The translations under genes were made by a program, and so were the position numbers. The notes under the pieces are model-generated. The model made no database searches, had not been told where the DNA came from, and saw only the letters and a list, made by a program, of their open reading frames with translations. Below are positions 1-64,000 of a stretch of DNA of 64,000 bases, in pieces (within the stretch, counting starts at the first letter, position 1; each line of letters begins with the position of its first letter). The stretch is from Acidimicrobiales bacterium (lineage in GTDB: Bacteria; Actinomycetota; Acidimicrobiia; Acidimicrobiales; SZUA-35), in NCBI GenBank assembly GCA_047974625.1, contig JBKECK010000054.1, positions 4,988-68,987 of the forward strand. The letters are read 5' to 3'.

Positions 1-358
1 ACCAGCGGGTGCCGGGGAACCGGTAGGCGGTGGTCAGCCAGGCCAGGCCGGCGCCCAGCACCAGGGTGCCCAGGCTGACCCCTAGGAGGAGGACGGCGGT
101 GGACACCAGCTGGCCGGGAAGCCGGGTGTCCCACTGCTGACGCCACACCTCCACCTGCGGGTTCACCACACTGACGGCCACGAAGGCCACCGGGGCCACC
201 ACCAGCACGGCGGTGACCCAGGCCAGGGCCGGCCACCCGGCCGCGCTCAGCCGGTCGCCGGCGTCCAGCGACACGGGGCCGGCCGGGACCGGGTCCGGGA
301 CGAGCCGTGGTGGTTCCGCCCCGGCGGGTGGAGCGGCGGGCGCGGGGCCGGCCGCCAC
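1..358 (-). CDS. Iron(III)-type ABC transporter permease, N-terminal part (gene runs off the left edge)
   Basis: Not in the ORF track because it is open at the window edge. My translation of the minus strand from GTG 274 gives VSLDAGDRLSAAGWPALAWVTAVLVVAPVAFVAVSVVNPQVEVWRQQWDTRLPGQLVSTAVLLLGVSLGTLVLGAGLAWLTTAYRFPGTRW. These are hydrophobic TM segments as in FbpB/AfuB-type permeases, directly downstream of the Fe3+ binding-protein gene. An in-frame GTG at 358 lies 1 nt after that gene's stop; the alternative start is 274. Confidence 0.6.
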   Translation of the reverse strand, partial: MAAGPAPAAPPAGAEPPRLVPDPVPAGPVSLDAGDRLSAAGWPALAWVTAVLVVAPVAFVAVSVVNPQVEVWRQQWDTRLPGQLVSTAVLLLGVSLGTLVLGAGLAWLTTAYRFPGTRW

Positions 359-359
359 C

Positions 360-1397
360 TCAGCCGTACCCGGCCTCGTCCATCAGGAGAACGGCCTCGG
401 GATTCAGCGAACCGAACTCGGCCGCGTTGAGCGAGTCCCGCACGAAGTCGGTGCCGAATCGTTCGGCGATGAGCGGCTCGGGCGGGACGGTCGGGTTGAC
501 CGGGTATTCGTGGTTGCCGTCCACGAAGGTGCCCTGGCCGTCGGTGGCCAGCCACTCCAGGAGCTGGCGGGCCAGATCGGGGTCGTCGGCGTGGGCGGTG
601 ACCCCGCCTCCGGAGATGTTGACGTGGACACCCCGGCCCGTCTGTTCGGCCCACACCAGACCGACCGGGAACGCCGGGTCCTCCTCGTACTTGCGGGCCA
701 GGTAGTAGTGGTTGGTGATCCCCACCTCGCACTCACCGGCGGCGAGGGAGTCGAGGATCAGGGTGTCGTTGGCCATGATCTCGGCGTTGTCCGCCCAGCC
801 GGTGACCACCCGCAACGCCTCGTCCTCACCGTCGTTGGCGATCAGGCTGGCCACCAGGGACTGGGTGTACACGTTGGTGGAGTCCCGCAGGCAGACCCGG
901 CCCGCCCACTCCGGCCCGGCCAGCTCCTCGTAGGTGGTGGGCACCTGGTTCTCGGTCAGGGCCTCGGTGTTGTACACGATGGTGCGGGCCCGCAGGGCCA
1001 GGCCGTACCACTGGCCGTCGGGGTCGCGGTACTCGGCCGGCACCGCCTCGTCCAGAACGTCGGACTGGAGGGGCGCGAACAGGCCCTGTTCGGCGGCCAT
1101 GGCCAGGTTCCCGGCGTCGACGGTGATGTAGACGTCGGCCTCGGTCTCCTCGCCCTCGGCGGCGATCCGCTCCCGGAGTTCGGCGTCGCTGCCGGTCAGG
1201 AACTCCACCGAGATGCCCGTCTCCTCCGAGAAGTCGAGGAAGGCCTGTTCCACGTCGTAGTGGCGCCCGGAGTAGACCCGGATGGTCTGGCCGTCGTCGC
1301 CCCCGGAGCAACCGGCCATCACGGCCAGGGTGGACCCCACGGCCAGGAGCCGGGCCAGGCGCCGGCCCCGTCCCCGGCGGCCCGACCGAAGCGACAT
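360..1397 (-). CDS. Fe3+ ABC transporter substrate-binding lipoprotein (FbpA/AfuA-like)
   Basis: ORF 360..1421(-). ATG 1397 gives MSLRSGRRGRGRRLARLLAVGSTLAVMAGCSGG, a signal peptide plus lipobox Cys. The body (IRVYSGRHYD, TNHYYLAR, VNISGGGV) is typical of iron(III)-binding proteins, and a permease gene follows. Confidence 0.85.
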   Translation of the reverse strand: MSLRSGRRGRGRRLARLLAVGSTLAVMAGCSGGDDGQTIRVYSGRHYDVEQAFLDFSEETGISVEFLTGSDAELRERIAAEGEETEADVYITVDAGNLAMAAEQGLFAPLQSDVLDEAVPAEYRDPDGQWYGLALRARTIVYNTEALTENQVPTTYEELAGPEWAGRVCLRDSTNVYTQSLVASLIANDGEDEALRVVTGWADNAEIMANDTLILDSLAAGECEVGITNHYYLARKYEEDPAFPVGLVWAEQTGRGVHVNISGGGVTAHADDPDLARQLLEWLATDGQGTFVDGNHEYPVNPTVPPEPLIAERFGTDFVRDSLNAAEFGSLNPEAVLLMDEAGYG

Positions 1398-1409
1398 GGA
1401 TGGGGGTGA

Positions 1410-1441
1410 GATCACGGCCAAAATCTACCGATGCCGTGATC
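1410..1441. promoter_or_regulatory. Inverted repeat GATCACGGC-N14-GCCGTGATC in a divergent control region
   Basis: Seen directly: 1410-1418 is the exact reverse complement of 1433-1441. The repeat sits inside the 84-bp spacer between ATG 1397 (minus) and ATG 1482 (plus). Its role (operator or 5'-UTR stem) is unknown. Confidence 0.3.
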
Positions 1442-1481
1442 CCTTGCCAACTTATGTTCGCTGTACCTAACCTCAGGCCCG

Positions 1482-2504
1482 ATGGTCTTCGGCTCCCAGC
1501 TCCCCCATACGCCGCTCACCGTCCTGGTGACCGGCGGTGCCGGTTTCATCGGTGCGGTGGTGTGCGAACACCTGATGGCGGCCGGCCACCGGGTGATCAC
1601 CGCCGACCGGGGTACCGAACCCCGGCACGAGCGGGCCCGGAGCCGGCTGGCCGGGGCCCACCACCTCGTGGGCGATCTCGGGGTGGCCTCGGGCGGGATG
1701 GGCGGTGGACGCCCAGGCGTCGACCTGCCCGGTCTGCTCGGCTCAGTCGACCGGGTGGTCCACCTGGCCGGCCGGCCCGGGGTCCAGACCAGTTGGGGGA
1801 CCGGGTTCCGGGGTCATGTGGACGACAACCTGGTTGTGACCCAGGGTTTGCTGGAGGCCGCCTCCGAGGCGGGGGTGGATCGGGTGGTGGTGGCCTCGTC
1901 CAGCTCGGTCTACGGCCAGATCGCCACCGGCCGGGCCTCCGAGGACGTCCCCCTGCGGCCGCGCAGCCCCTACGGGGTGGCCAAGGCCGGGGTCGAGCAG
2001 CTGGTGGGGGTGTACGCCGGGCTTGGGTTGTCGGCGGTGGCCCTGCGGTACTTCACCGCCTACGGGCGGGGTCAGCGGCCAGACATGGCGGTGGCCCGGA
2101 TGATCGCCGCCACCCGGGGCGGACCCCCGTTCCCGGTGCGGGCGCCCGGCCGCCAGCAGCGCGACCTGACCCATGTCGACGATGTGGCCGCGGCCACCGT
2201 GGCCGCCCTGTTCGCCGACCTGCCCCCGGGGTGGGTAGCCAACGTCGGCTCGGGCCGGTCGGTCGCGTTGGGCGAGATCCTGCGGCGGGTGGCCGTGGCC
2301 ACGGGTCGACGGGTGCCTACCGTGGCCGTCCCGGCGGCCCCGGGCGATCCGGACCGCACCGCGGCCGACATCTCGCGGGCGGGGAGGGATCTCGGATGGC
2401 GGCCCCGGGTGGACCTGGCGGCAGGCCTGGACGACCAGGTGGCAGCGGCAGGCCGGGACGACCAGGTGCCGGCGACGGCGCCCCGCCTCGGTCGGACGGC
2501 GTGA
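1482..2504 (+). CDS. NAD-dependent epimerase/dehydratase (extended SDR, UDP-sugar 4-epimerase-like)
   Basis: VLVTGGAGFIG (GxxGxxG), ASSSSVYG and SPYGVAKAGVE (YxxxK) are present. TTGCCA (1444)-N18-TAACCT (1468) promoter-like hexamers end 8 nt before the ATG. Confidence 0.85.
   Translation: MVFGSQLPHTPLTVLVTGGAGFIGAVVCEHLMAAGHRVITADRGTEPRHERARSRLAGAHHLVGDLGVASGGMGGGRPGVDLPGLLGSVDRVVHLAGRPGVQTSWGTGFRGHVDDNLVVTQGLLEAASEAGVDRVVVASSSSVYGQIATGRASEDVPLRPRSPYGVAKAGVEQLVGVYAGLGLSAVALRYFTAYGRGQRPDMAVARMIAATRGGPPFPVRAPGRQQRDLTHVDDVAAATVAALFADLPPGWVANVGSGRSVALGEILRRVAVATGRRVPTVAVPAAPGDPDRTAADISRAGRDLGWRPRVDLAAGLDDQVAAAGRDDQVPATAPRLGRTA
2421..2474. repeat. 27-bp in-frame tandem duplication (2 units, 3 mismatches)
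   Basis: Units 2421-2447 and 2448-2474 encode AGLDDQVAA / AGRDDQVPA in the C-terminal tail of the epimerase. Confidence 0.8.
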
Positions 2505-4255
2505 ACCCGGGGCCCGCCGTGGCGGCACTCCCGGCGCCGGACCCCGCCCCGGTCGGCGGTGGTCGGCGGCGGCCGAGGGGCGCCCGGCGACCGTGGCTGG
2601 TGGCGGGGGTGGCCGGGCCGGCGGCCGTGGTCGCCCTGGTGGTGGTGGCACGGACGGTCGACCCCGGCGCGGCGGCGGCCGGGATCCGGGCCGGTCTCGA
2701 CGACCCGGTGGGCCTGGTCGTCATCGCCGGAGCGTTGTTGGCCGCCTTCGGCCTCCGGGCCGTGGCCTGGGCCCTGGTGCTGCCCGGGCTCGGCCGGGCC
2801 CAGGCCTTGGCCGGGATCCATCTGGCCTTAGGGGCCAACCACATCCTGCCGCTCCGGCTCGGGGAACCGCTGCGGGTCGTGTCGGTGGTGCGCCGGGCTC
2901 GGATCCCGGCCGGTCCGGCCACCGCGTCCACGGTGACCCTACGGTCGGCCGACCTGGTCGCCCTGGCCGGCCTGGGCCTGGTGGCCGCCCCGGGGGTGAT
3001 GTGGTCCCTGGCCGGAGCCTGGGGGGCGGCCGGGCTGGTGGCGGTGGCCGTGGGGGGGGCCGTCGGTCTGGTGGGGCTGGTCCGCATGTCGAGGGCGGGG
3101 CACGGGGTCCGGCCGCCGGGCCCCGCCCTCGTGGCCCTGGTGGTGGCGGCCTGGTTGGCCGAGGCGGTGGTGGTGTGGCGGGTGATCGGCTGGTTCGGGG
3201 TGGAACTCGAGCCGGCCACCGCCGTGGTGATCCTGGCCGCGGCGGTGTCGGTGCAGGTGGTGGCGGTGACCCCGGGCGGGATCGGCACCTACGAGGCGGC
3301 GGCGGCCGCGGCCCTGGTGACGACCACGGGGATGAGGCTGGGCGAGGCCCTGGCGGCCGCCCTGGTCCTGCACGGAGTCAAGACGGCGTACAGCCTGGTG
3401 GCGGGGGCCTCAGCCCTGTTCCTCCCCGCCCCGGGCCTGGTGGGCCGCTGGCGGATGCCGCGCCGCCTGCCCGCCGCTCCCCCACCCCGGCCGGGGCCCG
3501 GCCCGGTTGTGCTGTTCCTCCCGGCCCGCAACGAGGGTCCCCGGATCGGGCCGGTGGTGGCCGCCGCCCCCACCACCGTGGCCGGCCGCCCGGTCGAGGT
3601 GATCGTGGTCGACGACGGCAGCCGTGACGACACCGCCGAGGTGGCCCGCAACGCCGGGGCCACGGTGGTGACCAACCGCGGCCCGCATGGGTTGGGCGCC
3701 GCGGTCCGTTGCGGCCTGGCCGCGGCGACCGGGCGGGGGGCGGCGGCCGTGGCCTTCTGCGACGCCGACGGGGAGTACGACGCCGCCCAGCTGGCCGACC
3801 TGGTCGCCCCGATCCTGGCCGGCGACGCCCACTATGTGGTGGGGTCCCGGTTCGGGGGCGAGATCGGCCGGATGCTCCCGCACCGCCGGTTCGGCAATCG
3901 GACCCTGACCCTGGTGGTGCGGTGGCTGACCCGCCGGCCGATCACCGACGGCCAGTCCGGTTACCGGGCCTTCTCGGCTGAGGCGGCGGCCGCGGCCGTG
4001 GTGGCGCACGACTACAACTACGCCCAGGTGCTCACCGTCGACCTGCTGGCCCGCGGCTTCGGCTACCACGAGGTCCCCATCCGGTACACCTTCCGGGAGT
4101 CCGGCCGTTCCTTCGTCCGCCTCGGCCCTTATCTGCGGCGGGTGGTGCCCACAGTCTGGGCCCAACTCCAGAATCTGCCGGTGACGGCTGAGCTGGTCCA
4201 CGGTGATCTTGTCGAGGGGGCGGCCGGTAGGAACCGAACCCGTCAGGCCCGCTAG
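2501..4255 (+). CDS. Fusion protein: flippase-like multi-TM domain (lysyl-PG-synthase TM / UPF0104 type) + family 2 glycosyltransferase
   Basis: This is the second part of ORF 1400..4255. GTG 2501 overlaps the epimerase stop (GTGA). The N-terminal ~330 aa is multi-TM and ends in VTPGGIGTYEAAAAAAL. The C-terminal ~250 aa carries GT2 motifs (VEVIVVDDGSRDDT, FCDADGEY, QSGYRAF). Confidence 0.75.
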   Translation: MNPGPAVAALPAPDPAPVGGGRRRPRGARRPWLVAGVAGPAAVVALVVVARTVDPGAAAAGIRAGLDDPVGLVVIAGALLAAFGLRAVAWALVLPGLGRAQALAGIHLALGANHILPLRLGEPLRVVSVVRRARIPAGPATASTVTLRSADLVALAGLGLVAAPGVMWSLAGAWGAAGLVAVAVGGAVGLVGLVRMSRAGHGVRPPGPALVALVVAAWLAEAVVVWRVIGWFGVELEPATAVVILAAAVSVQVVAVTPGGIGTYEAAAAAALVTTTGMRLGEALAAALVLHGVKTAYSLVAGASALFLPAPGLVGRWRMPRRLPAAPPPRPGPGPVVLFLPARNEGPRIGPVVAAAPTTVAGRPVEVIVVDDGSRDDTAEVARNAGATVVTNRGPHGLGAAVRCGLAAATGRGAAAVAFCDADGEYDAAQLADLVAPILAGDAHYVVGSRFGGEIGRMLPHRRFGNRTLTLVVRWLTRRPITDGQSGYRAFSAEAAAAAVVAHDYNYAQVLTVDLLARGFGYHEVPIRYTFRESGRSFVRLGPYLRRVVPTVWAQLQNLPVTAELVHGDLVEGAAGRNRTRQAR

Positions 4256-4265
4256 CTTGGCCCGT

Positions 4266-5453
4266 ATGGCCCCACCCTCCGACGCCGGCGTGCCCGCTCC
4301 CCCCGCCCACCCCTTCGACAAGATCACCGTGGACCAGCTCCAAGCCACCGGTGGCATGAAGTGGAACCGGTACGGGCCCGGGGTCATCGGTGCCTTCGTG
4401 GCCGAGATGGACTTCGGGACCGACCCGGCGATCACCGAAGCCCTCCACGCCGACATCGACACCGGCACCCTCGGGTACCTGCCGGCCGCTCTCCGCGACG
4501 GTCTGGCCCGGGCCACCGCCGACTTCATGGCCGACCGGCACGGGTGGACGCCCCGCTCGGAGTGGATTCACCCGATCCCGGACGTCATCCGCGGCTTCCA
4601 GGTGGCCATCGAGCACTTCTCCGCTCCGGGCAGTGCCGTGGTGCTCCCGACCCCGGCGTACATGCCCTTCTTGTCCGTTCCGCCCCAGCTCGGCCGGGAG
4701 ATCATCACGGTGCCGATGCCGGTGGTGGACGGGCGCTACGTGATGGACCTGGACGGGATCGACCGGGCCCTGGCCGGCCGGGGCGACCTGGTGGTGCTGT
4801 GCAATCCGCAGAACCCGACCGGTCGGGTGTTCGAGGCCGACGAGCTCGCCGCCCTGGCCGCGGTGGTCGAGGCCCGGGGCGGTCGGGTCTTCGCGGATGA
4901 GATCCACGCCCCGCTCGTGTACGGCCCGCGCCGGCACGTGCCCTACGCCTCGGTGTCGGCGGCGGCGGCCGACCATTCGGTAACGGCCACCTCGGCCTCC
5001 AAGGCCTGGAACCTGCCGGGCCTCAAGGCGGCCCAGCTCCTGCTCACCAACGAGGCCGACGCCGACCGCTGGGCCGAGATCGGCTTCCTAGCCGGTCACG
5101 GCGCCAGCAACCTCGGGGTGGTCGCCAACACCGTCGCCTACCGGGACGGGGGCCCGTGGCTGGCCGAGGTCCTCGACTACCTCGACACCAGCCGGCACCA
5201 CCTGGTCGATCTGGTGGCCGCCCACCTTCCGGGGGTCACGATGCACCTCCCCGAGGGGACCTACCTGGCCTGGATCGACGTCCGCCACCTGGACCTGGGC
5301 GACCGGCCCGCCGACACCTTCCTGGATCGCGCCGGGGTGGCCCTCGTCGACGGCAGCCGGTGCGGGGTCCCCGGTTACGTCCGGATCAACTTCGCCACCC
5401 CGCGACCGATCCTGGCCGAAACGGTCGAACGCATGGGGGCCGCCGCCGGCTGA
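4266..5453 (+). CDS. PLP-dependent aminotransferase class I/II, MalY/PatB-type C-S lyase-like
   Basis: ORF 4203..5453, ATG at 4266. VLCNPQNPTG is present, with the PLP-lysine context TSASKAWNLPGLK. Confidence 0.8.
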   Translation: MAPPSDAGVPAPPAHPFDKITVDQLQATGGMKWNRYGPGVIGAFVAEMDFGTDPAITEALHADIDTGTLGYLPAALRDGLARATADFMADRHGWTPRSEWIHPIPDVIRGFQVAIEHFSAPGSAVVLPTPAYMPFLSVPPQLGREIITVPMPVVDGRYVMDLDGIDRALAGRGDLVVLCNPQNPTGRVFEADELAALAAVVEARGGRVFADEIHAPLVYGPRRHVPYASVSAAAADHSVTATSASKAWNLPGLKAAQLLLTNEADADRWAEIGFLAGHGASNLGVVANTVAYRDGGPWLAEVLDYLDTSRHHLVDLVAAHLPGVTMHLPEGTYLAWIDVRHLDLGDRPADTFLDRAGVALVDGSRCGVPGYVRINFATPRPILAETVERMGAAAG

Positions 5454-5467
5454 GCGGGCCGGGCTGG

Positions 5468-6214
5468 TCAGAGCTGGATCCCGCTGGTGGCCCCACCGTC
5501 CACCAGCACGTTGGCGCCGGTCATGAAACTGGCCCGGGGACTGGCCACGAAGGCGACCACGTCGCCGATCTCCTCGGGCCGGCCCATGCGCCGCAGGGGG
5601 TTCTGGCGCAATACCCCCTGGTACAGCTTCGGGTTGTCTTGCTCGGCCCGTTCCCAGTTGCCGCCGGGGAAGTAGATGTCGCCGGGGGACACCACATTGA
5701 CCCGGATCCCTCGGCGGGCCACCTCGAGGGCCAGGGACTTGGCCATGCTCACCGTGGCCGCCTTCACCGCCGCGTAGGCCCCCATCCACGGCACACCGAT
5801 ACTCCCCGCCCGGGAGCCGATGCAGACCACGTTGGCGTCCCGGTGGTCGTCCATACGGTCGAACCCGGCCCGGATCAGGGCGTGGGCGGCGTCGATGTCC
5901 ACCTCGAAGGACCGCCGGTAATCCTGACCGGCCTGGGCGCTCACGTTGGACACGATGACGTCCAGACCGCCGAGGGTGTCGGCGGTCCAGGCCACCAGGT
6001 CGGCGGGCACCGACGGGTCGGCCAGGTCGGCCACCCGGGTGTGCACCTCACCGACCGTCTCCAGGTCGCGGGCGGCCGCCGCCAGGTCGTCGGCTCCACG
6101 GGCACAGATCACGACCCGGGCCCCTTCGGTGAGCAGGGACCGGGCGATGGCCCGGCCGATGCCCTTGCTGGCGCCGGTGACGATGACACGGCGGCCCTCC
6201 AGTCCCAGGTCCAT
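5468..6214 (-). CDS. SDR family oxidoreductase
   Basis: RVIVTGASKGIGRAIA cofactor motif and YAAVKAA (YxxxK); 248 aa. Confidence 0.85.
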   Translation of the reverse strand: MDLGLEGRRVIVTGASKGIGRAIARSLLTEGARVVICARGADDLAAAARDLETVGEVHTRVADLADPSVPADLVAWTADTLGGLDVIVSNVSAQAGQDYRRSFEVDIDAAHALIRAGFDRMDDHRDANVVCIGSRAGSIGVPWMGAYAAVKAATVSMAKSLALEVARRGIRVNVVSPGDIYFPGGNWERAEQDNPKLYQGVLRQNPLRRMGRPEEIGDVVAFVASPRASFMTGANVLVDGGATSGIQL

Positions 6215-6756
6215 CAGTGATCTCCCGTCTCGCCGGTCGGTGCGGCGCGGTGGTGATCGGCCATCTCGGCGATCAGGTCGGTCTGTGAGCCCGCCTCCGG
6301 CCCGGCACCCGGTCGGTGCCGGGCCACCAGGTCCAGAGCGCTGGCCGGGTCCGCCCCGCCGGCCAGAAGCACGGCGACGGCCATCGTGCCGGCCCGGCCG
6401 ATGCCGGCCCCGCAGTGCACGATGATCCCGTCGCCCCGGTCGAGCCGGCCGACCAGGTCATCGACGAGGGCCGAGGTCTCGGCCATCGACCTTACGCTGA
6501 GGTCAGGGGTGGGGAACCAGAGGGCCTGGTCGTCGGGCCGGGCCGCCAACCAGGCGGCGTAGTCGGGGTAACGGCCGTCGATCTCGTGCGGTTGGCACAG
6601 GCAGACGATCGTGTCCGCCCCCACCCGGCCCAGGAGGGCGTCGGGGTCGGGGCCGACGGCGTGCTTACCGCACAGCCACAGCCGCCCCGGCCGTCCGGGG
6701 ATAGGGATCTCGTCGATCCCCCCGTCGCGGGCGCGCCCTCTCGGCCATCCGGTCAC
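6214..6756 (-). CDS. Protein tyrosine / dual-specificity phosphatase
   Basis: VHCGAGIGRAG is a CX5R P-loop. GTG start. The stop shares 1 nt with the SDR ATG (TGATG). Confidence 0.75.
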   Translation of the reverse strand: MTGWPRGRARDGGIDEIPIPGRPGRLWLCGKHAVGPDPDALLGRVGADTIVCLCQPHEIDGRYPDYAAWLAARPDDQALWFPTPDLSVRSMAETSALVDDLVGRLDRGDGIIVHCGAGIGRAGTMAVAVLLAGGADPASALDLVARHRPGAGPEAGSQTDLIAEMADHHRAAPTGETGDH

Positions 6757-6797
6757 GGCGGCAGGCTAGCGGCTCGCCGCCGACCGGGCCCGCCGGC

Positions 6798-7535
6798 TCA
6801 TTCGCCTCGGAAGGCGGCGGGTCGCCCTTCCGCCCGGGCGGCCAGACCTTCCCGCAGGTCGTGGCTCTGCCAACACGCCTCGAACGCCTTCAGCACCTCG
6901 GGGGTGTCGAGGTCCGGGGCCGCGGCGTTGGCCGCCTCCTTGATGTACCGGATGGTGAGGGGGGCCATGGTGGCCATGTCGGCGGCCAGGGCTACCGCGT
7001 CGTCGAGGGCACCGGCCTTGTCGGCCAAGCCCACCCGGAGGGCCGCGTCCCGGTCGATCGTGGTGCAGCTGAGGAGCAGGTGCCGGGCTGGGCCGTTGCC
7101 GGTGAGTCCCACGAGCCGGCTGATCGTCCAGGGGTCCACGGCCAGGCCGAGTCGGGCTGTCGGCACGGCGAACCGGGCGTCGGGTCCGGCGACCCGGAGG
7201 TCCGAGGCGATGGCCAGTTGGAGGCCGGCCCCGATGGCGTGACCGTTAATGGCGGCCACCACGGGGATCGGGGCGTTGACGATGGTGCGGAGCATGGTGT
7301 GGAGTGCCGGCCCGAACCCGTCTCCGGTCACGCCGCCGAAGTCGGCCCCGGCGCAGAACGCCGACCCCGACCCGGTGATCACCAGGGCCCGGTCCCCCGC
7401 CTCGACGCGGGCCTTCACGGCCGCGGCCAGGCCGGTGCAGTGTTCGATGTCGAGCGCGTTCCGTCGGTCGGCGCGGGCCAGGGTGATGACGCTGGCGCCG
7501 GGACCGGACGTCGGGATGGGGTCGACCTGGATCAT
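6798..7535 (-). CDS. Enoyl-CoA hydratase/isomerase (crotonase) family protein
   Basis: ORF 6798..7817(-); the real start is probably ATG 7535 (MIQVDPIP...). Crotonase motifs GSGSAFCAGADF and INGHAIGAGLQLA are present. Confidence 0.85.
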   Translation of the reverse strand: MIQVDPIPTSGPGASVITLARADRRNALDIEHCTGLAAAVKARVEAGDRALVITGSGSAFCAGADFGGVTGDGFGPALHTMLRTIVNAPIPVVAAINGHAIGAGLQLAIASDLRVAGPDARFAVPTARLGLAVDPWTISRLVGLTGNGPARHLLLSCTTIDRDAALRVGLADKAGALDDAVALAADMATMAPLTIRYIKEAANAAAPDLDTPEVLKAFEACWQSHDLREGLAARAEGRPAAFRGE

Positions 7536-7626
7536 CCGACCATCGAACCACGGTCGCCTCGCCGGTGGCGACCTGCGACGCACCGGGTCGTTCGACTCCC
7601 CCTGAGTGGAGTCGCTCAAGAGGGGG

Positions 7627-8226
7627 ATGATCGGCGTCGATGACGACGTCATGTCGGCTGAGCGTGGTGCCGCGCTGGTGGAGACGGCCCTGATGGCCCC
7701 GTTCCTTCTACTGTTGACCTTGGGCGTCGTCGAGGTCGGCGTGGCCTGGCAGAAGCAGACCACGGTGCAGTACGCGTCCAGGGCGGCTGCGGTGGCTGGT
7801 TTCGCGGCCGGGAACACCCCGGATCACGATGCCCAGATGATCCAGGCCCTGATGCGCGATCTGCGGGGCCGTGGCGTGGACGAGGTCGACTGGATGGTCG
7901 TCTTCGACGCGGACCGGTACGACGAGGTGCCGGTGCGCTGCCTGACGCCGGAGGCGATGCGGGACGGTGGGGTCGACGGGGTGTGTGTCACCTATCCCAC
8001 CTCGGTCGTGGACGAGGTGGCCGCCGGCGGGGCCACCTTCAGCGGATCATGCTCGAACCGGCCCGATCGGCGGTGGTGTGCCACAGACCGGCTCAAGTCG
8101 CGGGGTTGGAAGGTTGGGGTGGGGTTCTCGGCCACCGAGCAGAGCCTGACCCGTTTCGTGCCCGGATTCGACCAGTACACCGTCGCCGACACCGTGATCA
8201 TCAAGGAACAGGCCCGTCATGGATAG
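7627..8226 (+). CDS. TadE-like pseudopilin / pilus-assembly protein
   Basis: The N-terminus AERGAALVETALMAPFLLLLTLGVVEVG is the TadE-like motif (ERGxxxVExAL + hydrophobic helix). Start is uncertain (7606 GTG, 7627 ATG with AAGAGG upstream, or 7651 ATG). Confidence 0.7.
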   Translation: MIGVDDDVMSAERGAALVETALMAPFLLLLTLGVVEVGVAWQKQTTVQYASRAAAVAGFAAGNTPDHDAQMIQALMRDLRGRGVDEVDWMVVFDADRYDEVPVRCLTPEAMRDGGVDGVCVTYPTSVVDEVAAGGATFSGSCSNRPDRRWCATDRLKSRGWKVGVGFSATEQSLTRFVPGFDQYTVADTVIIKEQARHG

Positions 8227-10027
8227 CCGGCGCCGGGACGCCGGTCAGGTCCTGCCGATGACCACGCTGTTGCTGATCCCGTTGCTGATAGTGGCCGCGT
8301 TCGGGGTCGACGCCGCATTCTGGTTCGTCCGGGCGGCGGAGCTGCAGAAGGCCGCCGACCTGGCGTCGTTGGCCGGGGCCGAGACCCGGGGCCGCGGGGG
8401 CTCGGACCGGGAGGTGGTAGCGGCCGTCGACGAGTTGCTGGCCGTCAACGACCTGGACGGTCGGGCCATGAGCCGCTCTATCGACCTGTCCCATCCCCGC
8501 GAGGTCCGGGTCCGGATCACCGACGGTGCCGTCACCCAGTTCATCTCTCAGCTGTTCACCGACAGCATCACCATCAGCCGGTCGGCCACGGCCGCCTACG
8601 ACCCGTGCGTGGCGACCTGCACCCAACCGGTCTCCCTGCCACCCCCCGTGCTCGCCTTCCCGAACGCCGGATCCGGCGACGGGTTCGTCCCGTCGGTGAT
8701 CGCCGGTGGCGACCGGTTCCTCATCCTCAACCACCACACCGACGCTCGGCGCAAGGTGCTGCTCTGCGTCGACGTCCCAAGCCAGCGTGCCTGCCCGCGG
8801 TATCCGGCTGACGTCAACTCCACCACCTCCGGGGTGTCGAAGCTCGCCACCTTCGAGGAACGGGACGAGGTCTGGTGGGAGTTGATCCGGTACGATGCCG
8901 CTCCGCTGGCCACCCACATCGGCCTGGGGTGCACCAGGATCTCGACCGGTCAGCCCTGTGGCGAGTTCATCTACCGGAGCATGCCCGGCGTGACCCGGTC
9001 CAAGAAGCTCCCGTTCCAGCAGTGGACGACGCCGGTGACCCGGCACGGCAACCAGCTCGTCTTCATCGCCTTCGACATGAGCGTCGGGTGCTTCGACGTC
9101 ACCACCCGGAGCGCTTGTCCCGGCTACCCTGTGCCGGCGCCGACCTGGGCCTCGGTGGTGCCCCGGGCCAACTTCGCCCCGTCGGCCGACCCGCGCTGGG
9201 TAGACGTGATCCTGGACGGTGACCGGTTGGTCGCGTTCTGGCCGCTCAACAACGGTCGGTCGGCGTTGTGCTGGGATCTGGATCAGCGGGCGCCGTGCTC
9301 CGGGTTCAGGCAACCCGTCTGGATGTCCTCGTCCCGGGCCCGAACCGCCCAGCCGTTCGTCGACGTCGATGCCGACGCCCGGACCGTCGGCTACTGTCTC
9401 GCCGGAGCGTCGGTGCCGTGCGTCTCGACCGCGGGCCGGGTGTACGACCGGAGTGAGCTGGAGCGGTACATGGCCACCGACGAGGGGACGGGGGCCACCT
9501 TCAGCCTGGGGACCCGCGTGTACAGCGCGTCGTGGAAGCAGGACGCCGTGTACTGCGTCGATCTGGTCAAGGCGACGTCGTGTGGCTACACCGCCGGTCA
9601 CGGCTGGAAACCGTACGGGGTTACCCTCATGCCGAATACCGGTTGCCTGGTTGGCTACGGCGACGCGGCCCGCATCTTCGTGGTGAGCCGCGATCTGACC
9701 GAGTGCGACGTCTCCGGCGGTCAGGTGATCGTGCCGCCGTGCGCCTGTGGCTCAGGAGCGAGCTTCTACGGGGAGCTCGCCTTCGATCCCGACCTGTTCC
9801 AGAGGTTCGCCGCGTTCGTGGTCACGGTGACCGATCGGGCCGGCCGGGTCGTGGCCGGCCCGATCGACGTCCTGTCAACGCAGGGCAAGGTCGACCTGTC
9901 CGGGGTGGACCCAGCGGTCGGTCCGCTCACCGTGGCCTACGAGGTGGGCGTTGGCGACAGGGCCCAGTGGACTCGCGCGGTGACCGGTTCTCTTACCATG
10001 ACGTCCCGGCCGGTGCTCACCGAATGA
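8219..10027 (+). CDS. TadG-like (Tad N-terminal domain) protein with a large Cys-pair repeat domain
   Basis: The N-terminus DAGQVLPMTTLLLIPLLIVAAFGVDAAFWFVRAAELQKAADLASLAGA matches the TadG/'Tad' N-terminal domain. It overlaps the upstream gene by 8 nt. Residues ~180-500 contain 6-7 regularly spaced Cys pairs (see finding). Confidence 0.7.
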   Translation: MDSRRRDAGQVLPMTTLLLIPLLIVAAFGVDAAFWFVRAAELQKAADLASLAGAETRGRGGSDREVVAAVDELLAVNDLDGRAMSRSIDLSHPREVRVRITDGAVTQFISQLFTDSITISRSATAAYDPCVATCTQPVSLPPPVLAFPNAGSGDGFVPSVIAGGDRFLILNHHTDARRKVLLCVDVPSQRACPRYPADVNSTTSGVSKLATFEERDEVWWELIRYDAAPLATHIGLGCTRISTGQPCGEFIYRSMPGVTRSKKLPFQQWTTPVTRHGNQLVFIAFDMSVGCFDVTTRSACPGYPVPAPTWASVVPRANFAPSADPRWVDVILDGDRLVAFWPLNNGRSALCWDLDQRAPCSGFRQPVWMSSSRARTAQPFVDVDADARTVGYCLAGASVPCVSTAGRVYDRSELERYMATDEGTGATFSLGTRVYSASWKQDAVYCVDLVKATSCGYTAGHGWKPYGVTLMPNTGCLVGYGDAARIFVVSRDLTECDVSGGQVIVPPCACGSGASFYGELAFDPDLFQRFAAFVVTVTDRAGRVVAGPIDVLSTQGKVDLSGVDPAVGPLTVAYEVGVGDRAQWTRAVTGSLTMTSRPVLTE

Positions 10028-10581
10028 CCGGGCCCGGGAGCCGGCCGGGCCGGGAGCGGGGGGCGAGCCTGGTGGAGTTCGCCATCGTCGGGCCCCTGTT
10101 CCTGCTCCTGATCTTCGCTCTGATCGACCTCGCAATCGGGGTGTTCAGCCTGAACGCGTCCGAGGCCGCGGCGGCCAACGCCGTCCGGGTGGGGGCGATC
10201 GCCCGGGACACCCCCGACGCCGACGACCGGATCATCGAGGCCTTCAAGTCCACCGGCTCGCTCGGGATCGGGGTCAAGGTCAACCGCCTGGTGGTGTACC
10301 GGCCCGAGACCGACCGGGACGGGCCCAGCGCGGCGTGCCGGGCGGGGACGAACGAAACCGGCTGTGACGTGTACGGGGGATCCCGGCTCGCGAATCCGGG
10401 CTCCCTATGCCGTACCGGCGGCGGCGGCTGGTGCCCCGCCGAACGGGTCGGTGGGGAACTCATCGGGGTCTGGTTCGAAGTCGAGTACGGCGGGCTCAGC
10501 GGCATCATCCCGGTGCGGTGGCGACGGGACGGCTATGCGGTAGCCCGGATCGAACCCGACGTGGCGGGGGTCGACCGCTGA
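10024..10581 (+). CDS. TadE-like pseudopilin / pilus-assembly protein
   Basis: From ORF 9532..10581. ATG 10024 overlaps the upstream stop (ATGA). RERGASLVEFAIVGPLFLLLIFALIDLAIG is the TadE-like N-terminus. Confidence 0.75.
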   Translation: MTGPGSRPGRERGASLVEFAIVGPLFLLLIFALIDLAIGVFSLNASEAAAANAVRVGAIARDTPDADDRIIEAFKSTGSLGIGVKVNRLVVYRPETDRDGPSAACRAGTNETGCDVYGGSRLANPGSLCRTGGGGWCPAERVGGELIGVWFEVEYGGLSGIIPVRWRRDGYAVARIEPDVAGVDR

Positions 10582-10618
10582 ACGCGGCCGACCCCCCGTT
10601 GCCACCAGGCTCTGCGCC

Positions 10619-11596
10619 CTAACTCCCCTTGGGCGTGGCAAACACCTGGGTCCAGTAGGTGCGGTAGGCGCCACCCTCGGCCAGGCCCACCCCGAGCTCA
10701 GTCAGCGAGCAGTTGAGGATGTTGGCCCGGTGGCCCGGAGAGCCCATCCAGGCTGTCACCACCGAGGCCGCGGTCGGCTGGCCGGCCGCGATGTTCTCCG
10801 CCGCCCGGGAATAGGAGTAGCCGGCGTCGGTGATCCGCTGGAAGGGGGAGCGGCCGTCCAGACCGGTGTGGTCGAAGTAGCTGTTGTCGCGCATGTCGGT
10901 GCTGTGCCCGGCGGCCACCTGGGCCAGGGTGGAGTTCCAGGCCAGGTCCGGGCAACCGACCTTGCGCCGTTCGGCGTTAGTGAGTTCGAGCACGGCTCGG
11001 GGACCCGTCGCCGGGGGCTGGGTGGTTGGGGGCTTGGTGGTTGGGGGCTGGGTGGTTGGGGGCTTGGTGGTCGGGGGCTGGGTGGTCGGGGGCTGGGTGG
11101 TCGGGGGCTGGGTGCTGCTGGTCGGGCGCGAAGTGGTGCTGGTCGACGGCCGGGTGGTCGGAGGTTGGGTGGTGCTGGTCGGAGGCTGGGTGGTGCTGGT
11201 CGGAGGTTGGGTGGTCGATGGGGTGGCCGTCGTGGGCGGAGCCACCACGGAGGTCCCCGGTGAATCGGTGGTCGTGGTCGTCGGTCGACCCGGTCGCTCG
11301 GGCCTGCTCGGCCGTTCCGGTTTGGTGGGCCGTTCGGGCTTGACCCGATGGTTGTTGTCCGGCCGGAACCGGGCACCGGTCACGCGGTGGTGGGCCCATC
11401 CCCAGACCCAGCCTCGCTGGCCCCACGTGTCGCTCGATCTCCGGTCCGGCGGTTGTTCGGCTCGGGTCTCCTCGGCGGCGGCCTCACGGTCGGCGGCCGG
11501 GCCGGCGACGATCAGGACACCACCCATGGCCATCACCATGAGGGCGGCCATGAGCAGGCGGGCGGGGGCGACACGGGCGACGTTGCTCCTGAGCAT
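10619..11596 (-). CDS. Secreted/anchored CAP (SCP/PR-1-like) domain protein with Pro/Thr-rich linker
   Basis: N-terminal hydrophobic anchor LLMAALMVMAMGGVLIVAG, then a ~110-aa P/T repeat region. The C-terminal CAP domain shows LTNAERRKVGCPDL, HSTDMRDNSYFDH, AAENIAAG and WMGSPGHRANIL. Confidence 0.8.
   Translation of the reverse strand: MLRSNVARVAPARLLMAALMVMAMGGVLIVAGPAADREAAAEETRAEQPPDRRSSDTWGQRGWVWGWAHHRVTGARFRPDNNHRVKPERPTKPERPSRPERPGRPTTTTTDSPGTSVVAPPTTATPSTTQPPTSTTQPPTSTTQPPTTRPSTSTTSRPTSSTQPPTTQPPTTQPPTTKPPTTQPPTTKPPTTQPPATGPRAVLELTNAERRKVGCPDLAWNSTLAQVAAGHSTDMRDNSYFDHTGLDGRSPFQRITDAGYSYSRAAENIAAGQPTAASVVTAWMGSPGHRANILNCSLTELGVGLAEGGAYRTYWTQVFATPKGS
11003..11344. repeat. Coding low-complexity tandem repeats (15-bp units; TTQPP/TTKPP and PERP peptides)
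   Basis: Seen directly: ggtggt[tc]gggggc[tg]g units are reiterated. They encode PPTTQ/PPTTK x~9 and KPERP/SRPERP repeats. Confidence 0.85.
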
Positions 11597-11722
11597 CCGG
11601 ACACGTTACGCACATTTGCCCAGCTTGGTGGTGGCATTCCGGAAAGAACTCCTGATCAGAGGGGGTTGGCGGGCGATTCCGGGGATTCACGCTGGTCGCA
11701 GCGCCGACGGGCCCACCCGTTG

Positions 11723-14700
11723 TCAGGAGATGAGATTCCCGTATCGGTGCATGGTCCGACTGACCGTCTGCTCGCGGAGGTAGTGGAGCAGTTCGACCCG
11801 CCCGGAACGGGTGATCGGATTGTCGACCAGGTGCACCCCGTGCCGGTGGGCGACGCTCCGCACGACGGGCTCGGGGGGACCGACGAGGCGGATCCGTTCC
11901 ACGTCGAGGGAGTCGAGCCGGTCGGCCAGCTCCCGGGCCGGCTCCTCGTCGGCCCACGACACCGTCACCGGCACCCCGCACCGGTCGGCGGCCGCTGTCA
12001 CCCGGTCCACCAGGGTCCCGGTCTCCGGGTCGTCCCGGTCGGCGCTCACCCGGACGAGAACGCCGCGGAGGGGCTGGTACCGGAACCGGTTCGACTCGCA
12101 GGCCAGGCCGATGGGGTCGTGGTCGCGGCTGAACACGGTCCGCCATGCCTCCCCGTCGTCGCAGCGGGCGGCGTCGAGCCAGTCCCGATCCCGTCGTTCG
12201 TTGTCGGGACGCCAGCGGCCGAGCTGCTGGACGTAGTTGGGGCCTCCCGCCTTGGCTCCCGGCCCGACGCTCGACCGTTTCCAGCCCCCGAAGGGTTGGC
12301 GGGCCACCACCGCCCCGGTGATGCCCCGGTTGATGTAGGCGTTGCCAACCTCGACCCGGTCCAACCAGTGGTCGATCTCGGCCGGGTCGAGGCTGTGGAT
12401 CCCGCCGGTCAGGCCGAACCCGGTGGTGTTCTGGGCGGTGAGGGCGGCGTCGAGGTCGTCCACGGGCATCAATCCGAGGACGGGTCCGAAACACTCGGTC
12501 TGGTGGAACCAGCTTCCCGGCCGGACCCCGAGGCGGACCCCGGGCCGCCAGAGCCGCGGCCCGTACTCGGCCGGCTCCACCAGCCAGTCCTCCCCCGGTT
12601 CCAGGGTGGTGAGCGCCCGCTCCAACTTGTCGCCCGGGCTGGTGGCCAGCGGGCCGACCTCGCTGGCCAGCTCGTCGGCGGGCCCGACCACAATGCTGTT
12701 CACGGCGTCGACCAGCTGACGCCGGAAACGGTCCGACCGGTACACCGAGCCGACGCAGATACCCAGGCTGGCCGCCGAGCACTTCTGGCCCGCGTGGCCG
12801 AACGCGGAGCGGACCAGGTCGGTGACGGCGAGGTCGATGTCGGCGTTCGGGGTGATCACCAGGGCGTTCTTGCCCGAGGTCTCGGCCAGGAGGCGGAGGT
12901 CGGGACGCCAGCCGAGGAACAGTTCCGCCGTCTCGTAACCCCCGGTGAGGACCACGGCACCCACGTCGGGGTGGGTGATGAGTCGTCGACCCACCTCGTT
13001 CTCGGGCACGGCGGCGAGTTGGACGGTATCGGTGGGGATCCCGGCCGCCCACAGGCACTCGGCCACGACCCGGGCGCACCGCACCGCCTCCGGCGCCGGT
13101 TTGAGGATCACCGCGTTGCCCGCGGCCAGGGCGGCCAGGACACCGCCGGCCGGAATGGCCACCGGGAAGTTCCAGGGCGGGGCCACCACCACGACCCCGA
13201 ACGGTTCGAACCGGGCGCCGGGTGCGTCGGCGACACCGTCCACCCGATCGCCGTACCAGCGGGCGAAGTCGACGGCCTCGGACACCTCGGGGTCGGCTTC
13301 GGCGATGACCTTGGACGTCTCGGTGACCATGACCGCCACCAGGTCGCCCCGCCGGGCGGCCAGCTCGTCACCGACCCGGTACAGCAGGCGACGGCGTTCC
13401 GCCCCCGACCGCTCCCCCCATGCCTTGCCGGCGGCTACCGCCCGCTCCACCACGGCGTCCAGCCCGCCGGGTCCCTCGATCCGGTCGACGGGGGCCGGGA
13501 CCGGCGGAATGGTGTGGGCCGCCCCGGCCACCACCGCGGCCGCCCAGGCCCGGTTGGCGGCCAGCGCCGGATCGGTGTCGGGCTCGTTGCCGAAGGCCCG
13601 GTCGAGCGGGGTCGCGGTCGGGGGCCTGGTGCGGTCCTGGCGCCGCCGGGGGCCGGTCGCGGTACACCACCGGTCGTCGACGGCGGTCCGGAACCGTCGA
13701 GCCTGCTCGGTGAAGGCGTCGGAACCGAGCGCCATGCCGTGGAGGTGGCGGACGAAGTTCTCGCGGGCCGTGTTCTCCTCGAGGCGGCGGAACAGGTAAC
13801 TGATGGCCACGTCGAACTCGGGCCGGGCCATGATCGGGGTGTACAGCAGCGGTCGGGCCCCCTCCCCGATCAGGATCCGGGCGTAGGTGGGCGCCATCCC
13901 CTCCAACATCTCCAGTTCCACTCGCTCTCCCACCCCCCGCCGCTCGGCCAGCAGGCTGGCCCAAGCCAGGGTGAACAGGTTGTGACTGGCCACGCCGAGG
14001 CGCACGGCCCGGCTCCGCTCCGGCGTCATGAGCCAGTCGAGGCACCGCAGGTAGTTGGCGTCGGTCTCCGCCTTGGTGTCGTAGGGGGCCTGGGCCCAGC
14101 CGTGGAGCTCGGCGTCGACCCGTTCCATGGCCAGGTTCGCCCCCTTGACCAGGCGCACCTTGATCCCTGCTCCACCCCGGCGTCGACGGTCGAGGGCCCA
14201 GTCCACCAGGTTCCGCAGGGCGTCGAAGGCGTCGGGTAGGTAGGCCTGGATGACGATGCCGGCCTCGACGGCGGCGAACTCGGGTCGGTCGAGGACGGTG
14301 GTGAAGGTCTCGATGGTCAGGTCGAGGTCGTGGTACTCCTCCATGTCGAGGTTCACGAAGGTGGCCGGGGTGGTGGCGTTGGCCCGATCCAGGAGGGCGG
14401 CCAGGCGGGCGCCGGTGAGGGCCACCGCCGTGGCCCGGTCCCAGGCGCTCACCCGGGGGGTGATGGCCGACAACTTGACCGACACGTAGTCGATGTCGGG
14501 TTCGGCCAGGAGCGCCTCGGCCTGCTCGAACCGGCGGTCGGCCTCGGCGCTCCCAAGCACGGCCTCGCCGAGCCGGTTGACGTTGAGGGCGAACCCCTCG
14601 GAGCGCCGGTGGGCGAGATGACGCCGCAGACCGGCCGGATCGGCGTCGAGGACGAGATGCCCCACCATCGACCGCAGCCGGCGTTCGGCGAGGGGCATGA

Positions 14701-15046
14701 CGAGCTGGGGCAGCCGGGGAGCCAAGCGGCCCCCGGTCCGGAGCAGTTGCCGGTCGACCGGGCCGAGGAAACCGGGCAGGTGGGATTCGGCCACCAGCGC
14801 CGAGAGCTGGTGGGCGGCCACCTCCGGGTCGGCGGCGCGGATGACCCGGTCGACGAACCGCATGGTGAACCGAACCCCGTCCGGATCGCCCACGATCCGG
14901 TGAAGCTGTTCAGCGTTGCGCTCCTCCTGGCGGGTGGCCGAGTGGCGGGCTGCCCCGGTCCACGAGGCCACCAGCGCGATGGCCGGTTCGGCCAGGGAGG
15001 CGGCGTCCTCCGGATCGTCCCGATCGGGTGTAGTTGCGGGAACCAT
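11723..15046 (-). CDS. putA: Bifunctional proline dehydrogenase / L-glutamate gamma-semialdehyde (P5C) dehydrogenase
   Basis: 1107 aa. The N-terminal ProDH barrel shows FALNVNRLGEA, YVSVKLSAI and VNLDMEEY. The C-terminal ALDH shows ETSGKNALVI and FGHAGQKCSAAS (catalytic Cys). Confidence 0.9.
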   Translation of the reverse strand: MVPATTPDRDDPEDAASLAEPAIALVASWTGAARHSATRQEERNAEQLHRIVGDPDGVRFTMRFVDRVIRAADPEVAAHQLSALVAESHLPGFLGPVDRQLLRTGGRLAPRLPQLVMPLAERRLRSMVGHLVLDADPAGLRRHLAHRRSEGFALNVNRLGEAVLGSAEADRRFEQAEALLAEPDIDYVSVKLSAITPRVSAWDRATAVALTGARLAALLDRANATTPATFVNLDMEEYHDLDLTIETFTTVLDRPEFAAVEAGIVIQAYLPDAFDALRNLVDWALDRRRRGGAGIKVRLVKGANLAMERVDAELHGWAQAPYDTKAETDANYLRCLDWLMTPERSRAVRLGVASHNLFTLAWASLLAERRGVGERVELEMLEGMAPTYARILIGEGARPLLYTPIMARPEFDVAISYLFRRLEENTARENFVRHLHGMALGSDAFTEQARRFRTAVDDRWCTATGPRRRQDRTRPPTATPLDRAFGNEPDTDPALAANRAWAAAVVAGAAHTIPPVPAPVDRIEGPGGLDAVVERAVAAGKAWGERSGAERRRLLYRVGDELAARRGDLVAVMVTETSKVIAEADPEVSEAVDFARWYGDRVDGVADAPGARFEPFGVVVVAPPWNFPVAIPAGGVLAALAAGNAVILKPAPEAVRCARVVAECLWAAGIPTDTVQLAAVPENEVGRRLITHPDVGAVVLTGGYETAELFLGWRPDLRLLAETSGKNALVITPNADIDLAVTDLVRSAFGHAGQKCSAASLGICVGSVYRSDRFRRQLVDAVNSIVVGPADELASEVGPLATSPGDKLERALTTLEPGEDWLVEPAEYGPRLWRPGVRLGVRPGSWFHQTECFGPVLGLMPVDDLDAALTAQNTTGFGLTGGIHSLDPAEIDHWLDRVEVGNAYINRGITGAVVARQPFGGWKRSSVGPGAKAGGPNYVQQLGRWRPDNERRDRDWLDAARCDDGEAWRTVFSRDHDPIGLACESNRFRYQPLRGVLVRVSADRDDPETGTLVDRVTAAADRCGVPVTVSWADEEPARELADRLDSLDVERIRLVGPPEPVVRSVAHRHGVHLVDNPITRSGRVELLHYLREQTVSRTMHRYGNLIS

Positions 15047-15060
15047 GCCCCCAGAATGAC

Positions 15061-15078
15061 CTCACCCGCCCGGGTGAG
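15061..15078 (-). promoter_or_regulatory. Small GC hairpin 15-32 nt upstream of the putA ATG
   Basis: CTCACCC-GCCC-GGGTGAG is a 7-bp stem with a 4-nt loop. It lies downstream of the SWEET-like gene and just upstream of putA. Terminator or 5'-UTR element; undecided. Confidence 0.35.
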
Positions 15079-15097
15079 GTAGGATCGCGCTCCGATC

Positions 15098-15165
15098 CGG
15101 CCCAATCAGCAGGGCCGACGTTCGGCCCAATCAGCAGGGCCCACGTTCGGCCCAATCAGCAGGGC
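15098..15165. repeat. 25-bp direct repeat x3 (cggcccaatcagcagggcc[g/c]acgtt)
   Basis: Unit starts are at 15098, 15123 and 15148. The third unit matches for 18 nt and contains the stop codon (15156-15158) of the upstream minus-strand gene. Confidence 0.9.
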
Positions 15166-15782
15166 ACGGCCGTGGCCGCGGCACGCCAGCGCCCCCAGCG
15201 GATCACGATGATCATGGCCATGATCATCCCCATGGTCCCGCCGACCAGCAGGGCAGGATCGGTGACCGTGGCCCCGTAGACGGCCCAAATGGCGGCTTCG
15301 AGGGCAGCCATGGCCCAGGTGGCCCCGGACACGCCGGCCAGGTCACGGCTGAGCAGCGACCGGACGGTGGCCGGGGCGAACTGGACCCCGTAGCACAGTC
15401 CGATGGCCAGTCCGGCCGGGCCCCAGCCGCCGACGGCCAGGGGGACCACGGGCACGGCCCCGAAGGCGGCCGCCCCGGCCAGCAGGGGGCGCCACAGCCG
15501 CTCTCCGACCAGCCGGTGGGCCTGCCCGGCCAGGACCAGGTAGAGCACCCCGCTGACCGCCGACACCGGCAGGATGGCCCATCGCCCAGTGGACGCCGCG
15601 TACACCGTCCACCACAGGTTCATGGCGATCCCCACCCCCACCCAGCCGAGCGAGAGTCCTTCCACCGTGGCCTGGCGGCGGACCCGGAGGACCTGGGGGG
15701 CGATCATGGCCGCGCCCATGATGTTGGCGACGACAAGGGCGATGGCCAGCAGTACGGCCGGGAGGGAGGAGAACACCACCAC
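15156..15782 (-). CDS. PQ-loop / SWEET-like membrane protein with two triple-helix repeats (predicted 3+1+3 TM)
   Basis: The first repeat, MIAPQVLRVRRQATVEGLSLGWVGVGIAMNLWWTVYA, closely resembles SemiSWEET (LPQVLRV...LW..YG). The second repeat is VQFAPATVRSLLSRDLAGVSGATWAMAALEAAIWAVYG. I count seven hydrophobic segments by eye. Confidence 0.7.
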   Translation of the reverse strand: MVVFSSLPAVLLAIALVVANIMGAAMIAPQVLRVRRQATVEGLSLGWVGVGIAMNLWWTVYAASTGRWAILPVSAVSGVLYLVLAGQAHRLVGERLWRPLLAGAAAFGAVPVVPLAVGGWGPAGLAIGLCYGVQFAPATVRSLLSRDLAGVSGATWAMAALEAAIWAVYGATVTDPALLVGGTMGMIMAMIIVIRWGRWRAAATAVPC

Positions 15783-15916
15783 GAGTGTAAGGGTCTATAT
15801 CTGTTTTGCTCCAGGAGTGGCACGGATGGTTGCTCACCCCAGAACTTTTCGCTATCCGGTCGGGGCCCGGCGACCGGGCCCGGAGCGGACCGGGTCCCGC
15901 CGCTACCCTGGAGGCG

Positions 15917-16489
15917 GTGCATGTTGCGTCGACCCCGGCTTCGGAGATCCGCATCACCATCGGGGTGCTGGTCGACCTGACCAACCGGCTCGGCGCCGTC
16001 GACGACCGGCCCGGCCTCGTCCCCGAGGAGGTGCGGGCGGTGTTGGCCGACGCCGGCTTCACCCGGGCCCGTTCGGCCCCGGCGGCTGCCCTGACCCGGC
16101 TGACCGGGCGCCTGGTGGATCTGGCCGTCATGGTCGAGCGGTTCCCGGGCCTGGACACCGCCGCGGCCGCCTCGATGGTCAACGAACAGCTCACAGAGCT
16201 GCCGGTGGCCCCGGCGGTGGTGGAGCACGACGGTGTCGGCCCGCACATCCACTGGACCCCGTCCACGGCCCGTTTCGACGATCAGGTGGTCGCCGACATG
16301 CTGATGGCCCTGGCCCAGGAGTTGTGCGGGCACGGCCCCGACCGGTTCGGGCGCTGTGCCGCTGAGGGGTGTGACCGGCTGTTCCACGACGTGACCCGGA
16401 ACCACTCCCGCCGGTTCTGCAGCGATCCCCGCTGCGCCAGCCGGACCCACACCGCCGACCACCGGGCCCGGCGGGCCGGGGCACACTAG
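15917..16489 (+). CDS. CGNR zinc-finger domain protein (ABATE + zf-CGNR family)
   Basis: ORF 15806..16489. The C-terminus CAAEGCDRLFHDVTRNHSRRFCSDPRCASRTHTADHRARR follows the C..C..F.D.S/TRN..RR.C....C.(N)R pattern. Start is uncertain (TTG 15806 or GTG 15917). Confidence 0.7.
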   Translation: MHVASTPASEIRITIGVLVDLTNRLGAVDDRPGLVPEEVRAVLADAGFTRARSAPAAALTRLTGRLVDLAVMVERFPGLDTAAAASMVNEQLTELPVAPAVVEHDGVGPHIHWTPSTARFDDQVVADMLMALAQELCGHGPDRFGRCAAEGCDRLFHDVTRNHSRRFCSDPRCASRTHTADHRARRAGAH

Positions 16490-16494
16490 CGGTC

Positions 16495-16884
16495 ATGGCT
16501 CACGACCCCGGCCGGCTTGATCCGGCGCTCGCAGCCTTCCTGGCCGAACGCCATCTCGGCACCCTCACCACCCTGCGGCCCGACGGGTCGCCCCATGTGG
16601 TCGCGATCGGGTTCTCCTTCGACCCCAGCTCTGGTGTGGCCCGCGTGATCACCTTCGCCTCGAGTGTGAAGGCGGCCAACGCGGCCCGTGGCGGCCGGGC
16701 CGCGGTGGCCCAGGTCGACGGCGGCCGCTGGCTGTCGCTAGAGGGCCCGGTGCGGCTCGTGACCGACCCGGACGGGGTGGCGGCCGCCGTGGCCGGGTAC
16801 ACGGCCCGGTACCGCCGGCCCAAGGAACGGCCGGATCGGGTGGCGATCGAGATCAGTGTGGAACGGATCCTCGGCCGAGCCTGA
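16495..16884 (+). CDS. PPOX-class (pyridoxamine 5'-phosphate oxidase-like), probably F420-dependent, protein
   Basis: 129 aa. LGTLTTLRPDGSPHVVAIGFSF...ARVITF...A.V.QVDGGRWLSLEG fits the small split-barrel flavin/F420 family. This family is commonly paired with CGNR proteins. Confidence 0.7.
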   Translation: MAHDPGRLDPALAAFLAERHLGTLTTLRPDGSPHVVAIGFSFDPSSGVARVITFASSVKAANAARGGRAAVAQVDGGRWLSLEGPVRLVTDPDGVAAAVAGYTARYRRPKERPDRVAIEISVERILGRA

Positions 16885-16901
16885 CGGGGCCCGCCGACCG
16901 G

Positions 16902-17738
16902 TCAGGTCTGGTCGACCGGACACGACCAGGTGCTCCGGCCCCCCACGGTGGTCTTCACCATCTCGCTCCCGCACCGGGGGCACCGCCCCCCGGCCCGGCG
17001 GTGTTCGATGACCTCGCCGGTGTGGACACCACCGTGTTCGAGGGCGGCGTCGGTGGCGGCCCGGAGGGCGTCGTAGAGCCGGTCGAGGTCGTCGTCGGCC
17101 AACTGGTTGACCCGGCGTCCGGGATGGATGCCGGCCTGCCACAGGGTCTCGTCGGCCAGGAGGTTGCCGACCCCGGCGATCATGCCCTGGTCCAGCAGCC
17201 GGGCCTTCACCGGGGCCCGGCCCGCCCCCACCCGGGCGGCGAAGGTGGCCCGATCCACCTCGTGGGCGTCCGGTCCCAGCCGGTCGAGGTCCGGATCGAG
17301 CACCACCCGGCCCAGGCGCCGCTTGTCGAACAGCCGGAGCGAGCCGCCGTCCCGGAACCCGATCCGGAACCGGACCCAGCCGGGATGTTCGTCGGCCTCG
17401 GCCGACGCCGAACCGACCCGGGGGCCGAGATAGTCGCCGCCCTCGGTGACGGCCCCGTCGGGCCCGGTGACCAGGATGCGGCCGCTCATGCCCAGGTGGA
17501 GCCCGAGCACGGGGCCCGGGGTGGAGGAACCGGCCAGCGGTGAGGTGTCGCACCAGAGGGCCTTGCCCCGGCGGTGCACGGCGGTGAGGGTCCGACCGAT
17601 CAGGGCGGTGGCGATCTCGCCGGGCTGGTGGGGTCGGCATTCGTAGGTGTCGGTGTCGTCCACCGAGGAGATCGGGCGGTGGAGAGCGGCGGCGGCGATG
17701 GCGGCACGGGCGCCCTCCACCTCGGGCAGTTCGGGCAT
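16902..17738 (-). CDS. Fpg/Nei family DNA glycosylase (formamidopyrimidine-DNA glycosylase / endonuclease VIII)
   Basis: ORF 16902..17819(-). ATG 17738 gives the canonical MPELPEVE N-terminus. The C-terminal zinc finger is CPRCGSEMVKTTVGGRSTWSCP. Confidence 0.9.
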   Translation of the reverse strand: MPELPEVEGARAAIAAAALHRPISSVDDTDTYECRPHQPGEIATALIGRTLTAVHRRGKALWCDTSPLAGSSTPGPVLGLHLGMSGRILVTGPDGAVTEGGDYLGPRVGSASAEADEHPGWVRFRIGFRDGGSLRLFDKRRLGRVVLDPDLDRLGPDAHEVDRATFAARVGAGRAPVKARLLDQGMIAGVGNLLADETLWQAGIHPGRRVNQLADDDLDRLYDALRAATDAALEHGGVHTGEVIEHRRAGGRCPRCGSEMVKTTVGGRSTWSCPVDQT

Positions 17739-17811
17739 CGGCCCAGTCTGGCCCGTCCGGGCCGGACCGGGGCGTTGGGTGAGCGGTCCCGGCGTCGGCC
17801 ACACTGGGGCG

Positions 17812-18234
17812 ATGTTCACCGCTATCGATCATGTGGGGATCGCCGTCCCCGATCTCGACGAGGCCTTGGCCTTCTACGCCGAGAACTTCGATCTTCGTTC
17901 GGTCCACGAGGAGGTCAACGAGGAGCAGGGGGTCCGCGAGGCCATGCTCTCGGTGGGCGATTCCGGCTCCTGCATCCAGCTGCTGGCCCCCCTGCGGCCG
18001 GACTCCCCCATCGGCAAGTTCCTCGACCGGTCCGGTCCCGGCATCCAGCAGATGGCCTACCGGGTCGACGACCTCGACGAGGTGTGCGCCACCCTGCGGG
18101 GGCGCGGGGTCCGGCTGCTCTACGAGGATCCCCGCCGCGGCACCGCCGACTCCCGGATCAACTTCATCCATCCGAAGGACGCCGGCGGGGTCTTGGTCGA
18201 GCTGGTCGAACCGGCGGCCGGGGCCGGACACTGA
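17812..18234 (+). CDS. mce: Methylmalonyl-CoA epimerase (VOC fold)
   Basis: From ORF 17647..18234, ATG 17812. MFTAIDHVGIAVPDLDEALAFY...IQQMAYRVDDLD...INFIHPKDAGGVLVELVE. Confidence 0.85.
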   Translation: MFTAIDHVGIAVPDLDEALAFYAENFDLRSVHEEVNEEQGVREAMLSVGDSGSCIQLLAPLRPDSPIGKFLDRSGPGIQQMAYRVDDLDEVCATLRGRGVRLLYEDPRRGTADSRINFIHPKDAGGVLVELVEPAAGAGH

Positions 18235-18236
18235 GC

Positions 18237-18977
18237 ATGACCTCCGGGACGTTCGATCCGACCACCGTCGACGCCGTGGTGTTCGACATCGGTGGGGTAT
18301 TCCTGTTCCCCCACCCCGAACCCGTCCGGGAGCACTTCCGCACCGAGCAGGTGCCCACTCCGGACGACGACGACGCCTACGTGCGGGCCCACCACGCCGG
18401 GGTCCGGGAGCTGAGCCGACACCTCGAGGTCAGCGGTGCCCCCGACAACTACGCGCCGGAGTACTGGGAGCACTACGGCCGGGCCTACGGGCGGGCCCTG
18501 GGGATCGACGACGCGGCCGTGCTGGAGCGGTTCGCGGTGGCCGCGGTCCGCTCGTGGACCTGGGCCCACGAGGCCAACATCGCCGCCTTCCACTCCCTGG
18601 CCGGGCTCGACCGCTTCCCCCTGGCCATCGTCAGCAACAACGACGGGACCGCAGCCGAACAACTGGTCGACTTCGGGGTGTGCCAGACCGGCCCCGGGCC
18701 CCTCCCGTCGGTGGCGGTGGTCACCGATTCGACCCGGGTCGGGGTGGCCAAACCCGACCCGGCCATCTTCCTGGACGCCGTGGACGCCGTCGACACCTCC
18801 CGGGACCGGATCCTCTATGTCGGCGACACCGTCCACGCCGATGTGGTCGGAGCCACCCGAGCCGGCCTCCAGGTGGTCCAGCTCGACCCGTACGACCACC
18901 ACGCCGATCGGGCCCACAGCCGGGCCGCGGACGTGGCCGAGGTGGTCGATCGGTTGGTCACCGCCCAGCCGGCCTGA
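18237..18977 (+). CDS. HAD-superfamily hydrolase (subfamily IA-like)
   Basis: From ORF 17574..18977, ATG 18237. VVFDIGGVF (motif I variant), IVSNN, KPDPAIF and YVGDTVHADV are present. Confidence 0.75.
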   Translation: MTSGTFDPTTVDAVVFDIGGVFLFPHPEPVREHFRTEQVPTPDDDDAYVRAHHAGVRELSRHLEVSGAPDNYAPEYWEHYGRAYGRALGIDDAAVLERFAVAAVRSWTWAHEANIAAFHSLAGLDRFPLAIVSNNDGTAAEQLVDFGVCQTGPGPLPSVAVVTDSTRVGVAKPDPAIFLDAVDAVDTSRDRILYVGDTVHADVVGATRAGLQVVQLDPYDHHADRAHSRAADVAEVVDRLVTAQPA

Positions 18978-18994
18978 TCGCCGGCGCGCCCCGT

Positions 18995-19510
18995 TCAGCC
19001 GGAACCGAGCTCGAGGATCCGGTCGGCCCGGGCCCGGGCCACCGGCCGGTTCGAGGCGGCCAGCACCGTCATACCGGCCGTGGCCAGTCGGTCCCACAGG
19101 GCGATCTCGGTGTCGATGTCCAGGGCGCTGGTCAGGTCGTCGAGCACGAGGAGCTCGGGCTCGTGGACCAGGGCCCGGGCCCCGGCCGCCCGCTGGGCCT
19201 GGCCTCCGCTGAGCCGGAGCCCGCGGGACCCGATGAGGGTGTCGAGGCCGTCGGGCATGGCCGCCACGTCGGCCTCCCCGCCACGTCGGCCTCCAGGCGG
19301 CCAGGCGGATCGCCTCGGTCAGAGCCCCGTCGCCCAGATCGTGGCCGAGCCGGAGGTTGTCGCCCAGCGACTCGGCGAACAGGCGGGGCACCTGAGCCAC
19401 GGACGCGCACCAGCCCCCGTTCGACGACCAGGTCGATCCCGTGGAGGTGGCGCGACGGCACGGTGAGGCCCCGGACCTCCAGGCGGTCCGGGGGTAGCCG
19501 AGCCGGCCGT
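18995..19510 (-). pseudogene. Decayed ABC-transporter ATP-binding domain (frameshifted, Walker A deleted, no TMD)
   Basis: Pieces of one NBD lie in different minus-strand frames. LEVRGLTV..LHGIDLVVERG comes first. VAQVPRLFAESLGDNLRLG (Q-loop) follows only ~5 codons later, so the ~45 aa containing GxxGxGKS/T are absent. ORF 18995..19267 then carries LSGGQAQR, LLVLDD and SNR where the H-loop His is expected. A 17-bp tandem duplication sits at the frame break. Confidence 0.8.
19261..19294. repeat. Perfect 17-bp tandem duplication (ccgccacgtcggcctcc x2)
   Basis: Seen directly: 19261-19277 is identical to 19278-19294. It lies inside the ABC pseudogene between the Q-loop piece and the signature-motif piece. 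Confidence 0.95.
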
Positions 19511-19670
19511 CCGGGCCCGGGAACCGGCGGTCCCCCGAGGATCGATATCGGCTGGTGGCCGACCAGGGGGTGGACCCGGGCCCGGGTGCTGTCGGCGGGG
19601 CCACCAGAACCTCCATCCGCCCGGCCGACACGTCGTGGCGGCGGCGATGGATCAGTGATTTCGGCGTTGA

Positions 19671-21698
19671 TCAGCCAGGCGGGGGCGAGCCGTACACCTG
19701 GGCCACCCGGTGGGCCAGGGCCCCGACCGCATCGGGGTCGAGACCGACCCCGGAGGGCAGCGAGATGACCGAGGCGTGGATCCGGGCCGACACCGGACGC
19801 GGTTCGCCCAGGCCCAGCAGGGCGGCCTGGGACGGGAACTGGGCGGCCGCGCCCACGCCGGCGCGGCCGAGCTCGGCCACGAGGTCGTCGCGGGACCAGG
19901 GCGAAGCGGGGGGCAGGAGGAACGGGGCGTGGACCCGGGTGCTGCGGCCGTGCTCGTGTTGGGGTTCGAACCCCAACGGCTCCAGGATCTGCCGGTACCG
20001 GTCGTAGATCCGGCGCAACCGGGACGTGTTGCCGGCCAGTTGGGGCCACGCCTCCACCAGGTAGGCCCCGTTGATCTCGGGCAGGAGGGCCTGACGGGTC
20101 AGGAAACGCGGCTCGGTCCGGAGTCGTTCGATCTGCCGACGCGGCCCGATCAGGGCGCCGCCCATACCCGCGGCGTGCACCGGCTTGGTGAACGAAAAGC
20201 TCACGGCGACCAGATCGACGATCCCGGCCACCCTCTGGCCGTGGCGGTCGGCCCCCAGGCTCTCGCAGGCGTCGACGATGAGGGGCACCCCGGCCGATCG
20301 GCACCGGTCGGCCAGGCCCGGCCAGTCACACGGAGTGCCGTAGTTGTCCACGGCGACCACGGCGTCGATCCCACCCTCGTCCAGGTGTCGGCCGACCTCG
20401 ACCGGATCGATGTTGAAGTCGTCGGGTCGGACGTCGACGAGCAGGGGCCGGGCCCCGAGGAGGAGGACGCTGGCGGCGACGGCGTGGAAGGCGTGGTCGG
20501 GCACGATCACCGTGGAACCGGGGCCCACGCCGCAGAGCTGCAGGCCGCGCACGAGGGCATCGGTGCCCGACCGCAACATCACCAGGTCCTGGTGGTCGCG
20601 GAGGCCGATCTCGGTGGCCAGCAGGGCGGCGGCCCGGTCGGCCCAGCCGCCGGCGACCCGGTAGCTGCCGGTGCGGACCAGCCGGTCAACCGACCGGTCG
20701 AACGCGGCCCGGGCCCGGCCGTCCAGCCCGCCCGGTGTGACGAGCGGGGCGGTGGCGGCCCGGGTTCGCCCGGCGATGAGCCGGTTGCGGTCCGGCCCGA
20801 GGAGGACCCGGGGCCGGTGGTAGGCGATAGTGCGGGCCAGCCGGTCGATGCCCTCCTCGAGGGACCACCGGTACCCGAAACCAAGCGAGATCAGGACCGA
20901 GGGATCCATGGTGTACGAGGTGTCATCGGCCGGGTCGCCCAGGCGGACCGGGAGACCGAGGCGGTGGCCGATCAGGTGGGCCACCTCGGCCACCGTCCGG
21001 TTGCCGTCGGGATGGACCACATTCGCCACCGGGGGCACATCGCCGTCGAGTTCGGCCGCGAACAGGGCGGCGCGGGCCATGTCGTCGACACACACGAACG
21101 GGCGGGCGGCCGCCCCGTCGGACTCCAGGGTCAGGCTCCCCTCCACCACCCCGGAGTGGGTGAGCCGGTTGACCACCAGGTCGAACCGGGTGGCGGGACT
21201 CGCACCGAAGCCGGATCCGAACCGCAGGGCGACGGGGGTGAACCCGTCGGATCGGAGGGCCAGTACGCCGGCCTCGGCCGCCGCCTTGGTCTCACCGAAC
21301 AGATCACGGGGGGCCAGGGGTTCGTCCTCACGGGCCGGTTCGGGGGTCCGACCGTAGACGGCCGCGCTCGAGGCGTGGACGAACCGGCCGACCCCGGCCT
21401 GACGGCACCGCCGGGCCAGTTCGACCGTCGCCCGCACGTTGAGGTCCACGGCGTCGGCGGGGAAGGCGGCGCAGCTTCCCGGATCGGGGAAGGCGGCCAG
21501 ATGGAACACCAGGTCGAACCCGGTCAGGTCGTCGACGGTGAGCGCCTCGACGCCGCGCCCGTCGCCCGGCCGGAACCATCCCCGGTCACAGCCCACGAGT
21601 TCGTAGCCGTGGCGCAGGAGCAACCCGGTGAGCACCGAACCGACGTAACCTCGATCGGCGGTCACCAAGGCTCGGCGCCCAGCACGGAATGAGGCCAT
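19671..21698 (-). CDS. Fusion protein: SDR epimerase/dehydratase-like domain (degenerate active site) + DegT/DnrJ/EryC1/StrS-type sugar aminotransferase
   Basis: ORF 19671..21776(-), ATG 21698. The N-terminal half (FVHASSAAVYG, RFGSGFG) is extended-SDR-like, but has VTADRGYVG in place of TGGAGFIG and LFGETKAAAE in place of YxxxK. The C-terminal half (SGTDALVRGL, VDNYG, VAVSFSFTKPVHAAGMGGAL) is a DegT-type PLP enzyme. Confidence 0.8.
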   Translation of the reverse strand: MASFRAGRRALVTADRGYVGSVLTGLLLRHGYELVGCDRGWFRPGDGRGVEALTVDDLTGFDLVFHLAAFPDPGSCAAFPADAVDLNVRATVELARRCRQAGVGRFVHASSAAVYGRTPEPAREDEPLAPRDLFGETKAAAEAGVLALRSDGFTPVALRFGSGFGASPATRFDLVVNRLTHSGVVEGSLTLESDGAAARPFVCVDDMARAALFAAELDGDVPPVANVVHPDGNRTVAEVAHLIGHRLGLPVRLGDPADDTSYTMDPSVLISLGFGYRWSLEEGIDRLARTIAYHRPRVLLGPDRNRLIAGRTRAATAPLVTPGGLDGRARAAFDRSVDRLVRTGSYRVAGGWADRAAALLATEIGLRDHQDLVMLRSGTDALVRGLQLCGVGPGSTVIVPDHAFHAVAASVLLLGARPLLVDVRPDDFNIDPVEVGRHLDEGGIDAVVAVDNYGTPCDWPGLADRCRSAGVPLIVDACESLGADRHGQRVAGIVDLVAVSFSFTKPVHAAGMGGALIGPRRQIERLRTEPRFLTRQALLPEINGAYLVEAWPQLAGNTSRLRRIYDRYRQILEPLGFEPQHEHGRSTRVHAPFLLPPASPWSRDDLVAELGRAGVGAAAQFPSQAALLGLGEPRPVSARIHASVISLPSGVGLDPDAVGALAHRVAQVYGSPPPG

Positions 21699-21797
21699 GG
21701 AAGCACTGAACGTAGTGAGCACGACGGACCTGTGTCCAACGCCGTCCCCGGGCGCCGGTCGGGCCGGTGGCGCCACCCACCCGTCCCGGCCCGGTGG

Positions 21798-21831
21798 GCG
21801 GACCGACCGATGATGCGGACCGACCGATGAT
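21798..21831. repeat. Perfect 17-bp tandem duplication (gcggaccgaccgatgat x2)
   Basis: Seen directly: 21798-21814 is identical to 21815-21831. The second copy carries the ATG (21827) I use for the Alg14-like gene. The first copy creates ATGATG at 21810. Confidence 0.95.
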
Positions 21832-22294
21832 CCAGCGGGCGTCGGCCGCGGCCATGTTCGTCTCCAGCCCGGGCGGTGTGCTCCTCGACGCCGTGGCCGT
21901 GGCCGACGCCTGGGTCGGCCCGGTGGCCTGGACGGCCACCGACGCCCCGGACACCAGGGAACGGCTCGACGGCCGGGACGTGGACTGGGTCCAGACCGAA
22001 CCCGCCGGCCGCGCCCCCCGGGACCTCCTGGCCGAGACCCGCCGGGCCCGTCGCGTCCTGGTCGACCGCGACACGGAGTGGGTGGTGTCGGCGGGCACGG
22101 CCCTGGCCGTACCCTGGTTCGCGGCCGCCGCCGGCCTGTCGATACCGAGCCTCTGGATCGAGACCCTCAACCTCCACGGGCGCCAGGGTCGTGCCGCGGC
22201 GATCTGCAGCCGCCTGGCCGAGCGGGTCCTGGTCCAGCGGCCGGACCGCCTGCTGGCCCACCGCCGGGCCGTGCTGGTGGGTGAGCTCTACTGA
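21827..22294 (+). CDS. Alg14-like / PssD-type glycosyltransferase membrane-anchoring subunit
   Basis: ORF 21767..22294. MFVSSPGG...WVVSAGTALAVPWFAAAAGLSIPSLWIETLNLHGRQGRAAAICSRLAERVLVQ resembles Alg14/PssD/Cps14F (STGAG.AVP...A.LLG...IYIES.AR). Start is uncertain (GTG 21767, ATG 21827 or ATG 21854). Confidence 0.65.
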   Translation: MIQRASAAAMFVSSPGGVLLDAVAVADAWVGPVAWTATDAPDTRERLDGRDVDWVQTEPAGRAPRDLLAETRRARRVLVDRDTEWVVSAGTALAVPWFAAAAGLSIPSLWIETLNLHGRQGRAAAICSRLAERVLVQRPDRLLAHRRAVLVGELY

Positions 22295-22307
22295 TGGGTT
22301 CAGAGTA

Positions 22308-23588
22308 ATGGCCCGTGTCTTCGCCACCGTGGGCATGGGGCCCTGGCCCTTCGACCGTCTGGTCGACGCCCTGGAGGCCGTCTCGGCCGACCACGACGTC
22401 TTCGCCCAGATCGGAACGACCACCCGGACCCCCACCTACCCCCACCGGCGGTTCATCGACCCGTCGGAGTTCGATCGGCGCCTGGCCGAGGCCGACGTCG
22501 TCATCACCCACGCCGGGAACACCGTCCGTGTGGTCCAGCGGACCGGCCGGGTCCCGATCACCATCGCCCGGGAGGCGGCCCGGGGGGAGATGGCCAACGA
22601 CCACCAGGTCCGGTTCGTCGAGCACGAGCGGTCCCGCAGCCCGATCATCGTGCTCGACGGCGACCTCTCCGGGCTCGGGGCGGCGGTCGACGGCTTCGAC
22701 GCCCTGGCCGGGACGGTCGGGCAACGGCCCGTCCCTCATCGTTCCCGGCCCGCTGAGGTCACCCGCCTGCTCACTCCCCTGTGGCGGGACACCCGACGCA
22801 CCAACCCCCTGCACGACGACCCCACCCGCCGACTCTCCTGGTCGTTCGCCCAGCTCGCCGACCTGGACGGGCCCCACCTCGATCTCGGCTGCGGAGCGGG
22901 TGCGCTGGTGACGGCCCTGAGCGGGCACACCGACCGCCCCGTGGTGGGCGCCGACCCGATGCCCCGGGCCGGGCCGGGGGTGGTGGGCCTCGTCCGGATC
23001 GGGGGCCGCGATCCCCTGCCCTTCCCCGACGCGGCCTTCACCTCGGTCTCGATGCTGGATTCCCTCGAACACGTCTGGGACGAGTCGGCCGTCCTGGCTG
23101 AGGTCCGACGGGTGCTGGCTCCGGGCGGGCACCTCGTGGTCACGGTGCCGCGGCGGCACTGGCTCGGCTTCCTCGACCCGGACAACGCCAAGTTCCGGTG
23201 GCCCCGCCTGCACCGCCGGGCGTATTCCCTCCGGTTCGGAGCGGCCACCCACCACCGCCGGTTCGTCGACCGGGACGACGGTATGTGCGGTGACCTGGCG
23301 GTGGAACGGGGTGAACACCACCATTACGGGGCGGCCGAGCTGTTCGAACGCCTCGACGGGGCCGGGTTCGACGTGGTCGGGTGCGACGCCGCCAACCTGT
23401 GGTGGCGGCTGGCCGACGTGCCCCGACTGCTGCTGCCGGAGTCGCTTCGGCGCCTCACCCACCCGATACTGAGGGTGGACGCCCGGTGGTTCCACCAGGC
23501 CAACCTGTTCGTCGTAGCGACGCGGGGCCGAGGAGCACCCCGGGCCGGCGCCGTTCCCGGCCCCGAAAGGACGACATGGCGGCAGTGA
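22308..23588 (+). CDS. Fusion protein: Alg13-like / PssE-type glycosyltransferase catalytic half (GT28 C-terminal-like) + class I SAM-dependent methyltransferase
   Basis: From ORF 21876..23588, ATG 22308. The N-terminus MARVFATVGMGPWPFDRLVDAL...VFAQIG...VITHAGNTV is Alg13/PssE-like. The C-terminal half (HLDLGCGAGALVTAL, VLAPGGHLVVTVP) is a Methyltransf_11-like domain. Confidence 0.7.
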   Translation: MARVFATVGMGPWPFDRLVDALEAVSADHDVFAQIGTTTRTPTYPHRRFIDPSEFDRRLAEADVVITHAGNTVRVVQRTGRVPITIAREAARGEMANDHQVRFVEHERSRSPIIVLDGDLSGLGAAVDGFDALAGTVGQRPVPHRSRPAEVTRLLTPLWRDTRRTNPLHDDPTRRLSWSFAQLADLDGPHLDLGCGAGALVTALSGHTDRPVVGADPMPRAGPGVVGLVRIGGRDPLPFPDAAFTSVSMLDSLEHVWDESAVLAEVRRVLAPGGHLVVTVPRRHWLGFLDPDNAKFRWPRLHRRAYSLRFGAATHHRRFVDRDDGMCGDLAVERGEHHHYGAAELFERLDGAGFDVVGCDAANLWWRLADVPRLLLPESLRRLTHPILRVDARWFHQANLFVVATRGRGAPRAGAVPGPERTTWRQ

Positions 23589-24826
23589 ACGACCCCGTGC
23601 CCCCGACCGGCCGTCCGGTGCCGGTGGAGATCGGGCGAACCCGGCCCCGGGTCCGACCGGGCCTGACCGCACCGGTTCGGTCCGGATCGGTTCCCTCCAC
23701 ACCGGCTTCTTCTGGGCCGGCTCGTTCCCGACGAGCCCGCCCGGCCCGGGCCGGGCGGCTGGGGCGGGCGGGCCGGGCCCTGCGGCTCGCCCGGTTCGTC
23801 GCCGGGCTGGCCGTCAAGGAACGGATCGACCCGTCGTGGCCGGTGCACCCCCTGGTCGCCGAGCTGTTCCTCACCGACAACTGCAATCTGGCCTGCACGA
23901 GCTGCGCCTGCTGGCGTGACCACACCCGCCACGAGCTGTCCACCGATGAATGGTGCGGAGTGATCGACCAGCTCGCCGCCCTCGGCTTCATCAAGCTCAA
24001 CTTCACCGGCGGTGAGGCTCTCATCCGGCGGGACGCGGCCACCATCATCGGCCACGCCCACCGGCGCGGTATCGCCGACCTCCACCTCAACACCAACGGC
24101 ATCCTGCTCGACGACGAGCGCCTGGCCGAGGTCCTCGACGCCGGGGTGACCAGCTTCAACATCTCCGTCGACGGGCCCGACCCCGCCTCGCACGACGCCA
24201 TCCGCGGGTTCGACGGGGCCTTCGACACCACCATCGAGGCCATCCGACGGGTCATCGCATCCGGGCCCGGCGTTGCGGTCCGCATGAACTTCACGGTGCT
24301 GGCCGGCAACGCCCACCAGCTGCCGGCCATGGCCGACCTGGCCGAGACCCTCGGGGTCCGGCTGTACCTGAACCTGGGGACCGACCGGACCTTCCTGTTC
24401 CGCCACCAGGACGTCACCGCCCAACTCGACGTCGACGAGGCCGTCCTGCGCGACGCCCTGGCCGAGCTCGAACGCCGGTCCCGGGCCGGTTCGGGTTCGG
24501 GCCACCTTCCGTCCCGCCGGGCCCTCCGGTACATCCCGGGGCACTTCGAGTTCGAGTCGGTGCCGATGGTCCCCTGCGTCGAATCCCAACTGAAGCTGAT
24601 GATCCGCTCCACCGGCGCGATCGGGGGCTGTTGGGGCCACGACGGCACGTTCAACGTCCGGGACCGGTCGATCCGGTCGGTGATCGACTCCCCGGAGTAC
24701 CGGGAGGAGCATCAGCGCTTCTTCGCCAAGGACTGTGTCCGCTGCGGGTCGAACTACGCGCTCAACCTGAGGCTCCGGCCGGCCGGCCTGGCCGAGGAGG
24801 CCCAGACCCGCTGGAGGACCCGGTGA
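23576..24826 (+). CDS. Radical SAM protein with basic Pro/Arg-rich N-terminal extension and 4-Cys C-terminal (twitch/SPASM-like) region
   Basis: From ORF 23381..24826. ATG 23576 overlaps the upstream gene by 13 nt. FLTDNCNLACTSCAC is the CxxxCxxC cluster motif, with FTGGEALIRRD and NTNG also present. The C-terminal Cys residues are CVESQ...GGCWGH...CVRCG. Confidence 0.85.
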   Translation: MAAVNDPVPPTGRPVPVEIGRTRPRVRPGLTAPVRSGSVPSTPASSGPARSRRARPARAGRLGRAGRALRLARFVAGLAVKERIDPSWPVHPLVAELFLTDNCNLACTSCACWRDHTRHELSTDEWCGVIDQLAALGFIKLNFTGGEALIRRDAATIIGHAHRRGIADLHLNTNGILLDDERLAEVLDAGVTSFNISVDGPDPASHDAIRGFDGAFDTTIEAIRRVIASGPGVAVRMNFTVLAGNAHQLPAMADLAETLGVRLYLNLGTDRTFLFRHQDVTAQLDVDEAVLRDALAELERRSRAGSGSGHLPSRRALRYIPGHFEFESVPMVPCVESQLKLMIRSTGAIGGCWGHDGTFNVRDRSIRSVIDSPEYREEHQRFFAKDCVRCGSNYALNLRLRPAGLAEEAQTRWRTR

Positions 24827-25620
24827 CCGATCCTGGCCATCCGGGCCGGCGGGTGAGCCCCGAGGAGTTCTACGGCCGCCTCGCCCCCGGCTACCGGGAA
24901 GCCTTCGACGTCGCTCATCGCAAGGCCTACGACCGTTTGGCCTGGGAGGCGGTGGAAGCGGGCCTCGCTCCCGACTCCACCGTGGTGGACGTGGGTTGCG
25001 GGGTGGGCCGTTGGGCGGCCGCCCTCATCGCCCGGGGTCACCGGGTGATCGGGGTGGAGCCCAGCCCGGGCATGGTGGCCGCGGTCCGGGCGGCCTCCCT
25101 GGGATCGCGCTTCACCCTCCACCAGGCGACCGTTGACCGGGTCCGGATCGCGGCCGGGAGCGCGGACGCCGTGGTGGCCATGGGCAGTGTCCAGTACGCC
25201 CCCGACCCGGCCGCCTCGATCGCCCGGATGGCCGGGTGGCTCCGCCCCGGGGGTCGCATCTGGGTGCTGGTCGACTCCCTCGGCGGGCTGGTGGGTGAGC
25301 TGCTCCGGCGGGGTGACGACCTCCAGGCTCTCGCCCGGGCCGCCTCGGCCACGGGTCGGCTCTCCTCGGGCCCGTACACGGTGGAGCACCACCTCTTCGA
25401 CGCCGCCCGCCTGGAACGGGCCCTGCTCGACGCCGGCCTGACCGACGTGACCGTCTCGGGACTGTTGGTGGGCTGGAACAGCAAGGACCGCGACGAGGCC
25501 CAGCGCGACCTGACGGCCCATTGGGAGACGGCCCTCGACCGGGAGCGCCGGCTGGCCTCGATCCGGGCTCTGGCCGATCTGGGCAAGCAGCTCCTGGCCT
25601 ACGGCCGCCGGCCGTCCTGA
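24823..25620 (+). CDS. Class I SAM-dependent methyltransferase
   Basis: From ORF 24631..25620. GTG 24823 overlaps the radical-SAM stop (GTGA). VVDVGCGVGRWAAAL, RVIGVEPSPGM and LRPGGRIWVLV are present. Confidence 0.8.
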   Translation: MTDPGHPGRRVSPEEFYGRLAPGYREAFDVAHRKAYDRLAWEAVEAGLAPDSTVVDVGCGVGRWAAALIARGHRVIGVEPSPGMVAAVRAASLGSRFTLHQATVDRVRIAAGSADAVVAMGSVQYAPDPAASIARMAGWLRPGGRIWVLVDSLGGLVGELLRRGDDLQALARAASATGRLSSGPYTVEHHLFDAARLERALLDAGLTDVTVSGLLVGWNSKDRDEAQRDLTAHWETALDRERRLASIRALADLGKQLLAYGRRPS

Positions 25621-25982
25621 TCGGGTTGCTGACCGAGCTCCTGATCGATCTCCACCCGGTTGCCGGCCGGATCACGGAAGAAGGCTTGGCGCACACCGGC
25701 CACCGGGACCGGATCACTCACCCGGACGTCTAGCGCCCGGAGCTCCTCCACAGCCGCGTCGAGGTCGTCGACCAGGAGGGCCAGGTGCTGGCCCCGGTCC
25801 GGGGGTACGTCGGCCACGATCAGGTGGACCTGCTGACCACCGGCGTCCAGCCAGGCCCCGTCCACACCGAGGGCGGGCCGGTCGGTCCGGACCGTGAGGC
25901 CCAGCACCCCGGTGTAGAAGCCCAGGGCCCGATCGAGGTCGTCGACGTTGATCGATACATGGTGCACCGCGCTCACCCGCAT
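25599..25982 (-). CDS. VOC (glyoxalase/bleomycin-resistance/dioxygenase) family protein
   Basis: VHHVSINVDDLDRALGFYTGVLGL...FFRDPAGNRVEI. The 3' end overlaps the convergent methyltransferase gene by 22 nt. Confidence 0.8.
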   Translation of the reverse strand: MRVSAVHHVSINVDDLDRALGFYTGVLGLTVRTDRPALGVDGAWLDAGGQQVHLIVADVPPDRGQHLALLVDDLDAAVEELRALDVRVSDPVPVAGVRQAFFRDPAGNRVEIDQELGQQPDQDGRRP

Positions 25983-26051
25983 GGACCCAGTATCGCGTCC
26001 CCCGCTCCCCGGGGCGATCCCGGCCGGTGGCGCCGCCGGCGTGCCGCCCGT

Positions 26052-26828
26052 TCAGGGGCCGTCCGGCCGGTCGGCGGGGCCGACGGCGGCGAAACCGTCG
26101 TCGGTGATGGCGACCTCCACCCCGCGGTTGATGCTGATCCAGTCCCGGGCCTCGAGGTAGGGACGGAAGGTGGCGGCGATGCGGCGCTCGGCGTCGGGGC
26201 TCTTGGGGCGTTGCAGCTCGAACAGGTCCGGGAACTCGAGCCAGGCGGTCACCGCATCCCAGAGGCGGACGGCGGCAGCCCCGGCGGGCGGATCGATCAG
26301 GACGGGGCCGAACAGCATCTGCTCTCCCGTCGACGACCCGTCCCCGGGGACGGACCCATCGGCCGGGAAGAACAGGCTGGGCACCCCGTAGCCGCCGGCG
26401 TCGATCACCTTGCGGTGCTCGGCCCGGACCTCGTCGTGGGTGGTCGGGTCGGCCAGGGCCTCGTCGACCAGCCCGGGAGCGAACCCGAGGTCGGCCAGGA
26501 TCGCCCGGGCCACCTCGGGATCGTGGGGTTTGCGGCCCTGCTCGTGGAGGGCGGCCCCGATGGCCGCGTACCAGGCGTCGAGGGCGTCCATCCCGTCGCG
26601 CCGGAGGCGGGCCCCGATCCGCATCAGGGACCAGCCGTAGGACCATTCCCGTTCCCACGGGTGTTTCCGGCCCTCCACCCGGTTCACTTCCTCCAGGCTG
26701 AAGAACCGCCACTCGATCCGCAGGCCCGTCTCGTCCCGGACCGACCTGATCCACCGGGAGGTCTGGTACGCGTACGGGCACATCGGATCGAAGTGGAACG
26801 CCACGGAATCGGGCCGGGTTGCGGTCAT
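26052..26828 (-). CDS. DsbA-like thioredoxin-fold protein (single-Cys CPYA motif; HCCA-isomerase-like)
   Basis: ORF 26052..27179(-), ATG 26828 ([22 protein letters not shown]...). ...[13 protein letters not shown] is also present. Confidence 0.65.
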
Positions 26829-26955
26829 CGCTTGGGGCTCCTCGGGGTCGGGGACCGGCGGGCGGGGCCCGGGCGGGCGCAGCCCACCGACCACCGTAGG
26901 TGACGGCCGGGACAGGCCCCCAACCGTCGCCGGAGACGCGGCGAGGGTCGGGGCC

Positions 26956-27462
26956 ATGGCGATCCGGTGCGAGGTTGTTGAGGGTGATATAGCCGTCGAG
27001 GCGGTGGACGCCATCGTGAACGCGGCCAACACCGGCCTGCTCGGCGGCAGCGGGGTGGACGGGGCCATCCACCGGGCGGCCGGCCCGGAGCTCCTGGCTG
27101 CCTGCCGGCAGATCGGCGGTTGTCCCACCGGGGAGGCCCGCCTCACCCCCGGCTTCGCCCTCCCGGCCCGTTGGGTCATCCATACCGTCGGGCCGGTCTG
27201 GCACGGCGGCGACGACGGCGAGGCCGAGCTGTTGGCGTCGTGCTACCGGTCATCGCTGGCCCTGGCCGACGAGGTGGGCGCCGGCACGGTAGCCTTCCCG
27301 GCCATCTCCACCGGGGTGTACGGCTACCCGAGCGAGGCGGCGGCCGAGATCGCCCTGGCTACCCTCCGCTCCACCCCCACCGGGGTGCGGACCGTCCGGA
27401 TCGTGGCCTTCGACGCCACCACCGCGGATGTCTACCGGCGTCTCCTGGCCGAATCCACCTGA
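26956..27462 (+). CDS. Macro domain protein (O-acetyl-ADP-ribose deacetylase, YmdB-like)
   Basis: [42 protein letters not shown] and [12 protein letters not shown]. Confidence 0.9.
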
Positions 27463-27524
27463 GCTGAGCGGGACCGGGCTAGGAAGGACGGGGGCCGGAC
27501 GGCCCCGGCAAGGAGGCTGCTCCG

Positions 27525-28580
27525 ATGAGTTCCGACCACCCCCTCCAGCTCGGCATGATCGGCCTGGGCCGGATGGGCGCCAACCTGGTCCGCCGCGTCA
27601 TGGCCGGAGGCCACCCGTGCGCCGTCCACGACGTCGACGTGGACGTTACGGCGGCCGTGGCCCGTGAGGGGGCGATCGGGGCCGGCGACCTGACGGATCT
27701 GGTCGCCGCCCTGGACCGGCCCCGCAATGTGTGGATCATGGTTCCCGCTGCCGTCGTCGACGGGGTCGTCGACCAGTTGGCCGAACTGCTCGACCCCGAC
27801 GACATCGTCATCGACGGGGGCAACTCGTACTACCGCGACGACATCGACCGGGCCGCCAGGTTGGCCGAGCGGGGCCTCCACTATGTGGACTGCGGCACCA
27901 GTGGTGGGGTCTGGGGCCTGGACCGGGGCTACTGCCTGATGATCGGGGGCGAGGACGAACCGGTACGTCGCCTGGACCCGATCTGGCGGGCGATCGCCCC
28001 GGGGCCCGGTTCGGTGGAGCCCACGCCGGGACGGTCCCCGGCCGCCGGCCCGGCCGATCAGGGCTACCTCCACTGCGGACCGGCCGGCGCCGGGCACTTC
28101 GTCAAGATGGTCCACAACGGGATCGAGTACGGGATGATGGCCTCCATCGCCGAGGGCCTGTCGATCATCCGCCACGCCGACGTCGGCCTAGCCGATCACG
28201 CGATCGACGCCGAGACGGCGCCCCTGCGGGACGGCCGCTATTTCCGGTACGAGATCGACGTGGCCGAGGTGGCCGAGCTCTGGCGGCGGGGATCGGTGAT
28301 CAGCTCGTGGCTGGTCGACCTCACCGCCGCCGCCCTGGCCGCCTCCCCCGACCTGGCCGAGTTCACCGGGCGGGTGTCTGACTCGGGGGAGGGTCGCTGG
28401 ACGGTGATGGCCGCCATCGAGGAGGGCGTCCCCGCGGCCACCATCACCGCCGCCCTCAACCAGCGGTTCGAGTCCCGCGACAACGGGATCTTCGCCGGCC
28501 AGGTCCTCTCGGCCATGCGGTCCCGGTTCGGTGGGCACGACGAGCAGGAGGGCGGGCCGGGCGGCCGGCCCCCGGTGTGA
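27525..28580 (+). CDS. gnd: 6-phosphogluconate dehydrogenase, decarboxylating (short Gnd/YqeC-like form)
   Basis: LGMIGLGRMGANLVRR, GGNSYY, VDCGTSGG, GHFVKMVHNGIEYG and SDSGEGRWT. AAGGAGG sits 8 nt upstream of the ATG. Confidence 0.9.
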   Translation: MSSDHPLQLGMIGLGRMGANLVRRVMAGGHPCAVHDVDVDVTAAVAREGAIGAGDLTDLVAALDRPRNVWIMVPAAVVDGVVDQLAELLDPDDIVIDGGNSYYRDDIDRAARLAERGLHYVDCGTSGGVWGLDRGYCLMIGGEDEPVRRLDPIWRAIAPGPGSVEPTPGRSPAAGPADQGYLHCGPAGAGHFVKMVHNGIEYGMMASIAEGLSIIRHADVGLADHAIDAETAPLRDGRYFRYEIDVAEVAELWRRGSVISSWLVDLTAAALAASPDLAEFTGRVSDSGEGRWTVMAAIEEGVPAATITAALNQRFESRDNGIFAGQVLSAMRSRFGGHDEQEGGPGGRPPV

Positions 28581-29317
28581 CCGGACCGGTCGGGTCACCC
28601 CCGCCGTCCCGCCTGAGGGTGGTGACCGTCGACGACGCCGCGGCCGTGGCCGACCATGGTGCCGCCCAGCTCGCCGCGGTGATCACCGACGTGGTGGCGG
28701 CCCGGGGCCGTTGCCGGCTGGCCGTGAGCGGCGGATCCACCCCGGCGCCCGCGTTCGCCCGGCTGGCCGGGATGGACCTGCCGTGGAACCGGGTGACGGT
28801 CTGGCAGGTAGACGAGCGGGTCGCCACCGCGGGCGCTCCGGACCGGAACCTGACCATGATTGCGGCCACCCTCGGGGCCACCCCGGCCCGGATCGTGGCC
28901 ATGCCCGTGGATGGTCTCGTCCCGGCCCGGCGGGCCGGTCCCGCCACCGGCCCCGACGTCGGACGGGCGCTGGCCGCGGCCGCCAACCGGTACGCCGCCC
29001 TCCTTCCCGAACGGTTCGATCTCGTCCACCTGGGTCTGGGCGCGGACGGCCACACCGCCTCACTGGTGCCCGGCGACCCGGTCCTCGACGTTCGCGACCG
29101 GCTGGTCGGCGGCACCCGGCCCTACCAGGGGCTCCGGCGGATGACGCTGACCTACCCGGCGTTGGCCCGGGCCGACCGGCTGGTGTGGCTGGTGTCCGGT
29201 GGGGACAAGGCCGGCGCGGTGGCCGCACTCCTGGCCGGCGACCGGTCGGTACCGGCCGGCCGGGTCGCCCTCCCCGCCTCTTCGGTGCTGATCGCCGACC
29301 GGGCCGGTCTCGGTTGA
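28577..29317 (+). CDS. pgl: 6-phosphogluconolactonase
   Basis: GTG 28577 overlaps the gnd stop (GTGA). LAVSGGSTP, VTVWQVDERV, DLVHLGLGADGHTASL and WLVSGGDKA. Confidence 0.85.
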   Translation: MTGPVGSPPPSRLRVVTVDDAAAVADHGAAQLAAVITDVVAARGRCRLAVSGGSTPAPAFARLAGMDLPWNRVTVWQVDERVATAGAPDRNLTMIAATLGATPARIVAMPVDGLVPARRAGPATGPDVGRALAAAANRYAALLPERFDLVHLGLGADGHTASLVPGDPVLDVRDRLVGGTRPYQGLRRMTLTYPALARADRLVWLVSGGDKAGAVAALLAGDRSVPAGRVALPASSVLIADRAGLG

Positions 29318-29328
29318 GGGGCCCTCCC

Positions 29329-30579
29329 TCACGTCACCGTGCCGGCGTCGGTGGCGGCGTACAGGACCCCGGACTCCCGGAGCCGGTCGATCTGATCGTC
29401 GGTGTAGCCGATCTCGGTCAAGACGTCGGGACCGTCCTGACCGAGCCGGGAGGCGTGGCGCCGCACGGAGGCCGGGGTGGCCCCGAACCGGATGGGCGGC
29501 GGGATCTGCCGGTAGGGCCCCACCTCGGGGTGCTCCACCACCGGTAGGGCGTCCACCAGTTCGTCGAGGGTGGCCGCCCGGGTGGCCGGGATGGCGTGAT
29601 CCCGGCAGAACTCCATCCACTCCTCGGTGGTCCGGTGCCGCAGCAGCCGGGCCACCTCGCGGTACAGGGAACCACTGTTGGCGATCCGCGACTCCCGGGT
29701 GGCAAAGCGCTCGTCGTCGGCCAGCTCCGGCCGTCCGCCGACGGTGAAGAGGTCGACATAGTGCTCGGCCGCGTAGGGCAGGACGTTGATCCACCCGTCC
29801 GAGGTGGCCTGGGGGCGGCGCTCCGGGGTCAGGATCCGCTGGTACCCGGACGGACCGACGGGGGGCTCCGCGATGGCGGCCGAGCCGTGTTCGACGAGTA
29901 CGAAGGACCGCATCACGTCGATCATCGGGACCTCCACCTCCTGGCCCTCGCCGCTCACCGCCCGGTGGTAGAGGGCAGCCAGGACGGCCGAGGCGATGGT
30001 CAGGCCCGACACCTTGTCGGCCACCAGGGTGGGCAGCAGGGCGGGTTCGTGACCCTGGCGGGCGAACAGGTCACCCACCCCGCTGGCCGACTGGATGATG
30101 TCGTCGTAGGCGGGGGCGTCGGCCTGGTCACTGTCGCCGGGATAGCCCTGCGCCCGGCAGAACACCACGTCGGGCCGGACCGCTCGCACCTCGTGGTAGG
30201 TGAGACCCAGGCGGGCCAGCGGCCCCGGACGGAGATTGGTGACCACCACGTCACAGGTGGCCGCCAGGGCCAGGACGGCGTCCCGACCGGCCGCCTGCTT
30301 CAGATCGAGACCGACACTGCGCTTGTTGCGGAGCAGGTTCATGGCCACCCCCGACAACCCGGGAGCCGGCCCGGGGCCCATGGCCCGGTTCGTGTCGCCG
30401 TCGCGACCCTCGATCGAGATCACGTCGGCGCCGAGGTCACCGAGGGTCTGGGTGGCCAGGGGGCCCATCACCACCGAGGACAAGTCGAGCACCCGGACGC
30501 CGTCCAGCGGCCCTGTCGGGCCGGTTCCGTTCCCATCCGATCCGGGGGCTCCCCCGGGCACCACCTCGCCATCGTCCAT
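29329..30579 (-). CDS. CaiB/BaiF family (class III) CoA-transferase
   Basis: ORF 29329..31254(-), ATG 30579. GVRVLDLSSVVMGPLATQTLGDLGADVISIE, NKRSVGLDLK and VVVTNLRPG. Confidence 0.85.
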   Translation of the reverse strand: MDDGEVVPGGAPGSDGNGTGPTGPLDGVRVLDLSSVVMGPLATQTLGDLGADVISIEGRDGDTNRAMGPGPAPGLSGVAMNLLRNKRSVGLDLKQAAGRDAVLALAATCDVVVTNLRPGPLARLGLTYHEVRAVRPDVVFCRAQGYPGDSDQADAPAYDDIIQSASGVGDLFARQGHEPALLPTLVADKVSGLTIASAVLAALYHRAVSGEGQEVEVPMIDVMRSFVLVEHGSAAIAEPPVGPSGYQRILTPERRPQATSDGWINVLPYAAEHYVDLFTVGGRPELADDERFATRESRIANSGSLYREVARLLRHRTTEEWMEFCRDHAIPATRAATLDELVDALPVVEHPEVGPYRQIPPPIRFGATPASVRRHASRLGQDGPDVLTEIGYTDDQIDRLRESGVLYAATDAGTVT

Positions 30580-30638
30580 GGGGCCGGAGCTTAGGACCCG
30601 CGCCGATGGTGCGGCCCATCGGTCTCCTCCGGCCGGTC

Positions 30639-30661
30639 GTCCCGGGCCCACCACCCGGGAC
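30639..30661 (-). terminator. Stem-loop 10 nt after the sigma-factor stop (no U tract)
   Basis: GTCCCGGG (30639-30646) and CCCGGGAC (30654-30661) form an 8-bp stem with a 7-nt loop. An overlapping alternative stem CCCACC/GGTGGG exists. Confidence 0.4.
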
Positions 30662-30671
30662 GGGTGGGCGG

Positions 30672-31283
30672 TCAGGAGCCGGCCATGTCGTCCCGGAGCT
30701 GGTCCCGGGCGTTCTTGACCCAGCGTTTCACCGTGCCCTCGGGGACGGGGCCCCGGCTGGAGTCGAACAGCTCCTGGAGCCGTTCCGGTGTCGACATCTC
30801 GGCGGCGATCTCGCGGTAGCCGATCCCCAGCTGGCGTAGGCCGAGGGCGAACGCCTCGGGCCGGGAGAGACGGTCGAGCCCGTCCAGCAGGTCGACCCGG
30901 AGTCCGCCCAGCACACTGGTCCGCTCGATCGCCTCCTCGCTCGGCAGCCGGCCCCCGTGGGCCCGGTGGAGCCGGTCCGACTCGGCCTGCCGGCGGCGGT
31001 AGAAGCTCCGCACCTCGTTGAAGGTGAGCGCCGCCAACCAGGAACGGAGGCGGGTGACGTCCCGGAGCCCCCCGATGCGGCGGATGATCGAGATCGACAC
31101 GTTCTGGGCCACGTCCTCGCCGTCCCCCCGGTACGGGAACTGGGAGCCGGCCAGCCGGAGGATCCACGGCCGTACGTGGGCGGCCAGGTCTCCGGCCGCG
31201 GCCTGGTTGCCGGCCACGGCCCGGGCGGCCAGGTCCTGGGCGACCGCCCACCACTCCGGGGAATCGACGCGGCGCGGCACCAT
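30672..31283 (-). CDS. ECF (sigma-70 family, group 4) RNA polymerase sigma factor
   Basis: From ORF 30672..32306(-), ATG 31283. Region 2 is DGEDVAQNVSISIIRRI...LRSWLAALTFNEVRSFYRRR. Region 4 is LSRPEAFALGLRQLGIGYREIAAEM...GTVKRWVKNARDQLR. Confidence 0.8.
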   Translation of the reverse strand: MVPRRVDSPEWWAVAQDLAARAVAGNQAAAGDLAAHVRPWILRLAGSQFPYRGDGEDVAQNVSISIIRRIGGLRDVTRLRSWLAALTFNEVRSFYRRRQAESDRLHRAHGGRLPSEEAIERTSVLGGLRVDLLDGLDRLSRPEAFALGLRQLGIGYREIAAEMSTPERLQELFDSSRGPVPEGTVKRWVKNARDQLRDDMAGS

Positions 31284-33118
31284 CAGCTGACCACCCGGAA
31301 CGACCGGACGATCTGGTCGAAGGTGGCCAGGTCGTCGTCGCTGAGCGGGACGGCCATCAGCTCGTCGACCCGGATGGCGTAGGTGCCGCCGGTGTCGGGG
31401 ACCGCGTAGAACACGGACTCGGTGCCCGACTGGACGAGTCGTCGGCGCAGGATCCCCTCGCCGAGGTCGTCGATCGGGGTCTCCGTGGCCCCGTCCGGCC
31501 ACAGGACGTCGAACTGGTGCAGCACCGTGGCCGGAGCCGCCGACGGCCAGAACGTCACGGCCAGGTAGCGGCTGTGGGTGTCGTCCACGTCGACGGCGGT
31601 GAGGCACGAGGCCGGGTCGTCGACCAGGAACCATGCGGTGGGGAGGGAGAGTCGTACACCGCCCGCCGTCTGTTCCTGGAGGCCCGGTGACGTGGTGTCG
31701 TCCTGCCGGGGTACGGTTGGGCCGTCGATCAGGGCCAGTCGCTCCCCCACCTCGGAGACGTACTCCAGTTCGTCGTCGTCGAACGGCCCGTCGGCACTGG
31801 AGATCGACAGGCCGAGGGTGCCGCAGCTCCGGCCCGCGAACAGGGCGGCCACCTCGTTGCCGTCCCCGTTCAGGTAACGGACCAGGCGCCGGTCGCCGGA
31901 CTCCTTCGAGCCCTCGGGCATCGGCAGTTCGGTGGACGCGATGACCTCGGCCGTCAGGTCCGTCGCCGTGAGCAGTTGGACGGCCGTCGCCGGGGTGGCC
32001 GCGGCCATGGGGGCGACGGTGAGGATCATCAGGCGGTCCTCGCTGGTGGCGGCCACGATGCCGGCGTCGGCGCCGTCGGCGGTGACCACCCAGTCGTCCT
32101 CGAGCTCCAACCGGAAGGCGGCGCCGGCGGGGGCGACATCGGTCAGGGGATCCGCCGCCGTGGCTGATCGCCGGATCAGCAGCGATCCGATCACCACCGT
32201 CACCACGGCCAGCACCGTGGCGAGCAGGACGGGAACCCGGTTCCGCCGCCGGGGCGGCAGCGGTCGCCAGACCTCGGCCGGGGCGGGGGGCGGGCTCGTG
32301 ATCCACGGGGCCACGACGTCGCGGACCGTGCCACCCGAGGGCCGGTCGTCCCGGTCTGTCGCCGTCATCCGGGACACGAGGGCGGCCAGTTCCGGCGGCA
32401 CCCCGTCGGCGAGTTCGGTGAGCGGTTCCAGGGGCTCACCGAGCTGGGCCGAGCGACCCGAGAGCATCTCCCAGGCGATCACCCCCACCGAGTAGATGTC
32501 GGAACCGGTGTCGCATACCCCCTGCTCCCGGACCTCGGGGGCGGCGTACACGGCGGTGCCGACCACCCGGGAGAAGTTGGACTTGAGGGCGGCCTCCTTG
32601 GTCAGACCGAAGTCGGCCACGACGAGCTGCTCCCCGTCGCCGGTCGGGCGGAACAGGAGGTTGGCCGGGGAGACATCCCGGTGGATGATGCCGAGCCGAT
32701 CGTGGATGTGGCCCAGGGCGGCCAGGGTCCGGTCGACCACCCAGGCCGCCTGGCCGAGCCGGTCCGGCGGATGGAGCGGCATCCGCTGGGCCAACGAGCC
32801 CCCCTCGCAGAGCTCGGTGGCGAGATAGCGCCGGTCGTGGCCGACCCCATGCCCACCCCCGTGGTCGATCCCATGACCGACATAGCCGGGTACCGCCCCG
32901 GCCCCATCCGGTCCGAGCCGGTCGACGGCGGTCTCGAGCAGTTCACACTCGGCCTCGAAGCGGTGGACGACGTTGAGATCGTCGAGCCAGTTGGGTGACA
33001 GCACCTTGAGGGCCACGGGCCTGTCGTCGCGGGCGGCGGCCACGTAGGTGACGGCGAACCCGCCCGAACCGGCCACTCCGACCAGCTGGTAGCCCCCGAT
33101 GGTGGTGGCGTCCGGCAC
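31283..33118 (-). CDS. Transmembrane Ser/Thr protein kinase with ~290-aa extracytoplasmic domain of unknown type
   Basis: GTG start. GSGGFAVTY, VALKVL, IIHRDVSPANLL, VADFGLT and YAAPEV are present. A single TM (VPVLLATVLAVVTVVIGSLLI) lies at ~aa 295-315. The stop shares its A with the sigma ATG (TGATG). Confidence 0.85.
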   Translation of the reverse strand: MPDATTIGGYQLVGVAGSGGFAVTYVAAARDDRPVALKVLSPNWLDDLNVVHRFEAECELLETAVDRLGPDGAGAVPGYVGHGIDHGGGHGVGHDRRYLATELCEGGSLAQRMPLHPPDRLGQAAWVVDRTLAALGHIHDRLGIIHRDVSPANLLFRPTGDGEQLVVADFGLTKEAALKSNFSRVVGTAVYAAPEVREQGVCDTGSDIYSVGVIAWEMLSGRSAQLGEPLEPLTELADGVPPELAALVSRMTATDRDDRPSGGTVRDVVAPWITSPPPAPAEVWRPLPPRRRNRVPVLLATVLAVVTVVIGSLLIRRSATAADPLTDVAPAGAAFRLELEDDWVVTADGADAGIVAATSEDRLMILTVAPMAAATPATAVQLLTATDLTAEVIASTELPMPEGSKESGDRRLVRYLNGDGNEVAALFAGRSCGTLGLSISSADGPFDDDELEYVSEVGERLALIDGPTVPRQDDTTSPGLQEQTAGGVRLSLPTAWFLVDDPASCLTAVDVDDTHSRYLAVTFWPSAAPATVLHQFDVLWPDGATETPIDDLGEGILRRRLVQSGTESVFYAVPDTGGTYAIRVDELMAVPLSDDDLATFDQIVRSFRVVS

Positions 33119-33202
33119 GGCCCCTGGACCTCAGCGGTGGGTCGATCCGGGAATTCGGCCTCCGGGCGCGAACCGGACCGTGTCCTGCGGACTCTCCAGT
33201 AC

Positions 33203-33227
33203 GGAACCTACACACCCGAGGAGCGTC
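33203..33227 (+). promoter_or_regulatory. ECF-type promoter-like motif GGAAC-N16-CGTC
   Basis: Seen directly: GGAAC at 33203-33207, a 16-nt spacer, then CGTC at 33224-33227. It ends 3 nt before ATG 33231 of the first 8-Cys lipoprotein gene. Confidence 0.3.
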
Positions 33228-33230
33228 CCG

Positions 33231-34250
33231 ATGCCCACTCCCCCCACCGTGCGTCCCGTCGGCACCGACGGCCGGCCCTCCGCCCGGGGCACCCGTCCGT
33301 GCCGTCGTCGACGGCTCCTAGCCCCACTCCTCACCGTGCTGATGCTAACGGCAGCGGGTTGCGCCCGACACTCGGCCCGGGTCGCCGAGGGACCAGCAGG
33401 CCCCGACGCCCCCGTGGCCGATGAGGAGGCCGGTGGCGGGACACCGGCGCAGGACCCGGTGCGGCGGTGGCCGGGCCAGTCCCCGGCCGCCGCGATCGGG
33501 GGCCCGCTGCCCACCGACAAGATCGGCACCGAGGAGATGACGGTCTTCCTCGCCGAGACGGTCTGCGAGCCGGAGGTCACCGACGTTGCCGGCTTCGCCA
33601 CCCTGGTCTGCAACCATGCGACCGGGAACGTTCGGGTGGTCGCCTACCGGTTCAGCGACCCAGGGCTCACCTGGGTGCAGGGAACCGGGTTCGCCGAGGA
33701 CTACATCACTACCGACATCCCGGACTGGTGCACCTACGGGATGCTGGTGGACGAGTGGATCATCTTCTTGTTCCACCGGGAGAGTCGGGAGGCGACCGAG
33801 GTGGTGTCAGCGTTCCAGTCGCGGTTCTGGGATGCGGTCCCGCTGGTGGTGGGCTGCCTGTTCGACCCGGTGGAGGGCGGCACCACGGTGGTGGACTTTG
33901 AGCGGACCTGGGGGACCTCGGGGTGGTGCAATCCGGACTATCGGGGCAACGTGCAGTACCGGAAGGGATTCGCCAACGCCCATCCCGATGCCGAGGCGTT
34001 GCCGGCGGCCGGGTTCGTGTGTCGCCGGAATGGTGCTGACGTGTCGGCTTCCATGTATTCCAACTCGGCGGACGCGGCCTTGGCCGTGGAACGGCTCCGG
34101 CAGGACTCGGCTGCGGGCACGTGCCGCTGGGTCGGGGTGGTGGACCGGTGGGTGTTCGAGGAGGACACGCGGTCGTCGTCCGGCGACGGGGCCGACTTCG
34201 TCTCTGGCCTCGACCAGGTCCGGGCCACGGTGGCTGTCGGCTGTCCCTGA
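33231..34250 (+). CDS. Lipoprotein of unknown function, 8 conserved Cys (paralog 1)
   Basis: From ORF 33099..34250, ATG 33231 (GAGGAG 8-13 nt upstream). RRRRLLAPLLTVLMLTAAGC is a signal peptide plus lipobox. I recognise no domain. About 70% identical by eye to the next gene. Confidence 0.75.
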   Translation: MPTPPTVRPVGTDGRPSARGTRPCRRRRLLAPLLTVLMLTAAGCARHSARVAEGPAGPDAPVADEEAGGGTPAQDPVRRWPGQSPAAAIGGPLPTDKIGTEEMTVFLAETVCEPEVTDVAGFATLVCNHATGNVRVVAYRFSDPGLTWVQGTGFAEDYITTDIPDWCTYGMLVDEWIIFLFHRESREATEVVSAFQSRFWDAVPLVVGCLFDPVEGGTTVVDFERTWGTSGWCNPDYRGNVQYRKGFANAHPDAEALPAAGFVCRRNGADVSASMYSNSADAALAVERLRQDSAAGTCRWVGVVDRWVFEEDTRSSSGDGADFVSGLDQVRATVAVGCP

Positions 34251-34366
34251 CCGTCCGCCGGCAACCCGCCCGCGGACAACAGCCGCTCCGGATGCGGTGG
34301 AATCTCCTTTACGAACCATCAACCTCGATCTCGATCGTTCCCGCCCCGACCCCCAGGAGCAGGCTG

Positions 34367-35368
34367 ATGCCCAATCCTCTCCCCGTGCGCCCCCGTCCCC
34401 TGACCCGACCCGACCGGATCGGGACCCGGTCCCCGATCCGGTTGCTTCGCCGGCGGGCCTTGGCCCCCCTCGTCGCCCTGGCGATGCTGGCCACCGCCTG
34501 CCGCGGCCAATCGGACGGTGAGTCGGCCACCGGTTCGGAGTCCGAGGTCACGGGTGTCGACGCCCCGCCGGAGCGGCGCTGGCCGGGGGACACCCCCGCC
34601 GGGGCGGCCGGGGGTCTGGTGCCCACCGACAAGGTCGGGGTCGATGAGATGACGGCCTTCCTCACCGACACCATCTGTGCCCCGGAGCAGACCGACAACG
34701 AGGGTTCCCGGTACACCCTCCTGAGCTGCGACCACGAGTCCGGGGATGTCCGGGTGGTGGCCTTCCAGTTCGACCAGCCGGCGGCCGCCTGGGTGCGGGG
34801 GGCCGGACTCGCCGAGGACTACATCGCCACCGACATCCCGGAGTGGTGCACCTACGGGATGGTGGTGGACGAGTGGGCGATCTTCCTGTTCCACCTGGAG
34901 AGCCGGGAGGCGGCCGAGGTGGTGTCGGCGTTCCAGTTCCGGTTCTGGGATGCGCTACCGATGGTGGTGGGCTGCCTGTTCGACGCCGTGGAGAGCGGCA
35001 CGACGGTGGTCGACTTCGAACGGACCTGGGCCGCCTCGGCCTGGTGCAACCCGGACTTCCGGGGCAACGTGCCCTTCCGCAAGGCGTTCGCCGACACCCA
35101 TCCCGACACCGCCGTGCTGCCCGCGGCCGGGTTCATGTGCGGCCGCAACGGTGGTGACGTATCGGCGGCAATGTATCCCACCTCAGGGGACGCGGCCCTG
35201 GCCGTGGAACGGCACCGGGACGAGTCGGCCACCGGCACGTGCCGCCGGGTCGGGGTGGTGGACCGGTGGGTGTTCGAGGAGGACACGGGGTCGTCCTCCG
35301 GGAGCGGGGCCGACTTCGTCTCCGGCCTCGACCAGGTCCGAGCCACGGTGGCCATTGACTGCCCCTGA
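34367..35368 (+). CDS. Lipoprotein of unknown function, 8 conserved Cys (paralog 2)
   Basis: From ORF 34121..35368, ATG 34367 (CAGGAGCAGG upstream). LLRRRALAPLVALAMLATAC is a signal peptide plus lipobox. Colinear with paralog 1, including all 8 Cys and the C-terminal ...DFVSGLDQVRATVA[VI][GD]CP. Confidence 0.75.
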   Translation: MPNPLPVRPRPLTRPDRIGTRSPIRLLRRRALAPLVALAMLATACRGQSDGESATGSESEVTGVDAPPERRWPGDTPAGAAGGLVPTDKVGVDEMTAFLTDTICAPEQTDNEGSRYTLLSCDHESGDVRVVAFQFDQPAAAWVRGAGLAEDYIATDIPEWCTYGMVVDEWAIFLFHLESREAAEVVSAFQFRFWDALPMVVGCLFDAVESGTTVVDFERTWAASAWCNPDFRGNVPFRKAFADTHPDTAVLPAAGFMCGRNGGDVSAAMYPTSGDAALAVERHRDESATGTCRRVGVVDRWVFEEDTGSSSGSGADFVSGLDQVRATVAIDCP

Positions 35369-35398
35369 CTCGGCCCGCGCCGCGGCCGTGGAGCGGGA

Positions 35399-35806
35399 TC
35401 AGGCCTGGCAGTGGCCGCAACGCCCCGAGACCCGCACGTCCACCGTGGCCGGGGCGAAGGCCGAGGTCCGGTCGATCTGGCGGCGGAGGGCGGCCACCAA
35501 TTGGGAGTCGTGGTGCTGCACCGCACCACACCTATCGCAGACCAGGTGGATGAACGTGTCTCCGTGGGCGCGTTCCCAGCTGACCGCGTCGCCCAGTCGG
35601 GACTCGCGCACCAGGTTGAGTTCGGCGAACAGGCCGAGGGCCCGGTACACCGACGAGAGGTTCACGGTCGGGTCGATACCGGCCACCCGTTCGGCGATCT
35701 GCTGGGCGTTGAGATGGCCGGCGTCGGTGCCGAGTGCGTCCCACACCACCCGGCGGGCACGGGTTACCCGATGCCCGTTCGACCGCAGCATCTCCTCCAG
35801 GTCCAC
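35399..35806 (-). CDS. Fur family transcriptional regulator (metal-uptake repressor; Nur/Zur-like by context)
   Basis: HRVTRARRVVWDAL...LNAQQIAERV....NLSSVYRALGLF (winged helix). Metal sites are HGDTFIHLVCDRCG and GRCGHC. Divergent from the cbiM-type importer. Confidence 0.85.
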   Translation of the reverse strand: MDLEEMLRSNGHRVTRARRVVWDALGTDAGHLNAQQIAERVAGIDPTVNLSSVYRALGLFAELNLVRESRLGDAVSWERAHGDTFIHLVCDRCGAVQHHDSQLVAALRRQIDRTSAFAPATVDVRVSGRCGHCQA

Positions 35807-35856
35807 CCGTTCAGCCTAGGGGTCCCGCTCTCCCCGGGGGCCGACCCGATCCGCGG

Positions 35857-35879
35857 TTACTGCGAGTTGTTTGCAGTAA
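35857..35879. promoter_or_regulatory. Candidate Fur-family operator TTACTGC-N9-GCAGTAA overlapping promoter-like hexamers
   Basis: Perfect 7-bp inverted repeat (35857-35863 / 35873-35879) in a locally AT-rich patch. TTGTTT (35867)-N18-TAGGCT (35891) could serve cbiM. Confidence 0.45.
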
Positions 35880-35946
35880 TCGATGACTCATAGGCTGACC
35901 GACCAGCCCGCCCTCATCGAGCCCTGGAGCCGCCCCGATGATCGCC

Positions 35947-36936
35947 ATGCACGCCCCCGACGGTCTGCTCAGCGCCCCGGTGGCCCTGGTCACGGCGGTG
36001 ATCAGCGTCGCCGTCCTGGCCGTGGCGGTGCACCAGAGCGGCCGCCAGCTCGGCGACCGTCAGGCCCCGCTGGCCGGGCTGGCGGCGGCATTCATCTTCG
36101 CCGCCCAGATGGTCAACGTCCCCGTGGCCGGTGGCACCAGCGGGCACCTCTTGGGAGGCACCCTGGCCGCCGTCCTGCTGGGGCCCTGGGTGGGGGCCGT
36201 GGTGGTGGGGGTGGTGGTCCTCGTCCAGGCCCTCGTCTTCGCCGACGGGGGCATTACCGCCCTCGGCTACAACCTGCTCGACATGGCCATCGTCCCCACC
36301 TTCGCCGGGTGGGCCCTGTTCGTGGCCCTCCGTCGGGTCATGCCCGCCCGGGCCAGCGGTGTGGTCGGGGCCGCCGCCCTGGCCGCCGGCCTGTCCACCG
36401 TGCTGGCCGCCGCCACCTTCTCCCTGCTGTGGCTGTTCGGGGCCACGGCCCCGGTCCCGTTTGACACCGTTTTCGGGTCGATGGTGGGGGTCCACACCCT
36501 GATCGGTGTGCTCGAGGCGGTGATCACGGGCTCGGTGCTGGGCGCCGTCCTGGCCACCCGTCCCGACCTGGTGTACGGCGGGCAGGACCTCCGGCTCTCC
36601 CCGTCCCCGGGCCGGGGTCGGGTGGACACCCGGACCTTCGTCATCGGGGCCGTGTTCGCCACCCTGGTGGTGGCCGTTGTGGTGAGCCAGTTCGCCGCCG
36701 ACACGCCCGACGGCCTCGACCGGGTGTCCGGGGACCACGGGATGGCCCCGGACACCGACCACGCCATGTCGTCGGGCCCGTTCGCCGACTACGCCACCGA
36801 AGGTGTTGGCAACGAGACGGTGAGCCTCGCCCTGGCCGGCACGGTCGGCGCCGCCCTCACCCTGCTGGTCGGGGGCGGCATGCTCAGCGCCGCCCGCCGG
36901 ATGACCGGGTCGGTCGCAGTACCGCCGGGCCGGTGA
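35947..36936 (+). CDS. cbiM: ECF-transporter substrate-capture component CbiM/NikM fused to a C-terminal PDGLE-domain (CbiN-like) module
   Basis: ORF 35938..36936. I place the start at ATG 35947 so the protein begins MHAPDG, because the N-terminal Met-His is the metal ligand in CbiM/NikM. GGTSGHLLGG is present. The C-terminal TM-ADTPDGLDRV-TM module follows. Confidence 0.8.
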   Translation: MHAPDGLLSAPVALVTAVISVAVLAVAVHQSGRQLGDRQAPLAGLAAAFIFAAQMVNVPVAGGTSGHLLGGTLAAVLLGPWVGAVVVGVVVLVQALVFADGGITALGYNLLDMAIVPTFAGWALFVALRRVMPARASGVVGAAALAAGLSTVLAAATFSLLWLFGATAPVPFDTVFGSMVGVHTLIGVLEAVITGSVLGAVLATRPDLVYGGQDLRLSPSPGRGRVDTRTFVIGAVFATLVVAVVVSQFAADTPDGLDRVSGDHGMAPDTDHAMSSGPFADYATEGVGNETVSLALAGTVGAALTLLVGGGMLSAARRMTGSVAVPPGR

Positions 36937-37739
36937 GCGGCCACCACCCCCATCCGCCGGAGGTGACCGGTCGCTCCCCCCAGGAGGCCGACGTCGACGG
37001 TCCGACCCGCGGCCCCGGCCGGCCACTCGCCCCCGAGGTGAAGCTGGTGGGCCTGTTCGGTTTCGTCACCGGGGTGGCCGTCACCCCCCGGCACGGGGTC
37101 GTCGTCCTGGTCGGCGACCTGCTGGTCCTGATCGCGGTGGTGGCCTGGTTCCGGCTCCCGGCCCGGGTGGTGGTGCGGCGCCTCGCCGTGATCGTCCCGT
37201 TCCTCCTCGCCGCGTCCGCCCTGCCGCTGGTGGCCGGGGGGGACCGGGTCACAGTGGCCGGGGTCGGCCTGTCGGTCGAGGGCCTGTGGGCGGCCGCGGC
37301 GATCGGGGCCAAGGCCGTGCTTGGCGCCGGGGCCAGCATCGTGGTGGCCACCAGCACGCCGGTGGCCGAACTGACCACCGGTCTGGGGCGGCTCCGCCTC
37401 CCCCCGGTGGTGGTGTCGATCGTGGCCTTCATGTTCCGCTACCTCGATCTCATCGGTGACGAGTCGGCCCGGATGCGCCGGGCCATGACCGCCCGGGGGA
37501 TGCGGTCCCGCTGGTTGGGTGACGCCGGTCCCGTCCTGGCCGCCACCGGTGCCCTGTTCGTCCGCAGCTACGAGCGGGGCGAGCGGGTCCACCTCGCCAT
37601 GGTGGCCCGCGGCTACACCGGCACGATGCCAGCGCCGGACCGGGCGGCGGCGCCGGGCCGCCGGTGGCTGGCCGCCGTGGCGGTGACCGCCCCGGCCTGG
37701 TTGCTGGCTGGGTGGGCGGCGTGGGGGCCGGGCCGGTGA
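36933..37739 (+). CDS. cbiQ: ECF transporter transmembrane (T) component CbiQ
   Basis: GTG 36933 overlaps the cbiM stop (GTGA). Multi-TM protein with FRYLDLIGDESARMRRAMTARG...SYERGERVHLAMVARGY, typical of CbiQ/EcfT. Confidence 0.8.
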   Translation: MSGHHPHPPEVTGRSPQEADVDGPTRGPGRPLAPEVKLVGLFGFVTGVAVTPRHGVVVLVGDLLVLIAVVAWFRLPARVVVRRLAVIVPFLLAASALPLVAGGDRVTVAGVGLSVEGLWAAAAIGAKAVLGAGASIVVATSTPVAELTTGLGRLRLPPVVVSIVAFMFRYLDLIGDESARMRRAMTARGMRSRWLGDAGPVLAATGALFVRSYERGERVHLAMVARGYTGTMPAPDRAAAPGRRWLAAVAVTAPAWLLAGWAAWGPGR

Positions 37740-38482
37740 CGGCGGCCGCGGTGGAGATCACCGACGTCGCCTACCGCTACCCGGGCCGGGCCGAACCGGT
37801 GCTCGACGGGCTGTCCCTGGGGGTCGCGGCCGGGGAACGGGTGGCCGTGCTCGGCCCCAACGGGTCGGGCAAGACCACCCTGATGCTCCACCTCAACGGG
37901 CTCCTCAGCCCCCAGGCGGGCCGGGTTGTGATCGGGGGCACCCCGGTGGAGGCGGGATCGATGACCGAGGTGCGGCAGCGGGTGGGCCTGGTGTTCCAGG
38001 ACCCGAACGACCAGCTGTTCATGTCCCGGGTGGCCGACGACGTCGGCTTCGGGCCCGCCAACCTGGGCTGGTCGGCCGAACGGCGGGACCGGGCCGTCGC
38101 CGCCGCCCTGGCTGCGGTGGGGGCCACCGACCTGGCCGACCGCACCCCCCACCATCTCAGTGGGGGGGAGAAACGGCGGGCGGCGATCGCCACCGTCCTG
38201 TCCATGGACCCCGAGGTGCTGGTGCTCGACGAACCCACCGCCGGCCTCGACCCGCTCGGTCACCACGAACTGGCCGAGCTCCTGGTGGGGCTGGGTCAGA
38301 CCCAGGTCATCGTTACCCACGATCTCCCCTTCGCCCTGGCCACCTGTCCCCGTTCGGTGGTCCTGGACCGCGGCCGGATCGTGGTGGACCGCCCCACCTC
38401 GGATCTCCTGGCCGACGCCGGGCAGCTGGCCGCCCACCGCCTCGCCCTGCCCTTCGGCTACCGGGGTTTCCCGCCGGCCTGA
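37736..38482 (+). CDS. cbiO: ECF transporter ATPase CbiO
   Basis: From ORF 37664..38482. GTG 37736 overlaps the cbiQ stop (GTGA). GPNGSGKTT (Walker A), LSGGEKRR (signature), LVLDEPTAGLD (Walker B) and VTHD. Confidence 0.9.
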   Translation: MTAAAVEITDVAYRYPGRAEPVLDGLSLGVAAGERVAVLGPNGSGKTTLMLHLNGLLSPQAGRVVIGGTPVEAGSMTEVRQRVGLVFQDPNDQLFMSRVADDVGFGPANLGWSAERRDRAVAAALAAVGATDLADRTPHHLSGGEKRRAAIATVLSMDPEVLVLDEPTAGLDPLGHHELAELLVGLGQTQVIVTHDLPFALATCPRSVVLDRGRIVVDRPTSDLLADAGQLAAHRLALPFGYRGFPPA

Positions 38483-38577
38483 CCGGCGCCGGGGCCTGCG
38501 GCCCGACCATCCGGTCCCGCCCGGTGGGGATCACTAGACTCCCCCACGTCAATGACGTCGCGGAACGGAGACCACCC

Positions 38578-39108
38578 ATGAGCAACGACCCCCTCTACGG
38601 CCTACCCGAGGTGCCGAGTTTCACCGTGACCAGCGAGGACTTCGCCGAGGGTGAGTTCTGGAAACTGCCCCAGATGTCGGGTCTGTTCGGTGTCGAGGGT
38701 GGGGAGGACCGGTCGCCCGAGCTGAGCTGGTCCGGCGCCCCGGAGAACACCCTCAGCTACGCGGTGACCGTGTTCGACCCCGACGCCCCTACCCAGTCGG
38801 GCTTCTGGCACTGGTCAGTGGCCAACATCCCCGCCGACGTGACCGCCCTGGCCCCGGGGGTCGGCAACCCCGAGGGGGCTGGTCTGCCCCCCGGGGCGAT
38901 CCAGTACCACCACGATGGTGGCGCCAGCGGTTTCGTCGGGGCCGCCCCCCCACCCGGGCACGGAGTCCACCGCTACTACGTCATGGTCCACGCGCTCGAC
39001 GTGGCTGACATCGGGGTTCCGGCCGAGGCCACCCCAGCCTTCCTCAACTTCAACATCGCCGGCCACATCCTGGCCCGGGCGGTGCTGATGGGGAACGCCA
39101 AGCGGTGA
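38578..39108 (+). CDS. YbhB/YbcL family Raf-kinase-inhibitor-like (PEBP) protein
   Basis: From ORF 38524..39108, ATG 38578 (GGAG upstream). VFDPDAPT, FWHW and GHGVHRYYVMVHALD. Confidence 0.85.
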   Translation: MSNDPLYGLPEVPSFTVTSEDFAEGEFWKLPQMSGLFGVEGGEDRSPELSWSGAPENTLSYAVTVFDPDAPTQSGFWHWSVANIPADVTALAPGVGNPEGAGLPPGAIQYHHDGGASGFVGAAPPPGHGVHRYYVMVHALDVADIGVPAEATPAFLNFNIAGHILARAVLMGNAKR

Positions 39109-39115
39109 ATGTCGG

Positions 39116-39149
39116 GACGTCGGGACCGGCCTGTTCCGGTCCCGACGTC
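39116..39149 (+). terminator. Intrinsic-terminator-like hairpin after the PEBP gene
   Basis: GACGTCGGGACCGG (39116-39129) and CCGGTCCCGACGTC (39136-39149) form a perfect 14-bp stem with a 6-nt loop, 8 nt after the stop, followed by TCCCTTCC. Confidence 0.65.
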
Positions 39150-39232
39150 TCCCTTCCGGATTCCTACGCCATGATTGACCCCGGCGCGGCCCGCCGGGTG
39201 GCGCCGTTCGTCGAACTTCAGGTGTGCGGTCC

Positions 39233-40153
39233 ATGAGCAACCAAGAACCCAACTGGTATCCCGATCCCGGCCAACGTCACGAGTACCGCTACTGGGACGG
39301 CACGACGTGGACCGACCACGTCAGCAACGGTGGGGTGACCTCGAGCGAACCGTTGGCGGCACCGCCCCCACCCGGCAACGGGGCCCAACCGCCCCCACCG
39401 GCCGGGACGGCCGCCACGGCGGCCGGTGGCGACGGGCTGGACCGGCTGGAGGATTCGCTCCTGGTGGGCGACTCCAAGCACGCCAAGCAGGTGCGCAAGC
39501 AGATGACGGCCGGGGGCCGCTCCGGGATCGGGCTCCAGGGCCCGGTGGCCGGCGGTGGGGGGACGGTGCTCACCGAACCGATCCTGGTGGTCAACCAGAA
39601 GGCCAAACTGATGGAGCTCACCAACCAGTACCGGGTCTTCGATCAGCACGGCAACCAGATCGCCATGGTCAACCAGGTGGGTCAGAGCAGTATGCGCAAG
39701 GTGCTCCGTCTCATGTCCAACCTCGACTCGTTGCTCACCCACCGTCTCGACGTGACCGACACCAACGGCCACGTCCTGCTCCGGGTCACCCGGCCCGGGA
39801 CGATGTGGAAGTCGACCGTGATCGTGTCCGACGGGGCCGACAACGAGTACGGCCGGATCGTCCAGCAGAACGTGATGGGCAAGATCCGGTTCGCCTTCAA
39901 GTCGGGGGAGACCACCCTCGGGGAGCTGAAGGCCGAGAACTGGCGGGCCTGGAACTTCCGGATCGAGGACACCAACGGGGCCGAGGTGGCCCGGATCACC
40001 AAGACCTGGGAGGGCGTGACCAAGGCCATGTTCACCACGGCCGACAACTATGTGGTCCAGATCCACCAGCGCGCCCCCGATCCGCTGCACCAGCTCATCG
40101 TGGCCAGTGCCCTGTGCATCGACACCACCATGAAGCAGTCCAACGGCAACTAA
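39233..40153 (+). CDS. DUF2510-like N-terminal motif + phospholipid-scramblase-like (Tubby/LURP-one fold) protein
   Basis: ORF 39224..40153, ATG 39233. NWYPDPGQRHEYRYWDGTTWTDHV is the DUF2510-type motif, followed by a Pro/Gly linker. The C-terminus ...RITKTWEGVTKAMFTTADNYVVQI...LIVASALCIDTTMKQ parallels the scramblase C-terminus (KHWTG..REAFTDADNFGIQF...GACFLIDFMFF). Confidence 0.7.
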   Translation: MSNQEPNWYPDPGQRHEYRYWDGTTWTDHVSNGGVTSSEPLAAPPPPGNGAQPPPPAGTAATAAGGDGLDRLEDSLLVGDSKHAKQVRKQMTAGGRSGIGLQGPVAGGGGTVLTEPILVVNQKAKLMELTNQYRVFDQHGNQIAMVNQVGQSSMRKVLRLMSNLDSLLTHRLDVTDTNGHVLLRVTRPGTMWKSTVIVSDGADNEYGRIVQQNVMGKIRFAFKSGETTLGELKAENWRAWNFRIEDTNGAEVARITKTWEGVTKAMFTTADNYVVQIHQRAPDPLHQLIVASALCIDTTMKQSNGN

Positions 40154-40204
40154 CGGACCCGACCCCGCCCGCCCGCCCGTGGAGCCTGGACGCCACCGCC
40201 GGTC

Positions 40205-40238
40205 GTCCCACCCGGCCGGTTCCAGGACCGGGTGGGAC
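40205..40238 (+). terminator. Hairpin ~50 nt after the scramblase-like gene
   Basis: GTCCCACCCGG (40205-40215) and CCGGGTGGGAC (40228-40238) form a perfect 11-bp stem with a 12-nt loop, followed by GCCGACATTTGG. Confidence 0.5.
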
Positions 40239-40457
40239 GCCGACATTTGGGTTCCCGGACGCTCCCCCCTACCGGTATCCGGGCCACCCACCGCGGGGAC
40301 AATGGTGTGACCCGGGCCGGACGGCCGGGTTCCCCGACGGACGCGACCAGCGGATCTGGACCCGCCAGACACCGGAGGTAGCGCTCGTCACTTCACCAGA
40401 GCCGGCGGCCGCGGTCCTGATACAGGATCGAGGAAATTCGCCCGCCGACGGGCCGGT

Positions 40458-40886
40458 TTACCGGTCGGCCTCGAGGTCCCGGATCCGGCGCCGCAGGCCC
40501 TGCTCGTCGGCCCAGCGCTCCGTCTCGTCCCTGACCACGGCGGCGATCCCGGCCGGCCGTCCGTCGTCCCCCGGGATCAGGGACACGGTGAAGGCGATGG
40601 AGTGCCGCTGCCCGTCGGCGTTGAGGGCGGGCACCCGGAGTAGGTCGTCGGCGTAGCGGGTGATCCCCGTCTCCATCGTCTTCTCGTAGCCGGCCCAGTG
40701 GGCGGGCCGTTGTTTCTCCGGAATGATGAGGTCGAGCGACCGTCCGATCGCCTCCTCAGCCGACCAGCCGAACACCCGGGCCGCGGCCCCGTTCCAGTAC
40801 CGGATTGTCCCCTCGGCGTCGCTGATGATGACGGCATCGGCCAGATCATCCATCAGCTGGGCCAGAACCCCCTGTGTCACATCCAT
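40458..40886 (-). CDS. Stand-alone PAS domain protein
   Basis: From ORF 40458..41507(-), ATG 40886. LADAVIISDAEGTIRYWNGAAARVFGWSAEEAIGRSLDLIIPE...GIAAVVRDETE. 142 aa, with no output domain. Confidence 0.8.
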   Translation of the reverse strand: MDVTQGVLAQLMDDLADAVIISDAEGTIRYWNGAAARVFGWSAEEAIGRSLDLIIPEKQRPAHWAGYEKTMETGITRYADDLLRVPALNADGQRHSIAFTVSLIPGDDGRPAGIAAVVRDETERWADEQGLRRRIRDLEADR

Positions 40887-40979
40887 GGGCGTCACCCTAG
40901 TCGGGGCGTCCGGCCTGGGGAGAGGGGGCGGGGAAGGGGGAAGAGGCCGTGCCTCGGGCGGGCGTGGTAGACACCGGGG

Positions 40980-41870
40980 ATGGCTCGTTCCACCCGAGAC
41001 CCCGCTCCCCCGGTGATCATCGAGGCCGCCATCAACGGCGGGACGACGAAGGCCACCAACCCGAACGTGCCGGTCGACGCGGACGAGATCGTCGCCGACG
41101 CCCTGGCCTGTTTCGAGGCCGGCGCTGCCATCGTCCACCACCACATCGGGAGCCGGCCCCGCTCCGGGCCCGAGGCCGCGGACGTCTACCTGGGGATCTG
41201 GCGCCGGGTCCTGGCCGAACGAGCGGATGCCCTGTGGTATCCGACGATCAACTTCGGACCCGAAGAGGCGCGGTACGCCCACATCGCCCCGATGGCCGAG
41301 TCCGGGCTGCTCCGCCTCAGCCTGAGCGACCCCGGACCGGTGAACCTGGGGCGTCCGGACGAGGCGGGCGTGCCCACCGGTGGCTGGACCTACCGCAACA
41401 CCTTCGATCAGATCGCCGAGCAGCTGGCCCTGTGCCACCAGCATCGTCTCGGCCCGAGCTTCGCCATCTACGAACCCGGATTCGCCCGGACGGTGATGGC
41501 CTACCACCGGGCCGGGCGGTTGCCGGGCGGGGCCATGCTCAAGTTCTACCTGGCCGCCGACCGGGGCCTGACCGGCACCCCGTTCGGGTTGCCGGTCACC
41601 ACCACCGCCCTGGCCGCCTACCTGGAGGTCCTGGATGGCGCCGACCTGGCGTGGGCGGTGTCGGCGGTGGGCGACGATCTCGGCCGGTCACCGGTGGTCG
41701 GCCCCGCCCTCGATCTCGGTGGTCACCTCCACGTGGGCCTGGAGTTCTACGGCGGCGACCGGCAACCCAGCAACGTCCAGCTGGTCGAGGAGGCCGTCGC
41801 CGCCGCCTCCGCCGCGGGTCGGCCGGTGGCCGACTGCGCCACGGCGGCCTGGGTGCTGGGCCTGCCCTGA
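40980..41870 (+). CDS. 3-keto-5-aminohexanoate cleavage enzyme family (BKACE) protein
   Basis: VIIEAAINGGTTKATNPNVPVDADEIVADALACFEAGAAIVHHHI is the typical BKACE N-terminus. 296 aa. Confidence 0.8.
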   Translation: MARSTRDPAPPVIIEAAINGGTTKATNPNVPVDADEIVADALACFEAGAAIVHHHIGSRPRSGPEAADVYLGIWRRVLAERADALWYPTINFGPEEARYAHIAPMAESGLLRLSLSDPGPVNLGRPDEAGVPTGGWTYRNTFDQIAEQLALCHQHRLGPSFAIYEPGFARTVMAYHRAGRLPGGAMLKFYLAADRGLTGTPFGLPVTTTALAAYLEVLDGADLAWAVSAVGDDLGRSPVVGPALDLGGHLHVGLEFYGGDRQPSNVQLVEEAVAAASAAGRPVADCATAAWVLGLP

Positions 41871-41908
41871 CCGGCCCTCATCTGGCCCAACCTGGCTCTC
41901 ACCCGTTC

Positions 41909-44149
41909 TCACCCGGCCCCGCACAGGGCGGAACCGGCGGGGCTGAACACCTCGGCCACGGCCTGGTTGGTCGGGTTGACCCCGAAGTCGAGGCCCGCCG
42001 TCTCACCCTGGTCGAGCCAGGTGTCGGTGGTCGGGTCGTAGAGGCCGAAGCCGCCGGCCCGGGTGGACAGGTGCCAGACCGAGAACGAGACCTGGTCGAA
42101 GGATCCGTCGGGAGCCTCGATCCGGTCAAGGGGGCGGCCGTAACCGTCGACGCCCCCGTTGAGACTCCGGAGGGCGGTGACCCGATCGCACATGAGCAGC
42201 TCGGCGTGGCCCCACCCCTTCCAGATGCCGCCGCGGCGGGCGTAGGGAATGACCCCCAGCTCCCCCAGGAACAGGGGCATCCCGGCCGCCTGGGCCACCT
42301 CGTCCTGGGATTCGGTGTTGCGGATCATCCGGTCCCGGGTCCCGGCCCGGACCGGGTCGGGCACCGTATCCGGACAGGGTCGGGGCGTTCCCGAGGCGGA
42401 CCAGGTGACGGGGCTGCCGTAGCAGCCGGTCCGGCGGTCCGATTCCGCCGACACCCCGGTCTTGGCTCCCCGCCAGTACGGCTTGGACGCGGTCACGTCG
42501 CCGTAGCCGTCCTCCGGGCTGGTGTCATGGTCGCGGAGCTCGTCCACCCCGGGCTGATCGGGATCGGCCACGCCGGTGGTATAGCTGTGGGCGGTGTAGA
42601 CCAGGTTCTCCACCACCGGTTCGGCCTGGTACACCGCCCCTACGGCGGCGGCGTCACTGAGCATTCCGCCGTAGAACCCGGTCACCACCAGGGGCTTGGT
42701 GGGCAGGACCTGGCGCAGGCCGGCCGCCCAGGCCTTCTGGATCTCGGCCGCTGTGGCACTGTTGGCGTAGAAGTTCCCCCGGTACGGGTGGGGTTCGTTG
42801 ACCAGTTCGAGGGCGGCGATGCCGGTGAGCCCGGCCGCCTCCTTCCCGGCGATCCAGTCGGCCACGTCCTCGAGGTAGCGGTACGCCAGTTCCTGGCCCC
42901 GGTCGGGGGCCGGGTAGCGGGCATCGGTGGCACCGATGTTCCAGGTGAGCACCTCGAGCGAGTCGTTGGGGTGGTGCTGGTCCTGTACGGGGGCTGAGGT
43001 GGCCCCGCCGAAGTCGAGGGCCGTGGCCGTCATGGCCGTGCCGTCGTTGTTGGTCTGGGGGGCCGACCAGGCGTCGTCCCAGGCCCACTGGGGGATCCAG
43101 AACCCGGCCTGGGCGCCCCCACCCAGGTGGAGGGGGTCGAGGATGACGTCGATGCCTTCGGCCGCCGCCCACTGGAGGAAGGGCAGGATCTCCCGGTCGA
43201 GGTGGTCGGCCACGGACGCGTCCCGGGTCGGTTGCACGTCGGACCAGTGGAGGACGAGGCGGACCGTGTTGAATCGGGTGGCCACCCGAGCCAGATCGGC
43301 CTGGTCCAGGTCCGCGAACGCCGGTACGTCGGCCCGGACCGCGACCGCCTCCCAATGGGCGGGGACAGCCGGATCGGTGGTCCGCACCAGCTCCCAGCGG
43401 CCATGCACCACCGCCGTGGTCCACGGCTCGGCGGGCGGGACGGTGAAGGACGGGGAAGCGGTCCAGTCGCCGTTGACGGCGTGGCGGGTCGGCTCCACCC
43501 ACCAGGTGGCGGTGGTGCCCGCCGCCACCTGGTCGTCGACCAGGCTGATGGTTTGCCCGTCGGCGCCGAGCGCGGACGAGGAGCTGGACCAGAGCACGAA
43601 CTCGGGGTCGGCGCCGTCGACTTGGCGGTGCAGGTTGTAGCCGGCGACCCCGTCCACGGCCGGGAACCTGACCCGGACGGCGCCACCGGCCGGATCCCGC
43701 TCGACGCTCACCGAACCGACCGGCACCGGATCGGGGCCGGCCAGGCAGGTGGCGGCCGGTCCCGGGTCCCATGCCCCGTCCGGGGTGGTCCGGACCACGT
43801 ACCGGGCCGGGCCCTGGGCCAGGTTGCCGTCGTCGACCCAGCTGGTGACGGGCCCGTCGACCCGGCCCCGCCAGTGGCGGCGCGTCGAGGGTTCCACCTG
43901 TCGGTAGACGACGTAGTCGACCCCGGCGACTGCCGACCAGCCAACCCGGTAGGTACCGTCGTGGAGACGGGTGCCGTGGCAGGTGCTCACCGGGGCGGGG
44001 GCGGCCGCGGCCGGCCGGGCCGGTACGACGGTGGTCAGGGCGGCCACCACCAGGGCGGCCACCACCAGGGCGCCGACGGTGGCCGGCACCGGGCCCCGGG
44101 TTCGGGGTCGTCGGGGCGCGACGAAGACGGGTGGAGAACAGGGCGGCAT
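41909..44149 (-). CDS. Secreted glycoside hydrolase family 5-like enzyme with two N-terminal Ig/Fn3-like domains
   Basis: Signal peptide (VGALVVAALVVAALTTVVPARPAAAAPAP). LELVNEP is the acid/base NEP motif and LFLGELG is the nucleophile context. HWSDVQP and YTAHSY are also present. Confidence 0.65.
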   Translation of the reverse strand: MPPCSPPVFVAPRRPRTRGPVPATVGALVVAALVVAALTTVVPARPAAAAPAPVSTCHGTRLHDGTYRVGWSAVAGVDYVVYRQVEPSTRRHWRGRVDGPVTSWVDDGNLAQGPARYVVRTTPDGAWDPGPAATCLAGPDPVPVGSVSVERDPAGGAVRVRFPAVDGVAGYNLHRQVDGADPEFVLWSSSSSALGADGQTISLVDDQVAAGTTATWWVEPTRHAVNGDWTASPSFTVPPAEPWTTAVVHGRWELVRTTDPAVPAHWEAVAVRADVPAFADLDQADLARVATRFNTVRLVLHWSDVQPTRDASVADHLDREILPFLQWAAAEGIDVILDPLHLGGGAQAGFWIPQWAWDDAWSAPQTNNDGTAMTATALDFGGATSAPVQDQHHPNDSLEVLTWNIGATDARYPAPDRGQELAYRYLEDVADWIAGKEAAGLTGIAALELVNEPHPYRGNFYANSATAAEIQKAWAAGLRQVLPTKPLVVTGFYGGMLSDAAAVGAVYQAEPVVENLVYTAHSYTTGVADPDQPGVDELRDHDTSPEDGYGDVTASKPYWRGAKTGVSAESDRRTGCYGSPVTWSASGTPRPCPDTVPDPVRAGTRDRMIRNTESQDEVAQAAGMPLFLGELGVIPYARRGGIWKGWGHAELLMCDRVTALRSLNGGVDGYGRPLDRIEAPDGSFDQVSFSVWHLSTRAGGFGLYDPTTDTWLDQGETAGLDFGVNPTNQAVAEVFSPAGSALCGAG

Positions 44150-44424
44150 GGGGTGGCTCCTGGCTCACCGAAGACGCCCCCCCGGACCGGATCCCACCTG
44201 GTGGGGCGGTTGGGGCCGGGGGCGGCATTGCGGCGGGATGGCGGGTGACGGCCAGTGTCACCGGCCCGTTCCCGCCTGTCAACGACCCCCGTTCGGGTCA
44301 GGCGCGACCCGCTTCGTACCGCCGTTTGCGGGGCCTCCGTGTTGGCCGAAGGCCAATGATAACGATCTGAACCATCCGGACGGACGGGGGTTCCGGGTGC
44401 CCCGGGAGCCGGTCCCCGCCGGGG

Positions 44425-45462
44425 TCAGGTCCGGGTCGGGTACCGCGACCAGACGCCGGTCTCGAAGTCGTGGATCTTGCACTCGCGCGTGGCGCGGAGG
44501 TAGGCGCGCACCGAGATCCGCCGTTCCACGACGTCCGCGGGATGGGCGCGTTGGATGGCGCGGGCGGCCTCGGGTAGGTGGTAGCAAGGGATCCGCATGT
44601 CCACGTGGTGGGGTATGTGGACCATGATCCAGTGGAAGAACAGTTCCCACCCAGGTGGGCCCCACAGGATCGTGGTGCCCTCCACCTGGCCGCGGTAGCG
44701 GTTCCAGTCCCGCCGGGTCCACCAGCGGATGTCAGGGTCGATGTGGTGGACATAGACGACCCAGCCGATGGTCTGGACGAAGAGCAGGAACGGGACGACG
44801 AACAGTTTGACGAAGGTCCACACTCCGGCCCCGATCCCGCTGGACAGTGCAAGGCTGGCCGCCAGAGCCAGAGCGATGAAGGCGACCACCAGCGCCTGGT
44901 CGCGCCGCATGGCCTGGGCCCACCGTTCCGGCGGCCGGAAGGTGACCATCTTGTTGAACCAGACGTCGCGGAGGTAGTAGCTGCCCGAGCCGAGCGGGCC
45001 CCACTCCAGGCGGTGCCGCAGTCGGGCCAGGCAACCCATGCCGTCCCACTCCGCCCGGGTGATCGGATGCCACACGAAGTCCATGCCCTGGCGCAGGGTG
45101 TGGCCGTGGTGGACCCGGTTGTGGCCGAACTTCCACTGCTCGGTGGCGTGCCACGACGGCAGCATGGTGAGCCGGGCCGTGGCCTCGTTCAGCCGGCTGG
45201 AATCGAACAGCGCCCCGTGGGCGGCGTCGTGGCCGAGCACGAACAGGCCGGCGACGGCCAAGCCGGCGAGTAGCCACAGGGGAACCAGCAGCAGGGGGTT
45301 GTCGGTGGACGCCAGACCGCACAGAGCCAGGCCGTAGACGCCCAAGTCCCGTCCGATCAGGAACAGGCCCCGGGCCGTCGAGCGTCGATAACACGAGGAC
45401 GGGATGATGTCGATGACCGGCTTCAGGCCGGTCGGTCTGCCTTCGGGTTCCGTCACGGTCAT
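44425..45462 (-). CDS. Membrane fatty-acid desaturase
   Basis: Three His boxes: HDAAH, HNRVHH and HIPHH. It has 4+ hydrophobic segments. TAGAGT-N6-ATG leaderless-type geometry lies upstream. Confidence 0.85.
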   Translation of the reverse strand: MTVTEPEGRPTGLKPVIDIIPSSCYRRSTARGLFLIGRDLGVYGLALCGLASTDNPLLLVPLWLLAGLAVAGLFVLGHDAAHGALFDSSRLNEATARLTMLPSWHATEQWKFGHNRVHHGHTLRQGMDFVWHPITRAEWDGMGCLARLRHRLEWGPLGSGSYYLRDVWFNKMVTFRPPERWAQAMRRDQALVVAFIALALAASLALSSGIGAGVWTFVKLFVVPFLLFVQTIGWVVYVHHIDPDIRWWTRRDWNRYRGQVEGTTILWGPPGWELFFHWIMVHIPHHVDMRIPCYHLPEAARAIQRAHPADVVERRISVRAYLRATRECKIHDFETGVWSRYPTRT

Positions 45463-45476
45463 GCCGCGACTCTAAG

Positions 45477-45496
45477 CCTACCTACCGGTAGGTAGG
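45477..45496. promoter_or_regulatory. Perfect 20-bp palindrome CCTACCTACCGGTAGGTAGG (candidate operator)
   Basis: Seen directly. It begins 15 nt upstream of the desaturase ATG (45462) and abuts or overlaps the -10-like TAGAGT (plus-strand ACTCTA 45469-45474). Confidence 0.55.
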
Positions 45497-45537
45497 GAGT
45501 GGTCGATCGACACACTGACGACCCCGGGGCGCAAATC

Positions 45538-45563
45538 GGCCCGGCGGGCGATACCGCCGGGCC
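45538..45563 (-). terminator. Hairpin after the acyl-CoA dehydrogenase gene
   Basis: GGCCCGGCGG / CCGCCGGGCC form a perfect 10-bp stem with a 6-nt loop, 43 nt after the stop (45606). On the minus strand it is followed by GATTTGCG. Confidence 0.55.
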
Positions 45564-45605
45564 GATGGCCGCGATAGGCGAACCGGAGCCTGGAGGCCCG
45601 GATGG

Positions 45606-46802
45606 TCAGCGCTGGGTGCCGACCTTCAGGTCCTTGAAGGAGACGCCACGGTCGACGGCGATGTCACGGGGCAGGCCCAGGACCCGGTCACCGATGATGT
45701 TGCGCTGGATCTCGTCGGTGCCACCGGCGATGGAGGAGCTGAACGAGCCCACGGTCTGGCGGGCCAGCTCGCCACCCGCCGGGGTGTCCGCCGACCAGGC
45801 CTGCGAGGCCGGTCCGGCCGCGTTCATCAACATCTCCCGCATCCGCCACTGGATCACCGAGCCGAACAGCTTGCCCAGGGAGCCGCCCGGGCCGGGGGTG
45901 CGGCCGGTCTGCAGCTCGGCCCGAGTACGCAGGGCCATGAGTGACTTGGCCGTCTCCATGGAGTAGATCGTCATCAGGTCCTGGCGGACGTTCGCGTCCT
46001 CCAGGGCGCCGCCGGCCTCGGCCGCCGCCTTCAGCATCTTGTAGTTGGGCTGGCTGATCTTGCCGCCGCCGATGGTGCCGATGGCCACCCGCTCGTACAT
46101 GAGCATGGCCGTGGCCTGGTTCCAGCCGTTGTTGAGCTCGCCGAGGAGGTGGTCGGCCGGGATCCGGACGTCGGTGAAGAACACCTCGTTGAAGTGGCGG
46201 CCACCGTCGATCTGGTGGATAGGCCGCACCTCGACGCCGGGGGCGTCCATCGGGAGGATGAACATCGAGATACCGGCGTGTTTCACCGCGTCGGGGTCGG
46301 TCCGGGCGATCAGGACCGCGTAGTCGCTGATGTGGGCCAGGGTGGTCCACACCTTCTGGCCGTTGATGATCCACTCGTCGCCGTCTCGCTCGGCCTTGGT
46401 CTGCAGGCTGGCCACGTCAGAGCCGGCGCCCGGCTCGGAGAACATCTGGCACCACAGGGTTCGCCCGGCGATGTTGTCGGGCATGTAGGTCTTGCGCTGC
46501 TCGTCGGTCCCGAAGTCGTTCAGGACGGGCAGGCACATGCCGTGGCTGATGATGAACTCGTTGTTCATCGTGGGGAACTTGGCCGACTCCTCCCGGAAGA
46601 TCCGGTCGTGGGCCTTGGAGAGTCCGGCGCCTCCGAACGCCGCGTCGTACACGATGCCGGCCAACCCGGCCTCGGCCAGGGCCTCCTGGAACCCCTTCTG
46701 GGTGGGGTAGTCGGCGTTGGGGGCGGTGTTGTCAGCCAGGAACTCTCGGACCTTGGTCCTGAACTCCTCGGCTTCGCTGGTGCTGAGTTCTGCGTTGGCC
46801 AT
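45606..46802 (-). CDS. Acyl-CoA dehydrogenase
   Basis: From ORF 45606..48497(-), ATG 46802. WCQMFSEPGAGSD, DGDEWIINGQKVWTT and SIAGGTDEIQRNIIGDRVLGLP. Confidence 0.9.
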   Translation of the reverse strand: MANAELSTSEAEEFRTKVREFLADNTAPNADYPTQKGFQEALAEAGLAGIVYDAAFGGAGLSKAHDRIFREESAKFPTMNNEFIISHGMCLPVLNDFGTDEQRKTYMPDNIAGRTLWCQMFSEPGAGSDVASLQTKAERDGDEWIINGQKVWTTLAHISDYAVLIARTDPDAVKHAGISMFILPMDAPGVEVRPIHQIDGGRHFNEVFFTDVRIPADHLLGELNNGWNQATAMLMYERVAIGTIGGGKISQPNYKMLKAAAEAGGALEDANVRQDLMTIYSMETAKSLMALRTRAELQTGRTPGPGGSLGKLFGSVIQWRMREMLMNAAGPASQAWSADTPAGGELARQTVGSFSSSIAGGTDEIQRNIIGDRVLGLPRDIAVDRGVSFKDLKVGTQR

Positions 46803-46829
46803 GGCGAGATTGTATGCTGCAATACAGTC
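46803..46829. promoter_or_regulatory. 27-bp divergent start-to-start spacer with TACAAT-N6-ATG (minus) and inverted repeat TGTAT-N6-ATACA
   Basis: Seen directly. Plus-strand ATTGTA at 46809-46814 reads TACAAT on the minus strand, exactly 6 nt from ATG 46802. The inverted repeat is 46811-46815 / 46822-46826. The whole spacer is AT-rich. Confidence 0.5.
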
Positions 46830-47417
46830 ATGAGCCAGACAGGTTCCCGAAACGGGCCAGAGCACGAACTGGACGCCCCACCGTGGTTGCGGGTCGAGTC
46901 CACGCTCATGGCCACCGCTCGTCGCATCCGGGAGGCGTATGACGCCGCCCTCAACACCCTGGAGCTCAACCTGACCACCGCGTCCCTCCTCGCCTACGTA
47001 ACCGAGCAGGGTCCGATCACCCAGACGGCCCTGGCCGAACGGATCGGGGTCGGGCGGGCCGCGGCGGGGAGCGCCATCGACCGCCTCGAGGCGCGGGGCC
47101 TGCTCACCCGAACGGCCGACGAACGGGACCGCCGGGTCCGGTTGGTCGATGTGACTTCCGACGGGCGGGCCACCGCCAATCAGATCACCGACATCGACGG
47201 TCGGCTCCGGGAACGGCTCCGCCACGACGTCACCCGCCAGGAACGTCAGCAGTTGGCGTCCCTCCTGGTCAGGCTGCAACGAAACGCGGTCACCGCCACC
47301 ACCGAACTGGTGGTAGACGGTGCCCCCACGATCCGGCCATCCGGCCCAGACGGCATCGTCGCCGACAATCCCGCCGCGGCGGCCGATGGTCACACCGTTC
47401 ACCGCAACGACACCTGA
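46830..47417 (+). CDS. MarR family transcriptional regulator
   Basis: From ORF 46149..47417, ATG 46830. LTTASLLAYVTEQGPITQTALAERIGVGRAAAGSAIDRLEARGLLTRTADERDRRVRLV is a winged HTH. Confidence 0.85.
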   Translation: MSQTGSRNGPEHELDAPPWLRVESTLMATARRIREAYDAALNTLELNLTTASLLAYVTEQGPITQTALAERIGVGRAAAGSAIDRLEARGLLTRTADERDRRVRLVDVTSDGRATANQITDIDGRLRERLRHDVTRQERQQLASLLVRLQRNAVTATTELVVDGAPTIRPSGPDGIVADNPAAAADGHTVHRNDT

Positions 47418-47456
47418 GACCACCAGAATTCCCTTCAGAAAGCAGAGGATCCCCCC

Positions 47457-48635
47457 ATGACCCAATCCATGCGTGAAGCCGTGATCGTCGACGCCGTCCG
47501 GACCCCCGGCGGTCGGCGTAACGGCCAACTGGCCGATTGGCATCCGGTCGACCTGGCCGCCCACGTGCTGAAGGCCCTTCAGGAACGCAACAAACTCGAT
47601 CCCGAGATCGTCGACGACGTGATCATGGGTTGCGTGATGCAGGTCGGAGAGCAGGCCCTCAACATTGGCCGCAACGCCGTGCTGGCCGCCGGCTGGCCCG
47701 AGTCCGTCCCTGCCACCACCGTCGACCGTCAGTGCGGTTCCAGCCAGCAGGCCGTCCACTTCGGCGCCCAGGGCGTCATGGCCGGGGCTTACGACGTGGT
47801 CGTGGCCGCCGGGGTCGAGGTGATGACCCGGACCCCGATGGGCTCCAGCGTGGTCGAGGGCATGGGCTTCCCGTTCCCGGCCTCGATGCAGGAACGCTAC
47901 GCCGACACCGGCCTCCCGCCCCAGGGCATCGGGGCCGAGATGATCGCCGACGAGTACGGGTTCACCCGTGAGCAGCTGGACGCCTTCGGGGCCGAGAGCC
48001 AGCGTCGGGCCGCCCAGGCCACCGAGGAGGGCCGGTTCGAGAACGAGATCGTACCCGTGCCGGTGACCGTCGACGGCAAGACCACCACGGTCACCCGCGA
48101 CGAAGGCATCCGCGAGGGCACCACCGCCGAGACCCTGGCCAAGCTGAAGCCCGCGTTCAAGGAAGGCGGCAAGGTGACGGCCGGCAACTCGAGCCAGATC
48201 TCCGACGGCGCTTCGGCCGTGCTGATCATGAGCGCCGAGAAGGCGGCCGAGCTGGGCCTCAAGCCCCGGGCCCGCTTCCACAGCTTCGCCGTGGCCGGTA
48301 CGGACCCGGTGACCATGCTGAAAGGCCCGATCCCGGCCACCGGCAAGATCCTGGAGCGTTCTGGACTCACCATCGACGAGATCGACCTGTTCGAGGTCAA
48401 CGAGGCCTTCGCCCCGGTCGTCCTGGCCTGGCAGAAGGAGTACGGCGCTGATCTGGCCAAGACCAACGTCAACGGCGGCGCCATCGCTCTTGGGCATCCC
48501 CTTGGTTGCTCGGGCGCCAAGCTGATGGCCACACTCCTCAACGAGCTCGAGCGCACGGGCGGTCGCTACGGCCTCCAGACCATGTGCGAGGGCGGAGGTC
48601 TGGCCAACGCCACCATCATCGAGCGGCTCGACTGA
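47457..48635 (+). CDS. Acetyl-CoA C-acyltransferase (thiolase)
   Basis: VDRQCGSSQQAV (active-site Cys), NEAFA and NVNGGAIALGHPLGCSGA. Confidence 0.9.
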   Translation: MTQSMREAVIVDAVRTPGGRRNGQLADWHPVDLAAHVLKALQERNKLDPEIVDDVIMGCVMQVGEQALNIGRNAVLAAGWPESVPATTVDRQCGSSQQAVHFGAQGVMAGAYDVVVAAGVEVMTRTPMGSSVVEGMGFPFPASMQERYADTGLPPQGIGAEMIADEYGFTREQLDAFGAESQRRAAQATEEGRFENEIVPVPVTVDGKTTTVTRDEGIREGTTAETLAKLKPAFKEGGKVTAGNSSQISDGASAVLIMSAEKAAELGLKPRARFHSFAVAGTDPVTMLKGPIPATGKILERSGLTIDEIDLFEVNEAFAPVVLAWQKEYGADLAKTNVNGGAIALGHPLGCSGAKLMATLLNELERTGGRYGLQTMCEGGGLANATIIERLD

Positions 48636-48661
48636 GAGCCGGAACGGACCCAGCCCCTCCC

Positions 48662-49501
48662 ATGGCCGAACACACCGCCGATCACAGCGCCGATCACACC
48701 GCCGATCACAGCGCCGAGGAACGGGCCGCCGCCGCGGCCCGGACCTACGCCAACTTCGCCCCGGACGTCGAGCCCGGGCGGTTGGCGGCGTCGCTGGGGC
48801 GGCGGATGGGTCCGTTGGGTCACTTCGCCTACCAGACGGTGGGAGAGATGTGGGACCGGCCCGGGCTGAACCGGCGCGACCGGTCCCTGCTGGTCATCTC
48901 GTCGCTGGCCGCCCAGGCCCGTGACGAGGAGCTGGTGTTGCACACCCAGGTCGGGCTGCGGCATGGACTCACCCGGACCGAGATCGAGGAGATCCTCCCC
49001 CACGTGGCCGCTTACGCCGGGTTCCCGGCCGCGGTGGCCGCCAGCCGTCAGGTGGACGACGGGCTCCGGATCGCCGAGGGGACCGAGCGGCTCAGCGACC
49101 GTTCGGTTCCCCCGGTGGCATCCGACATGGACCGGGACGAAGCGGCCGCCGAGGTGGTGGCCACCATGCGGGGCCGGGAACCCCGCCGGCCCTCGGTTGA
49201 ACTCGACGCCTACCGGGCCCGGTTCGGCGGGGTGGGCGAGGTCGCCTTCCGGTGGGCGTTCGGGGAGATCTGGTCCCGCCCCTACCTCGATCGGCGGGAC
49301 CGGTCGGTGGTCGCCATCTCCATCATGGTCACGCTGGCCATGTCGAGGCAGCTCCACGACCACATCATCTTCGGGATCGAACACGGCCTGACCCCACCCG
49401 AGATCCGGGAGATCGTCACCCACCTGTCGCTCTACATCGGGATCCCCCGGGCCATGGAGGCCATGACCGTCGTCGACGACAGCCTGCCGCCGGCCAACTG
49501 A
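48662..49501 (+). CDS. Carboxymuconolactone decarboxylase (CMD/AhpD-like) family protein, two CMD domains
   Basis: From ORF 48506..49501, ATG 48662. Two copies of the pattern W.RP.L.RRDRS...IS......R..EL..H...GL.HGLT..EI.E...H...Y.G.P. Confidence 0.75.
   Translation: MAEHTADHSADHTADHSAEERAAAAARTYANFAPDVEPGRLAASLGRRMGPLGHFAYQTVGEMWDRPGLNRRDRSLLVISSLAAQARDEELVLHTQVGLRHGLTRTEIEEILPHVAAYAGFPAAVAASRQVDDGLRIAEGTERLSDRSVPPVASDMDRDEAAAEVVATMRGREPRRPSVELDAYRARFGGVGEVAFRWAFGEIWSRPYLDRRDRSVVAISIMVTLAMSRQLHDHIIFGIEHGLTPPEIREIVTHLSLYIGIPRAMEAMTVVDDSLPPAN
48671..48718. repeat. 24-bp in-frame tandem duplication (cacaccgccgatcacagcgccgat x2, last base differs)
   Basis: 48671-48694 versus 48695-48718. It encodes HTADHSAD-HTADHSAE at the N-terminus of the CMD protein. 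Confidence 0.9.
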
Positions 49502-49532
49502 CCCGGCCGGGGGTCACCGCCCCCCGGCCGGG
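49502..49532. terminator. Bidirectional GC hairpin between convergent genes
   Basis: CCCGGCCGGGGG (49502-49513) and CCCCCGGCCGGG (49521-49532) form a perfect 12-bp stem with a 7-nt loop. It fills the gap between the CMD stop (49501) and the cobT stop (49538). Confidence 0.6.
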
Positions 49533-49537
49533 TCCGG

Positions 49538-50590
49538 TCAGGCTCCGTCGCCGGTGGGCAGGTCGGCCATGGTGGTCAGCGCCCGGGCCGAGGCCTGGAG
49601 GATCGGGACGGCCAGGGCGGCCCCGGTCCCCTCCCCCAGCCGCAGGTCGAGATCCAGCAGGGGACGGAGGGCGAGGGCGTCGATGGCCACGCCGGCAGCC
49701 GGCTCGGTGGACCGGTGACCGATGAGGGCGCAGCCGGCCACCCCGGGTTCGAGACGGTCGGCCACGCACAAGGCGGCGCAGGCGATCACCCCGTCGACCA
49801 GGAACGGCACCCGTTGGTGGGCCGCCTCGGTGTAGAAGCCGGCCAGGGCGGCGATCTCCAGGCCGCCGAGCTCGGACAACAGCTCGATGGCCGTCGGGTC
49901 CGTCCCGTGGCCGGCCGCTCCCCGGGAGGCCCGGAACCGTTCGACGGCCGCCGCCACCAGCGCCCGTTTCGCGTCGAGACCCCCGGTCGGGGTACCGGCG
50001 CCCGGACCTGTGACCGCGGCGGGATCCGCCCCGGTGACCGCGGCGATGAGGGCGGCCGACGAGGTGGTGTTGCCGATGCCCATCTCTCCGCCGACCAGGC
50101 AGTCCGCCCCGGCCTCGATCTCGGCCCGGGCCCGTTCGACCCCGACCGCTACGGCCTCCGCCGCCTCGTCGCGGGTCATGGCCGGGCCTCGGGCGATCGA
50201 GTTCGTGCCCGCCCTGACCCGACGGGGAATCAGGTTGGTCCCGGCCGGCAGCCGGCCGGCGACGCCGACGTCCACCACGCTGACGTACGCCCCGACCGTG
50301 GTGGCGATGGCGTTGATGGCGGCCGCCCCCCGGCTGATCGTGTCCACCATGGCCACGGTGACCGCGGCCGGCCAGGCGCTCGCCCCGTCCTCCACCACCC
50401 CGTGGTCCCCGGCGAACACCACCACGGCCGGATGCTCCGGGACCGGTGGTGGGCACCGGCCGGCCAGGCCGGCCAGGTGGACGGCCACGTCCTCCATCAT
50501 CCCGAGGGATCCCGGTGGTTTCGCCCGGGTGGCCCACCGGCGGCGGGCCGCGGCCATGGCGGCCGGATCGAGACTCGGTGGCTGGGACAT
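49538..50590 (-). CDS. cobT: Nicotinate-nucleotide--dimethylbenzimidazole phosphoribosyltransferase
   Basis: From ORF 49538..50698(-), ATG 50590. KPPGSLG, VFAGDHGV, GEMGIGNTT and LDLDLRLGEGTGA. Confidence 0.9.
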   Translation of the reverse strand: MSQPPSLDPAAMAAARRRWATRAKPPGSLGMMEDVAVHLAGLAGRCPPPVPEHPAVVVFAGDHGVVEDGASAWPAAVTVAMVDTISRGAAAINAIATTVGAYVSVVDVGVAGRLPAGTNLIPRRVRAGTNSIARGPAMTRDEAAEAVAVGVERARAEIEAGADCLVGGEMGIGNTTSSAALIAAVTGADPAAVTGPGAGTPTGGLDAKRALVAAAVERFRASRGAAGHGTDPTAIELLSELGGLEIAALAGFYTEAAHQRVPFLVDGVIACAALCVADRLEPGVAGCALIGHRSTEPAAGVAIDALALRPLLDLDLRLGEGTGAALAVPILQASARALTTMADLPTGDGA

Positions 50591-50752
50591 CGGTGGTGCA
50601 CTCCTCGGCCCGATCCGCCGGTCGGTTCGTCGGGCCCTCGTGGAACGGCTGGTCCGGTCCGGGACGGGACCGCGCGGTCCGGTCCGGGATCGGGCCACCG
50701 ACAGTACCGGGGATCCGGGCGTCGGGCCGCCCTAACCCGGAACCGGTTCGGG

Positions 50753-51736
50753 TTACCGTCGGATCTGGGCCCGACCGGCCAGCCAGGCCGCGGCCAGGCC
50801 GGCCGTGATCAGCCATTCGATCCCGTCGGCGACGGTCACGGCTCGGCCCACGTCGGCGGGTTCCGGTCGGGGACCGGAGCCGAGGGTGGGCCGCTGTTCC
50901 ACCCGGTCGTCGTTGCGGAGCGGACCACCGAGGCGGCGACCCAACGATCCGGCCATGGCCGCCTCGGCTACCCCGGCGTTGGGTGATGGGTGGGCGGAGG
51001 CGTCGGCTCTCACGGCGGCGGCCACGGCTCCGGCCCGGCCCGGGACGGCCAGGGCGGTCAGCATCCCGACCAGCCGGGCCGGCACCAGGTTGGCCCCGTC
51101 GTCGAGGCGGGCCGACGCCCAGCCGAAGCGGGCGTAGCGGGGGGACCGGTGGCCCACCATGGCGTCCATGGTGTTGACGGCCCGGTAGGCCAGCGCTCCC
51201 GGGGCGCCGGCCACCAGCGCCCATACCACCGGGCCGGCCACACCGTCGACGGTGTTCTCGGCCACCGATTCGATCACCGCGGCGGCCACCCCGGAGGCGT
51301 CGAGCCGGGAGGGGTCCCGGCCGACCAGGGCGGGCAGCCGGGCCCGGGCGGCCGCCAGATCACCATCGGCCGCGCTCCGGCCGATCCCGCCGGCGGTGCG
51401 GCGCAGCTGGGCACCGGCGGCCGCCAACCCCACCGCCACCACGGTGGCCGCCGACGGTCCGAGGACGGCCCGCACCGCCAACCCGGTGGCGGCCCCCAGG
51501 CCGACCCCGGCCGCGGTGTAGAGGGCGCCGGGGCCGCGGCGGTCGGCCCACAGGGCGGACTCGACCCGGCCCATGGCCGTACCGAACCAGGCCACCGGGT
51601 GGATCCGGTTCGGAAACTCGGGCAGGACCCGGGAGGCCACCAGGCCCGCCGCCACCGCACCGGCCCGGCGGGCCGCGGCCGCCCCGATCGGTCCAGGCCG
51701 GGGGCGGACGCCGGGGCCGGGGCCGGTGGGCGTCAA
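50753..51736 (-). CDS. cobD: Adenosylcobinamide-phosphate synthase CobD/CbiB
   Basis: HPVAWFG, LVGRDPS.LD, ESVAENTVDGV, NTMDAMVGH, ARLDD and SPNAG. The TTG start overlaps the cobS stop; an internal GTG is the alternative. Confidence 0.85.
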   Translation of the reverse strand: MTPTGPGPGVRPRPGPIGAAAARRAGAVAAGLVASRVLPEFPNRIHPVAWFGTAMGRVESALWADRRGPGALYTAAGVGLGAATGLAVRAVLGPSAATVVAVGLAAAGAQLRRTAGGIGRSAADGDLAAARARLPALVGRDPSRLDASGVAAAVIESVAENTVDGVAGPVVWALVAGAPGALAYRAVNTMDAMVGHRSPRYARFGWASARLDDGANLVPARLVGMLTALAVPGRAGAVAAAVRADASAHPSPNAGVAEAAMAGSLGRRLGGPLRNDDRVEQRPTLGSGPRPEPADVGRAVTVADGIEWLITAGLAAAWLAGRAQIRR

Positions 51737-52443
51737 CGGATCCCTTCCGGTGCGGCCACCAGGGTGGCGACGGCCACCGTCTCCGAGATCACGATCAGGG
51801 CTCCGAGGACGTCACCGGTGAATCCCCCGATCCGCCGCCGGGCCAGGGCCACTACCCCGGCGGCGGCGAGGAGCACGGTGGCCAGGGCGGCCAGGCCCAT
51901 CCAGCCCGAGGTGACCACGAGCAGGCCCCCGGCGGGGATCAGCCACCAGGCCAGCCGGGTGCGTGCCCCCTCCAGGAAGCTGCTGGCCAACCCGGCGGTG
52001 CGGGCGTAAGGGACGGTGGCGGGCACCAGGGCGGCCATGGTCCGGCTGGCCATCCACACCCCGACCAGGGCCAGCGGGTCGATCCGGGGATCGGACAGCA
52101 TCGCCGCCCGCAGGCCGAGGACGAGCACCACGGTGACAAGGGCAAATGCCCCGATCCCAGGATCGGCCATGACGGCCAGGCGGCGTTCCCGTTTCATGTG
52201 GGGTAGGAGCCCGTCGGCTGAGTCGGCCAGGCCGTCGAGGTGGAGGGCCCCGGTTATGACGGCGTCGATGATCACCACCGTCACCCCGGCCGCGAACGGC
52301 AGCCACAGGAAGTGGGCCAGCCGGTAGGCGGCGGCGATGATGAACCCGATCATGGCCCCGACCACCGGGAACCAGGCCAGGGTGGACCGGTTGGGGGCCA
52401 GTCCCCGCCCGAACACGGTCAGGAACGCCACCGCGCTCATCAT
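51733..52443 (-). CDS. cobS: Adenosylcobinamide-GDP ribazoletransferase (cobalamin synthase)
   Basis: From ORF 51733..52815(-), ATG 52443 overlaps the cobU stop (ATGA). AFLTV, HLDGLADSADGL and GGFTGDVLGA. Confidence 0.9.
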   Translation of the reverse strand: MMSAVAFLTVFGRGLAPNRSTLAWFPVVGAMIGFIIAAAYRLAHFLWLPFAAGVTVVIIDAVITGALHLDGLADSADGLLPHMKRERRLAVMADPGIGAFALVTVVLVLGLRAAMLSDPRIDPLALVGVWMASRTMAALVPATVPYARTAGLASSFLEGARTRLAWWLIPAGGLLVVTSGWMGLAALATVLLAAAGVVALARRRIGGFTGDVLGALIVISETVAVATLVAAPEGIR

Positions 52444-52997
52444 CGGCCCGGCCCCGATCCGGCGGGGGGCGGGCCCAGCTCCAGGGCCCGGCCGGCCACC
52501 ACCAGCAGGGCCCGGGTGGCCACCGCGGCGACGGCCTGGTTCACCAGGCCGAGGGCGTCCACGTAACGGCGGCCGAGCTCGGTGGAGGGATGGACAGCCA
52601 GGCCGACCTCCTCGGTCACGAGCACGGTGGGGGCCAACCGGGCCGCCCGGGCCGTGAGGGCGGCCACCAGGGGGGCGGGGTCGGCGGTGAGGTCTGGGTG
52701 GCGGGTCACCCAGGTCCCGAGTGAATCGACCAGGACCGGCGCCGGTTCGGTGTCCGGTCCCGGCTGGAGCGCGGCCACGAGATCGTCGGGATGGTGGCAC
52801 TCGATCGTGGTCCACGACGCCGGCCGGCGAGCCCGGTGGGCGGCGATCCTGGCCCGGTGGTCGGCGTCGGCGGGGTCGACGGCGGCGGTGGCGACATAGG
52901 TGACGGGCCGGTTCGTCGCGGCCCCTGCCGCGGCGGCGAGCAGGTCGGCCACCGCCGACTTGCCCGAGCGGGTGCCCCCGAGGACGAGGGTGATCAC
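52440..52997 (-). CDS. cobU: Bifunctional adenosylcobinamide kinase / adenosylcobinamide-phosphate guanylyltransferase
   Basis: From ORF 52440..53624(-), GTG 52997 overlaps the cbiZ stop (GTGA). VLGGTRSGKSAVAD (P-loop), YVATA, HRARR and EEVGLAVHP. Confidence 0.85.
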   Translation of the reverse strand: MITLVLGGTRSGKSAVADLLAAAAGAATNRPVTYVATAAVDPADADHRARIAAHRARRPASWTTIECHHPDDLVAALQPGPDTEPAPVLVDSLGTWVTRHPDLTADPAPLVAALTARAARLAPTVLVTEEVGLAVHPSTELGRRYVDALGLVNQAVAAVATRALLVVAGRALELGPPPAGSGPGR

Positions 52998-53683
52998 AGG
53001 CCGGCCGTGACCGCGGTATGGGTGGCCTGGGCCAGGCGGGCCCCCCAGGGCGACCGCGGCCCGGTGAACCGTTCCCGTCGCCCCGGTTCGGGGCAGACGA
53101 CCAGCACGGCGTCGCTGGCCGTGCCGGTGCCGGGCACCCCGGCCTCGATAAGGGCCTGGGTCTTGGCCTCGGTCATGGTCATCACCGCGTTGACGAAGGC
53201 GCCGGCCTCGAGGCCGACGGGTAGTTGGGCGACCAGGTTGATGGTGCCCGGCCGGGGCGGTGACCCGCCGCCGGCCGGGTGCGGGGCGGGGTGGTCCGGT
53301 TCGATGGGGCCGTGCCACGGGTTCCAGTCCGACCAGCCACCGTCGGGGTCGGCGGCCCAGGTCGGTTTGGTGATTCCGACCGTGGCGTCCACCGTCACCC
53401 CGCCGGCGTCCCCCCGGCGCCGCCGGCTCACGTCGGCGGCGGTGAACAGGGCGACGCCCGGTCCGTCGAGGCCGAGTCGGAGGACCACCTCGGCGGCGTG
53501 GGCGGCCAGGTCGGTGCGGGCGTAGTCGAGGGGCACCCCCAGGTTGATCGCCCACCGGGGGCGGGCCCAGCCCCCGCCGACCGAGGCCGACGACAGCGCC
53601 CGGCCCGGTTCGGGCCAGTCCCACACCAGCACACCACGGTGATCGTTGGCCGGCGGCACCAGGCGGGGGCGGGAAGGTTCCAC
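52994..53683 (-). CDS. cbiZ: Adenosylcobinamide amidohydrolase CbiZ-like protein
   Basis: 229 aa. LSSASVGGGW....INLGV, TAADV, GTIN and NAVMTMTEAKTQAL...GTGTASD resemble CbiZ. Its position inside the cobamide operon supports the call. Confidence 0.65.
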   Translation of the reverse strand: MEPSRPRLVPPANDHRGVLVWDWPEPGRALSSASVGGGWARPRWAINLGVPLDYARTDLAAHAAEVVLRLGLDGPGVALFTAADVSRRRRGDAGGVTVDATVGITKPTWAADPDGGWSDWNPWHGPIEPDHPAPHPAGGGSPPRPGTINLVAQLPVGLEAGAFVNAVMTMTEAKTQALIEAGVPGTGTASDAVLVVCPEPGRRERFTGPRSPWGARLAQATHTAVTAGL

Positions 53684-53713
53684 GACCCGGGGATCATAGA
53701 CGGATCGTCGCGG

Positions 53714-54610
53714 TCAGCCGCACCGGTCGAGGGCGGTGGTGAGACGTCGGAGGCCGTCGGGCCCGGGCACGGCGATGCGGGCCACACCCGGGAGGCCGAA
53801 GCTGGCACAGTCGCGGACGAGGACCCCGTGAGGGGCGAGACGGGCCCGCAGCCCGGGTCGGTCGACGAGCACCCAGGGGGCGTCGGCCGCGGTCACCGCG
53901 AACCCCCGGGTGGTGAGGGCGGCCACCAGCTCGGCCCGGGCGTCGACCACCGCGGTCGACCACGCCCCCAGGTCGGCCGCCTCCACCAGGTCGACCAGGG
54001 CGGCCAGGGCCAGGGCGCCCACCGACCAGTGGGGTTGACGGCGGGCGAAACGGGTGACGTCGTCGGCGACCACGTACCCGAGGCGGAGGCCTGGGCAGGC
54101 GAACGTCTTGGTCAGGCTGCCGACGGTGACCCCCGGGCGTCCCGCCGTCCACGCCCCGGTGGAGAGGGGGTAGAAGGCCTCATCCCAGATCTGGGCGTCC
54201 AGGCCCCGAGGGGCCAGGGCCCCGCTGGGACTGTGGGGGTCGCTCCGCCACCGGGGCCCGTCGCCGGACCGCGGGTACAGGCCGAAGTCCGGTTCGGTCC
54301 ACGGTCCGCCGCCCAGTTCGGCGGCCACCAGGGCGATGGCCTCGGCGCCCCCGTTGGTGACCAGGAGCCGGTCGGCGTCGACCCCGAGCCGTTCGGCCAG
54401 GGCGCGGGTGGCCGGCCCGGGATCGGGGTAGCGGCCGACGGTGTCGAGGTGGCGGGCCACCACCGGGGTGGGGTCGGGGGCGAACGGGTTGAGGTTCTGG
54501 GACAGGTCGAGAAGGGCGGCGGGGTCGAGGCCGAGGGCCCGGGCCACCGCCGGGCCGTCACCCCCGTGACCACCGGGCGGGGGTACCCGAGGGGGACGGC
54601 GGTCCACCAT
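53714..54610 (-). CDS. cobC: Threonine-phosphate decarboxylase / CobC-type aminotransferase class I/II
   Basis: ORF 53714..54655(-). ATG 54610 places HGGD at aa 15-18, as in this family (alternative GTG 54655). LSQNLNPF, LVTNGGAEAI and GSLTKTFACPGLRLGY (PLP Lys). Confidence 0.75.
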   Translation of the reverse strand: MVDRRPPRVPPPGGHGGDGPAVARALGLDPAALLDLSQNLNPFAPDPTPVVARHLDTVGRYPDPGPATRALAERLGVDADRLLVTNGGAEAIALVAAELGGGPWTEPDFGLYPRSGDGPRWRSDPHSPSGALAPRGLDAQIWDEAFYPLSTGAWTAGRPGVTVGSLTKTFACPGLRLGYVVADDVTRFARRQPHWSVGALALAALVDLVEAADLGAWSTAVVDARAELVAALTTRGFAVTAADAPWVLVDRPGLRARLAPHGVLVRDCASFGLPGVARIAVPGPDGLRRLTTALDRCG

Positions 54611-54768
54611 CCCGATCGTCACCGGTCGGTTGTCGGTCAGGGGGGCCGGATCCACCCCGTCATGATGCCGGCCCGGTGATCGGCTGCGGTCCGAGCCACC
54701 ACTGGACTTGGTCCGCGGTGGGCGGCCCCCGTACGGTGCCCAGGGAACCGAGCGGGAGACGGGGGACC

Positions 54769-56505
54769 ATGGCTGAGCCGGTCGATCAGGACGTGACGGT
54801 GGCCGGGCGCTACCTGGAACGGTTGGAGGCCGGGGGGATCAGGCACCTGTTCGTGAACGCCGGCACCGACTTCGCTCCGATCGCCGAGGCCTACGCCCTC
54901 AACCGGGAGCAGGAGGGGCCGCCCCTCCCCTGCCCCGTGATCTGCACCCACGAGAACCTGGCCGTCGGGATGGCGCACGGGGCCTACCTCATGAGCGGAC
55001 GCCCCCAGGCCGTCATGTTTCATGTGAGCGTCGGGACGGCCAACGCGGTGTGCGGTATCACCAACGCGGCCCGCGATCAGGTGCCGCTGCTGGTAGCGGC
55101 CGGGCGGACCCCGATCCTCGAACAGGGCGCCCTCGGGGCCCGCGACACCAGCATCCACTGGGCGCAGGAGATGTTCGACCAGGCTGGCATGGTTCGCGAG
55201 CTGGTCAAATGGGACTACGAGCTGCGCGACGCCGGCCAGCTCGACCAGGTGGTCGACCGGGCCCTCGCCCTGGCCAGCAGTCACCCGCGCGGCCCCGTCT
55301 ACCTGTCGCTGCCCCGTGAGATCCTGGCCCGACCGGCGGCGAGCCCTCCCCTGTCAGGGGTGGGCACCGCGGTTCCCGCCGGGCCGCATCCCGATCCGGC
55401 CGCGGTGGCCGAGCTGGCCGACCGGCTTGCCGGGGCCCGTCTGCCCGTCATCCTCACCTCGGCCGCCGGGGCCGACCCGGCCGTCCCCGCCCTGCTGGCA
55501 GACCTGGCCGAACGGTTCGCCGTCGGCGTGGTGGAGGTGGCCCCGCGATATCTGAACCTGGCTGGTCCCGGGCCCGGGGTCGACGCCAGTGGCGCCCGGT
55601 CGCGGATGCACCTCGGCTACCAGGCCGACCGGGTCCTCGCCGCGGCCGATGTGGTGGTGGTGCTGGAGGCCGATGTGCCCTGGATGCCCACGCGCTCCGC
55701 CCCCGAGTCCGGGGCCTTCGTGGCCCAGGTCGGTGTCGACCCCCTCTACGCCCGGTATCCGATGCGCAGCCACCGGTCCGACCTGACCCTCACCGCGGCT
55801 CCCGCCGCCGCCCTGGCCGCGCTGACCGGGGCCCTCGAGGCGCGGGCGGCCGAGGTCGACCCGGGCCGGACCGACCGGGTCCGGGCCCGGGCCGACGCGG
55901 CCCGGGGTGCCTCCGACCGCCTTGCGGCCCGGGAACGGACCGCGTCGGGACCGATCACCAAGGCGTTCGCCTCGTTGACGCTCGGTGAACTGCTGGAGCC
56001 CGATGACGTGGTGATCAACGAGTACTGGGGTGCCCCAGGTTTGTTGGGCCGGTCACGGCCGGGCACCTACTTTTACCTACCCCCGTCCGGTGGGTTGGGT
56101 TGGGCCGTGCCGGCCGCCCTGGGGGCCCGCCTGGCGGCCCCCGACCGACGGGTCGTGGCCCTGGTGGGCGACGGCGCCTACCTGTTCGCCAACCCGGCGT
56201 CGTGCCATCACGCCGCGGCCAAGCACGACCTGCCCGTCCTGATCGTGGTGGCCAACAACGCCACTTGGGGGGCGGTTGACGCGGCCACCCGGAGCGTCTA
56301 CCCGGAGGGTCGGGCGGTCGCCGCCGATGACCACCGCCTGTCCGATCTGTCGCCATCCCCGGACTTCGCCGCCTACGCCCGGGCGTCGGGCGGGTTCGGC
56401 GTCACTGTCACCGACCGGGGTGATCTGGCCGCGGCCCTCGTCGCCGGGCTCGAGGCCGTCGACCAGGGGCGTCACGCCCTCATCGACGTGGCGTGCGTCG
56501 GCTGA
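54769..56505 (+). CDS. Thiamine-pyrophosphate-dependent enzyme (acetolactate-synthase large-subunit-like)
   Basis: From ORF 54676..56505, ATG 54769. GIRHLFVNAGTDFAPI, GTANAVCGITNAARD and GDGAYLF...NNATWG (TPP-binding motif). Confidence 0.85.
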   Translation: MAEPVDQDVTVAGRYLERLEAGGIRHLFVNAGTDFAPIAEAYALNREQEGPPLPCPVICTHENLAVGMAHGAYLMSGRPQAVMFHVSVGTANAVCGITNAARDQVPLLVAAGRTPILEQGALGARDTSIHWAQEMFDQAGMVRELVKWDYELRDAGQLDQVVDRALALASSHPRGPVYLSLPREILARPAASPPLSGVGTAVPAGPHPDPAAVAELADRLAGARLPVILTSAAGADPAVPALLADLAERFAVGVVEVAPRYLNLAGPGPGVDASGARSRMHLGYQADRVLAAADVVVVLEADVPWMPTRSAPESGAFVAQVGVDPLYARYPMRSHRSDLTLTAAPAAALAALTGALEARAAEVDPGRTDRVRARADAARGASDRLAARERTASGPITKAFASLTLGELLEPDDVVINEYWGAPGLLGRSRPGTYFYLPPSGGLGWAVPAALGARLAAPDRRVVALVGDGAYLFANPASCHHAAAKHDLPVLIVVANNATWGAVDAATRSVYPEGRAVAADDHRLSDLSPSPDFAAYARASGGFGVTVTDRGDLAAALVAGLEAVDQGRHALIDVACVG

Positions 56506-56514
56506 GGCCCCGGC

Positions 56515-57240
56515 TCAGGGGCGGTGGCCGTTGAGGACGACCCCGGGGAACTCCCGGAGGGCGTCCTCGGCGATCTGGCGCATCATCCAGCCGTCGATCC
56601 CGGCGCCGACGGCCCCACCCAACACCGGGACGGCCCGACCCATCCGGGACACGAGGTGTTCACCCGCGCCCCGCAGCAGCCGGAATCCGACGGCCTTGTT
56701 GACCAGCATCAGGGCGGACGGGGGCAGCCGCCCCAGGACGAAGCGGGCCACCCGGCCCCCTCCAGCCACCAGACCGGCCCGGGCCAGGACGTCGTTGGCC
56801 TCCGAGCCGGTGAGGGTGAGCAGGATCGCGGTGCGAACCTCCGGCGTGGACAGGTTGTAGCCCCGGACCGACGCGATCGAGGCCACCATGCGGGTGGCCT
56901 GGAGGTAGAACTCGGCGAGGTTAACCGGTAACGCCAGCGGCATGGTCACGAAGCCCCCGAGGCCGGTGACGAATCCCCCGGCCGCGCCGCCGATGGTGGC
57001 GTCGCGGATGATGGTGCGGATGGCCGCCTCGGGGTCGCCGGCCTGGGCCCGGGCCCGGGCGGCGGTCTCGTCGGCCGACGGGATCGGCCCCCGGCCGTCG
57101 ATGCCCACGTCCACCAGGCCGGCGATGAGCTGGTCGATAGCCCCGCCGTGGCGGTCCATATCCCGGGCCGCGTCCAGGGCCGGCACCAGGGTGGCGTCTG
57201 ATTGGTTGCGGCCGCCCCGAACCGCGTCGAGCAATCCCAT
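56515..57240 (-). CDS. EcsC family protein
   Basis: AAGGFVTGLGGFVTMPLALPVNLAEFYLQATRMVASIASVRGYNL matches the EcsC family core. 241 aa. Confidence 0.75.
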   Translation of the reverse strand: MGLLDAVRGGRNQSDATLVPALDAARDMDRHGGAIDQLIAGLVDVGIDGRGPIPSADETAARARAQAGDPEAAIRTIIRDATIGGAAGGFVTGLGGFVTMPLALPVNLAEFYLQATRMVASIASVRGYNLSTPEVRTAILLTLTGSEANDVLARAGLVAGGGRVARFVLGRLPPSALMLVNKAVGFRLLRGAGEHLVSRMGRAVPVLGGAVGAGIDGWMMRQIAEDALREFPGVVLNGHRP

Positions 57241-57298
57241 CCCTGAAGCCTAGGGCACCGCCCGTTGGGACGTGGCGGTGCCCTAGGCTTCAGGGATG
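57238..57298. promoter_or_regulatory. Perfect 25-bp inverted repeat (11-nt spacer) that includes the ecsC start codon
   Basis: Seen directly: CATCCCTGAAGCCTAGGGCACCGCC (57238-57262) is the exact reverse complement of 57274-57298. Each arm reads outward as TAGGCT-N6-ATG. Confidence 0.6.
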
Positions 57299-57363
57299 CG
57301 GTGCCCGTGCGATGAGGCTTCGGCGGTAGAGCCGATGTCCGGACCTGGCCGGCCGGGCCGTGT

Positions 57364-58662
57364 TCAGCGGCGACGGCGCAGGTAGGCCAGCAGTTCGTCG
57401 AACTGGCCTGATTCGTTGCTGTAGGTGGCGTAGTTCCGGGCCGTCTCGAACCACGGCCCGGTGCTGGGCCGTGCCTCGGACACGGCCGCCTTGAGGTCCT
57501 TCATGGTGATTGGCTCCACGCTGCCGGACGACATGGAGCGGTCGATGGCGAACTCGGTGGCACTGTCGCAGACGAGGGCCAGGTCGGCCCCGGTGAGGCC
57601 GTCGGTGTTGGCCGCCACCCGGGCCAGGTCGAGCCGGTGGGTGGGCCGGTCCCGCAGATGGGTCTCCAGGATGGTCTGCCGGGCGGTGGCGTCGGGCGGG
57701 AGGACGACCATCATGCGGTCGAACCGGCCCGGCCGCAGCAGGGCCGGGTCGATGTCCCACGGATGGTTGGACGCCCCGAGGATGTACACACCGTCGTTGT
57801 CCTTGCCCACCCCATCGAGCTCGACCAGGAACTGGTTGACCACACCCCGCATCGCCCCACTGTTGCGGAGTTGCGACCGCTTCTGCCCCAGGGCGTCGAT
57901 CTCGTCGAAGAACAGGACGCAGGGGGCGTGGGCCCGGGCCACGTCGAAGATGGCGGTCAGGTTGCGTTCCGAGGCCCCGATCCACATGTCGAGCACGTCG
58001 GACAGGCCCACCGTGTAGAAGCTGGCCCCCAGCTCCCCCGCGCACGCCCGGGCCAGGTAGGTCTTGCCGCACCCGGGCGGACCCCACAGGAGCAGGCCAC
58101 CCCCGATCGTCTTGCCGTAGGCCTTGCTCAGCTGGGGGTTGCGCATCGGACCGAGCAGGGACCGGTCGAGTCGCCGCTTGACGTCGTCCATGCCGCCGAC
58201 GTCGGCCAGGGTGATGCCGGGCTGGACCAGCTCCCCGATGAGGGGCTCGGTGGGGGCGGCTTGGTGCTCCCACAGATCGAGGAGGTCGTCGACCGACTCC
58301 GGTGTGGGCCCGTCGCCGGGCACCGGGACGGCCCCGGTCGGAACCGGGCCCGCACCCGCCGGCCGCGGGTCCTGACCTGGGGACGGAGTCGGGGACGGCG
58401 CCGGGTCCGGGCCAAGGGCGTCGGCCAGGCGGCTGAACGCGGCCGCCCGGGGGTCGCCGACGCTCTTGGCGGCACGGGCGGCGAGGCGGAGGGCGTCGAC
58501 ATCGTCGGGCACGGTGTCCAACACCACGCCCAGGTGGACCAGCGCCCGTTGGGGCTGGCCGGCGGTCACGAGCACCTCGGCCAGGTGCCGGCGGAGGGCG
58601 GGGCCGTCCGGGTCGGCGGCTACCGCCTGCTCGAGGGCGGCGATCAGGTCATCGTTGGTCAT
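57364..58662 (-). CDS. AAA+ ATPase (classic AAA clade) with N-terminal TPR-like helical domain
   Basis: From ORF 57364..58860(-), ATG 58662. GPPGCGKTYLA (Walker A), VLFFDEIDAL (Walker B), GASNHPWDIDPALLRPGRFD (second region of homology). The N-terminal ~90 aa consists of helical repeats. Confidence 0.85.
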   Translation of the reverse strand: MTNDDLIAALEQAVAADPDGPALRRHLAEVLVTAGQPQRALVHLGVVLDTVPDDVDALRLAARAAKSVGDPRAAAFSRLADALGPDPAPSPTPSPGQDPRPAGAGPVPTGAVPVPGDGPTPESVDDLLDLWEHQAAPTEPLIGELVQPGITLADVGGMDDVKRRLDRSLLGPMRNPQLSKAYGKTIGGGLLLWGPPGCGKTYLARACAGELGASFYTVGLSDVLDMWIGASERNLTAIFDVARAHAPCVLFFDEIDALGQKRSQLRNSGAMRGVVNQFLVELDGVGKDNDGVYILGASNHPWDIDPALLRPGRFDRMMVVLPPDATARQTILETHLRDRPTHRLDLARVAANTDGLTGADLALVCDSATEFAIDRSMSSGSVEPITMKDLKAAVSEARPSTGPWFETARNYATYSNESGQFDELLAYLRRRR

Positions 58663-58735
58663 GGTCGTTCGCTTCGGGGTTGCTGGTGGTTCGGGGGCGC
58701 AGGTTCGTGGCCGGGGTGAGACGGGTTGCCTGGGG

Positions 58736-59695
58736 TCACCACCGGCGTCGGCGCGCCGGCCGGTAGGCGGGTTGGGCGGTGGTGTCGCTGACCTCGATGG
58801 CCCGTCGGGCGTCGGCAGACAGGCTGGCGCGGATGCGGCGCTGTCGCCGCCGGTTGGCAACGATCCAGGTCACCAGGCCCGCGGCCACCAGTGCGGCGGT
58901 CAGGTAGGCCAGCCATCCGCTGGTCCCGCCCACGGTGAGGAGCCGGATGATGGCGAACACCGCCACTGGCCCCACCAGGGACGGTCTCGACCCGAGCTGG
59001 CGGATCCGGGCCGTCGGGGTCACGTCGTTCGGGTTGGCCCGACCGGCCCGGACGTACTGGTCGGCGGCGTCGCGGACCTGCCCCCGATGCTCGTGGACCT
59101 GGCCCAGCAGTTCGTGGGCGTGACCGTGGTCGGCGTCGATGGCCAGGGCCGCCCGGGCGGCCTCTTCGGCCCGCACGAGGTCGACGGGTCCGGTGAGGTA
59201 GATCCGGGCCGCGGTGACGTGGACGAGGGTGTTGTCCGGTTCAAGGGCGAGGGCCCGGTTCACGTCATCGAGCGCCATCCGGCGGTGCAGCTCCCGGTCG
59301 ACGCGCCGTTCCGCGGCCCAGGTGCGGAGGATCTCGGCCCGGTTGACCAGGGTCGCGGCCGAGGGGTCGAGGGCGACGGCCTCGTCCAGGGTGGCGTGGG
59401 CCCGCTTGTAGTGCCGGGCCGCGATCTCGCCGGCGGCTCGTATCCGCAACGCCCCCACGTTCTGCGGGTCGAGGCTCAACGCCTTCCGGGCCAGGTCGTA
59501 GGCGCCCTTCTGGTCGTTCCGGCGGAACCGGCACAGGGCCAGAGCGGTCACGAGGTCGGCGCTGCCGGGGTCGGCTCCGATGGCGGCACGCAGCTCCCGC
59601 TCGGCGTCCGGATACCGGCCGAGGTCGAGCAGGGCGTAGGCTCGCTCGACGTTCGGGCCACGGTCCACCCCGTATTCGCTGGCGTGATCGGCCAC
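58736..59695 (-). CDS. TPR-repeat protein with two C-terminal transmembrane helices
   Basis: From ORF 58736..60598(-), GTG 59695 (start uncertain). It has several TPR-like units (AYALLDLGRYPDAERELRAAIGADP...). TM helices are VGPVAVFAIIRLLTVGG and WLAYLTAALVAAGLVTWIVA, followed by a basic tail. Confidence 0.65.
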   Translation of the reverse strand: MADHASEYGVDRGPNVERAYALLDLGRYPDAERELRAAIGADPGSADLVTALALCRFRRNDQKGAYDLARKALSLDPQNVGALRIRAAGEIAARHYKRAHATLDEAVALDPSAATLVNRAEILRTWAAERRVDRELHRRMALDDVNRALALEPDNTLVHVTAARIYLTGPVDLVRAEEAARAALAIDADHGHAHELLGQVHEHRGQVRDAADQYVRAGRANPNDVTPTARIRQLGSRPSLVGPVAVFAIIRLLTVGGTSGWLAYLTAALVAAGLVTWIVANRRRQRRIRASLSADARRAIEVSDTTAQPAYRPARRRRW

Positions 59696-59713
59696 CGGGC
59701 CATGATGGCCGAT

Positions 59714-59748
59714 CCGACGGCCCAACCGACGTCGGTTCGGGCCGTCGG
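59714..59748 (-). terminator. Nested near-perfect palindrome / long hairpin after the acyl-CoA dehydrogenase gene
   Basis: CCGACGGCCC-AACCGACGTCGGTT-C-GGGCCGTCGG: a 10-bp outer stem plus a 14-bp inner palindrome, with a 1-nt bulge. It lies 10 nt after the stop at 59758. Confidence 0.55.
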
Positions 59749-59757
59749 TGGCCGTGT

Positions 59758-61002
59758 TCAGGAGCGGGGCACGTCCCGGAACGGCTTGCCCCGGTCCGGG
59801 GCAGGTTCGCGGGGTAGGCCGAGCACGGTCTCGCCCAGGATGTTGTGCTGGATCTCGTCGGTCCCCCCGGCGATCGACTGGGCGGGGGTGGAGACCAGGA
59901 CCTCGGCCACCACGGCGTCGGCGGGATCGTCGGTGGTGCTCAGCATCCCGGCGGCCCCGGCGATCGAGGTGTGGACGTCGTGGCAGCGCCGGGCGATCTC
60001 CGACATGGCCAGCTTTCCGATCGATCCCTCCGATCCGGGCGGTCGGCCCAGCTCCCGGGCGGCCTTGGCCCGCCCCGCCGTCCACTCCGACGCCCGTTGC
60101 AGTCCGATCAGGGCGGCCGTCGCGTCGCGGACCACGGGGTCGTCGTTGCGGCCCCGGGCCCGGGCCCGCTCGGCCACCAGGTCGATACGGCCCTGGCGTT
60201 GGGGGTACCAGGCGTAGGTCTTGCGGTACTCGGCCAGCTCCTCGGCGGCCTCGTCGATGACCCGGCCCGTGACCTGCCGGGGCAGGGAGGCGTCGCGCCG
60301 AGACAGGAAGGCCCGTTCGTGGGCCAGGGTGCCCCGGGCCACCTTCCAGCCGTCGCCCACCTCGCCGACCACGTTCGCGTGGGGGATCCGGGCGTCGGTC
60401 AGGAAGACCTCGTTGAACGACTGGTGTTCGTTCATCTGCCGGATGGGGCGGGCCTCGACGCCGGGTTGACGCATGTCGAGTAGGAAGTAGGTGAGCCCGG
60501 CGTGCTTGGGCACCGACCAGTCGGTGCGGGCCACCAGGATGGCGTAGTCGGCGTGATCGGCCGAGGTGTTCCACACCTTCTGGCCGTTGACCACCCACTC
60601 GTCACCGTCCCGGACCGCCGTGGTCTGGAGGCCGGCCAGATCCGACCCGGCGGTCGGTTCACTGAACAGCTGGCACCAGGTGTAGGCACCGGTGAGGGTA
60701 GGGCGCAGGAACCGTTCCCGGAGGTCGTCGGAGCCGTGGTCGTAGATGGTGGGGGCGGCGAGCCCGAAACCGGAGCCGGCCGGCATGGCCACACCGCCGG
60801 CGGCCCGGATGGCGGAGTGGGCCACCCGGTCGGCCCAGGCGGGCAGGCCGCGGCCATACCAGTCCGTCGACCAGGACGGAACCCCCCACCCGGCGTCGAC
60901 GATCCGCTCCCGCCAGCCGACCAGGGAGAGGTCGGGGTCCCAACTGGTGGCGAACCACTCGGTTACCTCGGCATTGAGGCCGTCCTCGGTGATGTCGCTC
61001 AT
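59758..61002 (-). CDS. Acyl-CoA dehydrogenase
   Basis: WCQLFSEPTAGSD, DGDEWVVNGQKVWNT and SIAGGTDEIQHNILGETVLGLP. Confidence 0.9.
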   Translation of the reverse strand: MSDITEDGLNAEVTEWFATSWDPDLSLVGWRERIVDAGWGVPSWSTDWYGRGLPAWADRVAHSAIRAAGGVAMPAGSGFGLAAPTIYDHGSDDLRERFLRPTLTGAYTWCQLFSEPTAGSDLAGLQTTAVRDGDEWVVNGQKVWNTSADHADYAILVARTDWSVPKHAGLTYFLLDMRQPGVEARPIRQMNEHQSFNEVFLTDARIPHANVVGEVGDGWKVARGTLAHERAFLSRRDASLPRQVTGRVIDEAAEELAEYRKTYAWYPQRQGRIDLVAERARARGRNDDPVVRDATAALIGLQRASEWTAGRAKAARELGRPPGSEGSIGKLAMSEIARRCHDVHTSIAGAAGMLSTTDDPADAVVAEVLVSTPAQSIAGGTDEIQHNILGETVLGLPREPAPDRGKPFRDVPRS

Positions 61003-61180
61003 ACCGTCACTCCTGGGCCGGGCGGGTGGGTGCCTTCCTTTGGCTACGACGCCGCGCCGGGCCTGTCAAGCCGGAGCCGGGGTGATGGTGGGGTGAACGG
61101 GAGCCGCGGGGCCGCGACCGACGGAGGGATACCGACGGCGGACGCGTCCCGTGACGCCCGGGACCTGCCGGGGCCGGGGC

Positions 61181-61348
61181 TCAGCCGCCCAGGATGCGAC
61201 GGAGGAAGCCGCCCGCCCGGCCGCCTCCGGTGGTGGCGCACGAGCACCGCTTCTCCGGTGGCACATTGCCGAGCACCTGCTCGATATGTTGGCCGCAGCC
61301 GGCGTAGGTGGCCTTGCCGCATCGGGAACAGGTGGCTGGACGGCACAT
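61181..61348 (-). CDS. Small (55 aa) Cys-rich protein, zinc-ribbon-like; below the ORF-track size cut-off
   Basis: My translation: MCRPATCSRCGKATYAGCGQHIEQVLGNVPPEKRCSCATTGGGRAGGFLRRILGG*. GAGGAG lies 5 nt upstream of the ATG. Six Cys follow C-x4-C-x2-C-x7-C...C-x-C. It resembles small conserved actinobacterial proteins I recall, but this is unverified. Confidence 0.6.
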   Translation of the reverse strand: MCRPATCSRCGKATYAGCGQHIEQVLGNVPPEKRCSCATTGGGRAGGFLRRILGG

Positions 61349-61416
61349 GGGGGCTCCTCGGAACTATGGGGGGTCGGAAGGTCGGGGGTCGGCGGACCGC
61401 GCATTCGGGAGGTAAT

Positions 61417-61494
61417 CGAATATACGGATAATGCCGAATATACGGACAATATTGTTTGTACGGACAATATTGTTTGTACGGACGATATAGGGAC
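61417..61494. repeat. AT-rich array of 18-bp direct repeats (TACGGA core every 18 bp x4), two units identical, each with palindrome ACAATATTGT
   Basis: TACGGA occurs at 61423, 61441, 61459 and 61477. Units 61441-61458 and 61459-61476 are identical (tacggacaatattgtttg). CGAATATACGGA occurs at 61417 and 61435. This is the most AT-rich patch I saw in the window. Confidence 0.9.
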
Positions 61495-61540
61495 ATCCGG
61501 ACCGGGACACAACCGTGATGCGGGCTCACGGCCTCACGGG

Positions 61541-63919
61541 CTACTCCCCGGGGCCAGGCCCGGACGGGTCGATCGGTTCACTCACCGCGATGAGGGCGGC
61601 GTTGACGACATGGTCGGCCGAGATGCCGGTGAGGTGGTGGAGGTCGGCGATGGTGCCGGACTCGCCGAACCGGTCGACCCCGAGCGGGTACTGGGCCACC
61701 CCGAGGGCGGACCCGATCCAGGCCAGGCTGTGGCTGGACCCGTCGTGGACCGACACGATCGGCCGGCGCCGCTCGGCCGGTGGCACCAGCCGGTGGAGCT
61801 GGCTGGGCGCCCGCACCACCCCGGACGCCGGTCCGGTCGAGGCGAAGGCGGCCCGCCAGCTCCGGTAGGCCCGGCGTGGGTTGGTGAGGTGCACCACGGT
61901 GGCCGTCACCCCTTCGGCGTCGAGTTCGGTCGCGGCGGCCAGGGCCTCGGGGGCCATCACGCCGGTGGTGACGATGGTAACCCCGGGTCGGTCGTCGGGT
62001 GGGCCCGGCCGGAGCCGGTAGCCGCCGGCGACCACCTGGCGGCGGAGCACGTCCGCCCCGTAGGCGTCGAGGGCGGCGGCGAACGGGGCCTGGTCGATCG
62101 GGCGGGTCGACAGGCGCAGGTAGGTGGCGGACCCATCGTCCCGGGTGAGCTGGTCGAGGGCGTCGCACAGGAGCCAGTCGACCTCGGTGGCGTAGGCCGG
62201 CTCGGCGTAGTCCAGGCCCGGTAGTTCGGCCCCCACCGACGGGGTGATGGTGGACTGGTGGGCCCCGCCTTCGGGGGCCAGGGTCACCCCCGACGGGGTG
62301 CCGGCCACCACGAACCGGGCGTCGTTGTAGAGCCCGTAGACCAGGGCGTCGAGGCCGCGGAGCACGAACGGGTCGTAGACGGTGCCCACCGGGAGCAGCA
62401 GCTCGCCGTGGTGGTCGTGGCTGAGGCCGAGCTGGCCGAGCAGCATGAACAGGTTCATCTCGCTGATGCCCAGCTCGATGTGGCGGCCCTCCGGCGACGG
62501 CGCCCACCGCAGCAGCCGGTCGGCGCCGCCGTGGTCATCCCGCTCGGCGTGCCAGTAGACGCCGGTCTTGTTGATCCAGCCGCCCAGGTTGGTGGAGATG
62601 GCCACGTCGGGGGCGGTGGTGACGATCCGCTCGCCCACCCCGGCCACGTCGGCCAGGCTGGTGAGGACCCGGCCGAACGCCTCCTGGGTGGACACGAGAC
62701 CGCTGGTCACCTCGCCCCGGGCCGCCGCCGGTACCGGGAGCGGGGGCCGGGGCACCGGCCGGGGATTGTTGATGGCGCCGCCGACGGCGGCGCAGAGCCG
62801 GCCGGGGCGACTGTCGGGGGCGAACCGGTCCCACTCGGTGGCCTCGGTGAGGCCTACCTCGGCCCGGAAGGCGTCAATCTGCGCCGGGTTGAGCAGGGCG
62901 GCGTGGTTGAGGGGATCCCCGGCGATGGGCAACCCCCAACCCTTGATGGTGTAGGCGAACACCACCGACGGGCGGTCGGTGACGGCGTCGCAGGTGGCGA
63001 AGGCGTCGAGCAGGACCCCGAGGTCATGACCACCGAGGTCGGTGACGAGGGCCTTGAACGCCTGATCGTCGTAGCGTCCGGCCAGGTCACGCAGGTCGGG
63101 GCCGGCGTCCTTCAGGACCACGGCCCGGGCCCGGGCCGGGTCGAGGGCGAACAGCGACTGGTAGGCCTCGTTGGGCATGGCGTCGATCTGGGCCCGGAGG
63201 GCGTCGCCCTCCGGTTGGGCGAAGGCGGCGGCCAGCCGTGACCCGTACTTCGCCTCGGCCACGTGCCAGCCGGCGTCGGCGAAGAACCGTTTGAGGCGGA
63301 CCGCGGCGATGTCGGGGATCACCCGGTCGAGACTCTGACGGTTGAGGTCGATCACCATGGTGAAGGCGCCCAGATCCTGGGTGACCGGATCGGTGATCGC
63401 CTCCCAGATGTTGCCCTCGTCCAGCTCGGCATCGCCCACCAGGGCGATGAACCGGGCCTCGGGGCGGGGACCGAAGTGGTGGTCGACGTAGCGGCGGGTC
63501 AGGGCGGAGAACAGGGGGGCCACCGCGCCCAGCCCCACCGAGCCGGTTGAGAAGTCGGTGACGTCAGGGTCCTTGGTGCGCGACGGGTAGGCCTGCAGGC
63601 CACCCCGTTGCCGCAGGCTGGTGAGGTAGGAGCGGTCGAGCTCGCCGGTCAGGTACTTGATGGCGTGGTAGACGGGCGAGGCGTGGGGTTTGACCGCCAC
63701 CTTGTCGTGGCCGCCGATGTGGCCAAACCACAGGGCGGTCATGATCGACACCATCGAGGCGCACGACGCCTGGTGGCCGCCCACCTTGATCTCGGCCCCG
63801 GCCTCGAGACCCCGGTGGTTGGCGGCGTCGATGATCCGGGTGGCCAGCCACAGCACCCGTCGTTCGACGGCCCGCATGGCCTCGAGGCGCGGGTCGGCCG
63901 CGGGGGCCGGCTGGGCCAC
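61541..63919 (-). CDS. aceE: 2-oxoacid (pyruvate) dehydrogenase E1 component, homodimeric AceE-like
   Basis: 792 aa. KVGGHQASCASMVSIMTAL, GDAELDEGNIWEA (TPP motif region), TIKGWGLP and GGAHQS. Somewhat shorter than the E1 proteins I remember (~900 aa). Confidence 0.75.
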   Translation of the reverse strand: MAQPAPAADPRLEAMRAVERRVLWLATRIIDAANHRGLEAGAEIKVGGHQASCASMVSIMTALWFGHIGGHDKVAVKPHASPVYHAIKYLTGELDRSYLTSLRQRGGLQAYPSRTKDPDVTDFSTGSVGLGAVAPLFSALTRRYVDHHFGPRPEARFIALVGDAELDEGNIWEAITDPVTQDLGAFTMVIDLNRQSLDRVIPDIAAVRLKRFFADAGWHVAEAKYGSRLAAAFAQPEGDALRAQIDAMPNEAYQSLFALDPARARAVVLKDAGPDLRDLAGRYDDQAFKALVTDLGGHDLGVLLDAFATCDAVTDRPSVVFAYTIKGWGLPIAGDPLNHAALLNPAQIDAFRAEVGLTEATEWDRFAPDSRPGRLCAAVGGAINNPRPVPRPPLPVPAAARGEVTSGLVSTQEAFGRVLTSLADVAGVGERIVTTAPDVAISTNLGGWINKTGVYWHAERDDHGGADRLLRWAPSPEGRHIELGISEMNLFMLLGQLGLSHDHHGELLLPVGTVYDPFVLRGLDALVYGLYNDARFVVAGTPSGVTLAPEGGAHQSTITPSVGAELPGLDYAEPAYATEVDWLLCDALDQLTRDDGSATYLRLSTRPIDQAPFAAALDAYGADVLRRQVVAGGYRLRPGPPDDRPGVTIVTTGVMAPEALAAATELDAEGVTATVVHLTNPRRAYRSWRAAFASTGPASGVVRAPSQLHRLVPPAERRRPIVSVHDGSSHSLAWIGSALGVAQYPLGVDRFGESGTIADLHHLTGISADHVVNAALIAVSEPIDPSGPGPGE

Positions 63920-64000
63920 CGTCCTCGACGACCCCGGGCGGGCCGGGGTGGCCGGCGGGGGCCAGCGGGAGGCGGGGGGTGTGGGGCTGGGCCGGACCGG

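Follow-up and report, generated by a model that had tools for sequence, protein, structure and literature searches.

A widespread, putatively glycan-tailoring cassette of six modules and its minimal, partly decayed copy in an Acidimicrobiales genome

In the desosamine pathway (DesIV/DesI/DesII/DesVI) a 4,6-dehydratase is followed by a 4-aminotransferase, a radical SAM deaminase and then an N,N-dimethyltransferase. To our knowledge, DesII has no twitch auxiliary cluster. The catalytic Tyr is not essential in every SDR dehydratase, as some of them (e.g. PglF) work without it. The characterized glycosyltransferases of the MurG/Alg13-14/PssDE lineage are specific for lipid-linked acceptors. The locus described here lies in a 64-kb stretch of Acidimicrobiales DNA (the window).

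The locus consists of five genes, and a GC3 frame plot places one of them on the minus strand and four on the plus strand. G1 (19671-21698, minus strand) encodes an SDR-DegT fusion of 675 amino acids when the ATG at codon 27 of a 701-aa open reading frame is taken as the start. The plus-strand genes are G2 (21827-22294, Alg14/PssD-like, 155 aa), G3 (22308-23588, an Alg13-like domain joined to the SAM methyltransferase MT-A, 426 aa), G4 (23576-24826, radical SAM, 416 aa) and G5 (24823-25620, the class I SAM methyltransferase MT-B, 265 aa). A 13-nt gap separates G2 from G3, G3 and G4 overlap by 13 nt, and G4 and G5 share a 4-nt GTGA overlap. On rechecking the coordinates, this layout and these junctions were found exactly as the initial annotation had described them, including the divergent 128-bp spacer between G1 and G2 (21699-21826), in which neither a sigma-70-like promoter nor an Rfam element was found. 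When run SRR30067261 was assembled independently (Logan, L082), the sequence agreed with the window at 5577 of 5577 bases, and G2-G5 were called with the same sizes. At the edge of the spacer, a perfect tandem duplication of 17 nt (two copies, 21798-21831) doubles the start context of G2 and leaves it identical. It also creates a mini-ORF of six codons, the TGA of which overlaps the ATG of G2.

Far from being unique, as had been considered possible, the gene set was found in at least 70 other loci from three phyla. The survey comprised 72 non-redundant loci around radical SAM orthologues from Actinomycetota, Chloroflexota and Alphaproteobacteria. Beside the radical SAM gene, MT-B was present in all 72 loci, the Alg14-like and the Alg13-like modules in 69 each, the DegT aminotransferase in 68 and MT-A in 63. 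Sixty of the 72 loci contain the complete set of six modules, which there covers a median of 5.7 kb. Conservation of the set had been named beforehand as the test of the proposal, and the outcome is strongly positive. Carriers include Acidimicrobiales, Micromonospora (within which the local synteny is conserved), Actinoplanes, Kribbella, Actinoallomurus, Nocardioides and Streptosporangiaceae, and further Chloroflexota, Sphingobium, Roseiarcus and Xanthobacteraceae. As a self-contained unit, the cassette is found in varied genomic contexts. All five proteins stay below the curated NCBIfam cut-offs, and the literature searched contained no paper on the gene set or its product, in agreement with the earlier remark that these fusions do not form a described pathway. 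The cassette is thus an uncharacterized, widespread variant of the glycan-tailoring systems, and the cluster in the window is a minimal, partly decayed copy of it. Gene structure, domain identities, cofactor motifs, co-occurrence across phyla and accessory genes were all read directly from these loci. We consider it an even chance that the five genes, as a minimal copy of the six-module cassette, make and attach a tailored sugar; in the following we infer which acceptor and which sugar are used, with what regiochemistry, what the radical enzyme does and in which order the reactions run.

The Pfam and NCBIfam matches bear out the domain inventory given earlier, including the split Alg13/Alg14-type glycosyltransferase. 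G2 is similar to Alg14 and PssD and is predicted to be the N-terminal half, on the acceptor side, of a GT-B enzyme of the MurG type. Its own NCBIfam matches are weak (PssD: 1.5e-5, MurG: 8.7e-4), a profile of its orthologues finds the MurG N-domain in the PDB (E=0.002), and the Sphingobium orthologue is recognized by Pfam as Alg14 (4e-4). The SSSGGV loop is conserved. However, G2 departs from the comparison made earlier in having no convincing transmembrane segment, whereas Alg14, PssD and Cps14F carry a membrane anchor. The N-terminal domain of G3 (22308-22760, plus strand) corresponds to the donor-binding (C-terminal) half, as in Alg13 and PssE. It matches PssE (PssE/Cps14G-like, 1.6e-11) and the glucuronosyltransferase WelK (2.9e-9) in NCBIfam, and the THAGNTV...GEMxNDHQ motifs are invariant in the family. 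The PDB entries that best match its AF2 model (pLDDT 94.6) are MurG and GT1 donor domains. JGI labels homologues as 'UDP-N-acetylglucosamine transferase subunit ALG13', some with PF04101. Together, G2 and this domain would form a heterodimeric MurG/Alg13-Alg14-type GT-B glycosyltransferase that passes a nucleotide-activated sugar on to an acceptor near the membrane.

The most probable acceptor would be a sugar carried on polyprenyl-(pyro)phosphate and made by a priming transferase for which the gene would lie elsewhere in the genome. A priming phosphoglycosyl transferase adjoins the cassette in 10 loci (a PglC-type Bac_transf enzyme in nine loci from three phyla, and one WecA-type enzyme), which favors assembly on a polyprenyl-phosphate lipid. 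The general idea of the initial proposal, in which the split glycosyltransferase adds a methylated amino sugar, is supported, and these neighbors make a lipid-linked acceptor probable. Further accessory genes are a stand-alone SDR (17 loci), a sulfotransferase (nine) and a UDP-glucose dehydrogenase (five). In such fuller versions the product would be primed by the PglC-type enzyme and may be sulfated, draw on UDP-glucuronate chemistry, and depend on an ABC exporter for its export or flipping. Whereas Alg14, PssD and Cps14F are membrane-anchored, none of the five proteins contains a membrane segment, and therefore a soluble acceptor also has to be weighed. The cassette would then be a small-molecule pathway with a blasticidin-like logic: the split glycosyltransferase acts on a nucleobase, cyclitol, amino acid or cofactor, perhaps with glucuronate as the sugar, a radical SAM enzyme resembling BlsE then remodels the glycoside, transamination and methylation follow, and the product is a cytoplasmic or secreted metabolite. 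A priming transferase, flippase, polymerase or ligase was found neither in the 64-kb window nor in most other loci, which fits this reading, as do the self-contained nature of the cassette in its varied contexts and the closeness of G4 to BlsE (see below). Uronate-related matches also recur: the UDP-glucose dehydrogenase beside the cassette, MoeE5 and a UDP-GlcA epimerase or decarboxylase for the SDR half of G1, WbpE for its DegT half, and PssE and WelK for G3. However, the PglC-type enzyme adjoins the cassette in three phyla, the glycosyltransferase lineage is the one specific for lipid-linked acceptors, and no candidate gene for forming a soluble acceptor is conserved. We regard the soluble pathway as unlikely.

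In the proposed mechanism, G1 would provide the amine: a hydroxyl of the sugar, probably at C4, would be oxidized and the resulting keto group transaminated. Judged from its sequence, G1 is an extended SDR (NAD-epimerase/dehydratase fold) fused to a PLP-dependent aminotransferase of the DegT/DnrJ/EryC1 type. In the 701-aa frame, Pfam places Epimerase (PF01370, 2e-32) at residues 37-247 and DegT (PF01041, 1.4e-41) at residues 395-690; fusions of this kind (about 700 aa) are found in most cassette loci. The DegT half conserves the PLP lysine (SFSFTK) and the DACESLG motif, and its best NCBIfam matches are the C4-aminotransferases LegC, PseC, WecE and ArnB, all of them far under the cut-offs. The SDR half (20800-21698, minus strand, with an approximate boundary to the DegT half) carries the S/T motif SSAAVYG, which is GalE-like and lacks the dehydratase Asp/Glu; the T-D-E signature of the 4,6-dehydratases is absent from it. 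Outside the Acidimicrobiales clade, the DegT halves are only about 30% identical and the SDR halves belong to another subtype, which has 40 additional residues as an insertion and the residue set S..E..Y..K, so the chemistry may differ between clades.

These features speak against the desosamine logic with which the cluster had been compared, which would supply either a secondary metabolite or an envelope acceptor with a dTDP-deoxysugar. The analogy has its basis in the co-occurrence of SDR, DegT aminotransferase, radical SAM enzyme and methyltransferases, with DesI among the weak NCBIfam matches of the DegT half and DesII among the structural neighbors of G4. However, the dehydratase triad is missing, the copy in the window has also lost the catalytic Tyr, and no nucleotidyltransferase, 3-aminotransferase, PKS, NRPS or aglycone genes were found in the window or the 72 loci. 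A strain-specific antibiotic sugar fits poorly with the wide spread of the cassette and its synteny within Micromonospora. DesII itself aligns poorly (ranks 4-10, TM 0.45-0.53, rmsd 7-9 A), and G4 keeps four invariant auxiliary Cys, whereas DesII is not known to have a twitch cluster. A desosamine-like pathway is accordingly very unlikely.

G4 contains Radical_SAM (PF04055, 5e-22). Behind a disordered and little conserved N-terminus of about 55 aa, all eight Cys are kept: CNLxCxSCxCW with the CxxxCxxC motif, and the four invariant C-terminal Cys in C334-X12-G-X4-C352...C387-xx-C390. The auxiliary domain is of the twitch type (half-SPASM, four Cys) rather than a full SPASM with seven Cys. Homologues at 50-69% identity number in the hundreds. 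With the AF2 model (pLDDT 81), Foldseek ranks SkfB (3e-16) and BlsE (5e-14) highest, followed by PqqE, DesII and MoaA. BtrN, which had been named as twitch-type comparator, follows only at rank 40. The sugar enzymes in this neighborhood include BlsE, DesII, AbmM and BtrN, and BlsE is the best full-length structural match of G4 (TM 0.71 over the whole of BlsE, normalized to BlsE) and the second-best PDB sequence match. G4 would catalyze a radical change of the sugar ring of the BlsE/DesII kind, i.e. a dehydration, deoxygenation, decarboxylation, deamination or epimerization. The closest neighbor in structure and sequence is nevertheless the RiPP maturase SkfB, with PqqE, SuiB and CteB next, and many of the weak NCBIfam matches are peptide maturases. 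In a RiPP-like system, a SPASM/twitch enzyme would cross-link or epimerize a peptide, with glycosylation and methylation to follow. Against this, neither a precursor-peptide ORF nor a RiPP recognition element, a protease or a leader-related gene recurs in the 72 loci, what is conserved beside the radical SAM gene is a set of sugar enzymes, and the auxiliary domain has four Cys instead of seven. We give such a system hardly any credence.

In the preferred reading, two class I methyltransferases would methylate the sugar, MT-A tethered to the glycosyltransferase and MT-B coupled to the radical SAM gene. MT-A (22830-23588, plus strand; Methyltransf_23/11/25 at residues 184-357 of G3, about 1e-13 for Methyltransf_11/23) has DLGCGAG as motif I. 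The fusion of Alg13 and methyltransferase reported earlier is real in the window, but it is not general: MT-A is fused in 31 loci and forms its own gene in another 31. MT-B (Methyltransf_11/25, about 1e-17) immediately follows the radical SAM gene in 67 of 69 loci, and the GTGA overlap predicts translational coupling of G5 to G4. The PDB neighbors are generic for both MT-A (MitM, RebM and a glucose O-MT) and MT-B (N-, O- and C-methyltransferases), and the similarities do not tell N-, O- and C-methylation apart.

The system shows signs of erosion in this genome. The Rossmann motif of the SDR half reads TADRGYVG, with the first Gly changed to Ala, and FGETK replaces YxxxK, with the catalytic Tyr changed to Phe. 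GxxGxxG and YxxxK are kept in all 53 aligned cassette orthologues and in the nearest library representatives, so that among the aligned SDR halves this loss is unique to this genome. Both altered residues are identical in the independent assembly. Without the Tyr, the proposed oxidation by G1 may not run in this organism. It is conceivable, though rather improbable, that the cluster is a decaying remnant and that the ancestral product is no longer made here, which would be compatible with the proposed function of the family. The altered SDR, the duplication at the start of G2, the lack of a priming transferase or any other accessory gene within 64 kb and a frameshifted, truncated ABC ATPase beside G1 point in this direction. 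However, G2-G5 are intact and keep every family-invariant residue, including the eight Cys of G4, strong GC3 codon bias is kept in all five genes, and the duplication preserves the start context of G2. The keto-sugar could also come from another cellular SDR, and some SDR dehydratases such as PglF are active without the Tyr.

The decayed ABC exporter ATPase that had been noted beside the cluster is a real pseudogene (18998-19520, minus strand), which shares the strand of G1 and comes immediately after it. Its last approximately 97 aa of the nucleotide-binding domain are encoded at 18998-19285 (minus strand; C-terminal part of Pfam ABC_tran, 4.9e-6) and show 43% identity over 97 aa in BLASTX to the ABC exporter of the nearest relative (L007). 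The frame is shifted by a second 17-nt tandem duplication (two copies, 19261-19294). When one copy is removed, the similarity extends by about 60 aa to about position 19450, with a degenerate Walker A; a membrane domain is absent. In 3-10 other loci, an intact ABC exporter with fused TMD and NBD is located no more than 10 kb from the cassette.

The window, which belongs to an Acidimicrobiales MAG, has a G+C content of ~72%, and a plot of GC content by codon position (GC3) was used to tell real genes from the many spurious ORFs. This plot supports one gene on the minus strand and four on the plus strand. G1 (19671-21698, minus strand) codes for 675 aa when read from codon 27, an ATG, in an ORF of 701 aa. 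It is followed on the plus strand by G2 (21827-22294, 155 aa), G3 (22308-23588, 426 aa), G4 (23576-24826, 416 aa) and G5 (24823-25620, 265 aa). The junctions reported in the initial annotation are all exact: a 128-bp spacer lies between the divergent G1 and G2, and the plus-strand genes are joined by a 13-nt gap, a 13-nt overlap and a GTGA overlap. An independent assembly of the same organism (L082) is identical to the window over 5577 bases and gives identical calls for the four plus-strand genes. The domain content proposed earlier was likewise confirmed by Pfam and NCBIfam: G1 is an SDR-DegT fusion, G2 is Alg14-like, G3 joins an Alg13-like domain to a methyltransferase (MT-A), G4 is a radical SAM enzyme and G5 is a second methyltransferase (MT-B).

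The genes flanking the cluster in the window are of the housekeeping type (PutA, Fpg, glyoxalases, HAD, an Rv2466c-like protein, a macro-domain protein, 6PGD and 6PGL). Rfam, promoter and terminator scans of the spacer and the cluster returned no riboswitch, RNA element, promoter or terminator above noise. An anti-phage defence system was also considered and rejected; the PADLOC matches are only generic (radical-SAM/pVip, methyltransferase). The start of G2 is spanned by a perfect tandem duplication of 17 nt (x2, GCGGACCGACCGATGAT, window 21798-21831). The first ATG (21810) begins a mini-ORF of 6 codons, the TGA of which overlaps the real ATG at 21827, and the upstream context is identical for both copies.

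The same gene set was found at loci of a Sphingobium MAG, a Chloroflexota MAG and one further metagenome contig. Scanning one genome per species gave 76 distinct loci, with carriers in Micromonospora (including one complete genome), Actinoplanes, Actinoallomurus, Kribbella, Nocardioides, Streptosporangiaceae, Frankiaceae, Solirubrobacterales, Roseiarcus fermentans and Xanthobacteraceae. The modules were counted by tblastn over the 72 non-redundant loci that have a G4 orthologue. MT-B is present in all 72, the Alg14-like and Alg13-like modules in 69 each, DegT in 68 and MT-A in 63; several of the missing modules coincide with contig ends. Conservation of the gene set in related genomes had been set beforehand as a test, and it held: 60 of the 72 loci contain all six modules (here called the cassette), within a median span of 5.7 kb. 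The cassette is common in soil Actinomycetota, and among the sampled Micromonospora and Actinoplanes genomes it is near-universal. All-against-all clustering of 1196 ORFs from the loci revealed no further universal partner, the next clusters being found in at most 13 loci, and no flippase, polymerase, ligase or precursor peptide was universally linked.

Split or fused MurG-like GT-B enzymes are known from PssD/PssE of Rhizobium, Cps14F/Cps14G of S. pneumoniae, WelK/GelK and the eukaryotic Alg14/Alg13, and they act on lipid-PP-sugars, the sugar that is transferred coming from a UDP-sugar. G2 has no match in Pfam, and its NCBIfam matches are weak (PssD 1.5e-5, MurG 8.7e-4). A profile of 18 G2 orthologues finds the MurG N-terminal domain in the PDB (E 0.002), and the Sphingobium orthologue matches Pfam Alg14 at 4e-4. 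The N-terminal domain of G3 is PssE/Cps14G-like (PssE 1.6e-11; WelK 2.9e-9). As its profile gave no significant Alg13 or MurG match among PDB sequences, the fold assignment needed a structure model; the closest structures to the AlphaFold model (pLDDT 94.6) are MurG and, among GT-B enzymes of the GT1 family, their donor domains. The domain contains the invariant motifs THAGNTV...GEMxNDHQ, with an NDHQ-type donor motif, and we take these to resemble the donor-binding motifs of Alg13 and MurG. The two half-GT-B genes adjoin in 69/72 loci, with the acceptor half first. From sequence and model, G2 and the N-terminal domain of G3 are thus a split MurG/Alg13-14-type glycosyltransferase. All scores remain far below the curated cut-offs (25 vs 110 bits; 44 vs 120 bits), so the pair is to be regarded as a distant relative and not as an equivalog.

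The cassette resembles PssD/PssE, Cps14F/Cps14G and Alg14/Alg13 in its side-by-side half-GT-B genes and in the consistent though weak profile matches, and in some loci also in an adjoining priming phosphoglycosyl transferase, as in PssD/PssE-type systems. Several features are different, however. Alg14, PssD and Cps14F carry an N-terminal membrane anchor, whereas G2 lacks one and begins directly at the first beta-strand. Its sole hydrophobic peak (Kyte-Doolittle 1.62) belongs to the Rossmann core, and a convincing membrane segment was found in none of G1-G5. Half of the loci, moreover, have the donor half and a SAM methyltransferase joined in one protein, unlike the PssD/PssE-type systems. Those are found in an EPS/CPS locus with polymerase and flippase, whereas the pair of the cassette is accompanied by a radical SAM enzyme and an SDR-aminotransferase.

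Class I SAM methyltransferases have a Rossmann-like fold and a SAM-binding motif I of the form (D/E)xGxGxG. Both methyltransferases contain this motif (DLGCGAG in G3, DVGCGVG in G5) and match Pfam Methyltransf_11/23/25 with E-values of 1e-13 to 1e-18. PDB searches with the two did not discriminate between N-, O- and C-methylation. MT-B lies immediately downstream of the radical SAM gene in 67/69 loci. By a frame-aware test, the Alg13-like domain is fused to MT-A in 31 loci, and in another 31 the two are encoded by separate genes; ORF length over-counts fusions, since high-GC frames stay open. Fusions of the G3 type are abundant among its homologues, several of which are listed in JGI as 'SAM-dependent methyltransferase/UDP-N-acetylglucosamine transferase subunit ALG13'.

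G4 matches PF04055 at 5e-22, and its homologues number in the hundreds at 50-69% identity. In radical SAM enzymes, a CxxxCxxC motif binds the SAM-cleaving [4Fe-4S] cluster within a partial TIM barrel. This motif is formed by C103/C107/C110 of G4, in a CNLxCxSCxCW stretch that is invariant in 22 homologues. The same homologues share four invariant C-terminal cysteines (C334-X12-G-X4-C352 ... C387-X2-C390). A full SPASM domain has seven cysteines (CX9-15GX4C ... CX2CX5CX3C ... C), and the twitch domain is a truncated form with one cluster. As only four C-terminal cysteines are invariant and no CX5CX3C continuation follows at the C-terminus of G4, its auxiliary domain is predicted to be of the one-cluster twitch type and not a full SPASM domain.

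With the AF2 model of G4 (pLDDT 81), Foldseek returned, in order, SkfB (3e-16), BlsE (5e-14), PqqE, DesII, MoaA, SuiB and CteB, and PDB sequence searches agree with these neighbours. Based on both model and sequence, the nearest relatives are a mix of peptide maturases and sugar-modifying enzymes, and similarity alone assigns no reaction. A RiPP role is unlikely for the cassette, as the loci share no recurrent precursor peptide or other RiPP gene. In the blasticidin pathway, BlsE works with a glycosyl-forming enzyme, a DegT-type aminotransferase and a methyltransferase. BlsE (PDB 7VOB) is the best full-length structural match of G4 (E 5e-14, TM 0.71 normalised to BlsE) and its second-best PDB sequence match (3.5e-17). 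It is described as a radical SAM enzyme that uses cytosylglucuronic acid (PMC3715490). The identity between the two is only ~20%, and G4 has a conserved N-terminal helix and invariant motifs of its own. Unlike the blasticidin S pathway, the cassette contains no nucleobase-related genes.

The initial annotation had also pointed to BtrN, the twitch radical SAM dehydrogenase in the biosynthesis of butirosin, which belongs to an aminocyclitol (2-deoxy-scyllo-inosamine) pathway. The four-cysteine, twitch-type arrangement of G4 (CX12GX4C...CX2C) is indeed similar, and presumably matches the auxiliary-cluster ligands of BtrN. A closer relationship did not hold up, however: BtrN ranks 40th in Foldseek (E 1e-7, TM 0.40 normalised to the query) and is absent among the PDB sequence matches at E<=0.001. 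Inosose synthase or aminocyclitol genes were found neither in the window nor in the related loci. By similarity as well as pathway context, G4 thus falls outside the BtrN-like aminocyclitol dehydrogenases.

G1 combines an extended-SDR half (PF01370, 2e-32) with a DegT aminotransferase half (PF01041, 1.4e-41). Members of the DegT/DnrJ/EryC1/StrS family are fold-type I PLP enzymes in which a Lys forms the Schiff base (His in the dehydratase members) and an Asp binds the pyridine nitrogen. The SFSFTK motif with the PLP lysine and the residues D-A-C-E-S-L-G are conserved in all orthologues, as expected for an aminotransferase. Matches in the PDB include WbpE, perosamine synthase, ArnB and others. 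The nearest NCBIfam families are LegC, PseC, WecE and ArnB, from which C4 is the favoured position for the putative amino group.

The SDR half is less straightforward. The canonical GxxGxxG and YxxxK motifs are kept by 53/53 cassette orthologues and by the nearest library representatives that were retrieved when 1.8 billion proteins were searched exhaustively (among them P0241, at 52% identity). In the window's copy, TADRGYVG and FGETK are read instead. Extended SDRs of the epimerase/dehydratase family combine an NAD(P)-binding GxxGxxG motif with a catalytic Ser/Thr...YxxxK set; the orthologues carry these and this copy does not, though its fold matches. The Gly and Tyr are lost identically in both assemblies, and canonical NAD-dependent oxidation by G1 is doubtful in the window's organism. 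The DegT half of this copy keeps its PLP lysine.

Two clades of SDR-DegT fusions can be distinguished, the DegT halves of which are only ~30% identical to each other. A GalE-like SSAAVYG motif marks the Acidimicrobiales clade, to which G1 belongs, and its counterpart in the main clade reads SS[VI]E[VI]YG. SDR halves of the main clade also contain, ahead of YxxxK, an insertion of ~40 residues in which CPPWR...ADPTGRW(T)Y is conserved (for example in L036, 11843-13882, minus strand); most carriers outside the Acidimicrobiales have this insertion. One main-clade fusion was run against NCBIfam, and its SDR half gave no match at E<=1e-5; the main clade may represent an unusual SDR subfamily.

The Ser/Glu/Tyr/Lys set of the main clade is reminiscent of UXS, ArnA and GMD enzymes. 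In the ArnA/ArnB and UXS-type routes, UDP-GlcA is converted to a 4-keto-pentose (by the C-terminal dehydrogenase of ArnA) and then to a 4-amino-pentose. The cassette shares with ArnA/ArnB the order of SDR oxidation and DegT transamination, with ArnB among the DegT matches, and five loci provide a UDP-glucose dehydrogenase as in an ArnA/UXS setting. However, the SDR and aminotransferase of the cassette form a single protein of ~700 aa, the SSAAVYG of the window's clade lacks the Glu, and the ArnC, ArnT and formyltransferase partners of the Arn system are missing.

Further genes accompany the cassette in part of the loci (counted by tblastn unless stated otherwise): a stand-alone SDR in 17, a PglC/WbaP-type phosphoglycosyl transferase (Bac_transf) in 9 (Chloroflexota, Alphaproteobacteria and Actinomycetota), a WecA-type transferase in 1, a sulfotransferase in 9, a UDP-glucose dehydrogenase in 5, and fused TMD-NBD ABC exporters in 3 (about 10 by clustering). 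None of these is present in the 64-kb window. The most complete array is formed by nine co-directional genes in an Actinomycetes MAG (L026, 7246-16807): SDR, Alg14-like, Alg13-MT, radical SAM, MT-B, SDR-DegT, priming transferase, sulfotransferase and UDP-glucose dehydrogenase. Extended cassettes with SDR, PglC-type transferase, sulfotransferase, UDP-glucose dehydrogenase and paired ABC exporters are seen in this and three other Streptosporangiales-like loci (L018, L030 and L055), which offer the most promising route to the full product.

A priming transferase of the Bac_transf or WecA type adjoins the cassette in 10 loci from three phyla. This cross-phylum link is the best evidence on the acceptor, which is therefore probably linked to polyprenyl phosphate. 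Transfer to a soluble acceptor, in a blasticidin-like route, is also possible: G1-G5 are free of membrane segments, and a priming transferase is missing from most loci.

Beyond the observed gene structure, folds, cofactor motifs, conservation and accessory repertoire, we infer a route in which SDR and DegT activities would give a sugar its amino group, the twitch radical SAM enzyme would remodel it and one or more methyl groups would be added. The heterodimeric glycosyltransferase would add a sugar to a membrane-proximal, probably lipid-linked acceptor. Uronate-related matches recur throughout (the PssDE and WelK glucuronosyltransferases, MoeE5, UDP-GlcA epimerases, WbpE and BlsE). Together with the UDP-glucose dehydrogenase of five loci they are suggestive of glucuronate-derived chemistry, each match being weak individually.

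The desosamine pathway (DesIV/DesI/DesII/DesVI), to which the cluster had at first been compared, is not supported as a model. The likeness to DesI/DesII/DesVI lies in the joint presence of a DegT aminotransferase, a radical SAM enzyme and SAM methyltransferase(s), with DesII among the structural neighbours of G4. However, a desosamine-type pathway needs an NDP-hexose 4,6-dehydratase (T-D-E and YxxxK) that yields a 4-keto-6-deoxy sugar. Neither SSAAVYG nor SS[VI]E[VI]YG has the Asp-Glu pair, and the dehydratase triad is thus lacking. No nucleotidyltransferase gene was found in the window or the cassette loci, and the cassette comes without a second aminotransferase and without macrolide or aglycone context. 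The twitch auxiliary cluster of G4 is a further difference from desosamine-type pathways.

The earlier statement that this gene set is not a described pathway still stands: none of G1-G5 reaches a curated NCBIfam cut-off, and the literature searches came back empty. In full text, nothing was found that combines Alg14/Alg13 with radical SAM, or radical SAM with sulfotransferase and undecaprenyl. Searches centred on Micromonospora gave only gentamicin/aminoglycoside papers, on other genes. The enzyme classes and the logic of sugar tailoring plus glycosyl transfer are already known. What is undescribed in the searched literature is the widely conserved combination: a split glycosyltransferase that lacks an anchor and has a methyltransferase tethered to it, a twitch radical SAM enzyme obligately paired with MT-B, and an SDR-DegT fusion. 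We tentatively propose, with somewhat less than even confidence, that the cassette is an unrecognised, widespread envelope or metabolite modification system, in which a methylated amino sugar would be remodelled by a new type of radical sugar chemistry and installed by an anchorless split glycosyltransferase.

To our knowledge, the radical SAM enzymes acting on carbohydrates are few (DesII, BtrN, AprD4, BlsE, AbmM and a handful more). Each of these has revealed new chemistry. The carriers include cultured, genetically tractable genera (Micromonospora, Actinoplanes, Kribbella, Actinoallomurus and Roseiarcus), so the product is directly testable. An envelope glycoconjugate would be a new component of actinobacterial cell-surface biology, and a soluble metabolite would be a new, widespread class of natural product.

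The window's cassette is a minimal and partly eroded example. The decayed ABC exporter ATPase of the initial annotation was recovered as a frame-broken C-terminal remnant directly downstream of G1 (18998-19285, minus strand). It comprises the last ~97 residues of the ATPase domain, including LSGGQ and Walker B, has no membrane domain and is 43% identical to an exporter near the cassette in the nearest relative (L007). Its frame is broken by a perfect 17-nt tandem duplication (x2, CCGCCACGTCGGCCTCC, 19261-19294). Without one copy, the similarity runs ~60 residues further, into a degenerate Walker A. Together with the apparently dead SDR half, this pseudogene may help to define the essential modules. 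The 21798-21831 duplication lies inside the stretch covered by the second assembly and the 19261-19294 duplication outside it. That two 17-nt duplications lie so close together (within 2.6 kb) could stem from a sequence context prone to slippage or from an assembly quirk.

Elsewhere in the window, ARAGORN called a tRNA-Arg(CCG) at 1599-1675 on the minus strand, within a GC3-supported plus-strand ORF (1440-2504). Rfam at the gathering threshold found no tRNA anywhere in the window, and a false-positive call is likely here. The strict GC3 filter left no ORF in 2504-4185 or in 10027-11723; the latter region contains G-rich tandem repeats of 15, 21 and 57 nt (CGGGGGCTGGGTGGT and related units, 11012-11217). 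The local G+C rises to 0.75-0.78 at 2001-4000, 36001-38000 and 50001-54000, with a strong negative AT skew in the first two (-0.25 and -0.27, respectively). A near-perfect 25-nt x2.7 tandem repeat (CGGCCCAATCAGCAGGGCCGACGTT, 15098-15165, 97% matches) lies between a putA-like gene (start 15046) and the gene at 15156-15782, and could be an operator-like element. Finally, an AT-rich 18-nt x2.7 repeat (TACGGACAATATTGTTTG, 61441-61488, 96% matches) stands out in the otherwise 72% G+C DNA. It is intergenic, flanked by a minus-strand gene that starts at 61065 and by the 3' end of the minus-strand gene at 61541-64000, and could serve as a regulator-binding site.

What the first reader, a model, noticed from the sequence alone, without database searches (positions are those of the whole stretch)
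30672..33118. Ser/Thr kinase gene translationally coupled to an ECF sigma factor gene, with no anti-sigma factor in sight
Seen in sequence:
- The 611-aa kinase has all catalytic motifs intact.
- Its TGA shares an A with the ATG of a 203-aa ECF sigma (TGATG).
- A hairpin and an unrelated CoA-transferase gene follow.
- The upstream neighbour is divergent.
- No ORF with an anti-sigma (ZAS or other) signature is adjacent.

Established knowledge:
- Most ECF sigmas are held by a co-encoded anti-sigma.
- A minority of ECF groups are genomically linked to Ser/Thr kinases instead.
- In the one case I know to be studied (Vibrio EcfP/PknT), the sigma is activated by phosphorylation.

Inference: this pair is a kinase-controlled ECF switch with an uncharacterised ~290-aa extracytoplasmic sensor. 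The sigma keeps an acidic DGEDVAQ stretch in region 2, so the mechanism need not be identical to EcfP.
Basis: partly seen in the sequence, partly recalled or inferred. Interest (0 to 1): 0.65.

Follow-up and report, generated by a model that had tools for sequence, protein, structure and literature searches.

The report
Kinase-coupled ECF sigma factor pair
A membrane receptor kinase gene and a divergent stress-type sigma factor gene form a conserved, probably self-activating two-gene signalling unit with no anti-sigma factor, in a rare lineage of uncultured Acidimicrobiales; it is a new variant of a known class rather than a new kind of system.

Summary
On the minus strand, a 611-aa Hanks-type kinase gene (33118..31283) overlaps a 203-aa ECF-like sigma gene (31283..30672) in TGATG. 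No anti-sigma gene is adjacent.

- **Conservation:** the pair is adjacent in all 7 related loci examined, in either gene order. None of 56 unrelated ECF loci has an adjacent kinase.
- **Promoter:** a bipartite motif, GGAGAG-N18-GTTCGCG, sits upstream of the pair in 5 loci and once in the window. It looks like an autoregulated ECF promoter.
- **Sensor:** the extracytoplasmic domain models as two PsbP-like modules. It has only 9 relatives among 1.84 billion representative proteins.

The catalytic-loop lysine (HRDxKxxN) is serine in the window kinase, and is serine or phenylalanine across the family. The VAIK-Lys, HRD-Asp and DFG-Asp residues are kept.

The sigma keeps DAED (DGED), so it is not ECF43 and the EcfP charge switch does not apply. 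It has a conserved linker motif (RTSVLGG-RVDLLD) and a 16-aa insertion in the sigma-4 helix-turn-helix.

The most likely mechanism is direct phosphorylation of the sigma outside region 2.2, but this is inferred. Kinase-linked ECF groups are already described, so this is a new variant of a known kind, of moderate interest.

The parts
33167..33197 (-). Promoter-like bipartite motif GGAGAG-N18-GTTCGCG. The GTTCGCG element starts 55 nt upstream of the kinase GTG. Proposed ECF-type -35/-10 pair of an autoregulated operon.
   Evidence: The same motif, with the same spacing and the orientation of the pair, occurs upstream in L066, L068, L001 and L060 (GCAGAG there), whichever gene comes first. The exact copy is unique in the 64-kb window. 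Copies with up to 2 mismatches occur at chance level (4 found, 4.0 expected from shuffles). Function is inferred.
31283..33118 (-). Receptor Ser/Thr kinase gene, 611 aa, GTG start. The cytoplasmic kinase domain covers about residues 1-265.
   Evidence: Pfam Pkinase scores 93.1 bits. Best solved relatives are PknA, StkP and PknB. Full-length homologues lie next to the sigma in L066, L060, L068, L069 and L001, and the C-terminal part in L065.
32660..32683 (-). Catalytic loop HRDVSPAN (residues 146-153). The consensus lysine is Ser150.
   Evidence: Alignment to PknA 4x3f. Family members have HRD[VIL]SPGN, and L001 has HRDLFPGN.
32174..32236 (-). Single transmembrane helix VPVLLATVLAVVTVVIGSLLI (residues 295-315), preceded by RRRNR. 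This predicts a cytoplasmic N-terminus and an external C-terminus.
   Evidence: Read directly from the sequence. The position is conserved in the family alignment.
31286..32173 (-). Extracytoplasmic sensor region (residues 316-611), modelled as two tandem PsbP/Mog1-like alpha/beta modules. Cys432 and Cys505 are invariant.
   Evidence: AlphaFold2 model with pLDDT 82.6 and pTM 0.77. Foldseek matches PsbP, CyanoP, M. tuberculosis Apa and MTC28, and Tsi3, with probability 1.0, best E 2.4e-5 and target-normalised TM-scores of 0.44-0.63. No Pfam family matches. Only 9 representatives reach E <= 1e-3 among 1.84 billion.
30672..31283 (-). Divergent ECF-type sigma factor gene, 203 aa. Its ATG overlaps the kinase TGA (TGATG).
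   Evidence: The family profile hits sigma-E 1or7 at E 3.8e-11. The AlphaFold2 model (pLDDT 83.9) shows sigma-2 (helices 9-108), a disordered linker and sigma-4 (130-202).
31104..31124 (-). Region 2.2 acidic motif DGEDVAQ (residues 54-60). The family consensus is GDAEDVAQ.
   Evidence: D54, D57, V58 and Q60 are invariant in the 14-member alignment.
30879..30926 (-). Conserved linker motif ERTSVLGG-L-RVDLLDG (residues 120-135). S123 is invariant. Best candidate phospho-acceptor region.
   Evidence: R121, S123, G127, R129, V130, D131 and L133 are invariant. pLDDT is below 50 for residues 115-130, so the segment is probably disordered. The motif persists as RRTSVVAGTRLDLLD in relatives of 33-39% identity. 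Its role as a phosphosite is inferred by analogy with EcfK T106 and SigH T106/T110.
30744..30791 (-). 16-aa insertion (TPERLQELFDSSRGPV, residues 165-180) in the turn of the sigma-4.2 helix-turn-helix, just after Ser164.
   Evidence: Present in 11 of 14 family members and absent in P0008-P0010. Alignment to sigma-E stops here. The model predicts an extra helix at 166-173, with block pLDDT of 86-93. The insertion explains the sub-threshold Sigma70_r4_2 score.
30580..30671 (-). 92-nt gap between the sigma stop and the CoA-transferase start, containing G+C-rich stems.
   Evidence: MFE is -56.2 kcal/mol but z = -0.93 against shuffles. No T-tract terminator was found. Weak evidence for an operon boundary.

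Best explanation
This is a two-gene signalling operon that replaces the usual anti-sigma factor with a receptor kinase.

**Shown**
- A single-pass Hanks-type kinase carries an external tandem PsbP-like domain.
- Its gene overlaps the gene of a divergent ECF-type sigma by one base.
- The two genes are always adjacent and have been inherited together in a small Acidimicrobiales-type lineage.
- No anti-sigma factor is encoded next to them.
- A conserved bipartite motif precedes the pair.

**Inferred**
- The motif is the sigma's own promoter, giving positive autoregulation.
- An envelope or extracellular cue bound by the PsbP-like modules activates the kinase.
- The kinase phosphorylates the sigma directly and so switches it on.
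- Because the acidic DAED patch that contacts the RNA polymerase beta' subunit is intact, the switch cannot be the ECF43/EcfP charge replacement in region 2.2.
- The most likely target is the invariant Ser123 (with Thr122) in the conserved, disordered sigma-2/sigma-4 linker. This parallels the linker phosphosites of Xanthomonas EcfK and M. tuberculosis SigH.
- A second candidate is Ser164, at the sigma-4 insertion.
- The serine that replaces the catalytic-loop lysine is taken as a family-specific tuning of an active kinase, not as loss of activity.
For: **Pair conservation**
- The junction is TGATG in the window. It is a 4-nt overlap in L065, L066 and L069.
- The order is kinase then sigma in the window, L065, L066/L067 and L069. 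It is sigma then kinase in L001, L060 and L068.
- Both the kinase domain and the sensor domain are homologous across all of these loci.
- Among 56 unrelated ECF loci, none has an adjacent kinase and 3 have one within 7 kb. Fisher p = 1.8e-9.
- Sigma and kinase pairwise identities correlate at r = 0.91.

**No anti-sigma factor**
-.

**Promoter motif**
-.

**An active kinase is plausible**
- The G-loop, K38, E57, D148, N153, D169 and APE are conserved at 34-48% overall identity.
- By the criteria of the bacterial STK atlas (loss of VAIK-Lys, HRD-Asp or DFG-Asp), it is not a pseudokinase.
- The one relative whose kinase domain has decayed to an N-lobe remnant (P0049) has no sigma within 5 kb.

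**Precedent**
- Kinase-linked ECF groups typically lack anti-sigma factors (PMC7826278).
- EcfP and EcfK are phosphorylated directly. EcfK is also phosphorylated in the linker, where pT106 is modelled to bind a basic pocket of beta' (PMC13147305).
- Groups that keep DAED are expected to work differently from EcfP (PMC8999054).

**Linker**
- The motif is invariant and predicted to be disordered.
Against: - No phosphotransfer evidence exists for this family.
- The catalytic-loop lysine that contacts the ATP gamma-phosphate in canonical Hanks kinases is missing in every family member. Catalysis could therefore be weak or absent.
- The linker motif is also conserved in related ECFs that have no kinase neighbour (L071/P0027 and P0035). 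It may serve RNA polymerase binding rather than phosphorylation.
- With DAED intact, the sigma is not obviously inactive on its own, so why it would need activation is unexplained.
- One-base overlap suggests equimolar synthesis, which is more typical of binding partners than of an enzyme and its substrate.
- The promoter motif was not found in the 300 nt upstream of the L069 kinase.
- The roughly 7 loci represent only about 4 deep lineages.
Confidence: 0.55

Rival explanations
1. The kinase acts mainly as a membrane-tethered sigma-binding partner, a functional anti-sigma factor. Its kinase domain holds the sigma at the membrane, and a signal at the PsbP-like domain releases it. Phosphotransfer is dispensable or only secondary.
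For: - The catalytic-loop lysine is lost across the family.
- The one-base or four-base overlaps favour 1:1 synthesis, as in sigma/anti-sigma pairs.
- The sigma keeps DAED and so may be active unless restrained.
- No other restraint is encoded nearby.
Against: - All ATP-binding and catalytic triad residues, the Mg-binding Asn and the activation loop are under clear conservation. Bacterial pseudokinase families typically lose VAIK-Lys, and usually HRD-Asp or DFG-Asp as well.
- No anti-sigma domain is detectable, and there is no spare cytoplasmic sequence. The kinase domain starts at residue 1, and only about 30 residues link it to the membrane helix.
- No sigma-sequestering kinase domain turned up in the papers read here.
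Confidence: 0.2
2. The kinase controls the sigma indirectly. It phosphorylates an unlinked anti-sigma factor, anti-anti-sigma factor or other regulator, as PknB does with RshA for M. tuberculosis SigH. The adjacency only ensures co-expression.
For: - Actinobacterial precedent: PknB phosphorylates the anti-sigma factor RshA.
- Related ECFs with the same linker motif exist without kinase neighbours and without a visible anti-sigma factor. Regulators acting in trans are therefore plausible in this clade.
Against: - Strict adjacency that survives a gene-order flip, together with co-inheritance of the two genes, points to a direct partnership.
- No third conserved gene accompanies the pair. The upstream lipoprotein genes and the downstream CoA-transferase gene have no counterparts in related loci.
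Confidence: 0.15
3. There is no control of the sigma by the kinase. The kinase is simply the main regulon member of an autoregulated sigma and signals to other substrates.
For: - One promoter-like motif appears to serve both genes.
- No further exact copy of the motif occurs in the 64-kb window, so the operon is the only local target.
Against: - This does not explain the lack of any anti-sigma factor or other input to the sigma.
- It does not explain conservation of tight translational coupling when the sigma lies downstream of the kinase.
- Published kinase-linked ECF groups show the opposite direction of control.
Confidence: 0.07

Closest known systems
EcfP/PknT of Vibrio parahaemolyticus (ECF43)
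   Same: An ECF sigma is encoded next to a transmembrane Hanks-type kinase, with no anti-sigma factor. The published control is direct phosphorylation of the sigma (PMC8999054).
   Different: EcfP lacks DAED (it has STTA) and is activated when phospho-Thr supplies the missing negative charge in region 2.2. The window sigma keeps DGED (family consensus DAED), so that switch cannot apply. The sensor domain differs, and the kinase catalytic loop lacks the lysine.
EcfK/PknS of Xanthomonas citri (ECF43)
   Same: An adjacent kinase and ECF sigma. EcfK is phosphorylated in the sigma-2/sigma-4 linker (T104, T106, S108, S110) as well as at T51. Linker pT106 is needed for activity together with T51 (PMC13147305). 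The window sigma also has conserved hydroxyl residues in its linker (T122, S123).
   Different: PknS has the canonical H/YRDxKxxN loop and a TPR-rich periplasmic domain. The EcfK linker is described as poorly conserved, whereas here the linker is among the most conserved parts of the protein. The regulons are unrelated: T6SS for EcfK, unknown here.
M. tuberculosis SigH/RshA/PknB
   Same: An actinobacterial ECF sigma with DAED-type region 2.2. It is phosphorylated by a Hanks kinase at linker residues T106 and T110.
   Different: [quoted passage not shown] PknB is not encoded next to sigH. No anti-sigma factor is found here.
Other kinase-associated ECF groups of the ECF Hub (ECF59-62, ECF217, ECF267, ECF283; subgroups of ECF27, ECF40, ECF210)
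   Same: A conserved kinase lies in the neighbourhood, an anti-sigma factor is usually absent, and DAED-like motifs are retained. The mechanism is uncharacterised. ECF283 is actinobacterial.
   Different: Membership could not be tested because the ECF Hub models are not available here. The window sigma scores below the general ECF cutoffs and has a sigma-4 insertion, so it may not have been captured by that classification.

Membership tests
ECF (group 4) sigma-70 factors | [quoted passage not shown] | tested here: met
   Sigma70_r2 scores 30.3 bits against a cutoff of 24. The family profile hits sigma-E, AlgU and SigE structures at E of 1e-11 to 1e-9 over both domains. The AlphaFold2 model shows sigma-2, a linker and sigma-4, with no sigma-3.
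ECF (group 4) sigma-70 factors | Passing the curated cutoffs of general ECF models (TIGR02937; Sigma70_r4_2) | tested here: not met
   TIGR02937 scores 34.4 against 42.9, and Sigma70_r4_2 scores 17.7 against 25.7. The shortfall is explained by the 16-aa insertion: the insertion-less relative P0008 passes TIGR02937 at 44.4.
ECF43 (EcfP/EcfK type) | DAED absent from region 2.2, with Ser/Thr at that position | tested here: not met
   DGEDVAQ in the window and GDAEDVAQ as family consensus, with D54 and D57 invariant. It aligns to the acidic motif of sigma-E.
ECF43 (EcfP/EcfK type) | A Ser/Thr kinase encoded next to the sigma and no anti-sigma factor | tested here: met
Kinase-associated ECF Hub groups (ECF59-62, 217, 267, 283) | Assignment by the group-specific ECF Hub HMMs | not testable with these tools
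No NCBIfam subfamily model is passed by the window sigma or its relatives.
Hanks-type Ser/Thr protein kinases | Protein kinase fold with VAIK-Lys, HRD-Asp and DFG-Asp | tested here: met
   Pkinase scores 93.1 bits. K38, D148 and D169 are present and conserved in the family.
Hanks-type Ser/Thr protein kinases | Catalytic loop H/YRDxKxxN with its lysine | tested here: not met
   HRDVSPAN in the window. It is Ser in 6 family kinases and Phe in 1. Confirmed against PknA 4x3f.
Bacterial pseudokinases (as defined in the bSTK atlas) | Loss of one or more of VAIK-Lys, HRD-Asp or DFG-Asp | tested here: not met
   All three are retained.
Sigma/anti-sigma pairs (class I anti-sigma domain, ZAS, RskA etc.) | An anti-sigma domain protein co-encoded with the sigma | tested here: not met
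   Flanking proteins have no anti-sigma family hit. No free ORF of 25 aa or more lies in the gaps. The kinase has no extra cytoplasmic domain. The rest of the genome could not be examined.
PsbP/Mog1-like fold (sensor domain) | Structural similarity to PsbP-type alpha/beta sandwich domains | tested here: met
   The model has pLDDT 82.6. Foldseek gives probability 1.0 and E of 2.4e-5 to 1e-3 against PsbP, CyanoP, Apa, MTC28 and Tsi3, each covering one of the two modules. This is fold level only; no sequence family matches.

The most novel reading that the evidence does not exclude
The family uses a control mechanism not yet described for any sigma factor. A kinase whose catalytic loop has serine in place of lysine either sequesters the sigma through its kinase domain, or phosphorylates it at the family-specific sigma-4 helix-turn-helix insertion or linker. 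That would gate promoter DNA binding or passage through the RNA exit channel, rather than supplying the region-2.2 charge as in ECF43.
Probability: 0.15. Interest if true: 0.75.

Novelty: new variant of a known kind. Interest (0 to 1): 0.45.

Why it matters
How kinase-linked ECF sigma factors that keep the DAED patch are controlled is an acknowledged open question (PMC8999054). Only ECF43 members have been studied.

This family is a compact two-protein test case with three sharply defined candidate features:
- an invariant linker serine;
- an insertion in the sigma-4 helix-turn-helix;
- a lysine-less catalytic loop.

It also comes with a predicted target promoter, so a heterologous reporter assay could be built directly.

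The practical limits are that it comes from uncultured Acidimicrobiales and is very rare. The finding also extends an existing class rather than founding a new one.

Tried and rejected
**Searches that fell short**
It returned only distant ECFs of 22-45% identity, which I reused as a negative control.
- The word-indexed search with the sensor domain found one relative.
- The word-indexed search with the kinase domain was capped at 8000 candidates.
- P0002 and P0034 could not be located on contigs.
- The ECF Hub supplements and the Huang 2015 actinobacterial survey are not held, so no ECF-group assignment was possible.

**Ideas tested and dropped**
- The divergent lipoprotein genes as a conserved third component: no homologues in related loci.
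- The CoA-transferase as part of the unit: not conserved.
- The hairpin as a significant terminator: z = -0.93 and no T tract.
- Further promoter copies in the window as local regulon members: only chance-level near-matches.
- The kinase as a pseudokinase by standard criteria: the catalytic triad is intact.
- ECF43 membership: DAED is present.
- The linker motif as specific to kinase-linked sigmas: it also occurs in relatives without kinase neighbours.
Full report
**1. What is in the sequence**

The window is 72.6% G+C. Its sigma protein is identical to one annotated on a 308-kb contig of an uncultured Acidimicrobiales bacterium.

Both genes lie on the minus strand. The kinase ORF runs 33118..31283, has a GTG start and encodes 611 aa. 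The sigma ORF runs 31283..30672, has an ATG start and encodes 203 aa. The junction reads GTCAGCTGATGGTG, so the stop and start codons share one A.

A family III CoA-transferase gene (30579..29329) follows after 92 nt. That gap contains G+C-rich stems, but it folds no better than shuffled sequence (z = -0.93) and has no T tract.

Upstream and divergent lie two tandem paralogous lipoprotein-like genes.

None of the flanking proteins matches an anti-sigma family. Neither intergenic gap has room for another ORF. The kinase domain starts at residue 1 and is joined to the membrane helix by about 30 residues, so there is no hidden anti-sigma domain.

**2. The kinase**

Pfam Pkinase scores 93 bits. 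The closest solved relatives are PknA, StkP and PknB.

The following motifs are present and conserved among relatives:
- the glycine-rich loop (GSGGFAV);
- K38 in VALKVL;
- E57 in helix C;
- D148 and N153 in the catalytic loop;
- D169 in DFG;
- APE.

One hallmark is missing. The catalytic loop reads HRDVSPAN, and solved PknA aligns hrdvKpgn to hrdvSpan.

The substitution is family-wide. Relatives have HRD[VIL]SPGN, and one has HRDLFPGN. More distant sigma-linked kinases have HRDVKPSN/HRDLKPSN (L064, L062) or HRDLTPGN (L002).

A recent atlas of bacterial STKs defines pseudokinases by loss of VAIK-Lys, HRD-Asp or DFG-Asp. By that test this kinase is canonical.

**3. The sensor**

After a single membrane helix (residues 295-315, preceded by RRRNR) come 296 residues with no Pfam match.

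An exhaustive HMMER search of 1.84 billion representative proteins found 9 proteins at E <= 1e-3. All are kinases of this family or fragments of them.

An AlphaFold2 model built from these sequences (pLDDT 82.6, pTM 0.77) shows two tandem alpha/beta modules. Foldseek matches each module to PsbP-type domains, including plant and cyanobacterial PsbP, M. tuberculosis Apa and MTC28, and Tsi3. Probability is 1.0 and the best E-value is 2.4e-5. Two cysteines are invariant.

One relative, P0049, keeps the sensor and membrane helix but has only a decayed N-lobe remnant of the kinase. It has no sigma gene within 5 kb.

**4. The sigma**

It is a weak but real ECF-type sigma:
- Sigma70_r2 passes its cutoff.
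- Sigma70_r4_2 and TIGR02937 fall below theirs.
- A profile of the 14 close relatives hits sigma-E, AlgU and SigE structures at E of 1e-11 to 1e-9.
- No NCBIfam subfamily model is passed.

Three features stand out.

- **The acidic region 2.2 motif is kept.** It is DGED in the window and GDAEDVAQ in the family consensus, and it aligns with GDVPDVVQ of sigma-E.
- **The sigma-2/sigma-4 linker is unusually conserved.** It carries ERTSVLGG-x-RVDLLDG, with S123 invariant. AlphaFold2 predicts the segment to be disordered (pLDDT below 50 for residues 115-130).
- **There is a 16-aa insertion in the turn of the sigma-4.2 helix-turn-helix.** It is predicted to form an extra short helix. Three family members lack it, yet they keep the kinase partner and the upstream motif. 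The insertion is therefore not needed for promoter choice.

**5. Conservation of the pair**

Close relatives of the sigma number only 14 clusters at 90% identity. E-values then jump from 1e-52 to 1e-17.

Every locus with visible neighbours has the kinase directly adjacent:

| Locus | Gene order | Junction |
|---|---|---|
| window | kinase then sigma | 1-nt overlap |
| L065 | kinase then sigma | 4-nt overlap |
| L066/L067 | kinase then sigma | 4-nt overlap |
| L069 | kinase then sigma | 4-nt overlap |
| L001 | sigma then kinase | 17-nt gap |
| L068 | sigma then kinase | 30-nt gap |
| L060 | sigma then kinase | boundaries not called; stop-to-stop ORFs abut |

The kinase domain and the sensor domain are both homologous throughout.

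The 56 generic ECF loci returned by a non-specific scan serve as a control. None has an adjacent kinase and 3 have one within 7 kb. Fisher p = 1.8e-9, not corrected for relatedness.

Sigma and kinase pairwise identities correlate at r = 0.91, which is consistent with joint inheritance. The loci amount to about four deep lineages.

A neighbouring ECF clade at 33-39% identity shares the linker motif (RRTSVVAGTRLDLLD) and DAEE. Only some of its members have a kinase neighbour: L002, L062 and L064 do, while L071 and P0035 do not.

**6. A shared promoter-like motif**

The sequence GGAGAG-N18-GTTCGCG lies upstream of the first gene of the pair, in the pair's orientation. It occurs in the window (33197..33167, with GTTCGCG starting 55 nt before the kinase start), L066, L068, L001 and L060, where the first element is GCAGAG.

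It precedes the kinase where the kinase is first, and the sigma where the sigma is first.

The exact motif occurs once in the window. Near-matches occur at chance frequency.

Its bipartite form and spacing fit an ECF-type -35/-10 promoter, so positive autoregulation is the natural reading. This is inference. L069 lacks the motif in the 300 nt examined.

**7. Mechanism**

Kinase-linked ECF groups are established: ECF43, ECF59-62, ECF217, ECF267 and ECF283, plus subgroups of ECF27, ECF40 and ECF210. They typically lack anti-sigma factors (PMC7826278).

In ECF43, EcfP is switched on by a phospho-threonine that replaces the missing DAED charge (PMC8999054). EcfK is additionally phosphorylated in the linker, where pT106 is modelled in a basic pocket of beta' (PMC13147305). 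M. tuberculosis SigH is phosphorylated at linker T106 and T110.

The window sigma keeps DAED, so it is not ECF43 and cannot use the EcfP switch.

I consider direct phosphorylation elsewhere the most likely mechanism (0.55). The linker Ser123/Thr122 is the best candidate site, and Ser164 at the insertion is the second.

The rivals are:
- sequestration of the sigma by the lysine-less kinase domain (0.20);
- indirect control through an unlinked partner (0.15);
- mere co-expression (0.07).

Two points weigh against the main model. The catalytic-loop lysine is lost, and the linker motif also occurs in relatives without a kinase neighbour.

**8. Comparison and verdict**

The finding is real and the pair is a conserved unit.

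It works like the known kinase-ECF systems but fails the defining ECF43 test. It could not be tested against the other ECF Hub groups.

Four things distinguish it:
- DAED retained together with a conserved linker;
- the sigma-4 insertion;
- the Ser-for-Lys catalytic loop;
- a very rare tandem PsbP-like sensor.

I rate it a new variant of a known kind, with interest 0.45.

Noticed in passing
window 33231-34250 (+) and 34361-35368 (+): Two tandem paralogous genes, 63% identical over about 340 aa. Each has an N-terminal signal sequence with a lipobox-like cysteine (LTAAGC / LATAC) and several conserved cysteines. Neither matches Pfam or NCBIfam, and neither has a counterpart in the related kinase-sigma loci. 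They are divergent from the kinase gene.
   Followed up: partly
L070 5001-6230 (protein P0049): A relative of the sensor protein in which the kinase domain has decayed to a roughly 90-aa N-lobe remnant (VAVTIL in place of VAVKVL). The membrane helix and tandem PsbP-like region are kept. No sigma gene lies within 5 kb.
   Followed up: partly
L002 6001-9113; L062 4773-8561; L064; L071; proteins P0015-P0037: A neighbouring actinobacterial ECF clade (33-39% identical) shares the linker motif RRTSVVAGTRLDLLD and DAEE in region 2.2. Some members have a convergent or divergent kinase neighbour, and others have none. In L002 and L062 a lipoprotein-like gene, not an anti-sigma gene, follows the sigma. 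The L002 kinase also lacks the catalytic-loop lysine (HRDLTPGN).
   Followed up: partly
window 35399-35806 (-) and 35938-37739 (+): A Fur-family regulator gene lies divergent from a CbiM gene (with a C-terminal PDGLE domain) and a CbiQ gene. This is probably a metal-regulated cobalt/nickel uptake unit.
   Followed up: partly
window 26956-29317 (+): A Macro-domain protein gene is followed by a 6-phosphogluconate dehydrogenase-like gene and a 6-phosphogluconolactonase gene. They lie just beyond the CoA-transferase gene.
   Followed up: no
window about 32834-32878 (-), kinase residues about 81-95: A His/Gly-rich insertion (HGIDHGGGHGVGHD) in the kinase N-lobe. It is partly present in L060 and L068 and absent in L066, L001 and L069. 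Its significance is unknown.
   Followed up: no
L001 8618-10593; protein P0002: The L001 kinase continues in another reading frame after residue 438, and the sigma P0002 has an aberrant C-terminus. These are probably assembly frameshifts in the metagenomic records rather than biology.
   Followed up: no
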